DNA from: Antechinus flavipes
Lineage: Eukaryota
Direction of reading: 5' to 3'
NCBI RefSeq assembly: GCF_016432865.1
Contig: NC_067399.1
Location: 150,784,001-150,848,000, forward strand
DNA length: 64,000 bases
Shown: positions 1 to 64,000 of the stretch, in pieces
How positions within the stretch are numbered: position 1 is the stretch's first letter
Layout of the letters: every line of letters begins with the position of its first letter
The notes under the pieces: model-generated
What the model was told of the DNA's origin: nothing
Seen by the model: the letters and a program-made list of their open reading frames with translations, nothing else
Databases searched by the model: none
Position numbers and translations under genes: made by a program

Positions 1-26
1 AGAAAGACCCAAGTAATAGCTTATTG

Positions 27-420
27 CTTTTTTGGGTTTTTTTAAAGCTTTATTTTCAAAACATGTGTATAGATAGTTTTCAACATTCACCATTGCAAAA
101 CCTTGGTGTTCCAAATTTTTTCTCCCTCCCTTCCTTCCGTCTCCCTCCTGATGGCAAGTAATTCAATATATGTTAAACATGTGCAGTTCTTCTATATATA
201 TTTCCACAATTATTCTTCTATATATATTTCCACAATTATCATGCTGCACAAGAAAAATCAGATCAAAAAGGGAAAAAATGAGAAAGAAAACAAAATACAA
301 GCAAACAGGAACAACAAAAGTGAATACCTATGTTGTGATCCACACTCAATCCCTACACTCCCCCCTCTAGGTGTAGGATAGATAGCTCTCTCCATCACAC
401 AACCAATGGAACTGGAATAG
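27..420 (-). mobile_element. L1 3' UTR fragment (marsupial L1)
   Basis: T-rich tail followed by the same antisense L1 3' end seen at 53367-53830; contains a 26-bp tandem duplication at 187-238. Confidence 0.8.
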
Positions 421-659
421 GTTATTGTTGATTCCTGTTAAGCATTTTCATTAGATACTTTTCTTCTGCATTGATTATTTAGTTTGATCCTCACAATTGT
501 CCTCTGAGTTAGATACTATTATCTGAGATCAAGAGCAGTTTAGTGCCTAGGGTTCATACAACTAGTAAATATCTAAGGTTGGATTTGAAGCCAGATCTCT
601 GAGAGCTTACTATATTTGTAACCTAGGGTAATGTTCAGTTCTCTAGGCCCTAGCTTCCC

Positions 660-1800
660 CCCCCCCTTTTTTTTAAGTTTAATTTTATTTTGGTTCAATT
701 AAAAATATACCCCTTCTCACTTCCATCATTCCCTTGAAAAAAGAAATAAAAAGCAAAACTCTTGTTACAAACATGTATAATCAGCAGGGAGGTAACATGT
801 TTCATCATGAATCCTTTAGATTCAACTTGGTCATTGTGATCATCAGAATTCTTAAGTCTTTCAATAATTTTCTTAAAACATTGTTGTTTTATATATCATT
901 CTCCCTATTCTGCTTACTTTACTCAGCATTAGTTAGTTCATACAAGTCTTTCTAGGTTTCTCTGAAACATTTCCCTTCATCATATCTTAGAACATATTCG
1001 TAATCCATACCATGCTTTGTCCAGCCAGTCTCCAATTTATAGGCATTCTCATTTTTCTAGTTCTTTGCTACCACATACATAGAAAAAAAGAGTTGTTACA
1101 ATATTTTTGTACATATGGGCTGAGACATATGGTAGCTCAGTGGATAGAATGCTAGGCCTGGAATCAGGAAGACTCATCTTTCTGAGATTAAATCTGGTTT
1201 CAGACAATAACTATATGACTCTGGGCAAACCACTTACCCCTCAGTTTCCTTATCTATAAAATGAGCTGGAAAAGAAAATAGCAAAGTACTCCAATATCTC
1301 AGCCAAGAAAACCTCAAATGTGGTCAATGAAGTGTCAGACACTTCTGAACAAACATATGGTTCTTTTTTTTTTCTTTTTCTGGTCTCTGAAATATAGACC
1401 TAATAGTGGTTCTCTCTGGGCCATAATGCAGTGTCTTAAAGTATTACTGAATCTCATAATTGGAAGGAATCTCTGAGAACATATGGTTCAACTTTTGTTT
1501 TTTCTATTGTCCTTTCTCTTTGCGTCTTCTCTCCATCATAAGTCCATTGGAATTGGCTTGAATCACCTCATTGTTAAAAAGATCTGTCCATCAGAATTGA
1601 TCATCACATAATCTTGTTGCTGTGTACAATGTTCTCTTGATTCTATTCGTTTCACCTAGCATTCATGTCAAGTCTTTCCAGGCTTTTCTGGAATCAGCCT
1701 GCTCATTATTTCTTAAAGAACAACAATATTCTATTATGTTCATATACCATAATTTAATTTAGTCATTCCCAGATTCCCCACTCAATTTCCAGTTGGAGGT
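660..1800 (-). mobile_element. Older L1 3' UTR fragments, interrupted by a SINE
   Basis: Antisense L1 3' motifs (catcagaattgatcatcacataatc, ttctttgctaccac). Confidence 0.6.
1119..1352 (+). mobile_element. MAR1-type CORE-SINE with target-site duplication
   Basis: tRNA-like head, CORE, RTE-like tail; flanked by acatatgg at 1111-1118 and 1353-1360. Confidence 0.75.
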
Positions 1801-2905
1801 TGATTTTTTTTAAAAATGTAAGTGTAGTTTATATTTATTACTGTTTAATATTCTATATACTTTTTGTCAATTCATTTCATTTTGTCATTTACATATTGGA
1901 TCTGCATGCCATCTATGCCTTTATTCTAGTGATTGACAAAATTCTTGATTAGTATAGGGCCCTGAAACTATCTACTAGAGACTCTTTTGAAATTTATATC
2001 AAACCATTAATGATTACTCATTAGATTCAGCCCATTCAAAAAGTTTTCTACCTTCCTAACTAAACAGTTGTTGATCCTACAGTTTTCTGTATGAATAGCA
2101 TTATAGAATTTTGATAGATGGTTTACTAAAAAAGTATGTAAATAATCTACAGTATTCCATTGACTTATCAATCTGATAACATTAGCAGAATAGGAAGTGA
2201 AGTTAGTTTGGTATGACTATTCTTGAATTTTTTCCTCCTTTTTAAAAAAAAGATTTCTATTCTTTATATGCTATACAGAAAAACTATCTGTAAATACTGT
2301 TTTAAATCAAAGCTGTATGCATTTGAGTTGATATATATATTCATGACACTTACTTTAATGTTAGAGCTTTACCAGAAATGTGAAATATTTATTCATTTTC
2401 TTCAACCATGGTTGTAATTTTTTAAAAATACAATTTCGTTTTTTAATGCATTTTGATAAATTTAGTATCATTCATGATTTTTAGCATTTTCTTTTTTTCC
2501 CTCAATAGTATTTTATTTTTCCAACTACATTCAAAGATGGTTTTCAATATTTATTCTTGAAAGATTTTGAGTTCCAAATTTACTCCCTCTTCCTCTCTTA
2601 ACTTTCCCTTCTCAAGACAGCAACCAGTCTGATATGGTTTATATATTTTTAGCATATTCTAAAACAGTATTTTTATAATACCAAAACAAGGTAGCCAAAA
2701 TATGTAAATAGTTTCATATCTATAATATGCTTTTCTTTTCTAAAATTTGGTGATTCTATAATTCTTTAACAATGTCTGGTATATAGTAAGTGCTTATTAA
2801 GTGCTTATTGGTTCATTGATTGGTTAATTTTAAGATGAGCTACTGATAGTTCCTTCAAGCAATATTTATTTGAATTTTTTTTATTTTTATGAAAAATGAG
2901 ATTAT

Positions 2906-3160
2906 CTAGGCGCAGCTAGGCACAGTGGATAGAGCACTGGGCCTAGAGCCATCAAAACCTGAATTCAAATCCAAGCGTAGACACATAACTTTATCAATAT
3001 AATCTAGAGCAAGTTACTTAACCTCTATTTGCCTCAGTTTCCTCAACTGTAAAATGGGGATAATAATAGTCCTGACCTCTCAGGATTGTTGTGTGGATCA
3101 ATTGTGATAATATTTGTAAAACACTCAGCACAATGCTTATCACATAACAAGCATCATAAT
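2906..3160 (+). mobile_element. MIR/CORE-SINE
   Basis: gcagctagg..cagtggatagagcactgggcctagag head; cctcagtttcctcaactgtaaaatgggg CORE. Confidence 0.75.
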
Positions 3161-4054
3161 GCTTGTTTTTTTTGTTAGCCATTATTATTATTATGCATTG
3201 ATTTATAGTCATTGGGATTGATCCCATTAATGTTAAACTTTGAAGCCTGACTTTTCCCAAGCTAATAGAGTAACACTTAGTTCAGAAAAATAAAGTTAAC
3301 ATTGAATATCTTAAATAATTTTCAAGTGTCAGTGGACCACTAGAAAGAGGTGTTTATACCTAGAAAGTTGTTATTTGCTGGTTACAAAAATTTTAATTTT
3401 TTTCTAAAAGGCTTAAACACGTACACTTTATTTTTGTAAATAAAATCATTAATCCATTTATAGAATATAATGTCTTTAAACATATCTGTAAATTTCTATA
3501 AATAAGAGACTTTTCATACATTTTGTTTTTGTGCTACTCTATGCTTTTCTCATTTTGAAAGTGGGCTTTGTATTGTCTCAAAGCAATATAATCCTTTTTA
3601 TTTGTGTTATTGTATGCCATACAATGACCAAAAATGAAAAATAGATGCTATAACAAGAGTAATCATATATTTTAATGATCACTGAAACCTGTGAGATAGT
3701 TTTTGGTAAAGTGAGGTAAATGATCTCTAAGGTTTGTTACAGCTTTGTCGGTTGAGTAAAGGTTGTTTAATTTATTTTATTTCTGTTCTCAGCATCTAGA
3801 ACAGAATTGGCACATAGTAGATGCTTATTGCTCATTGATGATTGATTAGTATATATATTCTCCTCCATCATAGCTTTACGAAGTATATAATTTAATAATT
3901 TGAAATTACTTTTGTGTAGTATGATTGATAAACCAAAATAAACATGTACTTACCATGTTTCCCCACCCTTTTCACAAAGGAGAAACAAATTACTAGGCCA
4001 TACTATATTTAATAGAAAATTAAAACAGAAATTTTTATTGTCCTTTTCATATAG

Positions 4055-4307
4055 CATGGACATTTATCAGGAAACTACATGATATCACAGAAAGGTCAAC
4101 ATAATAAAAAATCAAAAAATAAAGATTATGATGAGTATAGTAACTACAGCGATGACAACTTTGATAACTACAATCAGGAAACAGAAGAAGATTTTGCTGA
4201 TCAGCTTAAACAATACAGACAAGCTAAAGAAACCTCAAACCCTGCTTTAGGATCACCGTATCATAAAGAATCAGGGAAAAAACAGGGAATGAAAGGAGTT
4301 CAGCCAG
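4055..4307 (+). CDS. ZC3H6: ZC3H6 coding exon (about exon 4 by recalled human numbering), HGHLSGNY...KGVQP
   Basis: ttttcatatag acceptor, G|gtaagt donor; 253 nt, phase 0 to 1; overlaps ORF 4079..4351. Confidence 0.95.
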
Positions 4308-5330
4308 GTAAGTACAAAAGTAAAACAAAATCTGTCAGAAGTACTTTTTAATAGCAGAATTAAGGAGTCAGGTCTTGGACTTGATCCAGATATAAACTCC
4401 AAGGCCAGAGATATAATGAGACAGTAGTTTTGGGTAGTTTTCTAGTTAGGAGATGGCCTATATAGTTTGTTTTTTTTTAATATGGATAATTAAGCTTAAT
4501 GCTACTAGTCTATCTTTTTTCTTACTCTATATCAATAAATTATGTATGCACATCATTTATCTTTTTTATGTGACTATATTGTTCATTGATGAAGTATGAA
4601 GTAAGTATATAATATGAAATAGGAGATTTTGGACCCTTGAATGATACTGGAAAAGTTTTTTGTTCCAAACCCAAATTTAATTAGTATAAGGAACTCATGG
4701 TAAGGAAACTCCCTATAGTTATGTAGATTTACAACTATTCTGAAACTTATAATCTTAGAGAGCAGTCTATAGGTAACAGTTAACCTTACTGATAAATCAG
4801 ACTCCTGTTACCTCAGTTTTATGGACTATTCCTCTTTTGTTTTGTTCTATGCTCTTTTAGCTTTGTTAGCAAAAACAAAAATTTGCTGTTATTGAACAAT
4901 GTCAAATGAATTTTAAAATCAGTTTCTTTAAACAGCTTTTTTAAGTTAGAAAAAAAAGGAAGAACTGATTTGCTATTTAATATTTTTCATTATCCACTTT
5001 TTTTCATGTAACAATAATGTAATGCAGAAAAGTTCTATGTCAATTAGATTCTTGTAAATGCTATTTTACATGAATGGCAGAACTTAAGATTTCAGGAGAA
5101 TATTATAATTACTCTTATATAAAGAGAATCATTTTATATCATGAAGTATCACCCTCTTGATATAACAAATAAATGTGTTTTTGTTCATCAGCTTTTCTTG
5201 AAGCAAAAATACCCTGGTATTGTTTTTGTATATGCAACAATATAAAAAAATGAAGAAAGCATTATAAATCACAGATGATTTGATGGTTCTGCTGCTAACA
5301 AATTTGTATGCTGTTTTTCTCTTGCACTTG

Positions 5331-5376
<46 letters not shown>

Positions 5377-8300
5377 TTAGTTGAGCAAAGGAATAAAAGT
5401 TACAGTGTTTGTCGCGGACGTGGTATGCCGAAAAAACTGAAGCGCAAAGAACGTGGCAGAGGGAGAGGCAGTAAAGGACCTAATACTTTTTCTGGAACAG
5501 ATGGCTTTCAAGAGGTAATAAAAATGTGTATGTTAAAAAGAGGAGATGCTAAGTTCTTTTTTCTAAATGCAAAAATGTATTAACATTTTAAGTCACACAG
5601 CAACATAAAAGACCATAAATAAGAAGGAAATTATGTTTTATTTCAATTTTGGTGTTTTCATCAGATAAAATATTGTGATAGACTTCTAAATTGAAGGGAA
5701 AAATATCACTTCAAAATAAGTGGAATTGAGAAGCAATATGGCATGATAGATGGAGGCCTGACCTTTAAAACAGAAATATCTGTGTTCAAGTCCTACCCTG
5801 ACACATTCTGACTCTGGGGCTCTGGCCAGTCATTTGATCTTTCTCATTTGATCTTTCCATGCACTAAACAGCTTTGTAAAAATATATTACAGAGGAACTG
5901 CTGACTTGCATTGGTATAGGGAATTTCCTCACCTAGGAATTCCATATACCAGTGAAATCACAGGTTTTCTATCCTATTTATTCCTATCCTGTATTTAAAA
6001 TTAAAGTTGAAAATCCTTATGCCTTAGTTTTTTTGTTTTTGTTTTTTTTTCCCCTTTTCTCAAATATGATGACTGGAAAAGACATGCTAAAGCCTGCTGT
6101 AATGGTAGAACCTTAAGGATGGAATCTAAAAGAAAGTATGGATCCCATTATCATCAAAGTAATAAGCTTCAAGTCAGAAAGAGCAGAAACCAGCTCTTCC
6201 AGCCCCCTCTTAGTCATATTATCCCTGAATTCACTTTTTTCACCAAATTAACAGTCAGTATTTAATTTCATTATTTTATACTTTTTTAAACCAGTATTAT
6301 GGCTGTAAGATGGTAGTTTAAAGGTTTTTATTTTACATTTCTCAGATTAAGAACAATTTCAGAATAATTTTTTAACATTTTACTTTTCTCTCAAATTTTT
6401 TCTTATTTTCTAGCTATCAATGAGGAAATATGTATTATTTTTGTAAATTTGTTACAGTTCCTCATAAATTATTTGTTAGAATTTTATCCATTATATTCAC
6501 CATTATATTTACTTCCCTGTTTTATTCACTATTTTTATAATCCCTTTTCTTTTTATTTTTACAACATATTTTTATATTTTTGTTTTGAATTGTAAAGAAT
6601 ATGAGTGGTTTAATATTCTGAAATGTGAGACTCAAGGTTTCCATTTCTAAAATAATTATTCTGGTCACATGAAGGAATGGGTTAAAACTCTACATCTGAC
6701 AGAATCTTTCAGTCATTGCGGAATAATGTAAAAAGTGCTGGACTTGGAGTTAAAAGATTGGATTTGAAGTTGTGCTATTTACTTCCTGCATGTCCTTGGG
6801 CAAGTTAGTTAAACTTTCTCTTAGATTCCTTTTCTGTAAAATGACTATTAAGTTCCCTTGCAATTCTAAATTTTCAAGCACTGTATGAGTCTAGAACTAA
6901 GATCTATATTTTGGTCTAAATATATAAGTAGCTTCATATTCTAGATGTTAATTAGAAAATTCCAGTGTCTTTATACTCAAGCCTGAGAGACTCATCAGAA
7001 TTCTTTTGAATTCCCTGAGTAAAAAAAAATATTTTATTTAGGAGTGGTAAATAGCATCAGATTATTCTAAAACCCATTATAAAAGTATTTGGAAGATCAT
7101 TATTGTTGGGGGGGGGGGGAGGATTCTTAGTAAATATATGCCTTTGTCATGGTACTGCCATCTCCTGGTAAATTAAGGAACTAAATACAACTTTAAAGTT
7201 AGAGCAAAATTTGATCAAATAGTTATTGAGCCCTTACTATCAATTATATCAACACCTTTATTCATATTTACATTCTTGTTATAAATTGAACAGAAGACAC
7301 AACAAATACTAAGTAAATGGAAAGATATTTCATTGACTGCCCTTCTAAAGGCAAATGAAGAAGTCGGAAGAGTTGATTTATTATGTGTTCAACAGTAATT
7401 CAAAAACATATTCAGCACTGGTCACTGTTTATGATGAACATAAACAAACAACTATTAAGGTAATTATAGTCATATGTGCCAAGGTCCATTTTAGAGATTA
7501 AGTAAAGAAATTAAATGTGGAATTTTACAAACTCCTCTACATATCAAGTTACATTTATTAACACTTAGTAACTTCAAGATGTAAATGAGCACAAGGAATT
7601 ACAGCAAAAGCTTCATTGGAAAATAAGATTCTGGATCAAAGAGGATTAGAGGTCAAAGGATTATAACCTATCAAAAGGCTTTACACTTAAACATTATGAA
7701 TATTTTAACTAGCTACCAGAACACCAAATGACATTAACCAGATCTTGAAATAAGAAGCAGCTGGTTGGAAGTGAAACCATCATTTCAAAATCTCTCTATT
7801 AAAACCATCTTCTAATTGGAGCAGGGCAAATTAGAAGAAAATTTAAACAATGAAAAGGTACTGTATATGATAACAGTAGCTCCAGTCCAATCTCTTTATA
7901 CAAGTAATAGATTCTGAAAAATGGAAACAGAAAAAATGTAAAAATACTGTTTCTAATTAACTTTTTCTGAAGAACTTTATCTTATATGGATTATGAAATA
8001 GTTGCTACAAGAAAAGAGCCAAAAAAAAAAAAAAAACCCAAAACTACCTTAGCCTGCAAAAGCATTTAATCTTTTTGCTCATTAGAGAGATATAGCAAAC
8101 AAGGGCATATATCTATTTTCTACTATTCTCTTTACAGATTTTTTAATTGTCACCTCTAATGACCTGTTCTTGGTCTCAATCTTATTTGACTTTTCTGCAG
8201 CATTTAACACTATTGATCTCTCATCTTAGATTCTTTCTTCTCTCTTGTCTTCATGACTTTGCTCTCTCTTGCTTCTCTTCCTATCTGTCTGATAACGTCT

Positions 8301-11260
8301 TAACTTCCTTATTTGAATTATCATCCACATAAATACCCCCAACTGTGGTTGTACCCTCAAAGCTTTTTCTTTAGCCCTCTTTTCTTCTCTCTTGATCTCA
8401 TCAACACACACAGATTTATTATAACTATGAAGATAATGCCTAGATCTTCATATCGAGTACTATCTTCTCTAGAGTTTAAGAGGCAGATCTGCATTGCCAA
8501 CTACCTATACGATATTTTTACCTCATTGTCCTGGAGGCATATCAAATTTGCCATCTCCAAAACTGATTACCTTCCTGCCCCTGAGCCTGCTTCTCATCCT
8601 AACTTCCCTGTTACTGACATGGACATGGACATGACATCTACTTACCCTGGGGCCATTCTCAACTCCTTATTCTAACTTTCCCTATTCAGTCAATTGCCAA
8701 ATTTTCAATCACTCAAAAAACATTAAGTTCTAATATGTGTATTTTCTTTCTTTACAACATTTTCCCTACATTTATCCCCTTCTCTACAACTACATAATCA
8801 CTACCCTAGTTCAGTCCCTTATTATCATTTGCCTGGATTATTGCAATAGCCTTTATCTCTCTATCTCAAGTCTCACCTCACTTCAATCCACCTTCCACAC
8901 AATTGGTAAAATTTTCCTAAAGTGTATCATTCAGTCAGTAAACATTTATTAAGCAGCTACCATGCCAAACACTGTGCTATATCCCGAGGATACAGATTTA
9001 AAAAAAAAAAAAATTCAGTCTCTCCTCTCAAGCTCATACAATCTAATGAAGAAATCACACAAAAGGAAGCGAAAAAGGAGATTAAGTTTTGGAGTATGGG
9101 GAAGTCAAAGATACCCAGCATGGGATGACTTGGCAGAGTCCATTATGGGAAATGAATAGATAACTTGCCTAGAAGATTTCTTGAAATGGAGGCTTTGAGA
9201 GGAGTTCTTTGCTTTTCCCTCCAGCTTTTTGGGTTATTCCTATGAGGCAGAAGCTACTGATGAGGTATAAGCAGTCCCTGAAAGATAATGTTTCCTGCCG
9301 CTGAGATATCCAAGGAGAAATGATCATGATGGAGTCTAATTCAAGAAAGTACAGATGATAAAAAATGAAGGATTGGCTAACTTAGGAACCCTCCTTAAAT
9401 GGAAGATTGGAAGAAGTTTCTTGCTCTGTCCTCTAGTCCTCTACTCAAAGGTTATTAATGAGATCTGAGTACAAAAACTGATGTAATATCACAGAGTGAT
9501 GAATTTCCTGATGATGAGCTAAAAACTATATCATATCTAGGATAAAATATAAACTCCCTATTTGCCATTTAATGCTCTTCACAAGCTGATCCCAACTTTC
9601 TTATATATTACTCCCCTCCATGCTTTCTGTAGCCAGCCATATTAGATGTCCTCATTCATTTCCTATCTCTGTGCCCTTGCCTTGACTGCACTTTATGCCT
9701 GAAATGTTCTCCCTCCTCACCTCCTATTAGAATCCCTAGTTTTCCCTCAAAGTTCTACTCACATTTCCCAATTCTTCAAAGATCATACTATCCTCCCACC
9801 CACTAGTGCTTTCCCCTCCAAGATTATATGTTTTGTGTGTGTATTGCATATTTGCTTATACACATGTCATATTATTAAAATGTAAGTTTCTAGAGATCAG
9901 GGATTGTTTCATTTTTGTCTTCATATCCCCAGTACTTAACAGAGTGTATAGCATGTAATAGATATTCAATAAATGTTTATTGAATGATGAAATAGTCTGA
10001 TTTTCACAACTCCAGAGGGATGAATAGAAGATTATAAATAGTATTGATTGGGGGAAAAACCATGAAAAGTTAAGAAAAAGAATCTAAACTTAACTTAATT
10101 TAAAATCCAGCTAAGCTTATTTATCCTGAAATCATTTATAGAATAGATGATGTTTTCCACTGTTTCTAATTCTCTAGTCTTACCAACAACAGTGAAGCTA
10201 CCTTATTTGAATTCCTGCCACTTCATTATCTCATGCATGTATTATGTAAGAAAATAACAATGACATTTGAAAAAATTAAATTGAGAAGAGAAGATAGACC
10301 AGACCAAGCACAATGACCAAGAATATATTCATTCTGGATTCAATAAAATTGTAAAGATACTCATGGATACTCAAGATAACTCAAAAAAGAGAAGATTCCA
10401 AAAGAGTTGAAAAGATTATAGCTTTAAAAATATCTAGAAGACATCAATAATTACTAACCTCCATACCTGCTTTTTCATTTCTATAAAATGAGAGTGGCTT
10501 TTGAAAACATTGAATATCTTCTTGCTGAAAACATAAGAAGGAAACAGGCAAGTTTGGAAGATATCTTATAGCAAAAAAGTTGACTGACTGAAAGGTGTAG
10601 AGTATACAATGTATTTTGGGGGTTGAAGATAATATTTGACAAGAAAATGAGGGCTTTTCTCAGCAGTGTGCCTCATGTATATATCTGAACTATGCAACAC
10701 TTCATGATGGACATAATTTGAGAAATAACTTGGTTCAGTGATCATTTGAATATTTTATCAATTGGTAGACATTTAATAAATGCCTTTTATTTGCTGAATG
10801 TTGAATAAAGTATATTAAATATGAAGAGATATGGTTTTTCCATGTCATAGATGATGTACTATGCAGTCATCTTATCAATAACTTATTTATTAAAACCTTA
10901 AGATTTAAAAAAGGACTTTACTTACAACAATTCTGAAAGATATTCCGGTACTATAACATATAGATGAGGAAACTTGAGTTTCAGTGATGGGAGATACCCA
11001 TGATAACATAAATAACTAATAAGTATCAGAGCTAAAGTTCTATCCTCCAACTTCAGTTCTAGCATTTTATGTTACCCAGTCTCTCTTAACAAAAATATTT
11101 TTTCCTATTCATTGATAACATCCTTCTAATTTCATTAATTTCCCTAAATGCTACAAATTCTTCCCCAAGTAAATCCACAGTAATGTAATTGGCCTATACA
11201 ATTAGTCTTTTATATTGGAAAAATACATCTTGCTTAGATTGATATAAATAAACATTTTAT

Positions 11261-11303
<43 letters not shown>

Positions 11304-14300
11304 CTATATAAATATGCTTAGTGCTACAGTGCTATAATGAGCTGGAAGAAGGAGTTGGGTTGATTTAGAGCTTAAAAGTCTTTATTAGATTTCTCTCTGA
11401 TTGAATTCCTTTTTTCCTTCTAATCAATAATTAGGTTGATTTAGTACTTTCAGTCCCAAGTTGCTCAGTATCTCATAAGTCCATCTCCAAATATATTCTC
11501 TGAACAGTTCTGTATTACTGTATGCCATAAAACAATAGGATCTCAAAACTAAAATCTCTACGCTGCAAATAATCATAGAAATATAGATAATGAATATTAG
11601 TTGGCTTTCAAGTATATTGTTGTTGAAATCCTCAAGAAATAATAAAATGTGGTGATCGTCTTCTTTAAAATGTAAGAGTTCTCTCTGGGAGCAGGTTTCT
11701 TGGGGAGGTTTTCTGGAGGCAGCCTTAGTTTCGGTTAAAAGTAATAATCATCTCAAACGTAGCTAGCTGATAAAATGCAAATGTTTATTTGCTCCTTCCT
11801 TGGGCCCGGGTAACTTTCTTAGAGCCTATCTCTCTGCTTGGTTCCAAGAGCTCCTTCCGAATGTCTCCAAATCCAAAGGTTTGTCCTTCAGCCTCCAGCC
11901 AGCACAAAGATGGAAAATGGAATGGTTTTGCAAAGTGCTTTACAAAATATTCTCATTTGATCCTCACTAAAACCTTTTAAGGCAGTGCTGTTCTGTCTCA
12001 TTTTACTGATAAGAAAACTAAATTAGTGGTTAGTGAAAGGTAAGAGATATTATTTTACTTATTTTATAGACGAGGAAACTGAAGCAGATAGGTTAAATCA
12101 CTTGCTCAAGGTCCCACAACTAATACATATCAGAGGCTGGATATGAACTCAAGTTTATATGATTACAAGTTCAGCATTCTCTCCATGTTATCACCTACCT
12201 GCCTCTAATAGTTTAAAAGTCAAGTCAGTCAATAAATCTTTACTATGTGCCGGGCATTGTGTAAAACACAAAGAAAATGTAATGTGTCATATTGATTTTC
12301 AAAAGATAATTAAGGAGGCAGCTAAGTGGTTCAATGAATAGAGTACCAGCCCTGAAGTCAGGAGGACCTGAGTTCAAATCTGGCTTCAGACACTTAACAC
12401 TTCCTAGCTGTGTGATTCTGGGCAAGTCACTTAACTCTAACTGCTTCAGCAAAAATAATAATAATAATAATAATTAAAAGAATAAGAGGAAAGAACTATA
12501 GTAGTTGAATAGATGGAGAGTATTCCAAAAATATGAACAGAAGTCAAATAGAATAAGAATGTATGGAGTAGTTTCAGAATGTATTGATGAGAAAAATACC
12601 AATATTAATAAGATCACCAACCCATCAAATTACTTCTTTAGAGTTCTTGATATTAACTCTATTAAAATTAACCAAATTACAAGAGACTTCATTCTCTCTA
12701 ATTAAATGTAGAGTCAGAATTTTCCATTTTGATGATTTTTGTTTCACTATAGTAAAGAACTATTATAAATATTGAACTTTTTAAATGAAAGTTTAATAAC
12801 TGAACATGCTTTTTGTATATTTAAATGGATTTTTTTTATTATAGGATGGTAAACCTGTTAAAAAATGGGTGAATATGAGTCAAGAGTTCATAAACCAGCA
12901 CACAGTAGAACACAAAGGAAAACAGATTTGTAAATATTTTCTTGAGGGGAGATGTATAAAGGTAAAGATTTCATTTAAAAATACTTATATTTCTGTTTGA
13001 ATTTCTACATAATTATTAAATTTTAAAAATATCTCTTTTGCCAATCTATAACTCTTTCATTTTATTATAAGAAATGTCTTCTATTAAGGAATTTTTAGTA
13101 GCAATTGTATTGTATTGTTGCAGTAAAACTTATTAACCTTTCACAATGCCAAACCTTATATAATTTGCAAAAAAGTAAAGGTAAAACAGTTTATGAAATT
13201 TAGCTTTATAAATTGCCATCTATTCTTTTTTGATATTTAGCTAGTTTTTTGTAGTATTAGTAACTCTTAATTATTGGAGTATTGTTAAGATTTTATTATA
13301 ATGTCACAATTAAGTTATTCAATTTTCATTTTTTTCCTCTTGCATAACAGGGCGACCAGTGCAAATTTGATCATGATGCAGAGTTGGAGAAAAAAAAGGA
13401 AATCTGCAAATTTTACATACAAGGATATTGCACCAAAGGAGAGAATTGCATTTATATGCATAATATCCTTTGTTGAAAAGAAAAAACTAAAAGATTAAGA
13501 ATGGAGTTGGTAGGGGTGAGTGAGGAGCAGAGGAAAGCTCAAGCCTTTTTTTTTTTTTTTTTTTTTAAAGTACTTGAATATAGTTAATAATGGTTTGATT
13601 CTAGGTTTGGGAAGCATATGCTACATAAACTATGTAATTAGCCTTTATATTTAATTGAATATTTTGAATTTCATAAATATTATTGATTAGAAGGAAAAAA
13701 GGAGTTCTTTCAGAGAGAAATCTAATAAAGACTTTTCAGCTCTAAATCTCTGATCCAGTGAATCCTTTCTATTCAAAATGATCAAGGTAAAGTTTTGATG
13801 GAAGTTTTCTATTTGTACCAGGAAAAATTGTCCTAACATTTGTTATGTAACTTTATAACATATTGAATCCCTTTAACTTTTCCATAACTTATAGAAATGT
13901 GTTGAACACTTACTTTTCACATGTAAGAAAGCTTTATATTATTATAGAAAATGACACTTTCGCATCTAATCTGTGTTCAATTTAAAAAGGTATTTTTCTA
14001 GTTATACCAGAATAAAATGGATGTTAAAGAAAAATATTAGAAATCATATTTTGCAAGTTTTTTTGTTAGCTACTTAACTATTTAAATTAAGCTTAACTTA
14101 AAGCTATTTCAATGAATATTATAGTCATAACTATTGCATTTTTATATATAATTGTATAGTTATAAGTCATGAAGTAGCCAATAAAATCTTATAGAAATGT
14201 GTTTTCTAATACTTTTTATTAGAAATATGTAAACATTTAAATTCTGAGTTAAATACTACATCTAGATAAAATATATATTTAGTTGTCTTTTTTTTTTAAA

Positions 14301-17300
14301 TGCTTAAACTGAGGAAGGTTTAAAATATAAGATCAAATTCTGTTTTTATCACTTAATTATCTGTGTGACCTTGACCAAATTGTTAACTTCTCATTCTTAA
14401 ACTCCTTATATATCAAACAACAAAATAATAACTTTCCTACCCATCTGGTCATTCTGAGAATTAAACAAGAAAAACAAATATAAACAATTCAAAACAGTGC
14501 CCAGATGGATATATGTGGTATTATAATTTCAGAAAAATCAATACTTAGGAGTAAGAAGTCTTCTTCAATAAGTAAAATGTAATATTGTAGTAAAATACTG
14601 TGTGTACAAAGTTGTACAAAATATCATAGGAAGACTTTAACTTTATTTCTTCCTTAATACAATTTTTACATGAATTTCCTTGCAAATTTTATCATACGGG
14701 AGCAAAATGTTATCAAGGAGATAAGTGTAAATTTTCCCATGCTCCTCTCACTAAAGAAACAAAAGAACTTCTGGACAAAGTAAGTAGTATGAACACATTG
14801 TAATTCTTGGAATATACCCAAAAATTGATTTGACTGAAATTCTTAATTTTTAAGCAGTATATTTTTTATAAAGAAAGTGATTTATTAGTTAAACAGCATT
14901 GTTAAGAATATACTGCATTCTGTAAAGAGAAATTAACAAATGTTGACAGCACAAAAGTATAGTTTTAATCATAGAGAAAAGTATATTGGCTAAAATTGTA
15001 ATTTCTTTGTTTTATTTAGATAGGTGAATGAATTCGTCTATTTTTTTTTTTTTTTTGCTTAGCTAGTTCACATTATTTACTAATTTGATCCATATTTCTG
15101 TAGAGTATTTTTATTTATTATTTACATAATCTTCTTTTATTTACTCTCTATTATATACCTAGAAGTATCCATTCTCTTCACCTGCTTAAGACATTCCCAC
15201 CAATCCCATGCTCCATATCCCCAGTAACTGTCTCCTATTTGCTGAGCTTCCTTTCACCTTTTTATAACTTCATCTGTCCTTTTCTCCTTTCCTTCAGTTT
15301 CAGAAAAAGCAGTCCTCTTCCTTGCCAAGATCATCTATAGCTTGTGCCCTTAATCCTCCCAGTTCTCATCTTTAGGAGCTTGGCCAAAAGTGATTCCCTC
15401 CTTTTTCATCGTCAGTCTCTTTTTATCCACTAGCTCTTTCCATAAAATATGGCCCAGTATCTCTCACCTTAAAAAAACAAAACAAAACACAGCTTCCATT
15501 TTCCCTACCAAAACTATCATCTTTACTCTATCAAGACTATCATCTTAAATTTCTTTTCCCTTTCACTGCTATATTCTTTTTTTTTTTTTTTATCTCTCAA
15601 TAGATCTCTTAGTTGTTAAATCCAGTGCCTTCAGCACTATTGTTCACTCTTTCTCCTTAATGTTCTTTTCACTTCAAGTTTTCAGGATACCATTTTCCCC
15701 TGTTTTTTTTTTCCTACCTATCTGATCCCTTCCTTTCAGTCTCCTTTGCTGAATCCTCATATAATTCATACCATCTAACCATAGATGTGCCACAGGACTT
15801 AGTCCTGGGCCCTTTTTTTTTCTCCTTTTATACAACTTCATTTGATAATCTCATTTCATGTCTTTAATTGCTGATAATTCTCAGATCTACCTATCCTGTC
15901 CCAATTTCTAATTTCATATCTCTGTTTCTCAAACATCTCAAATTGGATGTTCAGTAGACATCTTAAGCTGAATATGTCCAGAACCAAATACATTATCCTC
16001 TTCCCTAAACCTTCCCTTCTTCCTACCTTTTCTATTATTGTAGATCCTTAAGCTTATTACCTGTGTATCATTCTGGATTCCTCACTATCTCTTATCCCCT
16101 CATAGTCAAACTGTTTCCAAAGCCTGTTGATTTCATCTTTTTAATGTCTCTCAAATATGCTGCCTTTCATTTTCTGACTTTACTACCACTCTACTATAGA
16201 CCCCCATCACCTCATGTAGAGACTATTTAATATCTGCTAATGGTCTCCCTGTTTCAAATCTTTTACCACTTTAACCTACCCTCCTATTCAGCGACCAAAG
16301 TGATTTTCCTAAAAACACAACTCTGACCACGTCACCTTCCTCCTCAGTTATCTCCAGTAACTCCCTACTGCCTCCAGGATCAAATACAGAGTCCTCTGCG
16401 TGGCCTTCAGAGCTCTTTGTAACCTTGTTCCATCCTACCTTTTTAGTCTTCGTACACCTTATTCATTGCCATGTTCTCTTTGATCTCTGCACCAGTAACT
16501 CTGGTCTCTTGCATATTCTACCAACAAGACATCCTCTTCACTCTGGGCAATTTCTTTGGTTGTCTCCCATCCCAAAAATACCCTCCCTCCCTCATTTCTG
16601 CCTACTGTCTTCCCTGACTTCTTTTAAATTCCAGCTAAAATAATATCTACAGGAAGACTTTTCCAGCTTCCCTTTGTTAATAATTTCCTATTTATCCTTT
16701 AGATATCTTGCTTTGTATATATTTGTTTGCATATTGTCTCTTCCATTGGATTGTGAGCTCTCCCATTGAATTGAGGGCAGAAATTATCTTTTGCCTCTTT
16801 CTGTATCCCCAGTGTTTAGCATAGTACCTGCCACATAGTAGGGGCTTAATAAATAATAAATGTTTATTTATTGGTGGTTTTCATGGGAAAAGATTTTATG
16901 TATTGCCTCCACATCCTGCTTCTGATTCTATTGCTTTTTGGAAATTCCTCCTGCAGAAGCTACTAATGGCCACTTAACTACTTTTCTGTTTTCATCCTCC
17001 TGACCTCTACCAGTTTCTGACAGTTAATCATAATTTTTTTTTCAGAATCCTCTTTCCTCCATTGGCTTCCATATCACTGATCTCTACCTACCTTTCTGAT
17101 CATTCATTCTTTTTTGTTCTCCTTTTTCTAAATCATTATCTATCTCTGAGTGTGTAACACCCCCCCCAAATTGTTCTTTCCCTCCATATGATCTTTTGCT
17201 TAATGATCTCACCCACTCCCATAGGTTATCATCTCTACACAAATGATTTCCAAATATCTCTGTCCAACTATGATCTCTTCCCAACCTTAATCATAGGAAA

Positions 17301-20300
17301 TTTTCTCTTATATTTCCCTATGACATTTCAAAAACAAAACTTTCTTCCTTCCCACATGCCCACTTCACTTCCAAATTATTTCTTTTGAAGGTTGATATCC
17401 TCCTGATTATCTACTTTTCTTCTGACAGACTAATCCTAAAGTCTCCTAATTGGTCTTCCTGATCTGAGTCTCTAATTCATTATCCACAAAGTTGCCAGAA
17501 TAATTTTTTCTAATATAAAGGTTTGACTATGTCATCAACCTCTATTCAAAAAATCTCCATGACTTCTAATGGCCTTTAAGATAAAATAATAGATTCCTCA
17601 TCCTGGATTTTAAGTATCTCTATAATCTGGCTTTTAAACCTTTTTTTCCATTCTTATTTTATATCACTTTCTTTCACATATATTCTAACTAAACTACCAT
17701 TTCCCTGAACTTGACATTCTCGCTTTTCCCTTTATACTTTTGCTTAGGATTATTCTCATCCCTGAAATATACTTCCTCTTTTCTCTATCTTTTAGGATCA
17801 TTAAATATCTTTAATGATTAAGTTGATTAAACACATTTAGGTGTCACTTTTCATAGAAGTATTTCATGATCCCCTAGTTGTGTTCTTTTATTCATTAAAT
17901 AACTTTGTATTTATTTATTTATGTGTATATCAAATTCCTCCAGTAGAATATAAGTTCCATAAGGTAAAAGATTCTCTTTTTCATCATTTTATTCCCAGAA
18001 TGCCTTGCACAGAATAGGTATGCAATGAATATTTGTTCAGTTAAATTCAATTGAATTTGGTCCAAATTGGAAGTTTTATTATGCTTTCAGATAGATAGTT
18101 TCACAAAAACTCTAAATTGTTTAAGAGAATTCTTGTAAATTAAATTGTTTATTTTTCTCAGGAAAATTCTTTAAGAGAGAAAGAAACTATTGAAAATTTT
18201 CAGTTCCTCATTTAAATGTCATGATGTCAAACACTGCATATCTTAAGATATGATGTACATTATAATCCTCAACCCTCTGGTGCATACAGAATTAAATATT
18301 TATTCTGGAAACATGATTTAAAGAATCACCATCATTATTACTGGTTTTGTGTCAATGAGCCTTAACTTGGTTATCTGCAAAATTAAAATAATAGGATATC
18401 CATTACTGTTTCATTGATTGAGGGGAAATATTTATATGTGTACATTTTTGCCATTATCATTACTCAAAGTTCCACTGGATTGTGTATCTATTAGCTATTT
18501 AATGAAAAAGACCCAGCATTTTTAAATAATTAGAGAGCTAGAGGTCTAAATAAAGTCATGTTTCTGAGACTTAAAAACAAACTGAATTAGACAGGAATTA
18601 ATAATATTTGCATATCATTTCTGTCAATATATTCTAAGTACCTATAGTAAACAAGATATTGTTCTAAATAATAGGAATACATTGATAAATATAGCATAAG
18701 CCCTGCTCTCAAATTGCTTATAATACAATTGTATAAAAAGAAAGTACACAAATAAATGTAATACCATGGTAAGCAACATAAATTCAAAGCCCATATTAAA
18801 TACTACAAGAAATTTGAGGAAGAAACAGAGATAGGGAAGTCAGCAAAGGCTTCAAAGAAGCATCTAACTTGAGTCTTGAAGGAAGGAAAGGACTTTAACA
18901 TATACTACAAAAGAGTGGAAATGAAAGTGAGACGAATAAGAGTAGGGGAGGGCAGAATAACCCCTTTTGGTTGGCATGTAAATGATATGAAGGATGACAG
19001 TATGAGATAAGACTGGGTAATTTTGAACTAGATTGTGGAGGACATTAGATTCTAGTATAGGGAGTTTATACTTTATTAAGACAGTAGGAAGCACTGAAAG
19101 TTTTTATTTAGAGATGCATTAAAATAAAAAAACTAAAAGTATTGGTTAGATAGCAGTGTAGAGGATGGATTGTAGAAAGGATTAAATGAAGGCAGGAAAA
19201 CTAGTTAAGAGACTATCTCAATCACATAAAAAGAAGGAAGCACTCAAACAAGGGTGATTATAAGGAGAGTGGAAATGAAGGACCAGATGGAAGACAAATT
19301 GAAAAAGTAGAATTGTTAAGATTTGGCAACTGTTTGGTTATGTAGGATGAGGAAGAAGACAATTCTAAGATAATGAGATTGGGAAGGTGAAAGCATTATT
19401 GCCACAAGTAGAAAAAGCAGAGGGAGCCAATAGAAAGACTGTTGTCATGAGGGCATAGTCCACAGAATTGTATGATGCCAAATTCAAAAACAGATAAAAA
19501 AGATGATAGGGAATTTAGTTACCTTGATAGAGTACAGTAAAATAGTAGAGATTGAAAGGGTTTGAGTCAGTGATGGAGACAGCAAGTAAAATCTTCTTTA
19601 CAAGAATTTGATAGAAAAGAAAGAGAAGATAGCTTGAGGGGAAGCAGTGGAAAATTAAGGAATTTTTTTAGGGATAATGGAGCTATCTGAACATATTTGT
19701 AGATATGGGAAAGAACTTAGGAGAGAAGAAGTGGAACTAATGTAAAATGATAATATATTTAGTATGAGTAACATACCAGTAGGAATTTGTTCAGAGGTCA
19801 AATACCCTCATTAGGAATTTGTTTTCATGGTAGATTCATTTACTCAGAAATGATAATGTAATTTTCTTTTAGGTCCTTAATACTGAAGAGGAACCACAAA
19901 ATGAAGATGAAAGAGAATTAGAAGAACTCAGAAGGCGTGGCATTGCTCCTCTTCCTAAACCACCTCCAGGAGTTGGCCTTTTGCCAACCCCCCCAGAGCA
20001 TTTTTCATTTTCAGAATCAGAAGATAATTTTCAAGCAGATCTTTCTGATGAATTTAAGAAAATTCCATCTCTCTTTGAAATAGTTGTAAAACCTACTGTG
20101 GATTTAGCACACAAGATTGGGAAGAAGTAAGTCAGAATTCCAATCATGCAAAATTCTTTAGTTTCAAACAAGGATCTGATTCTTATATAAAACAAAACCT
20201 CTTTCTCTCCTCTCCATATGATCCCTATACTTAATAGTTAACTAATTGAACAAATGTTATATAGTTAATTGCTACTTTTGTAGCATTCATTTTAATGAAT

Positions 20301-23300
20301 GATTTTTTTCTTTTTGTTTTCAGCCTTGATTTTGTTTTGTCTAGTCTTCCCTATACTATTTCTCCTGTGATTTGTATGTAGAAGTGTTAACTTGGAAGAT
20401 ACCAGACGTTTTAAAAGAGATGAAACCTCTTTTTCATGAAATTACAAAAGTGCCTTTCCAAGATTAGACAACATGAAGGGTTGCTTTTCTTTTACCTTTT
20501 CTTCAACCTTCCCCATTTCAAGACAGCATCTAAGAGTCTAGCAACTTGCCAAAATCTAATTTTTTTCTGGCACCATTATTTATACTTCTCCAGTGTGGTA
20601 CCAGAAAAGAGTTTGAGGTCGCCCTTAAAAGTTGTAATACTCAAGAAGTATACCAGGACTTCTCTCTGAGAGTTACATTTGTTAATCACTGCTTCAGAGG
20701 CCTAAACTTGGAGTTAAAGAATTGAGAGTCATATTTCAACTCTTAAGCAAGCCACCTAATCTCTTTTGAGTTTCAGTTTCTTCATTTCTGAAATGACTAT
20801 GATATTTTGATTATCTGGCTATTGATGTTATATAGCATTTAGAACTGAACGAGACCTTAGAGATCATCTGAGTCCAACATCCTGATTTTACATTTAACAT
20901 CTCTGGAATCTAGAAATATTATGATTTTTACACACAGGAAATAAGTAGCAGGATTAGAATTTGAACCAAAGTCCTCTGATTGTTACAGAATTGTAAGGAA
21001 AGTACTTTGTAAAATATTTCAAATTGTGGATAATTTTTATTATTTTCATCTAACCAGCAATCTTTTTCTTCCATGATATTCTCAAAATATTTCTAAGCTT
21101 CAGTAGCCTCAAAATAGCCATTGAGGCTAGTGCCTAAATTTCTTTGTGTAATGAGAAGTTTTTATTTAACTATTATCAGGATTGGGAAAAGGGTCAACCT
21201 TGGATTTACCAAATTTTCTGGATTAGTCTCTGTGATATTTTTTAAAGATCATAGATAACTTCCTTCCCTTTGGGAACTGTTTCATAAGTTTAACATTTTC
21301 GAAAGGTAATAAAGGAATCAGCTGTTAGCTACCTTTGATCTTATATGCCCTAATAATTGGCTCTATGGCATTCAGGAATTACTAAATGCTCCCGTTTTCC
21401 TCTTCTCCAGACTGCTTCTGAAGAAATAGAGGGAAGATTAAGCAGCAGTGGATCCCAAAGTACCATGTACATTGTTGTTCTTTTGGACCAAAACGTGTGA
21501 CTACTTAAACCAATAGATAGCAATTATTATAACTGAACATATCAAACATGCTTATAACTACTAAGCTTACCCCATATTCTCTAATTTTAATATGAATTTA
21601 CTGTTAATTCATCTCAATGAATTCAAGAAATATCAGAATGATAGCTTGGGTATTTGGTAATGTGAACAACTAGTGAAATTCCTCATCTCTTTGTTTATTC
21701 TATAACCCAAATGAGAGACTGTAAAGAATAATTAATTAATAACTATAGCACTTTTCATTATCAGGAGACAACCCCTGAAAGGTTTAAAAAATATAATGTG
21801 GATAAAATGATATTTTACTTAAAAACTAAATAAGTGTATTGGGAACAGGACTGATTCTAATGTGCATTTTTCCTTTCAGTTTATATGATTCCTACAAACT
21901 AAAACAGAAAACTTCCAAAAGTTATTGGATGATGTCCACTTATCATTACAGTGGTAATAACAAGCACTCACAAGTGCCTTTAAGTGTTACAGGATAACAT
22001 GTTGCAGAATAATATGTATACTTCATTTACTCCTCCTAAAATGTCAGGATTGCTTGTGTCCACCTTACTGATAAAAACAACTGAGGGTGAAGAAGTTAAA
22101 CTATTTGCCAAACATCACATCCAAAGTATATAAACAAAGATTTAATTAAGTTGTAACTCCTAATCCAGTGCTTTTTCTGTTATACCAAAAATGCCTTCCC
22201 CAAAGGATCATGAATTATTTAAACTTTGTATCTCTTCTGCATAGTGATGTTGATATTAAATTGAATTGAAGAGACTCTACCAATTTTGCACATATAAAAG
22301 ATATCTAGTATTTCTTCCATTTTTGAAACATTATTGCTGAAGGTTGGATAGAATGCTTAATTGAGTAATGTTTGACTAAAAGAAATGACCAATGTTTTGA
22401 TTTCCTGAAATATCTTAAAAGAAAATAAAAAACCAACTTGAAATGTCCCCAATTTTGGCTTAAAATATTAATGAAAAAAATGAGAGTAAGAGAATAATTT
22501 TAGCCCTTTTGTACTAATTGTGATTACATTTTTAGAATAATTCTCTATTAAGTTTGACTATGTGATGGTATATTTCTATCAGAAATTAGTGGAGAGGTCC
22601 TCTGTATCACCACCACTAAATTATTTTTTTTGTAGGAAGAGATACAGTAAGAATGAGGAGAACTTAAACAAATGTTATAATATATTTTAGTGGATATAAT
22701 GCAAGATTTGGAATTATGAAAACTGGGGCTTAAATTTCAACTTTGAAAATCATATGACCATAGGCAGATCACTTAACCTTTCAAAGTCCATTTTATCCTC
22801 TGTAAAAATGAGAATAATACATTGTAAATACCTATTTGATGGAGTTATTGTGAGGCTCAAATGGAAAAATAAATGTGGGATGATTTATAAACTTCCCAGT
22901 GTTATTATAAGTATAGTTATAATAAACATTGTTATATCTCTCTTCAGGATATCACCTATGGGTAAATAAGGAAGATCTTTTTTTTTTAATTTCACAGACA
23001 TCTGAGACAAATTTGATACTAAATTAGTAACAGAGAATTTGTTTTAGACTGCATTGTTCACTGGAGAAAATATTAAGAAAAAAATGCTATAATTTTCATA
23101 TTATTATATGCAATGTAATAATATACACTGATGGTATATTACAGTACAAACCAGGAAAAATAACTTTTGAAACATTTAAAATTAATCAAATTGTGGAATA
23201 ACATTGGTAAGCAAGACAGAGCCAGACCAAAAATAAGGAAGCAACATATTATCACTAGGAACTGAGGAAGAAGTGTCAATGAGAAACACAATACAAAAAA

Positions 23301-25206
23301 AAAAAAAATCATGTAAAGATTAAGCAAAATTAATACTTTAAAAAACTTTATAGGCAATATTTACAATTTCTGTCTTTGGTAGAAAGCAATTACAAATAGT
23401 CATTTAGGTACTTACACTTTTTCTCAAAATTTGTTAAGAAAAACATTAAACTATTTTCTTTTTACAGGCCACCAGCATTTTATAACAGTGCCTCACCACC
23501 AGGACCACAGTTTCAGGGAAACAACTCACATCCTCAGAATATGTACAATTCAGGGTCAAGTCCAAGTCCTGGTCCTAATATGTCTCAGGGACACAATGGT
23601 CCTGCAATGCATCCAGGTTCTCCTGGACACCACCAATGTACAGGTCCTCCTGGCCCACCAATGCCACATAGCCCACCATTGCAACCTGGTCCACCTGGAT
23701 TTTTAGGGTCTCATAATCAAGCTGGAGGACCCATTCAACCAGGCCCACCTTTGACACCACCTGGGATGAGTGGTTCCTATAACTCTATAGGAGTCCAGGG
23801 ACATATGATGAACATCGCTATGGAAAATCACTGTTCCTCAGGTCCATCTTACCAGCAGGGTTCCAGTGAAATGCAACTCAATGCCAACTATGAATCGTTA
23901 CAAAACCCAGCTGAATTCTATGATAATTACTATTCACATCAAGCGGTACATAATTTTCAGACAGCCAATAACTCTGGTGGTAAGTTTATTTTTGAAATTC
24001 TATGTTTAGTTCCTATGTTTAGATAAATATGTAACAAATAATCATATAACAACATATAATAAATATATAATATAAAATATCATATATAATGTGATAATAT
24101 ATCATGAATATATTTGATATAATAACATATAAATATTTTTACAAATGTGATACTGAATAATAAATAAGTTGTATCCTTAGGAACAATTTTAGATAGAAAT
24201 ACATAGCAAAATTTGATTTTTGTAAAGTCAATTATATGGGTTAGTGGCATGTATCTGAGAACTATTGCATAGATTTAGGGGAGAACAATCAAGCTTTTTA
24301 TTGCTTACTTTCAGCAGTGACTTAGTTATGTAAATGGGAGGTCTTATCAATGAAGTAGTCAGCAGAACAGTAGAACAGGACAAATATGGTACATTCTACT
24401 TTTTCTACATATTTTGTACAGTTGCACCAGAAAAATGAAAATTATTTTAAAATATATTTGTGCAGCTTGTAAACATTTGAGAATTATGAATGGTAATAAA
24501 TTGTCATCTTCTTGGTGTGTGCAGAAAAATTAAAAACTTAAGTATTTCTGAATGACTAGCTAATATTTCTTGGGAAAAAATTACGTTGAAAATTATTTTT
24601 AACAGTAAAGGCCTGTCAGTAAATGAAGACATCACATCAAAACACAATTTAATGTTTTTATTTAAAAATTTTGCCAAAATTAATGTTTTATTATTTGGAT
24701 GAATTTTTTAATTGAATGATGAATAATGAAATTTGAATAATTTCATTGAATGAAAATTGAATAATTCATGAATGGGAAATAAACTTTTTCTGCCACTTGG
24801 ATTAATTATTCATATGACAAAATTTATTTCAATATCTCAACAGAATTGGTTTCTATCAATTATGAATTATTTCAAAATCAGTTATATAGGTGGTATCTCA
24901 CCACATGTAATTATTATATTATAATTAGAACAAAATGAAAATCAATTCCAGATTTGAAGAGAGGGTAAAAAAAAATGAAGACTGTAAATAAATAACATAA
25001 CAACCTGACTTCCTGACACAAGGCATTGATACTGAAAAATGGGAAATGGAAAAAGGCAAGGATAATTAGTCAGCTAGCATTTATTAAGTATCTTTTATGT
25101 GCCAGGACACTGTGCAAAGTGTCAGAATACAAAGAAAGCTAAAAACAAACGATACTCCCAGCTCTTAAGGAAATTCAGTTTAACGAGGGAGATATAATGC
25201 AACATG

Positions 25207-25256
<50 letters not shown>

Positions 25257-28200
25257 GAGATAAATATGTAACAAATAATCATATAACAACATATAATAAA
25301 TATATAATATAAAATATCATATATAATGTGATAATATATCATGAATATATTCGATATAATAACATATAAATATTTTATGTTGTATCCAAGGCCTTGGATA
25401 TGGTCTGGTCAAAAAGAGTACAATGGGATTTTTTTCTTGGTTGGGTATTTAGAGGGTTTTAGAACTGTGATATTATCAGTATGGGAAAGTCCTCTCCACA
25501 GATGGAAGTAAATGATCGATTTGGCACTTACAATAGGGCAATAAGACATTAAGTAACTTGCCCATGGTTACTCCAGTACTGTATGCTAGATGCAAAACTT
25601 CAATCCCATTTTTCTTGATACTGTAACTTTTTGTTTAGATTGTAAGTACCTTGAATACAAAGAATATCTTTTACCTCTTTTTGTATCTCCAAAGCTTAGC
25701 ATAATGCCTAAAATGTATGCTCTTAGTAATTGTTTGTTGATAGATATGTATCACAGAAGAATTTTTATTCCCTTATACATGGAAACTATGATTCTCATAG
25801 TATGATTTTAAATTGCATTAACTGTCTTGGTTTCTGACTATATTGAGTTAATTAAAAATGCTTCTCTCTTTTTTAAAAATCTCTTTAGCCATGCCTGTTC
25901 CATTTTGTATTAGCAAAATCTAAATCTAAGACATTATATTTATTCAAATTAAATTTCATACTTTTTCTATTTAAACTATTATTTTAGTCTGTAGAGATAA
26001 TTTTTTTTAAATTCTGAACTTATAATCCATTGTTTGCTATCCCTCCCAACGTTGTGTAATCTGCAAATTTAATAAGTACATTGTTTATGCTGCTATCCAA
26101 GTCAATGGTTTAAAAAAAAAAAAAAAGACCATTTGAATTTGATTACCTTTAGAGACAGAGATAAAGACAGATAGACACACACACACACACACACACACAC
26201 AGAGAGAGACAGAGACAGACAAGAGAGTTTGACTTAGTAAAACAACATTCTGTCTGAAAATCTCTTCCAACAAGGTATCTATAATGCTTGTATTAACTAA
26301 AATCTTATAAGTTTCCTTGCTGAATATAACCACAGAAACAACTCTTCTATAATCCACTTGTTAATAACATCAAGCAAGGTAGAAAGATATAATGTCATGA
26401 AGATATGATGTTACCAAAGGTCTAAGCACTATCACAAAAAAAATTTTCTCTAAATACTTCTGTTTGTAGATATCTTTGTGTTAATTGCATTGAGTCCAAG
26501 AATAACACAGACCTTCCAGTGATAGTCGTGATTTTATTAAACAAATAGCTAAAATACCATTATTCTAAAAAGGTTGACTTCACTGTTTATAGAGGAAAAA
26601 CTGTATGTTATACAGACCATGGGCCTATTGTCCCATGACCAACACACATCCAGGACAAGCACTGCAGATAAACAGTGATAAACAGATAAACAATCCACAA
26701 ATTAATTGAAGAAAGAAAATAGGCTGGATTTTTAATTTTTTTTAGGAATTTTTTTTTATTGTTTTTTATTATTTTATTTTTATTTAGGAATTTATGCAAT
26801 AATTTTAATAACCCAAGCTTTTTCCTGACCAAAAAAAAAAAAATCTCTTTTTTAACACTGTTTTTCTTTTTTAGTGATGTTGTATGTTTGTGAATCCTAG
26901 GACATCACAATATCCTAAATATGAAAATTATGAGTAATGCAAAAAGGCAATGTAGAGATGCATGATTTGTTTAAATAGTCTACAGTATAATTCCATTAAT
27001 GACCTGTTCACAACACTTGGGAAATTATAATTGTAAAATAATTATGTATTTATAAATATGAGACCTTAGACATCAGAGAGAGTAAGCAACTCATACAAGA
27101 TCACAATCAAATAATAAACACTTATTAAGCACCAGGCTCTGTGCTAAGGTTTGGGTATACAAAAAGAAGCAAAAGACAGTCTCTGCCCTCAAGAAGCTTA
27201 CAGCCTAATGAGGAAGACAACATTCAGATAAATATAAACAAAGCAAGTTATATACAGAATAAATGGGAATTAATTAACAGAGGGAAGGCACCAGAATTAA
27301 GAGAGATTAAATAAGGTTCTAGTAAAAATTAAGATTTTAATTGTGACTTAAAGGAAGTCAAGAAAGTCAGTGAGTAGAAATGAGAAGGAAGAGCATTATA
27401 GACATGAGGAACAGCAAGGAAAAAAAATTCCCCAGAGATGGAGCATTTTGTTGGTAGAACAGTCAAGAGTCCAGTGTCACTAGAGAGTAGGCATAAGGTA
27501 TGAGAAAGCTATAAAGGTAAAAGGGGCTTTGTTATAAAGGGGTTTGAATGTCACACAGAGAACTTTGTATTTGATTCTGGAGACAATAAGGACCCACTAG
27601 AATTTTTTGAGTTGTGGGTTGACATGTTCAGACTTGGATCTTAGGAAATTTACTTTGACAGTTAAATGAGAGGTAGATAGACTGAGGCAGGCATACCCTT
27701 CAGCAAAGTATTCCAATAATCAAGGTGTGTGGTGATAAGAGCCTTTACTAGAATGAGGTTTGTGTCAAAGTAGAGAAATGGACATATTCAAGAGCTGTTG
27801 CAAGTGTGAAATCAAAGGGCCTTGGCATTACATTGACATGAGTATGTGAGACCGAGTAGGAGACCAGAATGATTCTTGAGTTGTAAAGCTACAGGACTAG
27901 GACAAAGCTAGTGAGTGTCTGAGTCAGGATTTGAACATGGGATTTTCTTGATACTAAGTCCAATACTCTATTCACTCATAGGGATACTCATATAGTAAGG
28001 AATAACAGATTAAGTTCAATTTGGAACCAACAAAATGTACAATAACCTATAACAATGCCCACAACATATTGGATAGAATCTTTATGGAGAACACTAATAA
28101 GAATTGCCCAGAATGAGAAGTCTTACATGAGTTTTGATCAGAATTGACAGTAGAACAAGTAACCAAGTTGATAAGAACACTCATCTACATAGATTGGCGA

Positions 28201-31200
28201 TGTATGCTCTATTTCCATTTGATATGATAACTTTTAGGAAGCAGGGAGAGAACAAGCATTAGGCACATACTATGTGCCAGATGCAGTGCTCAACATTTTA
28301 CAACTATATCATGGGATCCTCACAAAGTGCTGTGAGATAAGGGATATTGTTATCCCATTTATCATACAAGAGACTGAGGCAGGCAGAGAGTAAGTAAGCC
28401 AAGGGTCACGTGGCTGGTGAGTATCTGAGATCATATATGAATTCAGATTTTCTGACTTCAGGCCTAACACTCTATCCACTGTTAACTTAGCTGCCTCCAG
28501 AACAATGCTTGTATACTTGGGCATTTGATTGTCATAAAATACTTATTCAGCATTTAATACTACTTTTATCTATTCAGAACAATCCAAAAAAGTAAGAATA
28601 AGGCTGATATTCTTGGACTTGTGATTTACTGTGCCTGTCCTCTGCTGCCACAAACCCAGTGCTTTTCAAGATTACCTTACCAAGCCCTATTTATTTTTGA
28701 GTATAACTGCCACAAATGGTGGCAACCAGCATTGGCCATGGTGTTAGTGAAGGAGTCCTGGGAATAGTACTGAGCAGCGTTCAATAACACTGGGCCCATT
28801 AAGTAAAGAAATGTATAAATCCATTCCTTTCATTCCTAAGAGAGATTTAAGGAAATGAAATGAGGAAATGAATGGCAAGAGAGACAAAATAAGGCTAGTG
28901 ACTTTGATTTTTAGCTGCATTAAAAATGACTAAAATACACCAAAAGTATTCAAATAGATATGGACCAATTACACTGTACCATTCGTCCAACAAAATGAAA
29001 AATGAGATAGTTTGACTATTAAAACATTTTTGTGAAAACAAGGAACTGGAAACAAAGTTAGTGTTCCCATCAACTAGAGAATGGTTAAACAAACTGTAGT
29101 ATATGAATAATAAAATGTTATTATTCATTAAGAAATATGAAGAATTTAGAGAAACATAGGAAGATTTGTATGAATTGAAACTGAATAATAATCTGCACAA
29201 TGACTATAATGAAAACAGGCTGTAAGCTTGCCAAAAGCAAGAATTTTTTTTTTCAATCATTATATCCTCAGTGCTTATCCCAGTTCTTCATACACAGTGG
29301 GAATTTAGTAAGTGTTTGTTAAATTAAAGAGTACAAATGAAAAGAAAACTAAAAGGAAGTCCAATATTGATTAATTATAATAATTTATCTTGTCCTAGAA
29401 AACAAATAATGAAACGAAGGAACATGGAGACAGATTTTTATAGTGTCAGATCACTACATTATATGTTTTTGCTTAACTATTTTTTCTTTTTTTTACAGTG
29501 GAGGGTTTAACTCCTTTGTACCAAAGGAAAAAAATCAAACAAAAACAAATAACAGTGACTGCATCTGACAAAATAGAAATTTTATCGTAATAGTCTCTAA
29601 TGTCTCTTCTGAGTGGCAAAAGATTTCTGTCCTTTATGGCCTTCATGGGTATTTCAATTTATTAGAGTTTGTCTTCCTTTTAGTAATCTTAAAGATCTCT
29701 CTATTAAAGCTAGGTAAAATTGTATTTTCAAGTAAATGTCTTTGAAATTTATCTATAAGCATTGATTGACATGGTAAACTTGTAAATGCTTTTTAGTTGT
29801 TTTTAATAATTTGCTAAAATTATACCTTCAAACTTGAGATTAGGTGAATATTTTCTTACACAAATTCACTTTTTGCTGGGGAATCAATACCTTGTAAAAA
29901 TGACTATTATCCAGTGAGATTTTTTTTATGTTATCCAGTATTTGTTTTTGTTGTTGTTGTTGAATACATATAGATGGAATGTGGCATGGTGAATTTGCTG
30001 AACATCAACCTCACATGGCTCAAGACTCATTAAACAGTGGAAATGAGTCAGATTGTATCAACACATCAGGCCATAAAACTGCTATAAATGTACCAGATTT
30101 CCTTCCTGCAATGCAGAAAGCCCTCTTTGTAAGACTTAGTCAGAAACATCAAGAAGATGGAGAACCAATTGGTCACCAGTCTCAGAGGACATTAAGCAAA
30201 GAAGAAGGTAATATCCAAAACAATACAATGTTACCTATTATGCTCTGTGACTAGAGTGATCTAAGTCAATTTTTTTTAAGTTCCGTTTATCCACGATTCC
30301 CTTACTCAGCTTAACTCTGGCACTGCCACTATTCTTTGCCCCACCATATGTCCCATTTATCGCCACAACTGTGAACTCTTTGAGCAGATACTAAAATGAC
30401 AAAAACAGATAATTGTAAAAAGTAGTTGGATGATTGGGATGATCATGTAGTAAGGATCAATGATTGTATGACCAAAGTAACATATTTAATATGCTACATA
30501 CAAATGAAGTAGTGAATAGGGCTGAAGAGTAGAACGTAGACCCCCAGTATTAAATGAATCAGAGTTGAAGCAAAAAACTTCAAGATCAATGTGAAGAAAT
30601 AGGCCTTTAATTTCTAGTTCCTCTTCAAAATAGTGCAGTTAATCTGAAAATTTAAATGGATCTCCAGTTGTAGAAAAAACTGTTGAACAAAGTTCTAAGT
30701 ACTAATTTGGTATTTAGATTGTAATATTAGTGTGTTTGTATATATCATTTTCTGGAGTAATGAACATATTATATAATCTGTACTGCTTTGTTGAATTTTT
30801 GGGAAATATGATTTGAAATAATCAGAATTGGAAAGCCTTCATGTAAGTTAATTTTTTGAATAGCTGAATTAACCCTTTTAGTTTGAAATTTTTACCTTTT
30901 TTGGTGGAAAACACTTCAGAATTTGTCAGAGCTTCCCTTTTAAATAGTAAATCTTTGAAATAAAATTGTAATCACTTTTCATAATTGTTCATGCACATAC
31001 TTACAGTGTTTTTCTTTGTCCCCACCTTCTAAATTGTGGCTTCCAATCTACTATAGGGTAAAAAAAAATAAACAAGCTTATTAAAATATTATATATTCTT
31101 CTAATTTTCTTGTAAAATCTATATATCTAGGTCAAGAATCCATTTTGACCTTATCATAGTAAATGCTGTGAGATACTGGTCCATTTTCATTTCTGCCATA

Positions 31201-33469
31201 ATGCTTTCTAGTTTTCTTAACAATTTTTACCAAATTATGAATTCCTATCGTAAAGGCATAAATTCTTAAACTTGTCAAATAGAAGGTTATTATATTAACT
31301 TGCTACTATAAATGATATATCTATTTCATTCATCTACCTTTCGATTTCTTAGCCAGTGCCAGATAGTTTTGATAATTGTTGCCTTATAATACAGTTTAAG
31401 ATCTGATCCTGTTAAATTTCCTTTCTTTATACTTTTTCCCCCATTGCTTCCTTTGATATTCTAGATTTTTTTGTTTTTCCTAATGAATTCTGTTATTATT
31501 TTTTCTAATTCATTAAAGTAATTTTTGATAATTCAATTGGAATGGTATTGATATGTAAATATATAAATCAATGTGGGTAAAATTATATTGGCTTTTTCTA
31601 ACCATGAACAATTAATATTTTTTCAATTATTTAAATCCAGATAATGTTAATATATGATATGCATTCAAAGACATCCTTATGTACAGTTTAGTGGCCTCCA
31701 TTTCTATTTGATTTTAATAATTCATTGCTTTAGAGAAGTCATTGACTCTGGTACTGCAGTTAGCAACTATGCAATCACATATGTATGTGTGCATGCACGT
31801 ATGTGTGTATGTGTATGACATTCTAGTCCAAAAGAGTACCTTATTCTAGCTTCTATTTTTTCATTTCCCTCATTGTTAGCTCAGGTTTCAGAGAATGTTA
31901 TTATAAAGACCATATGTGGTTTTGAAATTTTAAATTTAAATGTGACCTTTTTTTGAATTTTGTTTGCTTTTAGATGATAATGTTAACTGGTATTCCAGTA
32001 GTGAAGAAGAAGAGGGAAGTAGTGTCAAATCAATATTGAAAACTTTACAGAAACAAACAGAGACTTTAAGGAATCAACAACATTCCACAGAACTTGGTAC
32101 TCCTACCGATCCAAGACTTGCTAAAGACAAAAATACAGGAAACCAAACTGTTGATCCTAGACTTAGGGCTGTCCCAAGACAAAGTGTTAGAAAACCTGAT
32201 TCTGCTCCTTTTGATCCTAGACTTGCCCGAGACCCCAGGAAATTAAAACTTAATGAAAGTAGTCACCCAAACCCTTGTATTGGTGGAGGAAAGTTTGACT
32301 TACACCATACAAATTCTGGAGCTAAAGTCAAACAAAAAGGAATAGATGAAGAAGAAGAAGAAACAGAAAGAGAACTGAGAGAAAAAGCTTTCCTAATACC
32401 TTTGGAATCTTTACCTGGTGTAACACTACAAGATCCAAGGTCTCAGCTTAGACAATTCAGCCATATTAAAATGGATATTATCCTGACCAAACCAAACTTT
32501 GCAAAATACATTGTATGGGCTCCTGAAGATTTACTTCCAGTACCCTTACCTAAACCTGACCCCATTTCATCAATTAACTTACCTCTTCCCCCACTTATAG
32601 CTGACCAGAGGCTAAATAAATTACGTAACATAAACAGTGATCTTCATCAGAGTACAATACCAGCTGATCCAAGATTAGCAGCAAAAGCCAAAAATAATAC
32701 TACAAGAAGTGGATATTTGGACCAACCTGGAGAAACCCATAGTCCAGGAAATAAATTAGGAGATCCTAGGTTGCAAAAAAATATTGATCCTAGACTTCAT
32801 AGGCTGTCCAGTACAGATTCTCATCATGGGATTGCAAAGGATCCTCATCCATCAAAATTTGATCCACGTTTGTCCAGACCTAGTCCTGGTTCATCACAGA
32901 CTTCAGGGGCAGTAACTAATAAATCTGAGTCTGATTCTCTTCCTCCATATGCTCCTAAACTCTCAGCTTCAACTGGTATTAGACTAGGAACACCAAGTTC
33001 TATACTTAGTGGCATTAGTTTGTATGACCCAAGGGAACATGGTTCATTGTCTTTATCAGATTCAACACCACTTTCTTTAGGAGAGAATGGAGAGAACCAG
33101 AGAAAAATCAGTGGCTTACAAAACAATGGCAAAATTGAGCTTTCTCCTTCAGAAGCTTTTCAAAAGACCACTCAAAATTTGGAAAAGACTACAGATGGGC
33201 CAGTTGATCCACAGTTGGATAAACAGAATACTATTAAGACTCAGGTTAAATCTGAGCCCCCACAACCTAGTACTGCACCAGCAGTGCACAACCTTCCAAT
33301 CCAGGCTTTAACAGGATTAATAAGACCACAGTACAGTGATCCAAGACAGACAAGACAGCTGGGACAGGTGAATCAAGCACCAGATAATGATCCAAATGGA
33401 GAATCAGATGATAAATCCCTGAAGGATGTTTTTAAAACTTTTGATCCAACAGCTTCACCATTTTGTTAG
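4055..33469 (+). CDS. ZC3H6: ZC3H6, zinc finger CCCH domain-containing protein 6; 5'-partial, join(4055-4307,5381-5514,12845-12961,13351-13462,14670-14779,19873-20126,23468-23979,29974-30207,31974-33469)
   Basis: Nine exons join in one open frame (3222 nt, 1073 aa + TAG) with consistent phases. Peptide has three CCCH fingers, [29 protein letters not shown] repeats and terminal [12 protein letters not shown], matching recalled mammalian ZC3H6. Confidence 0.97.
5333..5378. repeat. (AT)18 microsatellite plus T11 tract at a ZC3H6 acceptor
   Basis: Direct reading. Confidence 0.95.
5381..5514 (+). CDS. ZC3H6: ZC3H6 exon (about 5), RG-rich: [45 protein letters not shown]
   Basis: T11-AG acceptor, GAG|gtaata donor; 134 nt, phase 1 to 0. 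Confidence 0.93.
8140..9050 (+). mobile_element. L2 LINE remnant (RT end and 3' region)
   Basis: cttatttgacttttctgcagcatttaacact resembles the L2 LDLSAAFDT motif; pyrimidine-rich L2 body. Confidence 0.75.
11266..11301. repeat. (GT)n microsatellite
   Basis: Direct reading. Confidence 0.95.
11671..11905 (-). mobile_element. Partial ERV LTR, same family as 55225-55591
   Basis: Shares cctatctctctgcttggttccaagagctc..ccgaatgtc..ccaaatccaaagg with the 55.3-kb element; TG terminus at 11671; minus-strand AATAAA. Confidence 0.6.
12314..12469 (+). mobile_element. WSINE1-type SINE with (AAT)n tail
   Basis: ggcagctaagtgg..ccagccctgaagtcaggaggacctgagttcaaatc; candidate TSD ataattaa at 12306-12313 and 12470-12477. 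Confidence 0.85.
12845..12961 (+). CDS. ZC3H6: ZC3H6 exon (about 6), DGKPVKKW...[12 protein letters not shown] (start of CCCH finger 1)
   Basis: ttttattatag acceptor, AAG|gtaaag donor; 117 nt, phase 0 to 0. Confidence 0.96.
13351..13462 (+). CDS. ZC3H6: ZC3H6 exon (about 7), GDQCKFDH...[20 protein letters not shown] (finger 1 end, finger 2)
   Basis: ttcctcttgcataacag acceptor; ends CAT A|ATATCCTTT (U12 donor); 112 nt. Confidence 0.96.
13463..14669 (+). other. U12-type (minor spliceosome) AT-AC intron of ZC3H6, 1207 nt
   Basis: 5' end ATATCCTTT; branch site TTCCTTAAT at 14650-14658; ends AC at 14668-14669; removal restores [11 protein letters not shown] in frame. Confidence 0.96.
14670..14779 (+). 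CDS. ZC3H6: ZC3H6 exon (about 8), (N)[23 protein letters not shown]...LLDK (finger 3)
   Basis: Follows AC acceptor; AAA|gtaagt donor; 110 nt, phase 1 to 0. Confidence 0.96.
15150..18050 (+). mobile_element. Two tandem L2 LINE remnants (about 15150-16870 and 16920-18050)
   Basis: Long pyrimidine-rich L2 3' halves, each ending in a gtatcccc..cacatagtagg..aataaatg-type tail. Confidence 0.7.
18680..19720 (-). mobile_element. L2 LINE remnant
   Basis: Purine-rich antisense L2 body. Confidence 0.65.
19873..20126 (+). CDS. ZC3H6: ZC3H6 exon (about 9), VLNTEEE...[16 protein letters not shown]...HKIGK
   Basis: ttttcttttag acceptor, AA|gtaagt donor; 254 nt, phase 0 to 2. Confidence 0.96.
23468..23979 (+). 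CDS. ZC3H6: ZC3H6 exon (about 10), Pro/Gly/His-rich region
   Basis: tttttacag acceptor, G|gtaagt donor; 512 nt, phase 2 to 1; overlaps ORF 23541..24026. Confidence 0.96.
24021..24139 (+). repeat. 119-bp AT-rich direct repeat, copy 1 (copy 2 at 25258-25376)
   Basis: Identical except one base (tttgat vs ttcgat); offset 1237. Confidence 0.93.
25209..25256. repeat. (AC)n(AT)n compound microsatellite
   Basis: Direct reading. Confidence 0.95.
25990..26400 (-). mobile_element. CR1/L3 LINE RT fragment with embedded (AC)n/(AG)n
   Basis: Minus strand cttattaaatttgcagattacaca = LIKFADYT, the CR1-type FADD motif. Confidence 0.65.
27100..27950 (-). mobile_element. L2 LINE remnant
   Basis: Antisense L2 3' end (aacacttattaagcacc..ggctctgtgctaagg..ctctgccctcaagaagcttacag). 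Confidence 0.7.
29974..30207 (+). CDS. ZC3H6: ZC3H6 exon (about 11), DGMWHGEF...LSKEE
   Basis: catatag acceptor, G|gtaata donor; 234 nt, phase 1 to 1; overlaps ORF 29979..30254. Confidence 0.94.
31000..31640 (-). mobile_element. L1 ORF2 remnant
   Basis: ttgataattgttgccttataatacagtttaagatctg is the antisense of the PDxKLYYKAxIIKTIW motif. Confidence 0.7.
31974..33469 (+). CDS. ZC3H6: ZC3H6 terminal coding exon (about 12), DPR-repeat C-terminus ending FDPTASPFC-stop
   Basis: tttgcttttag acceptor; in frame with ORF 31964..33469; TAG at 33467-33469. Confidence 0.97.
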
Positions 33470-33744
33470 CAATTGCTTTATTAAAAAATTCTTTTTACTG
33501 TTGCGACTATTGCAGTTCTCTGCTGTTTTGTAACTGGTTTACCTCTATGCTTTATTTATTTTTAAATTATAATTATCAACACTTTTTCAGCTGCTAATTC
33601 CAGAACCACATGCAGTTATATGCTCTAGTGTTTGCAAAGATGTGGTATTTTCTACATACTTTTTCAACTTCAGGGAGACTGTAATAATTGACTTATAGAA
33701 ACAGATGTATCACGTTAGAGCTGATAAAAGCACTTTTCATTGTA

Positions 33745-33750
33745 AATAAA
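33745..33750 (+). terminator. Candidate proximal poly(A) signal of ZC3H6 (a second at 33877-33882)
   Basis: First AATAAA I found after the stop; TGTA motif directly upstream; U/GU-rich sequence downstream. Confidence 0.45.
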
Positions 33751-34280
33751 ACATCATGAAGAACTCGGCACTCAACCTGTATATGTACAAGCTGTCTTCA
33801 TAATCAATGTTTAGACAAATAATTGCCACTTTTGTATGATGTATAGTTTTGAGCAATACAATGTGTATTACTTTAAAATAAATATTTCAGACTAAGATCT
33901 TCTGAATTTATCAGGCCAAACCTGCTAACTGAAAGATAAACAAATGAAGTTTAAAAAAAAAAAAAAAGCTTAATCCTCATTTTTAGAGCAGTTGATATAA
34001 GGACATCACTTTTATTCATTCTGTCAATATTTTTGTGCAAATGATAACTATATCATCTACTAAAGCATTCAAAATGTCTTATCTTTTCAAAGTATTTTCT
34101 TCTATACTGTATATAAAAAATTGTGAAGTCTGTAACTAAAATGTTGTTAAAAGGTGAGAATACCTAAGTTGTCTAATACAAAACTTTTTATTTAATTTTT
34201 CACATAAAACAATTCTGAATTAGTGCTATAGGTTACATTGTGGTGTTTATGTATTCCAATGTATTTTTGTATTCAGCAGC

Positions 34281-34524
34281 TTAATTTGTATTGCTTTTTT
34301 GTATTGATGTTACTGCAGTACTTGTATTCATCGTGTCTTCAGCATTTTTAACAAAATTTTAAAAAGATATAGTGGGAGTCCATTAGTGACTATTAAACTG
34401 ATAATGTTCTCAATGACCAGGTACCGTATTTTTACTTATAACTCTTGGAAAATAGAAACTACCTGAACCAATCTTATACAGAGATTACTGATCTAATCAA
34501 CTGTACACAACTACCAGAAAAGAA
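34281..34524 (+). repeat. Diverged ~230-bp direct repeat in the ZC3H6 3' UTR, copy 1 (copy 2 about 35921-36146)
   Basis: Colinear shared blocks gggagtc, ttaaactgataatgttct, aaaataga..tacctgaac, ctaccagaaaagaa. Confidence 0.85.
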
Positions 34525-37500
34525 CCTCTTTTAAATCTAGCCCAATGGGCATTCTACCGTAAAAGGGACTATCTTGTGTTTGAGTATTTAATGTTCTCAT
34601 GGTTTGTAAATCTCCTAAATTGATTAGAAATTGTATTTTTATAAAACCTCGTATTCTTGTGTATTTATTATAGTGTACAAATAATGGCTAGCCTATTTGT
34701 TTCAAACTTTGTCATGCACATACTGTTTAGAACTCAGAAAATAAGTATTACACTGATACTCATATATCCTCAGCTAAAGATATATGATAGTGTTTGCTGA
34801 TAGCAAATTCAGTAGGTAACTTTGAGAGGAGCATTTCATTATAAACCATAATGAAAGTAAAAGTTAGGATTTTTAAACTTAGCCTAGAAATTGGTCTTCA
34901 AATAAAAATGACCACTTTTGCTAAGTAATTTTTAAAATTACATGGCTAATTGTTTCTGTGGGAACCTGTCACCTTTGTACCTAGATACTCAGATAATAGC
35001 ATAAGATTTAATATTAATATTAATGCATGTACACTCCTTACTTTTTATTCATTATTTGTTATTATTTGACCTATTACATTTATACTGAAACTGAGTTTCA
35101 GTTAGAGTAGCAAATGTATGTCTATTCCATGATAAGAAATTTTTTTAATGGGAAGAGAGGTACTATACTAAGATATAAATGTGATTGCCTACTGATTCTC
35201 TTTTAATTGCTTGATAGCCATGGACAGGTCTTTTTGGTTAAAAAAAAAAAAAAGAAAAGAAAAGAAAAAGTCATAATGACAGTAGTCATCATAATATAAA
35301 TTCTGCTTTCTTAACTAAGGAAACAATTGTCTAATAAAAACACTCAATAGAGGGTGCAAAATTTAAGTCAAATATATTTTTAAATATATATACATATATA
35401 TATACTCACACATACACACATTTTATTTTTTTGGTTAAAACTGAATACTAATTCACTACAAAGAGCATCACTACATTTTTTAAACTTATTTAGCTATAAT
35501 AGCTGCAATTAGCTCATTCATGTATCTCAAGGCTCCTCATAATATATTTAAATACTGTACACATTTGAATAACATATGAAAAGATAATATCTGTTTATAT
35601 TTAAGATAGAATCTAAGCCAGTAGTCTTGATTCCACTCTTTTAATAATAGAGGATCTTTTTTCCACTAAAAAGTTATCAACAGTAAGAATTAACATTCAT
35701 GAATGTTAAATAAGTTTGCTCAAGTGATGGTTATTAAGACATGTTGCCTCGGTCAGATTTTGGTTATAACTTAAAATGGAAGTAAATACATTATATAAAG
35801 AAGGCGTTTTGTTTTAAAATAAATTATTTCATATATAATTGCAGTTGAGCTATATCTAGCTAAGAAAGAAATTGTTTTCTCACACTGGCATGTCAAGTAC
35901 ACTGGCCTACATAGACAATTTTAATGTATTTTTGATATTGATATAATTGTAGTTCATTAATTGTGTTTGGGACATTTTAAACAGAATTATAAAAAATGTA
36001 AAGGGAGTCTTTTAATGATTGTTAAACTGATAATGTTCTAAAAGAATAGGTACTGTATTTTTTTAATTTACAATGTTGGTAAAATAGACAATACCTGAAC
36101 TAATTTTATATAAGAATTATGGATAAAAACAGCTACCAGAAAAGAAAATTTACTAATTGTTTTCCTTTTATACTCTTTTTGAGTGTTTTTCTTAATAATT
36201 AAGGTCCCTTAGGAAAGCAGAACTTAAAGGATATGATGACTATTTCAACCTTTTTTCCTCACCAAAAATTCATGGAACAATATTCTCTGATTTATAAGCC
36301 ACTTTATAGGGTTGAATTAGATATTTGAACCATTAGTGTCCCTTAAAGCAAATTATACCCTTTTCCCTCAGCAACTATGAAGATTCCAGAGGCAACTAGG
36401 AATAGGTTGTGGCCTTGAGAAAAATCCGATTTAGACCTTATTCTTTCTACATTACTTTAAGGCATAATGTTCTTTTCATAGTTGCACACTTATGTGCTTT
36501 AGATCTTAGATGGATATAATTACTGATTATGATCAGGAATCTGAACTGAGGTACAAGAGATCATAGTTTATTTGAAGATTGCTCTTTCTCAAATCTGATT
36601 TGGCTATTGCATATAGCCTCAGACTTCTATCTTTGGAGGATTACAACATTGAACTAGTCTCAAATATTACCCTAAGGACATCGATCTCCCCAAGCTGTAA
36701 GCTTAAACATTTCACAACCCCAGATTCACCCTTTGCATAGATTCCAGATTCCAAAGTTTTTAATATTTTAAAATGTAGAATGAAACCAGATTTCATGGAT
36801 AAGAAATAATGTCAAGTTTCCCCTAAAATTTCTTGCATTTGATCTTTTTTAAGATTTCTAGCTTTTATTGTCAACCCTCTTTATTTTGAGAGTAGAATGA
36901 TATTTGATTATTAAAGAAAGGTTCATCTAAATTCATCTATATAATTTTTCTTAAAAGTGGTGTGGTAGTGTGGAACATCAAGCTGAGAATTTTAAAATTA
37001 TGAATTTATGTATTGGTTCTAAATGTATTTGCCCTAAACAAATGAATTGATTTTGTGTCTATTTCCTCATTTATGAAGTGAGGATAATATGGCTGCTCAC
37101 AATTGTTGAAAGAAATAATAAATAATTATTGTAAAGTATTTTGTAAATAGAAAATTGCTTTTTAAGTACTTCATAAAAATAATCCATCTATACCTACTGG
37201 GATGAATTAAGTTGTACAACTTGGAAAGCAACTTGTGAAGTTTCAATAATGTATGTTGAAATTATTTTAGAGCCTTCATTCATGTTTCTTAAAGTCACAG
37301 TTGCCTAATAATTTGCTTCAAATAATTTCAACAAGTACCAGTTTCCTGAACTATAGTTTATATTATTTATAAACAGAAAAACAATCCTTGCTCCAGGGTT
37401 TTCCTTTATTTTCGTGTGTGTCTATGTGTCTGTGTTAAAAATGGGACATTTATACAAATTTACAAAGCATGATACTGAGTGGTGGAGTTTTTTAATTGCT

Positions 37501-40500
37501 GTAAAAGGCTGCTTCTGTGTGGTATATTTGATAATACAACATTCTTCTGAGGTAACAAGCTCAATCATTGTATTTTGCCTATGGCTCTTAGAATCCAGCT
37601 TGCCCATTCTGTGCAGTACATTACTTTCTATGTTCATGTATGAAGCTTGTGATAGTGCTAAGTATTTCAGAAAAGTAATGTCACTTATATCAGAATGACC
37701 ATTTAATCAAACCAAGTATTGTCTCTGTCAAATACAGTGAAAGCCATAGATTGCTTAAAAGGTGGAAGATTTCTTGGACCCATGACTTTGAGGTCTCAAT
37801 ATAATGGGAAAGAGTCTGCTGTGACATAGGACTCTGTTGGCAAAGCTTGTATCTTCCTTGTGCCTAGTTAGTGAGTTTATTAGTTCTTGTTATCTGTGGA
37901 AATGCAAAGACAGGCTCATTATTCAAGTGGTCTTCAAACTATCACGTCTCTGTGCTTCCTCTAGTAGTCTGCTTTTGTGAACATTGCTGAAATGTAGGTT
38001 TTCCATGTTTTTGGCTGCTCTTTATAATCAACTTGCTGGAAATGAACTTAAAGTTTTACCTGTTGAATTTTTAGGCCTCTAGTAAATTGGCAGCAGTTCA
38101 GAGAAATCTTTGTTTAATTAAACATAAGCCGTGTGTAGCAAAGAAGGCCTTTAGTTGAACATTTTAAAATTACTTCTCTAATGAGAGCCAATGTCATTAG
38201 AATACCTTAATCTGTTTAAAGATTTATAATTTCATCAGTGTGGATTCTTCCTCCCCTGAAGCAGATCCAACCCCACCACATTCCATGAAATTCTGTAGTT
38301 GAAAATTTCATCACTTGGGTGGACAGTTTTCTGGTGATGAGCCTCTCTGCATTTAGTTACTTAGGTGACAGAAATTCAGTCAACTGCCAGGCCCATAATT
38401 AAAGTCTTTCTAGTTTGGTAAGACCTACTAGATTTGTGCTTTACTGGAATAGCCTTTGAGAACTCAGGGTCAACTCCATGCCACAATGAAGCATCAGGGT
38501 AGGACTTTAATGGAGGATCAGTTACTATACTTTGCTATACTTTGCAGATCTGAATGGATCCTGTTGTTCACAAAACTCCAGTAATGAGCATCATACTTCT
38601 TATAGTACTTACTAGTTGCACCATAGCCTAATTTGTCCCTTTGGGCACTTTGGCCTTAAAGGGATACAAGCTAAGAAAGGGCTTTTCATCTTTCCCCAGC
38701 TTTTAATGCTTATGTAAAATAATCTATGTTTTTAAGAATAAATAAAAAGCACATTTGAAATTAGCTTGTAAATGGCTTACGGACAGAAAATACATCTGTT
38801 ATACTTTTTATATACCCCACAGGAACAAGCTTAATACTGGCCATATTGTAATGTTTTATAAATGTTTAATTGATTGGTTTTATTAATGCATTAAACCCAG
38901 GGGTTAATGTTAAGATAACATTTTATCAGAGTAGTAGGGACAAAATTATTTTGTGGCAGCTATGTATACTCTTGATTATGTTCAAGGGCAAGCTACTTTG
39001 TGAATTCTCTTGTCCAATAAACATAAGGTACCTTCTCCAGCCCTACTTTCCCATAATAAATAGTTTGGATAGTATTGATTGTTGGGGTGATTCAGTTTTC
39101 CCTGTATTTATGGTACCATATACCTCAGAGAGTACTGGAAAACACTAAGATAATTTGTGGATGATTAGGCAAATCAAATAGATAAAAATGAATTTTTCCC
39201 ATTGGTCTTTGAAGAATTCTTGATATACATAAAAAGTCACCATTGTAATCATAGATCAGTATTTATTATAAAATAAATCCCTTGTCTGTCTTTGGGTAAT
39301 TTCCCCAAATTGTCTCAAGGACTTAAGCCAACAAACCTTTTTAAATTCCTATCTTCCTTAGAGGAAAGTAAACACTGTGTGTGTTAACACCTTGATAGGT
39401 AGTTTATAGGTAGAATAACAATCAGCATTCACAAGTGATAGTAGTTCTGCCTTGGAAATTTTAAAATTCAATATTGCTTTATTCTAACTCAACAATTTTC
39501 TAATTTTATCTTTAAAGCTTGAAACATCTACCCATCATTGCTATTTTTGGTGACATATTTTATGTGTCAGAGATATATATGAAGAAAGTGTTGATTTTCT
39601 TCTTGGCCTCAAATTTCATTGTCATTTCTTGGCATAACATATAGCATTGTTTGCCTTTTACTTACTAGACATTCACTCTGTATTTTTAAGGAAAAACTAG
39701 CAAACTTGTCACGTTAGCAGCAGATAAGTGGATTATCAGCCCCCATGTTTCCCTTCATGTTCACTATTTGGGCATTTCATTAATAGTTAACACCTCCACC
39801 CCTGTAAAATCTTAAGAAGAGAAGAAATTTGCTTTTTAACTTTGCTACATTTATCAGTAGACACAAAGTTTGCTCTAATATAATTAGAAGTAAGCCAAAA
39901 TTAGTATTTTGCATTGTCCATGTACCTTCACTACCAGCAATGTTTGCAAGTTAGTATATTGAAGGTTGGGATTTTTTGGAGGGAGAGGTAGAGAGGAGAA
40001 AACACAGGATACACATGAAAATAAGCTAAATACAGGATAAGTATTATTACCAGAGTTTTCATTCATCCTTAATCTATTAGCATTTGCACTTCAAGTGCTT
40101 AAGAGGGAAGTCATGTGACTTGAGAAATTTTTCAAGTGATGGTATTCCCTTTTAAGAGTGACAATCAAAAAAGTTATTCAGTATGCCAAATTGCCCTAGT
40201 TCTTAATATTTTTATTCTTCAAAAAACTCTAAAAGGGCTCAGATACAGAATTCCACAGTAGTGAGTTGTTGTTTTTTCCTATTTTGAGCTGTCAGCTTTT
40301 CCAAAATCCAAATGTGTTAATATCATTTGTTGCTTGGGATATAGTGGGTGTGTTTAGACTCATAATAAGCTATTTCTCTGCCAGTTTCATAAATGTAATT
40401 TTTTGCTATGCAAACCCAAATTCTCCAATTCAGTATTAGGTATTTCTGACATTCTTCTATCATTATTTGGGTTCCCAAAACTATCAGATACTGTACTCAT

Positions 40501-40776
40501 GTCATCAGATACATTTCTCTTTAGGGGCTTTTATTGATTGCATCTTTGTGAACTGATAACTTGTGGGAACTCAGACACAATTATCATTTGGCTTTGACCC
40601 TTGTTGACATTGGTAACAGGCCATTCTGCTACTTCTGACCTAACTAAAGGCATATTCATTTAACTAAATTAGGGAAAACTTCGGTTTTCTCCTTATTCAC
40701 TGTTTCCAGATTGCATCTTGTTCTGTTCCAAGATTCTGTAATTTCTTCCTGTAACACTTTCCATTGTCTGACTTGA

Positions 40777-40835
40777 AATAAAGTTATTTCTAATCTATCT
40801 CCTAGTACTCTTGTTATTTGCTTGCCATAAATAAA
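40777..40835 (+). terminator. Candidate distal poly(A) signals of ZC3H6 (twin AATAAA)
   Basis: AATAAA at 40777-40782 and 40830-40835, near the end of the repeat-poor stretch. Confidence 0.3.
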
Positions 40836-42044
40836 ACTATAAAGTCACCTTCCCCACTTCTTTTAGATCACAATCAGAAGCTTCTCAACAATTCAGCTTC
40901 TATTTATTAACCATATTTCTTGGAGTTTATTCAAACTTTTTTTCCTAATTGTGCTTTGCCTAATGACAGTATTTAAAGCTGCTCTCTTGATATCCTTTAA
41001 CAATATAAGCTTTAAAAATCATTTAAAATCTTCCTTGGATATCAATTTTCTTGCTTCTGGAGTTTCTGGTAAAATGACCATTTTTGAAGAAGGGCAAAAG
41101 CCATGCTTGGCCCAGAGTTCATACTGAATCTTAGGGAAAAACCCTAGTTTTCCTTCAGTCCAGTATTCATAGCATCATCAAGAGATAGTCCTTAGTTTTT
41201 TCCTCCAATACCATTCCCTACCCAAGTGATGAAATACAATCCATTCTATTGTTGGACAACTCCAATTTTAGAAATGTGCCCCTCCCTTAAAAATAGCATC
41301 TAGGTGGCAGAGTGGAGTCAAGAAAATGAGAGTTCAAAGCTAGCCTCAGACTAGGTGATCCGTAGACAAGTCACTTAACCTCTGCCTTAGTTTTCTCAAC
41401 TTTAAAATGGAGATATCTAAATTGTTATGAAGCTCAAATGAGATATTTATGAAGTACTTAACATTCTTTCTGGCACACAGTAGATGCTTAATATTTGTTT
41501 CCTTCTTTGAAATAAAATGTGCTTTGTGATCATTTCTACCAAACAATACCAACTTTGCCTCCTGAAATGATACAAAACAAATCTGTTCCATTTTAAACAT
41601 GTTACATGAAATTATTGAGCCATAAATACTTACAATATGAACAATGGCATGACTTCTTTCACATTAATGATTTCCAACCTTTAAGAGGTTACAAGACAGA
41701 TTGTCTTTGGATTTTGAGCAATTAAAGTACCGTGCTTTTAGATTTGCAAAAATGTTTTCTTCACATTTCTGTAGTCATCAGTACAAATATTTATCTCCAT
41801 TTGACCGTTAAGGAAATTGTACTGCATAAAGGTTGTGATTTGTTCATAATCACAAAGATAAAATATCTGAAGCAAGATTTTAGCCCAGCTCTCTTGAGTC
41901 CAAGCCTAGAACTCTTTTATGTTCTACCACTTCATGGCATATGTTTAATAGTATTAAAATGAATTAATGTTTTCAATATTTTGAGAATGTTGCAATGTTC
42001 TTTGAGATAATAAGAGACATGGAGATTAAAAAAAAAAACCCACA

Positions 42045-42180
42045 GGGGCAGCTGAGTGGGGCAATGGATAGAGCATCAGCCCTTAAGTCAGGAGGACCTA
42101 AATTCAAATCTGATCTCAGGCACTTGATAATTCCTGGTTGTGGACCCTGGACAAGTCACTTCAACTGCCTCAAAAAAAAA
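42045..42180 (+). mobile_element. WSINE1-type SINE
   Basis: ggggcagctgagtgg..aagtcaggaggacctaaattcaaatc..gcctcaaaaaaaaa. Confidence 0.8.
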
Positions 42181-42759
42181 GTTGAAAATCAGTGTTTTAG
42201 AAATATCTAGGCAGGGTTTGGTTTGGTTTGGTTTGGTTTTTCTGAATGTAATAAATTCTCCATGTAGTTGCTATCAATGGGTAATAAGTAGACAGGTAGC
42301 TGGTTTCACTGCCAGGGAATAAATGTACCTTAGCTCAGTTCTCCTGTAAGTGAAGCTAGGATCCTTCACAGTGTGATTTCACAGTACCACATTGATTTTT
42401 CCAATGGTTAAGTACTGTGGTTGAGTGAAAAGAATCTCAGAATTGAAATATGTAAACTGTGTTTTATTTACTATCCCCTAGTTTCCCCTATCAAGACCAT
42501 AAATGAATTAAAAATTAGTATTCAGGCTGAATTGGATAAGTATGTGCACAAAAATGGAGACTTGAAACCTATGTTTTGAATTGACAATAGTAACATACAT
42601 TTAAATTCAGCATTTATTAGGATAAACATAAGACAAAAACATGTTTCAGCAGCTTTGAATAGAGATAATGCCATATCTCTGAGTCTGCTGAAAATTTCCA
42701 CAATTTCTAATCTATCCTAATGATTCTCATGCCCATTCTTCAGATTGATCCACTGGTAC

Positions 42760-44830
42760 ACAAGCTTTTCCTAAAAGATCATTCTGCTGAGAATTGTGGG
42801 AAGCTGGCAGCATAATGGAAACCAGAAAGTCCATATCCTCCATATATACCCCAATAATGTTTTAAAATTTCACCAGGTGGGAAAATGATAAATAAAACCA
42901 AAGGCTGTTAATGCTTCTGTCCAAAGCAGAACAACACAAAAAGATCTGCTGTAATTCTGTAGAAGTTCAAAGAAGAAAGAAGAGGTAAATAGAAGACAAA
43001 GTGCAAAACAATTCAGTTCTATAGCAGTAGTCAGGAAAAGAGGAGCACCTGGCCCGTGGTAACTTTTAAGTACCCAGCAATGGCAAGCAACAGGGCTAGA
43101 CCAGTATCCAAGAAACTGTGCCCAATCCAAAACCCTCCAAAAAAGAATAACTCCGAATTCAAGTAAAGCCTCAGAGGAAAAGAATGTCCTGGCCAGAAGG
43201 ACTACAATACAAAAGTTACAAAATGAAAGAGCTAGGAAGGATAGAATGGCAAAAAAAAATATAATGTTTACAAATAGATAGTATTAAACCTTGTCCAAGA
43301 ATTGAGTCCCTGAAAATTAAAATGAGCCAAACAAAAAAAACAGGTACATGAGCCAACAAAGAATAGTACAATTAAAATGTTGACAGGTAAAAAAGGGGAA
43401 ATGCCACAAAATAATCCAAGAATCATCAGACTACCTGAAAATGACAATCTTCCCTCTACTCCACACCACCCTCAAGTTGTATTTTAAGATATCATAACTG
43501 AAAATTCCCTGGATCTTTTAGAACCAGAAGAGAAAGTTAAACATAGGAAGAATACAGAGATTACTCCCTGCAAGAAACCTTAAAATGAAAACTCCCAGGA
43601 ACATGATAACCAAAATTCAGAGCTTCCAGGTTAAAAAAAAAATAAAGCAAAGTTAGTTTAAGTGCCAAGGAGTCACAATAAGGATCACACAAGATCTGAC
43701 AGTGACCAGTATGAAGGTCAGGAGAGCTTGGAATATGATATTCCAAAAAGCACACTTACAAGCAAGAATAATTTATCCAGAAAAATAATAGAGTAGAATT
43801 CTAGTTAGGGTGGGTTAATGAAAATTAAAATATTTTCAAGCATTCCTGATATAAAGAAAAAATCTGAGTAAATTCTTTGAGATGGAAACACAATAAGGAA
43901 TAAACATTTATGTAGCACCTATTACATTCCAAGTACCATGAGACAAGAGCAACATAAAAATACAAACATCAGATATGGAAAGGAACTATATGATAATGGA
44001 AAAAGACACAAGTATCTTCTCAGAATCATAATGTCATAGAGAAGGTGATATATGATAGATGGCATTGGGGTGGGGTTTTTATGTCTTTAGGCAGAGGGAA
44101 ATAGGAGGGATAGGGAACTATACCGAAAAGTAAAGGAAAATAAAGGAAACAACTATCTTATATAAATAGGGTTGCATAAAGTGAAGAGTATATAGGCACA
44201 GAGGACCAGGCATTAATAATGCCTTTACCTAAATTATACAAAGGAAAGTGAAAAATACAAGCCTGCACACACACACACACACAAAACACTAATTGTGTTG
44301 TGNNNNNNNNNNNNNNNNNNNNNNNNNNNNNNNNNNNNNNNNNNNNNNNNNNNNNNNNNNNNNNNNNNNNNNNNNNNNNNNNNNNNNNNNNNNNNNNNNN
44401 NNNNNNNNNNNNNNNNNNNNNNNNNNNNNNNNNNNNNNNNNNNNNNNNNNNNNNNNNNNNNNNNNNNNNNNNNNNNNNNNNNNNNNNNNNNNNNNNNNNN
44501 NNNNNNNNNNNNNNNNNNNNNNNNNNNNNNNNNNNNNNNNNNNNAGAGAGACAGAGACAGAATATGAAAGGTTAGAGCAGATGAGAAGATAGAGCAGATG
44601 AGAAGATAGAGCAGTATAGGGGAAGGTTTAATCACAAAACAATAGGAAGGGGTGTGAAGAGGATATTAAAAGGAAAAAAGAAAAAAAAAAACCTTCAATT
44701 GAGTGGGAAAAGAGAGAAAGTGGAAAGGGAAAACAGATCATGTCCTAGAAAAGGGAGAAATAGCAAAGGGAGCAGAGTTAGCTTCCCACCCTTTAAATTA
44801 AGAACAGGGCTAACTTGAAATTATAATTCT
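42760..44830 (+). mobile_element. Degraded L1 (5' region, ORF1 and spacer), spanning the assembly gap
   Basis: 43420-43800 decodes to ORF1-like IIRLPE..ENSLDLLEPE..KTPRNMITKIQSFQVK with frameshifts. Confidence 0.7.
44303..44544. other. Assembly gap (242 N) between (CA)n- and (AG)n-rich flanks
   Basis: Direct reading. Confidence 1.
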
Positions 44831-44835
44831 GAAAG

Positions 44836-45150
44836 ACTGGTTGGTTTAGTTCTTGTCCTTCGTTCTCAAAGAGGACCCAAATGACATTATTGTGTTAGAG
44901 TCAAGTTATAGTATATCCAATGTGGCTGACCAATATGAGCCCGGAATGCTCTGCCATTCCGGTTGGACACGAATAGTCCATATGAATATTCAGGCATGGC
45001 TTCTCCAATTCTGAACATCTCTGAGCCAATTCATGTGTCTTGCTCATAGAGCACAGCACCTTCTCTGATGAGGGGGTGCCATGCTGGATGGTCCTTGGTG
45101 TCCCCCATGTCATAGAATCAATTCTAAAGTTCTTAAGTGAGACCTTGAGA
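44836..45150 (-). mobile_element. RTE-family LINE/SINE 3' fragment
   Basis: gtccttcgttctcaaagaggacc..aaatgacat resembles the antisense 3' end of marsupial RTE-related elements. Confidence 0.55.
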
Positions 45151-45433
45151 TCTCAGATTCAGCCCCCTGAGGGCTCTTTCCCTCTGAACCTTCAAAATGT
45201 TCTAGTTAGTTTACATTAGCCAAAGGTATAGAATAGTTATACTGGAGCACCAGCCAGGGGTAAATCTAGAGCTGTGTTGCCCACACCCAAAAAAGGGTCT
45301 TAAGCCTAGAAGGTCTAGGGTTAAATATCCTCATCTCTAAAATGAGAAGATTGGACTAACTGACCTTAAATTGTCTTCCAGCTCTGATCAATAATCTCTT
45401 GGGCCAACAATTTTTTTTTTAAATATTTTTTCA

Positions 45434-45552
45434 GGGGGCAGCAAGATAGTGTAATGGTTAGAGTACCTGCCCTGATGTCAGGAGGACCTGAGTTCAAATC
45501 TAGCCTCAGACACTTCATACCTCCTAACTGTGTGCCCCTGGGTAAGTCACTT
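45434..45552 (+). mobile_element. WSINE1-type SINE broken off by an LTR
   Basis: SINE sequence ends at gtaagtcactt, immediately before the LTR TG. Confidence 0.8.
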
Positions 45553-46442
45553 TGAAGAGGGGACCCCGAAACTCTGAAAATCCTTGAAGGAGAAAATATC
45601 CTTCAATTCTGCCTCAATAAGAGACCCTGCCCCAAGTCCTTTTTCCCTTAAATGAATTTAAATTTTAATTGCTTGAGTGGGGAATGAAGCGGGTTATGGT
45701 CCCTTTAAGAAACTATTTCCTATTGATTTGTGATTCCTTTCAGATTCCCAGCCCCTCCAGGCTGAGGCATTTCAGTCCAGGAAGCCAAGGCCTTTGATTC
45801 ACAAATCCTGATCAAAAGTATCCCTTTGAATTTCAATAGGAATTTCAATAGGAGATACAGGCTTGTCCCAGTCCCCACTGTATCTGAGCCAACTTGGGCT
45901 CTCCCAGCCCCCACAGGTTTTGATCTACTGTGGTTGTCCCAGCCCCCATTCTGATGATCTGCTCAGGTTTCCCAAAACTCACCAAGACAAGCAATATAAT
46001 GAGCTTCCATCAACTAATTTGCAGATGGAGCTTGGCAGTTCCCTTTACTGACAGGACCTTCTGCCCACTGAGAACTGCATTTTCAGTGCAAAACTCCATT
46101 TTCTATAGATCTGCCCGCAGGAATAATCTTTTCCAGTGCCATCCTTTCTTTATCCTCACTTATTTCCCTAACCAGACTTTATGCTTCCAATCCCCATAAT
46201 AAACCTCTTTTATCAATCTAGATTTTTGGGTCTGTAAATTCCTTTGCAGAGGGCCTCTGTGCTGCCAGAAGGGCGTCCCAAAAACTCCCTACCCTTGCGC
46301 CAAATCCCAAGAGGTTGCAGAGGAGCCAAATCTCTCCATTTGGTTCTCTGAACCTCGAACCTGCCACTAGACCTTATTATTTAACTCCCTGACCACCAGA
46401 AACCCAAATTTCATTTTGGTTCCCTAAATCTAAACCTCATCA
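45553..46442 (+). mobile_element. Solo ERV LTR (~890 bp)
   Basis: TGAAG...CATCA termini; AATAAA at 46198-46203; homologous to 58310-58825 (gtcccagccccca, ttgcagatgg, tcagtgc.aaaactccattt). Confidence 0.75.
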
Positions 46443-47495
46443 AAACCACAGATTGAATTCCTATCCCTAATGGTTAATTATATAGTATTAGGTTTAAAAA
46501 CCATAGCACAATACCTTTTAACTGATCTAACCTCTGAAATTGGCCTCTGTTGAACAAAAAAAGGGCTAGTTTGAGACTTTTCATTAAAAAATCAAACAAA
46601 TATCACCTCTCTGAACTTGTACAAGTATGTATTCTTTTTTCACATTAGGGTAAAGGTTTTCACATTAGCTTCAAAATTAAAACACACAATTCTGATAAAC
46701 TGGCAGGGAGAGTGACTAGTGATAATTGTTTGCTAATTAGCCCAACTTTTTGGGCTAGACACTGGGGAGGAAGAAGGAAGAAGAGGGCAGGGAGGGAAAG
46801 TTCAGTCACATTTATACAGGATCTTACAAAATGTTTCCCTCACACAGTGAGGTATCCTATATATCCCCATTTTATAGATAGCAAATTGAGGCTCAGGGAC
46901 TTTTATGTAGTATCCTTTCTGGGATTATTCCAATCTCTTTGTAGAGGGCAGCTCATTACTATTTTTAAAGGGTATCCCGAGAGACTGAGTTTCTAGTATT
47001 GTAGATCACAAGGTGTGTTCACTAACAATTACTCCTCATCTACAAGAAGAAAACTTCCAAGATATAGTATCCCAAAAATACAGGTTCTACAGGGAAAACA
47101 CAAAGTCAGTGAGGCAATTCACAACCTCTAGTTACTGGAAGTTCTCCTGTCAACCTTTCCAGAATCCCCCTACATATAATTCCATGCTTGAGCTTCTATA
47201 GGAACTTCCTATGACAGGTTGCATTTCCTAAAGCTACCTCTCCTCAGGACGTGTCCATCTCCTACTGAGCTATTCTTTCCAATGACATGGTCAGTTGGTG
47301 TCACGGAGGAAGGGAAGGAAGAAGGAGAAGAAAATAATTCTCCCTTCCCCCTCCCTAAAAGGAATAATTTCCTTGGCTTTGAACTGCAACCTGGGATTCT
47401 TCTACCACTAAGTCAACTCAGCCTACTGCATAGTCATCTTTTTACTTATAGTACCAGAGGATTATTTCATTTTTTATTTTTTTCATGTTTTCTCA

Positions 47496-47956
47496 TGTAG
47501 AATTGATATGGTATAGCTTTTAGGGAAATATAGCCGCGGGTTTGAGGTCTTCTGAGCTTGGGGCTTCTACTCTGGCAATCTATCTGATTCCAAAGTCTGA
47601 CCTTGCTCCCCAGACAGTTCTGACAATCTGCCTGATTCTAGAGACCACTCCTTAATTCATTGCTACGGGCAATCTTGTCAATAATAATCTGGTCAACCTG
47701 AGAGCATTCCTTCCTACCTATAAGGTATAGAATTAGCATATGTATGATTGAAAGCTGGATAAATGCATATTTTTGCTTCTATTTCTCTGCTGAGTTCCCT
47801 TACAATTCAGCCTGCTTTGTAACGGTGTTACAATTACTTACAACAAACTCTGCCCCTTGACTAGGAGATGGGTTCAAGCCTGCAAATTCTTTTGACATCT
47901 CATGATACTGGTCTGGGACCCCAAATTTTTGGAGTCCCCCTTTCCCAACCTCAACA
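47496..47956 (+). mobile_element. Possible solo LTR
   Basis: TG...CA ends, tataagg box, partial similarity to 46220-46250; no TSD seen. Confidence 0.4.
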
Positions 47957-48524
47957 GTATCATCTGCCTTTCATCCAATGACCAAAATCTTCTCAAATTG
48001 ATTAAAGTTTTATTCATACCTAATTTATACTTGAATCAACTAATTTAATCAGGGGTCCTGGCTTTTTCTGACTACAGCAATGAAGATGAAGGACAGAGTC
48101 ATTATAAGAAAATTACAAATCTTAACATTTAAAAAGCAAAACATCCACATTATTTTATTATTGTTGTTCAGTCATATCATACTCTTCATTAACCCATGGA
48201 CCAACTGTCCATGGAGTTTTCTTGACAAATATACTGCAGTGATTTTACATTTTTTTTCTCCAGTAGATCCTCTTGTCAGGCACTCAAGGAACTCAGGTCT
48301 TTCTGACTCCAGTTGGAGAGTTTGCTCATTGAACTGAGCTACACAGAGTACTCTATCCACTAAACAATCAGATACCTTATTACAGTGTTTATATAGCAAC
48401 TTAACACAGTCCTGCTTCTACTAGGGAAGATCACCAATCATTTAGTGAATTATAAACTAAATTTGAACAATTTTTCCTTAGGTAAGCAGATGGATTCTTA
48501 TTTACAATTTTCACTTTCTATTCT

Positions 48525-48800
48525 GGTATGGCAGCTAAGTGGCTCACTAGATGGAGTTCTGGGCCTGGAATCAGGAAGATTTCTCTTCCTGTGTTCAAGC
48601 TGGCCTCAGATACTTCCTAGCTATGTGATCCTGGATAAGTCACTTAATTCTGTTTGCCTCAGTTTTCCTATCTGTAAAATGATCTGGAGAAGGAAATGGC
48701 AAACCACTTCAGTATCTTTGCCAAGAAAACTCCAAATGAAGTCATTTTAGTACACAAAATTTATTTATTACATAGTCACAAAAAGTCTGACTGAAAAGTG
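48525..48800 (+). mobile_element. MAR1-type CORE-SINE
   Basis: ggagaaggaaatggcaaaccacttcagtatctttgccaagaaaactcc RTE-like tail. Confidence 0.8.
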
Positions 48801-48977
48801 ATTAATAAAATTCTGGTACATTAAGTAGCATTCTGGATAAGCTATTACTGCCGTTGAAGAAGGGACATTTTCTTTGGGGGTGCTTTTTACCATCCTCTCT
48901 TATTTCTTTATAGATTTTGGAGGGGGCTATGCCCTTCGTGATATATATGGAGTATTGTCTATTTAACCCATTTCCAA

Positions 48978-49540
48978 TGTGAGGGATGAAGAAGACCCTT
49001 ACCCAAAATGACTACTCAGAGATCACTCAGTAGAAAGCAGAAAAGTTATTTATTAATAAATTCTCATGAAAATGAGCAATTCCACTGCGAGGAGGGAAAG
49101 AGAGAAAGCTCGCAGTAGAAGGGCTAAAGATTTAGGAAAGATATACAGTTTTTATAGGTTTGGTTACAAAGGATTACATCATAGGTTGGGGAGCATTGAG
49201 AAATAGGTGCCTTCTCCTCTAATTGAATGTTAAAACATTGGTGCCAAAGGCAGATTAGAACGGAACGCTTTGTTCCCTGATTCCGAGAGGAATCATCAGT
49301 CATACCTTCAAACTTCAGATTACCGAGTTGACGGCATTTAATAATCTAAATATTGATAACATTGAACAAGGATAAATGTCATCATTTCTGGTTAAGTAAA
49401 TATATCTAAAGTTTTAAGTAAATATGGGCTTGCACACACCATACTTATACAGATCATAGAGACATAGAAATAGTAAAAAATACAGAAAAAGAATTTAAAC
49501 ATTCCTGTAAGTTCTTCACTTTATCTCTCCATTCCACACA
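48978..49540 (-). mobile_element. Solo ERV LTR (~560 bp)
   Basis: TGTG...CACA termini, ccaa on both flanks, minus-strand AATAAA and tatA-like box. Confidence 0.6.
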
Positions 49541-49859
49541 CCAATGTGAGTAGGTTTTCAAAACTATGAGCCCTCCTCTCACTTCTAGTGCCTCTGTGTC
49601 TTTTCTTTTTCTGAACCTCATTTGTATAGCATGAATACTATTTTTACTTTTTCCTAGACAGTTTTATTTTTTAGAGTCAGATTATACTGAACTCTCTCCT
49701 AGTATTTCTTTTGAGCTATCCAATTACTGATGTCGAATTTAAACTTGATATACATTTCCATGTTAAAAAACATAAACAATTGATTCTTGAAATAAATCTT
49801 TGATGTTGTCTCTTATATGTTAAATTTTTTCCTTATTTCTTGCAAAAGTTTCTCTTTGA

Positions 49860-50870
49860 TCTGGGGGGTTTCAAAATTTGACAATACTATTCCTATGTGT
49901 TTTCCACAAAGGATCTCTTTGATGTGGCAATTAGTAGGGTTTTTTTTTCCCCATTTCTAACTTTCCCTTCATTGTCTATCTCTTCAGAAGAATTTTCTTG
50001 GATTATTTCTTTCATTGCTGTGTTAAGGTTCTTTTTTTGATCACAGCTTTCAGGTAGTCCAATTTTTTTTCTTCTTGATTTCCTGTCCAGATTTGTTGTT
50101 TTTCTTTTAAGATGTTTCACATTCTGTTCTATTTTTTCATTCTTCATATTTTGTTTTGTTATTTCTTGGTCTCTTGTAGCTTCACTGGCTTCTTCCTCTT
50201 GCCCAGTTCTAATTTTCAGAGAATTATTTTGTTCTTTGAGACTCTCCTTTTCTAGTTGGTTAGCTTTTTTTCATAATTTGTTTTTCTTGCATGGTTTTTA
50301 TTTTATTTTATTTTTAAAATTTTTTCTTCAGTGTTTCTCATTTGATTTTTAAATTCTTTTTTGAGTTCTATAAATTCTTTCTGGGCAGAAAGCTACGTAT
50401 TTATTATTACTCTTTGGAGTAGAAGAAGCTTTTTAATTTTTTTTTATTTTTATCTTTCTCTGAAAATGAACCATGGTCTTCCCTGTTCCCATAGTGAGTT
50501 TCTATGATTGGGCTCTTTCTTTTTTGTTGGTTAATTTTTTAAAATGAGAAGTATTAGTGTGAGTACCTCTAATCATGGCACGGAAAAGCAATACCTCTAG
50601 CTTCACTTCAGCTCTCTCCTCTGACCTGGAACCCCAAATCAAAAGCTGCACTTTCCTACAAATGCCTACAGCCAGCAGCGTCCCTGCATCTTTACCTCCT
50701 CACTCACTAGTTGTGCTAGTTCCTTTTCGCCCAAGGTTACCTCTCTGTGTTACAGCTGGGCCTGGTATTCCCAATCCAGGTTCCCTTTGTCTTCCCAGAC
50801 AGACCCATACCACACATAGTTCAGGAAGTGAAAGTTTCTGTGGTTCCTGCTAGGGCTTGGGCCAAAACTG
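49860..50870 (-). mobile_element. L1 5' UTR and ORF1 remnant
   Basis: ORF 49893..50147 (KTTNLDRKSRRKKIGLPESCDQKKNL) resembles L1 ORF1p. Confidence 0.8.
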
Positions 50871-51221
50871 CAAGAGGAGACCAATTAAGCAATTATGAGA
50901 GATGTCCATTCAAGTGCTATGGCTGCCAAACTTATATTAGGCCAAGATATGGGATTCTGTATAAGATGAGATGTAGAAAAAATACCTGTCTTTCCATTAT
51001 AGCGCACTATACCACATTGTAAAACAAGTTATATTCATTATCTAATCTGAGCCCCGCCAAAATCCTATGATGGATAAGGATTCCACAGATGAGATTCAAA
51101 AAGATGAGGTGACTTAGTTATTATAATATCACTAATATTGTAACTTGTGATTCAGTAATTCTTTTTTTTAGGTTAAGTGATTAATATTGGCAAAAATTTT
51201 TAAGGCATTAAATAAACATAG

Positions 51222-51785
51222 TTAGGGGCAGCTAGGTGACACAGTAGATACAATGCTGATACTAGAAACTGAGTTCAAATTTGGTCTTAGATACTTACTA
51301 GCTGTGTAACTCTAGGCAAATTATTTAACTGTTTGCCTTAGTTTTCTCTTCTATAAAATAAGTTGGAGAAGGAAATGGCAAACCACTCTAATACCTTCCC
51401 CAAGAAACGAATGTGAACTATCTGCATTTTTGTTTTTCTTCCCGGGTTATTTATACCTTCTGAATCCAATTCTCCCTATGCAACAAGAGAACTGTTCGGT
51501 TCTGCAAACATATATTGTATCTAGGATATACTGCAACATATCCAACATATAAAGGACTGCTTGCCATCTAGGGGAGGGGGTGGAGGGAGGGAGGGGGAAA
51601 AAAATTGGAACAGGAAACGAGTGCAAAGGATAATGTTGTAAAAAAAAAAAATTACCCTGGCATGGATTCTGTCAATATAAAGTAATTATTAAATAAAAAT
51701 TAAAAAAAATAAATAAATACCTTCCCCAAGAAAATCCTCAAAAGAGTTTTGAAGAGTCAGATACAACTGAAAAACAACTAAACAA
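51222..51785 (+). mobile_element. MAR1-type SINE interrupted by a young L1
   Basis: Head at 51222; tail resumes after 51733. Confidence 0.75.
51408..51715 (+). mobile_element. 5'-truncated young L1 3' end with 18-bp TSD
   Basis: aataccttccccaagaaa at 51390-51407 and 51716-51733; A-rich tail. Confidence 0.9.
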
Positions 51786-53541
51786 CAAAATATATAAAAC
51801 TATATATAGGGAAGTATATATTATATCAATCAAATTCTTTTTTCTTTCTCTTTCTCTCTAACTCAGTTTCAATTGATCAAGAATGGACAGAAGCAGCAAC
51901 ACCCAAAGAAAGAACCCTGGGAAATGAATGTAAACTGTTTGCATTTTTGTTTTTCTGCCCAGGTTATTTATACCTTCTAAATCCAATTCTTCCTGTGCAA
52001 CAAGAGAACTGTTCGGTTCTACACACATATATTGTATCTAGGATATACGGTGACATATTCAACATGTATAGGACTGCTTGCCATCTGGGGGAGGGAGTGA
52101 AGGGAGAGAGGAGAAAAGTCCGAACAGAAGTGAAAGCAAGGGATAATGTTGTAAAAAAAATTATCCAGGAATGGGTTCTGTCAATAAAAAGTTATAATAA
52201 AAAAAGAAAAAAAAAAAGAATGAACATGTATAATCAACAAAAAAGACAAAGAAATCTAGTCTGTAAAAAAACTTAGCAACTCTGATCAACACAGCAAACC
52301 TCCACAATTCCAAAAAACTCGTGATGAAAAAATGATATCTACCTCCAGAGAGAAAACTAATAGACTCAGAATGCAAATTGAAAATAGATTTTTTTTCCTT
52401 TTTTTTTAAACATATAACTAATATAGAAATGTGTTTTGCATGACTTCATATTTATAGTGGGTTTCGTATTTCTTGCCTTTCCAATGAGTGGAGGTAGAGT
52501 TTGAATTAAGAAAAAAATCTGAAATGGATAATAAAATGTAACTTAATTTTAAATGATAATAATAGCACCTACCTTCTAGGATTATTATGAGGATTAAATG
52601 AAATATTTACTAAGTGCTATGTAAACCTTAAAGTGCAAGATAAATGCTAGTTAGCATAATTATGATTTGCTTTTATTTCCCTCTTTCATGCCTTATATGT
52701 AAATATTTACTCTTTGCAGCCAACTTTACATAGATAGTAGAATCAACTCCCATTCATACAAAGTCTTCACTAATTCAATTCAACAATTTAACAAACCACC
52801 TACTATATGCTAGTGCTAAGTGCTAAGGAGACAGACAAAAACGGGACAATCTTTAATTTCAGAAGAAGGGGAAGTTTTCTTCCATTCCACTGAGTGGAGT
52901 AAAATAACATATGGACAAGTGTAATCCATGGAAAACTGAGAAGAGGAAGAATAATAAGAGATTGGGAAGGGAATCAGGAAAGGTAACAATCAAAGCGTTT
53001 ATCAAGTGTTTACTATGTACCAAGCACTGTGCTAAGGGCTAGATATGTAAAGACAAAAAAGACAGGCCCTGCTTTTAACTGGTTCACAGCCTAATGGGGA
53101 AAATAAAATGCAAATTACACATACAGCATATATTGGAGATAATCACCAGAAGACAATAGCATTAAGAGGGGAGAGTATGTGACTAGGAAAGGCTTCATGG
53201 AGAAGACAACCACAGATGAGACCTGAAGGAAGCCAAGAAAATCAGGAGGTGGAAATGAGAAGAGAAAGGAATACAGATATGGGAATTGCAAATGAAAATG
53301 CCTGGAGTCAGGAAATGGTGACCTAGGAACAGAAAATAAGTAGGAAGAGGCCATGTTATGAAGGTCTTTCTTTTTTACAAGCTTCTCATTTTCAAAACAT
53401 ATACATAGATTGTTTTCAACATTTACCGTTGCAAAACCTTATGTTCCAAGTTTTTTTTTCTCACATCCTTCTCTCCATCTCCTCCCCTAGATGGCAAGTA
53501 ATCCAATATATGTAAAACGTGTAATTCTTCTGTACAAATTT
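51665..53541 (+). repeat. 1.88-kb near-identical duplication, copy 1 (copy 2 at 55592-57471)
   Basis: Offset 3927 rising to 3930; I count 5 substitutions and 2 homopolymer indels. Confidence 0.95.
51862..52218 (+). mobile_element. L1 3' end with poly(A) (second copy about 55789-56146)
   Basis: gatcaagaatggacagaagcagc...ctgtcaataaaaagttataataaaaaaa. Confidence 0.85.
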
Positions 53542-53830
53542 CCACAATTATCTTGCTACACAAGAAAAATTAGATCAAAAAGGGAAAAAATGAGAAAGAA
53601 AACAAAATCTAAGCAAACAACGAAAGTGAAAATACTATGTTGTGATCCACACTCGGTCCCTACTGCCTCTCTGCCTCTGACAGTGCAAATGGATGCAGAT
53701 GGCATTCTTCATCACAAGACCATTGGAACTCCCTGAGTCACCTTGCTGTTGAAAAGAGCCACATCCATCAGAATTGATTATCATATAATTTTTGCTGTTG
53801 CTGTGTACAATGTTCTCTTGATTCTTTGTA
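53367..53830 (-). mobile_element. L1 3' UTR fragment inserted in an antisense L2 (about 52990-54270)
   Basis: Same antisense L1 3' end as 27-420. Confidence 0.8.
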
Positions 53831-54649
53831 CTTTAAAAGTTAAACAGAGGATCTTTAATTGAACCTAGAGGTAATAGAGATTCACTGGAGTTGATTGATT
53901 GGGAGTAAAAGGATGAGGAAAGGGAGGGATGGCATGGTCATATTTGCACTTTAGAAAGCTCAATTTAACAGCGTAATGGAAAATGGAGTGGATTGGGGAG
54001 AGACTTGAGGAAGGGAGATCAGCTAGAAGGTATGAATCGATGAGGGCATAGACTAGGATTGGTATAGTGTCAGAGGAGGAAGGGGACTCTATAGGAGAGA
54101 TGTTTTGAAAACAAAAAAAAATTGACAGCATTGGAGAAGTGCTTGATATAGAGGTTATCATGGACGAAGGTACACCTGAGTCAGGTATTGACACAAGATG
54201 ATGATAATGAAAGGCAGAGATGAGGAGGAGGTGCATTTTCAGCACAGGAAATGGTCTGTGGGACTGCAAGGACCATGATTGTAGTCCTTGATCGTGATGC
54301 TGTCCTTGGAATCTGCTCAAGTAGCTTCAATGGCACCTTCTGGTTTCTTGGCATTTCTTATTATAGGCGTTTTTCTCAAATCTCTCTCCCTGCACAACAC
54401 TGACTTATGCTTATTGTGTTATCCTTCCTCCCCTCCACCTTCTCAAATCCAGTGTTTAATTCATACTTCAGTTCAGGTTCCAAAAGTGTGATTACACACA
54501 CACAGAAAGAGAGAAAGAGAGAGGGAGACAGACAGACAAACAGAGAGACTGGATTTCCATTTAGTTAATTTGTATATATTACATATCTATTTATCTCTGT
54601 GTATTGTGTCCTCCCAGCAAGCTACTTGAGGACAGATCCAGCTTTCATG

Positions 54650-54655
54650 TTTATT
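54650..54655 (-). terminator. Candidate poly(A) signal for the VINAC1-like gene
   Basis: AATAAA on the minus strand about 350 nt after the stop; lies in an old L2-like tail. Confidence 0.3.
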
Positions 54656-55004
54656 TTTGAGTCCCCAGTACCACGCACAGTACCTGATATATAGCAAGCA
54701 TTTAACAAATGTGGATAAGAGATGAACTGTCATTTGGGAGCAATAACTAGGAGTCCAGTTTAGGACAAATTCTTCAAGAGAATTCATTGAAATAAGCTTG
54801 GAAATACAGAAAATAGTCAAATTGTACATGTTCTTACATGCCAGGCAAAGGAGTTTGCATTTTTTTTCTACAGGGAATCTATGCTATAGGAAGTCACTTG
54901 GGGTTTTTGATCAGAAATGTGACAGTCAACTCTGTGCCTTGCATTGGGTGGTGGATCTCTATAGGTAAAAATGTTGTCACCAAGAACATATTTGGATTTA
55001 AGGT

Positions 55005-55199
55005 TTAAGTGGTCCATGGTTCTTGAACCATGGACACAAGTGTGGGAGCTTTGTTTGCTGCTGTCTTGCGTAGTCCAGACTCATCTAGGTCTGCATTTGA
55101 TGCTTCTTCAGATCTGTGCTTTAGCAACTCTCTTTTCCATTGCATGCAGAAGGCTGCTGCCTCCATTTCATCTGCATCTAGAAGAGGTTCCCTTAAGCC
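55005..55199 (-). CDS. VINAC1: VINAC1-like terminal coding exon: GLREPLLDADEMEAAAFCMQWKRELL...QEPWTT-stop
   Basis: Minus strand: gtctcatctccag|GGC; phase 0; equals ORF 55005..55214 minus its first five intronic codons; FCMQWKR resembles vinculin FTLRWVRK. Confidence 0.85.
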   Translation of the reverse strand, partial: GLREPLLDADEMEAAAFCMQWKRELLKHRSEEASNADLDESGLRKTAANKAPTLVSMVQEPWTT

Positions 55200-58100
55200 C
55201 TGGAGATGAGACACACATAATTAAAGTCTGCTTTTATAAGAAGTTGTATCCAAATGTAGCCCGGTTAGCTTAGAGACCTATCTCTCTGCTTGGTTCCAAG
55301 AGCTCTCTCCGAATGTCACCAAATCCAAAGGTCTGGACCTTCAGCCTCTGCCTCTGCTTTCTTCAGCCTCCAGCCAGCTCCAGTCTTCATGTCATTCCGG
55401 TGAAATCTCGACTTGTAGCGTCTTCCTCTCTCCAGAACTCTCCAACTGGCCCATTGGCCTATTTATGCTCCTTCCAGAGAGAGGGATTATGGGTAGTTCT
55501 ACTTAGTACCTTGTTTCAGGTTCTGCCCAAAACATCTTTTTGTAAGATTAGATCAACTCTAACTACTTAGCAGTTAGTGAGGATTCCAACAGATTCTGTC
55601 AATATAAAGTAATTATTAAATAAAAATTAAAAAAAATAAATAAATACCTTCCCCAAGAAAATCCTCAAAAGAGTTTTGAAGAGTCAGATACAACTGAAAA
55701 ACAACTAAACAACAAAATATATAAAACTATATATAGGGAAGTATATATTATATCAATCAAATTCTTTTTTCTTTCTCTTTCTCTCTAACTCAGTTTCAAT
55801 TGATCAAGAATGGACAGAAGCAGCAACACCCAAAGAAAGAACCCTGGGAAATGAATGTAAACTGTTTGCATTTTTGTTTTTCTGCCCAGGTTATTTATAC
55901 CTTCTAAATCCAATTCTTCCTGTGCAACAAGAGAACTGTTCGGTTCTACACACATATATTGTATCTAGGATATACGGTGACATATTCAACATGTATAGGA
56001 CTGCTTGCCATCTGGGGGAGGGAGTGAAGGGAGAGAAGAGAAAAGTCCGAACAGAAGTGAAAGCAAGGGATAATGTTGTAAAAAAAATTATCCAGGAATG
56101 GGTTCTGTCAATAAAAAGTTATAATAAAAAAAGGAAAAAAAAAAAGAATGAACATGTATAATCAACAAAAAAGACAAAGAAATCTAGTCTGTAAAAAAAC
56201 TTAGCAACTCTGATCAACACAGCAAACCTCCACAATTCCAAAAAACTCGTGATGAAAAAATGATATCTACCTCCAGAGAGAAAACTAATAGACTCAGAAT
56301 GCAAATTGAAAATAGATTTTTTTTCCTTTTTTTTTTTAAACATATAACTAATATAGAAATGTGTTTTGCATGACTTCATATTTATAGTGGGTTTCGTATT
56401 TCTTGCCTTTCCAATGAGTGGAGGTAGAGTTTGAATTAAGAAAAAAATCTGAAATGGATAATAAAATGTAACTTAATTTTAAATGATAATAATAGCATCT
56501 ACCTTCTAGGATTATTATGAGGATTAAATGAAATATTTACTAAGTGCTATGTAAACCTTAAAGTGCAAGATAAATGCTAGTTAGCATAATTATGATTTGC
56601 TTTTATTTCCCTCTTTCATGCCTTATATGTAAATATTTACTCTTTGCAGCCAACTTTACATAGATAGTAGAATCAACTCCCATTCATACAAAGTCTTCAC
56701 TAATTCAATTCAACAATTTAACAAAGCACCTACTATATGCTAGTGCTAAGTGCTAAGGAGACAGACAAAAACGGGACAATCTTTAATTTCAGAAGAAGGG
56801 GAAGTTTTCTTCCATTCCACTGAGTGGAGTAAAATAACATATGGACAAGTGTAATCCATGGAAAACTGAGAAGAGGAAGAATAATAAGAGATTGGGAAGG
56901 GAATCAGGAAAGGTAACAATCAAAGCGTTTATCAAGTGTTTACTATGTACCAAGCACTGTGCTAAGGGCTAGATATGTAAAGACAAAAAAGACAGGCCCT
57001 GCTTTTAACTGGTTCACAGCCTAATGGGGAAAATAAAATGCAAATTACACATACAGCATATATTGGAGATAATCACCAGAAGACAATAGCATTAAGAGGG
57101 GAGAGTATGTGACTAGGAAAGGCTTCATGGAGAAGACAACCACAGATGAGACCTGAAGGAAGCCAAGAAAATCAGGAGGTGGAAATGAGAAGAGAAAGGA
57201 ATACAGATATGGGAATTGCAAATGAAAATGCCTGGAGTCAGGAAATGGTGACCTAGGAACAGAAAATAAGTAGGAAGAGGCCATGTTATGAAGGTCTTTC
57301 TTTTTTACAAGCTTCTCATTTTCAAAACATATACATAGATAGTTTTCAACATTTATCGTTGCAAAACCTTATGTTCCAAGTTTTTTTTTCTCACATCCTT
57401 CTCTCCATCTCCTCCCCTAGATGGCAAGTAATCCAATATATGTAAAACGTGTAATTCTTCTGTACAAATTTGTACCAATTACTTCTATTTCACATCACAA
57501 ATTACAAAGTTTATTTGAGGGGATAGTTCATTCTGCTTCTCAGAATACCAAAATTGTTATTTATAGTTGTAAGTAGCAAAGCCAGAATTCAGATCCTCCT
57601 CCCACTCTTTTCCTAAGCAACACATTGCTTATTTTTGATTCTTAAATAAATTCAAAGTACGTTATAGTCTAACAAGTAAACAGCAATTGTTAGCAAAAAA
57701 CAATTTATTGCAATAGGAAGCTATCAGATAAACTTTATCTTCTTCCCAGCTACTGTACAAGTGAAATCCAACTCCCCATCACTCATGTTCTAGGATCTCC
57801 CTTCCTGCTCAACTGAATTTGTACCAATTACTTCTATTTCACATCACAAATTACAAAGTTTATTTGAGGGGATAGTTCATTCTGCTTCTCAGAATACCAA
57901 AATTGTTATTTATAGTTGTAAGTAGCAAAGCCAGAATTCAGATCCTCCTCCCACTCTTTTCCTAAGCAACACATTGCTTATTTTTGTTTTTTAAATAAAT
58001 AGTAGGATTAATTATTCAGGCAAAAAAGCATTTATTGAGTGTCTAATTATATGCTATGCTTATGTGTTATGCCTTGCTATGTAAGGCAAAAAATGCCTTA

Positions 58101-61100
58101 GCTTCATCTTATGAGACTTAAACTCTACTAGTGAATAGTAATTTCTTGTGTAATCTCAAAGTCTGATGAAAAGGAAGGAATCTGGGAAGGCAACCTAGCT
58201 ATCACAGTTCAAATCCCTCCACCAATGGGTAATAAAGAAAACTCAAAAGTGATGCGATTTGAATGCTCTCAGTTCCTGGTAGTCAAGAGATTAGTGGCCA
58301 TAAGAGAATTGTAAAATACCTCTTTAAATGGGCCGCTGGTTTAGGAGTGAAAGAATCCACTCATTCCTGAATTATTAGTTGCAAAATGAAAGTTTATTGT
58401 TGGATAGAAATCAGTTTGCTAAGGGACTGACTTCTATAGTGGCAAAGACGTATTAAGGAAATGGAGTTTTGGCACTGAGAATGCTTTCTCAGCGAACAGA
58501 AGGGTCCTGGCAGTTGAGTAAGCTATCTAGGGCCATCTGCAAAGGGCTTAGTTGAGGGAAGCTGTTATATTGGGTATCTTGATGGGGGCTGGGACAGTAC
58601 AAGCTGATCAAACCAGAATTCCTCAATTGAATGAGAATTTAGAATTTCTATGGGAGTTGATTTGCCCCTGAATACTATTGCTTCTCTTATCCTGGAAGGA
58701 TGGGGTTCTGTCTAGATTCCTTGGAGCCTGGGAGATCCTGATGTCTGTGATCAAAAATGGGGACACAACCTCTAAGAGCAATAATCTTAAAGGGAACAAA
58801 ACTTAACAGTTTCCCTCCCCCTTCAAAAGGATCTGAAATTCAACTTTATCAATCATATTCCATGTTGATAACTCCAATGAAAGGTTCAATTAGGAGATAG
58901 AATCAGCATAATTGTCCACAATGAAGTCTGTGAATTTTTAGTAGGTTTTAGTGATCCGGATCACTCACAAGCCATTCTCCCTCGACCTCAAATCAAAGAG
59001 CTGGCTGGATTTCACTGGCAGGAATCAGTTACATGACTAGCATCAAAAAAGTCCTTCATACTTACTCGGAGACATGCTGCTTCTGCTGCCTTTAAAGTGT
59101 GCAAAACACCCTGGAGGAGGTTCTGGGCATTGTTCACAAGGAGCTCTTCAGAGGACTTGCTGCTTGCTAGAGCTGCTTTGACGCTTGAAAAAAGAGAAAA
59201 ATGCTGTGGTATATTTAAATGATGAAATTTAGTTCAAACCAAATAAAAAGAAGACAAGCTATAATACAAAAAACTTTACCAATTTGTTTCCTGGCTACTG
59301 AGAAGATGTTACAAAAACAGGCAGAAAAAGAATATTCCTGATTTATTTTTCATGAGTTGTGAGATTTATAGCTGCTTTTGGGGGCACTAAAATTAGGTGA
59401 GGTACAGTAGAAAAGAGATTGGAAGTGGAAGACCCGAGTCCAATTCTAGCTCTGCTATGTGTGATTTGGGGCCTTTAAAGGTTCTTTTAAAGACTCAGAT
59501 ACTTCATGGTTGTATGACCTTGACTAAGTTACTTAAATGCCAGAATGTATTGAACTTTCCAAAAAATGTTAAGGATAAGAAAATTTTTCTGAGCTACTTT
59601 CCAATAAATACATTTTTAAATAATAAATTAGTTTCAAGAGAAGAGATACATTCCTATGTAATCATGGGATTAAATGTTCCAAATTACTCATAAAAGAGAA
59701 ATATATATTAAAACAGCCAGTGTGGCCATATTTGAATCCAAGAGATGAATCTTACTGACTTCAGGTTCAGTGTTCTACCTCACAACAACTCTGGGAAGTG
59801 GATGTTATTATTATCTCCATTTTACAAGTGAGAAAACTGAGACAAACTTGCTAATTAGTGTTTGGGGTTGGATTTTAATTCAGCAAGTCTTCCCTTAGTC
59901 TGGACCCAGTGCTTTATTCACTGAAGCATAAAAATAATTGTTTTAAAAAAAAAAAAATCACAGCAATCTATAAAGCTTTTCAGTTGGTTCGCTGCTCTCT
60001 GCTACCATCTGCTGACCTGTCACTGCTAAGCACCCTCTGCAGGCTGAGAGGCAGAGCTCTTTTAGGAACAAATGTGTACTACAGCCTAGGGTTATCACAG
60101 CTTGCCCGACCAGGCTGCCAATTGCCTACAGAAACCCTCAGGCTTAGATTGTCGATCTTTTCTAAACTTTTTTTTTCTTACTGGTACTTAAGAGTCCATT
60201 TAAGCTATTAACTATTATAATAGAAAATAACTTACCTTTTATCATAACCTTTGGTCTCTTCTCTGGGTCCCCTTCAAATTTTCATTTAGGAAAACTTCAA
60301 GGAAACTAAGTTGAGCTGCAGAATGTCCTTTTTTTTTTTTCTGAGGTAATTGGGGTTAAGTGACTTGCCCAAGGTCACACCGAGGATATGTTAGGTGTCT
60401 GAGGTCAGATTTGAACTTAGGTCCCCCTGACTTCAGGGCTGGTGCTCTATTCATTGCGCCACTTAGCTGCCCCTAAAATGTCTTTTTTAACATAAAGTCA
60501 ACTCAAGAGCAAAACTTTAAAGACCCTCAGGCAACTTTGTCCTACTTTCTATTAGCAACCAAAATCACAGTGCTCCCTCCTAACATGTTGTTGAGCATTT
60601 TGCTCTCACATTACTAAGCTGAATGAATGAATGAATGAATGAATGTGTAAGGATGGGGTGCACCCCACTTATAGTAAGTTTCAAACTGCTCAATCAATCA
60701 ACTCACCCTTCCATGTTATAAATGAAAACCCTGGCTCTCCATAGCCTAAAACAAGTCAAAAAGCTTGATGCTACTTTTGTTCCAATAAATTTACAATTCT
60801 GGTGAAAGCTTTAAATGGGGGGGCTGAGTTTCTATGGTTGTTTTTTTTTTTTTTAATCTTTCACTATGTTGATTTCAGCCACCATCCACAGTAAGACAAA
60901 ATATGAACCAAGTGTTTTCTTTGGTAAGTGGTAAACAAGGACAAGATAATTCATGGTTGTCAAGTGAAATGAAATAAAACAACCCAGAGAAGAAAAAAAC
61001 AAGGATTTAGACATCTTTTTTAAAACATTTTTTCCAGCCCTTCAGGGGAAAGCAGCTTGAGGAAAAAAAAAAATAACAACACTTTAGTTTTTCAGAAGTG

Positions 61101-61281
61101 CTCTTTACCTGGAAATGATGTTGAGTTGGCTACTCATTGTCTGAATTTGTTCCAACACACACAAGAGTTCATCTGCACATCTCTGATCCAGGCAGTTCTT
61201 AGCAACGAGGCGGATGAATTTAACAAACTTGTGTCCAGAAGTAGCTGTTTTCTTTGCAGAGGCAATTAATTGGGCTTTGGT
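55005..61281 (-). CDS. VINAC1: Vinculin/alpha-catenin family protein, 3' part (vinculin tail-like domain), 5'-partial; complement(join(55005-55199,59066-59183,61109-61281))
   Basis: Three GT-AG exons join in frame (486 nt, 161 aa + TAA). Segments TKAQLIASAK..VAKNCLDQR..QLNIISSVKA and LLVNNAQNLLQGV..AAEAA align with the recalled vinculin tail. Position tail-to-tail with ZC3H6 fits recalled mouse Vinac1 (Gm14025) synteny; the symbol rests on that recollection. Confidence 0.85.
55225..55591 (-). mobile_element. ERV LTR remnant next to the VINAC1 terminal acceptor
   Basis: Minus strand begins TGTTGGAA at 55591; CATAAATA box at 55460-55467; homology to 11671-11905. The left boundary is uncertain. 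Confidence 0.6.
57467..57651 (+). repeat. 185-bp direct repeat, copy 1 (copy 2 at 57816-58000)
   Basis: Offset 349; two mismatches near the right end. Confidence 0.93.
58310..58825 (-). mobile_element. Solo ERV LTR, same family as 45553-46442
   Basis: Minus strand TGAAG...TTACA; AATAAA at plus coordinates 58393-58398. Confidence 0.75.
59066..59183 (-). CDS. VINAC1: VINAC1-like exon: (S)VKAALASSKSSEELLVNNAQNLLQGVLHTLKAAEAACLR
   Basis: Minus strand: tttttctcttttttcaag|C GTC ... CGA|gtaagt; 118 nt, phase 2 to 0. Confidence 0.9.
60329..60473 (-). mobile_element. WSINE1-type SINE
   Basis: Poly-T, then antisense WSINE1; aatgtc(c)tttttt TSD-like flanks. Confidence 0.85.
61109..61281 (-). CDS. VINAC1: VINAC1-like exon: TKAQLIASAKKTATSGHKFVKFIRLVAKNCLDQRCADELLCVLEQIQTMSSQLNIIS
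   Basis: Minus strand: cactttctttgatgtag|ACC ... TCC AG|gtaaag; 173 nt, phase 0 to 2. Confidence 0.9.
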
Positions 61282-63089
61282 CTACATCAAAGAAAGTGAA
61301 GCTGTTAGAAGGAGCAGACCCAAGTAAAGTGGATTTTTAAAGGTGTTTTCTACAAGGCAGGTGGGATAGTTCTGAAGTCTTTCAAAAGCTTCTTTTGCTA
61401 GACTTTCCTCAACTACAGAATTAAAAGGGAAATTATGCTTTGTCTTTCAACACAGGTTTTTCTGAGGAGAGTCTCCCCTAAAATAGTAGACTCAGAGGGC
61501 CTAAGGAACAATCTTTTTACTGACTTTCAAGGCCTGTGATTAATAAGAAAACTACCCTTCCAAAAATCTACTGGAGAAAGATATGGCTGCCATTTTCCCT
61601 GAAGGAACTGTACCAAGACATGCTAAGACTTTATCTTTATGATCTTGTTTTTACTTTTTGTTTTTTGAAATTTGAAACCAAAGGGGGGGAAAAAAGAAAT
61701 TTCAGACCAATTCTAATAAAGTTTGAGGGCTTGTAGACACATAAACTCTTTCAAAAGCAGTAATTTTGTTTACTGTTCAACAATATCAACTTTGGGTATA
61801 TATGGCAAAATGAGACTGAGAAAAGGAGGAAATGTTTAAGGAAGTAAAATTCTATAATCTGACCATTAAAAGGAAATAAACATTATACCAAAAAACATCT
61901 ATATACACACACACTTGAAGGCTGAAAATAACTTTCATCATGGAATGGCTTTTTTGAGCCAATCATCCTTACTATCTGACCCAATGAAATGGCTGAAGGC
62001 ACAGCATTATTCTTATAAAAGGAGTATGAAATCCAATATTTTATCTAGGGTTTAGGAATAGTTGCTGCCCAGGGCCAAAGATCTAGATTTTCACTATATA
62101 TCACCTGCCTGATGACTCTACCTTCTCTATTCTTCTGAGAGACTATCACCAATGTTCAGGTAATTGTTCTTAAAAATGTGTCCCATTTGGCAGCTTCAAC
62201 TGCACTGAGATTTTTGAGATAACCTATATTACCAATTCTGTTTCATTGGCATTAACAGCAGACAAGAATAAGAAGAACAATTGAAATCCACAGAAGATCT
62301 GAATATTGAACTTGAGAAATTACTGTCAGTTTAGTAATAAGGATTATAGATAAAGTTAGTTCCACTAAGGGATTCAAATTAACTAATCTGAAATTCATTC
62401 CTTTGTATATTCTAGCCAGAAATAAAAGGGCCAGTGAGGAAAGTCCTGAATTTGGATTCACAAGGCCAGAATTAAAATTCCAGCTCTTGCTCTCTCGATT
62501 TTAAATAAGTGCAACCTCTGTTGTCAGCTTCCTCATCCATAATGTGAATGTTGGATGATATGACCTCCAAGATCCAGTTCCAAATCTATGAGCCATGATT
62601 CTAAGTCTATAGAAAAAGACCAATTTCTCAATCTTCCAGTGCTTAATTTTGTGTTTAATGTAAAAAAATATTAAGTCAATGAATAAGCCAATAAAATTTA
62701 CTTGACTTATACTCATCTAGGAGAAAATAGCAGAAAGATCTCAGGAACCAACTTCTTCCTGATTGAATATATGGAAAAATTAATTTTCTTAATTAAAGAA
62801 GACCAAGATTATCTATTAAGATAGGTTAAAATTAATCTATCTTAATTTTAGAAAAATCTACCTCATATTTTTCAGTGGTTCAGATATAAAGAGTCCTTGA
62901 CCACATTACTATCCTATTATTATTCTTTTATATTTATTATTTTATAGGCTGTAGCACAAGTAGATAAAATGACTGCTTTTAATAGCTATCTTCTACAGGT
63001 TCAGTGAAAATATTTTTGATACAACTCCAGGAGTAGAAAGCATAACAGCTACTTCACTCTTTTCATTCCCACATGATTTTTGTTTCTGC

Positions 63090-64000
63090 TGTAATAGTGC
63101 ATATATTTTCATTTTTATTCTTGGTAGATAGTGTGAGATATTGGTCTATGCCTGATTTCTGCCATAATATTTCCACTTTTGTGGAAACATTTGTCAAATA
63201 AAGAGTTTTTGTTCCAAATACTTAGATCTTTGGGTTTCTTATGTCCTAGATTATTATGGTCATTTGACTATAATGTAATTTGTACTTAATGTATTCCACT
63301 AATTCACCACTTTGCTTCTTTAGTTGGTACCAGATTGTTTTGATAATTACCAGTTTATAATACAGTTTGAGATCTGGTACTGTTAGTTCACCTTCCTTCA
63401 CATTTTCCTTAATATCTTTGAACTTTTGTTTTTCTGGGTAAATTTTGTGATCATTTTTTCTAGCTCTATAAAAATTTGGGGAGATAATTTGATCGGTATG
63501 GCATTGAATCAATAGATTAATTTATGTAGAATTCTCATTTTTATTACACTGGCATGAACCACTCATGAACAATTAATATTTTTCTGGTTGTTTACATCTG
63601 ACTCTATTTGTTTAAAAAGTGCTTTATTGTTGTGTTTATATAGGTCCTGAGTTGGTCTTGGCAGGTAGATTTCCAAGTATTTTATATTGTCTATGATTAT
63701 TTTAAATGAAATTGCTCTTCCTATCCCTTACTGCTGAACTTTATTGGTAATATATAGAAATGCTAATGATTTATGTGATCTTATTTTGTATCCTGCAACT
63801 TTGCTAAATTAGTTAATAATTTCAAGCATTTTTTAAGTTGATTCTCTAGGATTCTGTAAGTATAACATCATATCATCAGCAATGAGTGATAGTTTTGTTT
63901 CCTCATCGCCTATTCTAATTCCTTCAATTTCTTTTTCTTCTCTTATTGCTGGGGCCAATATTTATAATATAATATTAAAGAATAGAAGATATCATTGGCA
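63090..64000 (-). mobile_element. L1 ORF2 remnant (RT C-terminal region)
   Basis: ORF 63246..63512 contains GELTVPDLKLYYKLVIIKTIWY. Confidence 0.85.

What the first reader, a model, noticed from the sequence alone, without database searches (positions are those of the whole stretch)
55005..61281. Hidden intact vinculin-tail gene (VINAC1-like) on the minus strand, convergent with ZC3H6
Seen: three short exons among LTR/SINE/L1 debris have canonical splice sites, matching phases (0-2, 2-0, 0-stop) and no stops over 161 codons; only the last appears in the ORF track. The first 62 aa align without gaps to the recalled human vinculin tail at 27 identities, and LLVNNAQNLLQGV..AAEAA matches MLVHNAQNLMQSV..EAEAA. 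Positions equivalent to vinculin I997 and V1001, established F-actin-binding residues, are retained (QLNIISSVK vs QLKILSTVK), while several basic residues are neutralised (K996>N, R978>A, R987>Q). Recalled knowledge: mouse Vinac1/Gm14025 lies beside Zc3h6, human has a pseudogene, and function is essentially uncharacterised. Inference: marsupials keep a functional additional vinculin/alpha-catenin family actin-binding adaptor with altered lipid binding.
Basis: partly seen in the sequence, partly recalled or inferred. Interest (0 to 1): 0.85.

Follow-up and report, generated by a model that had tools for sequence, protein, structure and literature searches.

The report
Last three exons of marsupial VINAC1
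The three minus-strand exons are the real, selectively conserved last 161 codons of VINAC1, a named but unstudied relative of vinculin and alpha-catenin, in a dasyurid marsupial; the gene is already annotated in related species and kept across vertebrates, so the find is correct but ordinary.

Summary
Exons at 61281-61109, 59183-59066 and 55199-55005 (minus strand) have AG/GT splice sites and phases 0-2, 2-0 and 0-stop. They give 161 stop-free codons. Exon 1 alone passes the Pfam Vinculin (PF01044) cut-off, and exon 2 continues the same profile.

The spliced product aligns end to end, without gaps, to the C-termini of annotated 1407-1519 aa proteins:
- Tasmanian devil, 98.1% identity
- fat-tailed dunnart, 97.5%
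- wallaby and koala, 91.3%
- rat Vinac1, 67%

Exon boundaries are the same in four marsupials and, at protein-alignment resolution, in rat and a bird. The tail-to-tail neighbour ZC3H6 is also conserved. dN/dS across five marsupials is about 0.15-0.25, and omega=1 is rejected at P~1e-8.

So this is the 3' end of the VINAC1 orthologue. Only 3 of about 6 coding exons lie in the window. The gene is not hidden in related genomes, and retention is not special to marsupials.

The tail most likely forms an alpha-catenin/vinculin-type F-actin-binding helical bundle. It also carries a family-specific C-terminal extension that is conserved from sponges to mammals. Actin binding and altered lipid binding are inferred, not shown.

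The parts
61109..61281 (-). Exon E1, the third-last coding exon of VINAC1. It carries 57 codons plus 2 nt. It corresponds to vinculin residues 943-999 (tail helices H3-H4) and includes the conserved QLNIIS motif.
   Evidence: (PF01044 42.1 bits). Identical boundaries and AG/GT sites in devil, dunnart, wallaby and glider.
59184..61108 (-). Intron 1 of the tail, 1925 nt. The same intron is 5.1 kb in devil, 11.4 kb in dunnart and 8.7 kb in wallaby.
   Evidence: Alignable at 90-94% to the devil intron ends.
59066..59183 (-). Exon E2, the penultimate coding exon. It carries 1 nt plus 39 codons: the end of H4, a short loop and H5.
   Evidence: PF01044 23.9 bits, profile 799-829. One search shows the H4-H5 loop is 8 residues shorter than in vinculin.
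55200..59065 (-). Intron 2 of the tail, 3866 nt. It is enlarged by an extra copy of 3'-flank DNA at 55592-57481.
55005..55199 (-). Exon E3, the last coding exon: 64 codons plus TAA. It encodes the family-specific C-terminal extension (AAFCxQWK..L..HR...D..GLRKT....PTL).
   Evidence: No Pfam or PDB hit on its own. Conserved from fish to mammals and in invertebrate relatives. dN/dS 0.16-0.21.
54650..54655 (-). First AATAAA after the stop, 350 nt downstream. A candidate poly(A) signal; a second candidate, ATTAAA, lies at 54460-54455.
   Evidence: Pattern only, not verified by reads.
51665..53550 (.). 3'-flank block whose 99.4-99.6% identical direct copy sits in intron 2 at 55592-57481.
   Evidence: Single copy in devil, dunnart and wallaby.
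31964..33469 (+). Large terminal coding exon of ZC3H6, the convergent neighbour. Its stop lies 21.5 kb from the VINAC1 stop.
   Evidence: The same tail-to-tail pair is found in ruff and rat.

Best explanation
The three exons are the 3' end (last 161 codons) of the VINAC1 orthologue (vinculin/alpha-catenin family member 1) of a dasyurid marsupial. By synonymous divergence the species is closer to Tasmanian devil than to dunnart. The gene is an ordinary protein-coding gene under purifying selection, and it lies tail to tail with ZC3H6.

Shown: the identity of the gene, its exon structure, its synteny and the selective constraint.

Inferred: E1 and E2 encode helices H3-H5 of a C-terminal helical bundle of the vinculin-tail / alpha-catenin actin-binding-domain type. 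That bundle most likely binds F-actin through the H4-H5 face, where the motif QLxIISSVKA keeps the equivalents of vinculin I997 and V1001. E3 adds a roughly 64-residue family-specific extension. Its first half is predicted helical, and its QWK...HR...GLRKT...PTL motif is conserved across Metazoa. By analogy with the C-terminal extension of alpha-catenin, it plausibly tunes actin or partner binding. The full protein (about 1400-1475 aa in relatives, with a vinculin-like head) would then be a cytoskeletal adaptor.

My odds: identity and coding constraint about 0.9; F-actin binding by the tail about 0.55.
For: Family and orthology:
- PF01044 hits on E1 and E2.
- Best hits are devil, dunnart, wallaby, koala, glider and opossum proteins, then rat Vinac1.
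- The 161 aa align end to end without gaps to their C-termini at 98.1, 97.5, 91.3 and 66.9% identity.
- Exon boundaries and AG/GT sites are identical in four marsupial loci. The three-exon split is the same, at protein-alignment resolution, in ruff and rat.
- The convergent ZC3H6 neighbour is present in the window, ruff and rat.

Selection:
- Pairwise dN/dS is 0.09-0.25, with Fisher P down to 3e-10. It is also low for E3 alone.
- The ML codon model gives omega 0.25. Omega=1 is rejected, 2dlnL=36.2, P~1e-8.
- Exons are 97.7-100% identical to devil, against 90-94% for the introns.

Structure:
- By sequence, the PDB relatives are the vinculin tail and the alpha-catenin ABD, E 1e-16 to 1e-18.
- An AlphaFold model of the 98%-identical devil tail has pLDDT 77-90 over four long helices plus an extra helix in E3.
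- Foldseek top hits are the alpha-E-catenin ABD on F-actin and the vinculin tail.
- Q109, L110 and V116 are invariant, and I112 and K117 nearly so, in 21 vertebrate tails.
Against: - No transcript or junction-read evidence was obtained for this species.
- The other coding exons lie beyond base 64000. An upstream disruption in this species cannot be excluded.
- The window-to-devil branch carries only 8 substitutions, so a very recent loss of constraint would be invisible.
- The structure model is of moderate quality (mean pLDDT 71, pTM 0.63, TM 0.4-0.65). H1 is not modelled.
- About half of vinculin's basic-ladder residues are replaced, and the H4-H5 loop is shorter, so the binding properties may differ.
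- Actin binding has never been tested for any VINAC1 protein.
Confidence: 0.88

Rival explanations
1. The gene is real and constrained, but the tail is not an F-actin binder. The helical bundle plus its conserved C-terminal extension would instead serve as a protein- or lipid-binding module, or as an autoinhibitory module. An example is head-tail closure, as in vinculin, without actin engagement.
For: E3 has no counterpart in vinculin or alpha-catenin, yet it is the family's signature. Several vinculin basic residues are neutralised: R945>A, K956>T, K975>Q, R978>A, R987>Q and K996>N. The H4-H5 loop is 8 residues shorter. The modelled extra helix may occupy part of the bundle surface.
Against: The best-conserved stretch of the whole tail is exactly the H4 segment that contacts actin in vinculin and alpha-catenin, and both key hydrophobic positions are kept. 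The closest structures are actin-bound ABDs.
Confidence: 0.3
2. In this species VINAC1 is a recently inactivated pseudogene, and its last three exons simply have not decayed yet.
For: Only 161 of about 1400 or more codons are visible. There is no read evidence. Intron 2 carries a lineage-specific 1.9 kb duplication.
Against: The two closest relatives have full-length ORFs of 1407 and 1473 aa. All splice sites are intact. Window versus devil shows 5 synonymous and 3 non-synonymous changes, omega 0.17, P=0.017. The duplication leaves E3 and its acceptor untouched.
Confidence: 0.07
3. The exons belong to vinculin, an alpha-catenin or alpha-catulin proper, or are a chance or transposon-derived ORF.
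For: PF01044 covers all of these families. UniProt auto-names several relatives 'Vinculin' or 'Catenin alpha-2'.
Against: Identity to vinculin is 27 of 62, against 67-98% to VINAC1 proteins. E3 finds nothing among PDB vinculin or catenin chains. Synteny with ZC3H6 and the exon structure match VINAC1. The proteins named 'Catenin alpha-2' carry the VINAC1 C-terminal motif.
Confidence: 0.01

Closest known systems
Rodent Vinac1 (vinculin/alpha-catenin family member 1; formerly Gm14025 / RGD1561442) and the 'uncharacterized protein LOC...' orthologues in devil, dunnart, wallaby, koala, glider and opossum
   Same: The C-terminal 161 aa are colinear without gaps. The three-exon split of the tail is the same. 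The C-terminal extension motif is the same. The convergent ZC3H6 neighbour is the same. Pfam Vinculin hits cover both head and tail.
   Different: Nothing of kind. Identity is 98% to devil, 91% to wallaby and 67% to rat. Intron sizes differ, and this genome has an extra 1.9 kb duplicate block in intron 2.
Vinculin tail domain (Vt; PDB 1qkr, 3jbi, 4pr9)
   Same: Homologous helical bundle, E~1e-16. Gapless over vinculin 943-1004. I997, V1001, K944, K952, R976 and K1002 are kept.
   Different: Only about 43% identity. The H4-H5 loop is 8 residues shorter. R945, K956, K975, R978, R987 and K996 are not basic. Vinculin ends about 20 residues after H5, whereas VINAC1 has a 64-residue extension with no detectable similarity.
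Alpha-E/N-catenin actin-binding domain (PDB 6dv1, 6wvt, 6upv, 7utj, 4k1o)
   Same: Top structural matches and top sequence matches for E1. QLNI(C/I)S is nearly identical. Both have a long C-terminal extension containing a Trp followed by basic residues.
   Different: Identity is about 30-35%. The extension motif (HR...GLRKT...PTL) is not found in alpha-catenin. The whole VINAC1 protein is about 500 aa longer, and in devil it is encoded largely by one 3.36 kb exon.
'Uncharacterized alpha-catenin-like clade' of Miller et al. 2013, as cited in PMC4948710 and PMC13245172
   Same: A third, unstudied, pan-metazoan branch of the superfamily. VINAC1-type tails with the same extension motif occur in a sponge, a coral-like sequence, a crinoid and a nemertean.
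   Different: The identity of the two clades is my inference. The 2013 paper is not held, and no tree with bona fide vinculin or catenin outgroups was built here.

Membership tests
Vinculin/alpha-catenin superfamily (Pfam PF01044) | Significant match to the PF01044 profile above the gathering score | tested here: met
   E1 alone scores 42.1 bits against a cut-off of 38.1. E2 scores 23.9 bits on the adjoining profile positions. Full-length wallaby orthologue: 269.8 bits.
Vinculin/alpha-catenin superfamily (Pfam PF01044) | C-terminal antiparallel helical bundle like Vt or the alpha-catenin ABD | tested here: met
   Tested on the devil tail, which is 98% identical to the window part. AF2 helices at 31-50, 59-86, 90-120 and 124-154, with pLDDT 77-90. 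Foldseek probability 1.00 to the alpha-catenin ABD and vinculin tail, TM up to 0.65. H1 is not modelled and the model quality is moderate.
Vinculin/alpha-catenin superfamily (Pfam PF01044) | F-actin binding by the tail | not testable with these tools
   Only residue conservation is available (I997 and V1001 equivalents).
VINAC1 orthologous group | Closest similarity to named Vinac1 and its orthologues rather than to VCL or CTNNA | tested here: met
   67% gapless identity to rat Vinac1 and 88.8-98% to marsupial orthologues. Identity to vinculin is about 43%.
VINAC1 orthologous group | Family-specific C-terminal extension (FCxQWK..L..HR...D.LGLRKT...PTL) | tested here: met
   E3 carries it. C172 is invariant, and W175, H182, R183, G196, L197, R198, P206 and L208 are nearly invariant, in 21 vertebrate tails. 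It is also present in invertebrate relatives.
VINAC1 orthologous group | Conserved position: convergent with ZC3H6 | tested here: met
   Window: ZC3H6 last exon at 31964-33469 (+). The same pair lies 4.5 kb apart in ruff and 8.1 kb apart in rat.
VINAC1 orthologous group | Same exon boundaries in the tail | tested here: met
   Identical boundaries with AG/GT sites in devil, dunnart, wallaby and glider. The same three blocks appear in ruff and rat.
VINAC1 orthologous group | Full-length open reading frame in this genome | not testable with these tools
   Only the last three coding exons lie in the window. The devil's previous exon is 7.9 kb upstream of E1, and the window has 2.7 kb there.
VINAC1 orthologous group | Transcribed and spliced as predicted in this species | not tested
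Vinculin proper (VCL) | Short C-terminal arm ending about 20 residues after H5, and the vinculin-length H4-H5 loop | tested here: not met
   Alignments to vinculin stop at the end of H5. E3 has no PDB hit. The loop is 8 residues shorter.

The most novel reading that the evidence does not exclude
VINAC1, whose signature tail is encoded here, may be the vertebrate representative of an ancient pan-metazoan fourth branch of the vinculin/alpha-catenin superfamily. It would be defined by a roughly 60-residue C-terminal extension (QWK...R...GLRK...PxL) conserved from sponges to mammals. In this reading it acts as a still-unknown actin-linked adaptor that is kept under purifying selection in most vertebrates.
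Probability: 0.5. Interest if true: 0.5.

Novelty: already known. Interest (0 to 1): 0.25.

Why it matters
For this window it is an annotation point. The 3' end of a real gene lies where a simple ORF track shows almost nothing. It is convergent with ZC3H6, and its model is now anchored by orthologues.

More broadly, VINAC1 is a conserved and constrained member of the family that links adhesion receptors to actin, and it has no functional study. The papers found only list it in expression or m6A tables, and one states that it lacks a characterised role. The family-specific C-terminal extension and the retained actin-contact motif give a concrete, cheap hypothesis to test. That opportunity belongs to the gene family as a whole, not to this marsupial locus.

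Tried and rejected
- Read evidence: the look-up of sequencing runs listed RNA-type runs holding 5-9% of the words. So there is no junction, depth or DNA-copy evidence.
later showed a 99.5% twin at about 52567-52609.
- Spliced marsupial transcripts via short proteins: none found. Only short annotated isoforms from other taxa turned up.
- Upstream exons in 61282-64000: none. That stretch holds only L1-like fragments.
- Rfam on 57000-64000: nothing.
- Atlas search for the ZC3H6 exon: only a weak 'Zc3h4' lead. It was superseded.
- Pfam on the ZC3H6 exon: nothing.
- A tree with true vinculin, alpha-catenin and alpha-catulin outgroups was not built. The low-scoring hits I named all turned out to be VINAC1-like, and no bona fide outgroup sequence could be brought in without typing it.
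- Miller et al. 2013 and the sponge vinculin paper are not held.
- Scan notes have nothing on vinculin in this genome.
- Complex prediction was not used. Actin is not available as a reference, and no binding claim rests on it.
Full report
**1. The observation**

On the minus strand, three exons were read and translated:
- E1, 61281-61109: 173 nt, acceptor ...gatgtag|ACC, donor CAG|gtaaag.
- E2, 59183-59066: 118 nt, acceptor ...ttcaag|C, donor CGA|gtaagt.
- E3, 55199-55005: acceptor ...tctccag|GGC, TAA at 55007-55005.

The phases are 0-2, 2-0 and 0-stop. The spliced CDS is 486 nt, that is 161 codons plus the stop, with no internal stop. Only E3 appears in a mechanical ORF list.

Pfam PF01044 (Vinculin family) hits E1 at 42.1 bits, above the 38.1 cut-off, on profile positions 727-783. 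It hits E2 at 23.9 bits on positions 799-829. E3 has no hit.

Against PDB sequences, E1 matches alpha-catenin ABDs and vinculin tails at E~1e-5, gapless to human vinculin 943-999. On the residue alignment I count 27 identities over the first 62 residues.

**2. What it is**

An exhaustive profile-free search with E1 returned 55 hits at E up to 0.001. The best, as named, were:
- a 355 aa Tasmanian devil protein (96% identity over E1);
- a 1475 aa tammar wallaby protein (91%);
- a series of roughly 950-1760 aa 'uncharacterized' proteins of eutherians, a turtle and frogs, plus a gar protein labelled CTNA1.

A search with the wallaby tail found further orthologues:
- marsupials: devil (1407 aa), koala, fat-tailed dunnart (LOC141553289, 1473 aa), sugar glider, brushtail possum and opossum;
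- rat 'Vinac1 / Vinculin/alpha-catenin family member 1' (1414 aa);
- many rodents, monkeys, a gibbon, carnivores, whales, bats, an elephant, birds, turtles, an alligator, snakes, frogs, a newt, lungfish, sturgeon and cyprinids.

The spliced 161 aa of the window align end to end, without a single gap, to the extreme C-termini of these proteins:

| Species | Identity |
|---|---|
| devil | 98.1% |
| dunnart | 97.5% |
| wallaby, koala | 91.3% |
| opossum cluster | 90.1% |
| sugar glider | 88.8% |
| rat Vinac1 | 66.9% over 157 aa |
| turtles, birds | about 60-62% |

I fetched the loci of devil, wallaby, dunnart and glider. In all four, the three exons have the same lengths, the same boundaries and AG/GT sites. 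The same three-block structure is seen in ruff and rat.

The plus-strand ORF 31964-33466 is the large terminal exon of ZC3H6; every named hit is ZC3H6. CCCH fingers lie further upstream. In ruff and rat, a roughly 1200 aa CCCH gene lies on the opposite strand 4.5 and 8.1 kb past the VINAC1 stop. Its last exon is 70% and 63% identical to the window's ZC3H6 exon.

Sequence, exon structure and synteny therefore all identify the window's exons as the 3' end of the VINAC1 orthologue. The host is a dasyurid. Synonymous divergence is 0.047 to devil and 0.077 to dunnart.

Only these three coding exons are in the window. tblastn with the devil and dunnart proteins finds nothing else. The 2.7 kb upstream of E1 holds only L1-like fragments. 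In devil the previous exon is 7.9 kb upstream of E1.

**3. Is it under constraint?**

- Nei-Gojobori dN/dS for all ten pairs among window, devil, dunnart, wallaby and glider is 0.09-0.25. Fisher P runs from 0.017 for the closest pair (8 changes) down to 3e-10.
- E3 alone, the part without any Pfam support, gives 0.16-0.21 with P<=4e-4.
- A GY+F3X4 codon model on the five sequences estimates omega 0.25. A model fixed at omega=1 is worse by 2dlnL=36.2, P~1e-8.
- Exons are 97.7-100% identical to devil, against 90-94% for the alignable introns and flanks.

The third criterion, spliced transcripts, could not be examined. I kept those places out of every later search. RNA-type runs holding 5-9% of the words exist but remain unread.

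**4. How it most likely works**

Shown by sequence and model:
- The devil tail (218 aa, three differences from the window in the shared part) matches vinculin tails, alpha-catenin ABDs and the sponge VIN1 at E 1e-16 to 1e-18.
- With a 21-sequence alignment, AlphaFold gives four long helices with pLDDT 77-90. It also gives a further helix over the first half of E3. Mean pLDDT is 71 and pTM 0.63.
- Foldseek's best matches are alpha-E-catenin ABD bound to F-actin, alpha-N-catenin ABD, and vinculin/metavinculin tails.
- E1 and E2 thus encode helices H3-H5.
- The best-conserved stretch of the family is QLxIISSVKA. Q, L and V are invariant, and I and K nearly so, in 21 vertebrate tails. The stretch is also kept in invertebrate relatives. 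It is the H4 segment that carries vinculin I997 and V1001.

Inferred: the tail binds F-actin in the vinculin/alpha-catenin manner. My odds are about 0.55.

Differences from vinculin:
- The H4-H5 loop is 8 residues shorter.
- About half of the basic-ladder positions are not basic: R945>A, K956>T, K975>Q, R978>A, R987>Q and K996>N. K944, K952, K970, R976 and K1002 are kept.
- Vinculin's short C-terminal arm is replaced by a 64-residue extension that has no detectable match in PDB or Pfam.

That extension is the family's signature...AAFCxQWK..L..HR..E......D.LGLRKT....PTL. C172 is invariant and W175, H182, R183, G196, L197, R198, P206 and L208 are nearly so.

The extension itself is rich in basic residues.

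**5. Comparison with what is known, and novelty**

Vinac1 (formerly Gm14025) is a named gene. The library holds it only in gene lists: heart DEGs, a lung m6A peak at mouse chr2:129.04 Mb, and oligodendrocyte DEGs. The last of these remarks that it 'lacks a characterized functional role'. Searches give the full search results.

Full-length models are already annotated in devil, dunnart, wallaby, glider and opossum, with a shorter one in koala. So the gene is 'hidden' only in the sense that a prokaryote-style ORF track cannot show spliced exons. Its retention is general among vertebrates, not a marsupial feature. I file the locus as already known.

One wider point came out in passing. Proteins of 1300-1600 aa carry the same tail and the same C-terminal motif in the sponge Oscarella lobularis, a coral-like transcript, the crinoid Antedon and the nemertean Tubulanus. 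VINAC1 therefore looks like an ancient metazoan branch. It is possibly the 'uncharacterized alpha-catenin-like clade' mentioned in PMC4948710 and PMC13245172. I could not verify that identity, because the source paper is not held and no outgroup tree was possible.

**6. Verdict**

The gene identity, the intact constrained tail and the conserved actin-contact residues hold. Novelty, marsupial specificity and the lipid inference do not hold or are untested.
- Interest is low to moderate (0.25). This is a correct re-discovery of the 3' end of an annotated orthologue. Its only wider appeal is that the whole family is functionally unexplored.

- The N run at 44303-44544 was left alone.
- Places 56497-56539 were not sent to any tool.

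Noticed in passing
window 55592-57481 and 51665-53550: A 1.89 kb direct duplicate, 99.4-99.6% identical. One copy lies in intron 2 of the VINAC1 tail. The other lies in the 3' flank, 1.45 kb past the stop. The block is single copy in devil, dunnart and wallaby. It explains why intron 2 is 3.9 kb here against about 1.8 kb in devil. It is either a recent duplication or an assembly artefact.
   Followed up: partly
L001:14191-17550 (Tasmanian devil VINAC1 locus): Residues 64-1183 of the 1407 aa protein are encoded by one 3.36 kb exon. The gene has only about 6 coding exons, unlike the many-exon vinculin and alpha-catenin genes as I recall them. This suggests large-scale intron loss in the body of the gene, while the tail keeps its introns.
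   Followed up: partly
P0001 (devil, 355 aa), P0181 (turtle, 356 aa), P0182 (blue whale, 266 aa): These are short annotated isoforms. The devil model, which I read, joins the N-terminal part directly to the tail exons and skips the giant exon. The turtle and whale models look the same by length and tail coverage only. They may be real head-less/tail-only isoforms or annotation artefacts.
   Followed up: no
P0144 (Oscarella), P0140 (coral-like, Logan), P0052 (Antedon), P0031 (Tubulanus), P0143 (JGI metagenome): Invertebrate relatives, mostly 1300-1660 aa (the Antedon model is 485 aa), share the VINAC1-type tail and the C-terminal motif QWK..R..EA...GLR+....P.L. This implies a pan-metazoan clade distinct from vinculin and alpha-catenin.
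   Followed up: partly
P0028 'catenin alpha-2 [Polymixia lowei]', P0034 'Vinculin [Liparis tanakae]'; by name only: P0012, P0081, P0109, P0112, P0124: P0028 and P0034 carry the VINAC1 C-terminal motif. Others named catenin alpha-1/-2 score as VINAC1 tails. These database names look like mislabels.
   Followed up: partly
window 59184-61108 versus L001, L003, L002: Intron 1 of the tail is 1.9 kb here, but 5.1 kb in devil, 11.4 kb in dunnart and 8.7 kb in wallaby. Only the intron ends align. This points to large lineage-specific insertions or deletions.
   Followed up: no
window 63249-63961, minus strand: Stop-free stretches resemble LINE-1 ORF2 fragments, judged by eye. They lie upstream of E1, in the intron that leads to the previous VINAC1 exon.
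   Followed up: no
window 13405-13461 and 14681-14740, plus strand: Two CCCH zinc-finger motifs of ZC3H6 flank the interval 13463-14669. I did not examine the intron type.
   Followed up: no
window 44303-44544: A run of 242 N (assembly gap or masked stretch), between ZC3H6 and VINAC1. Left untouched.
   Followed up: no
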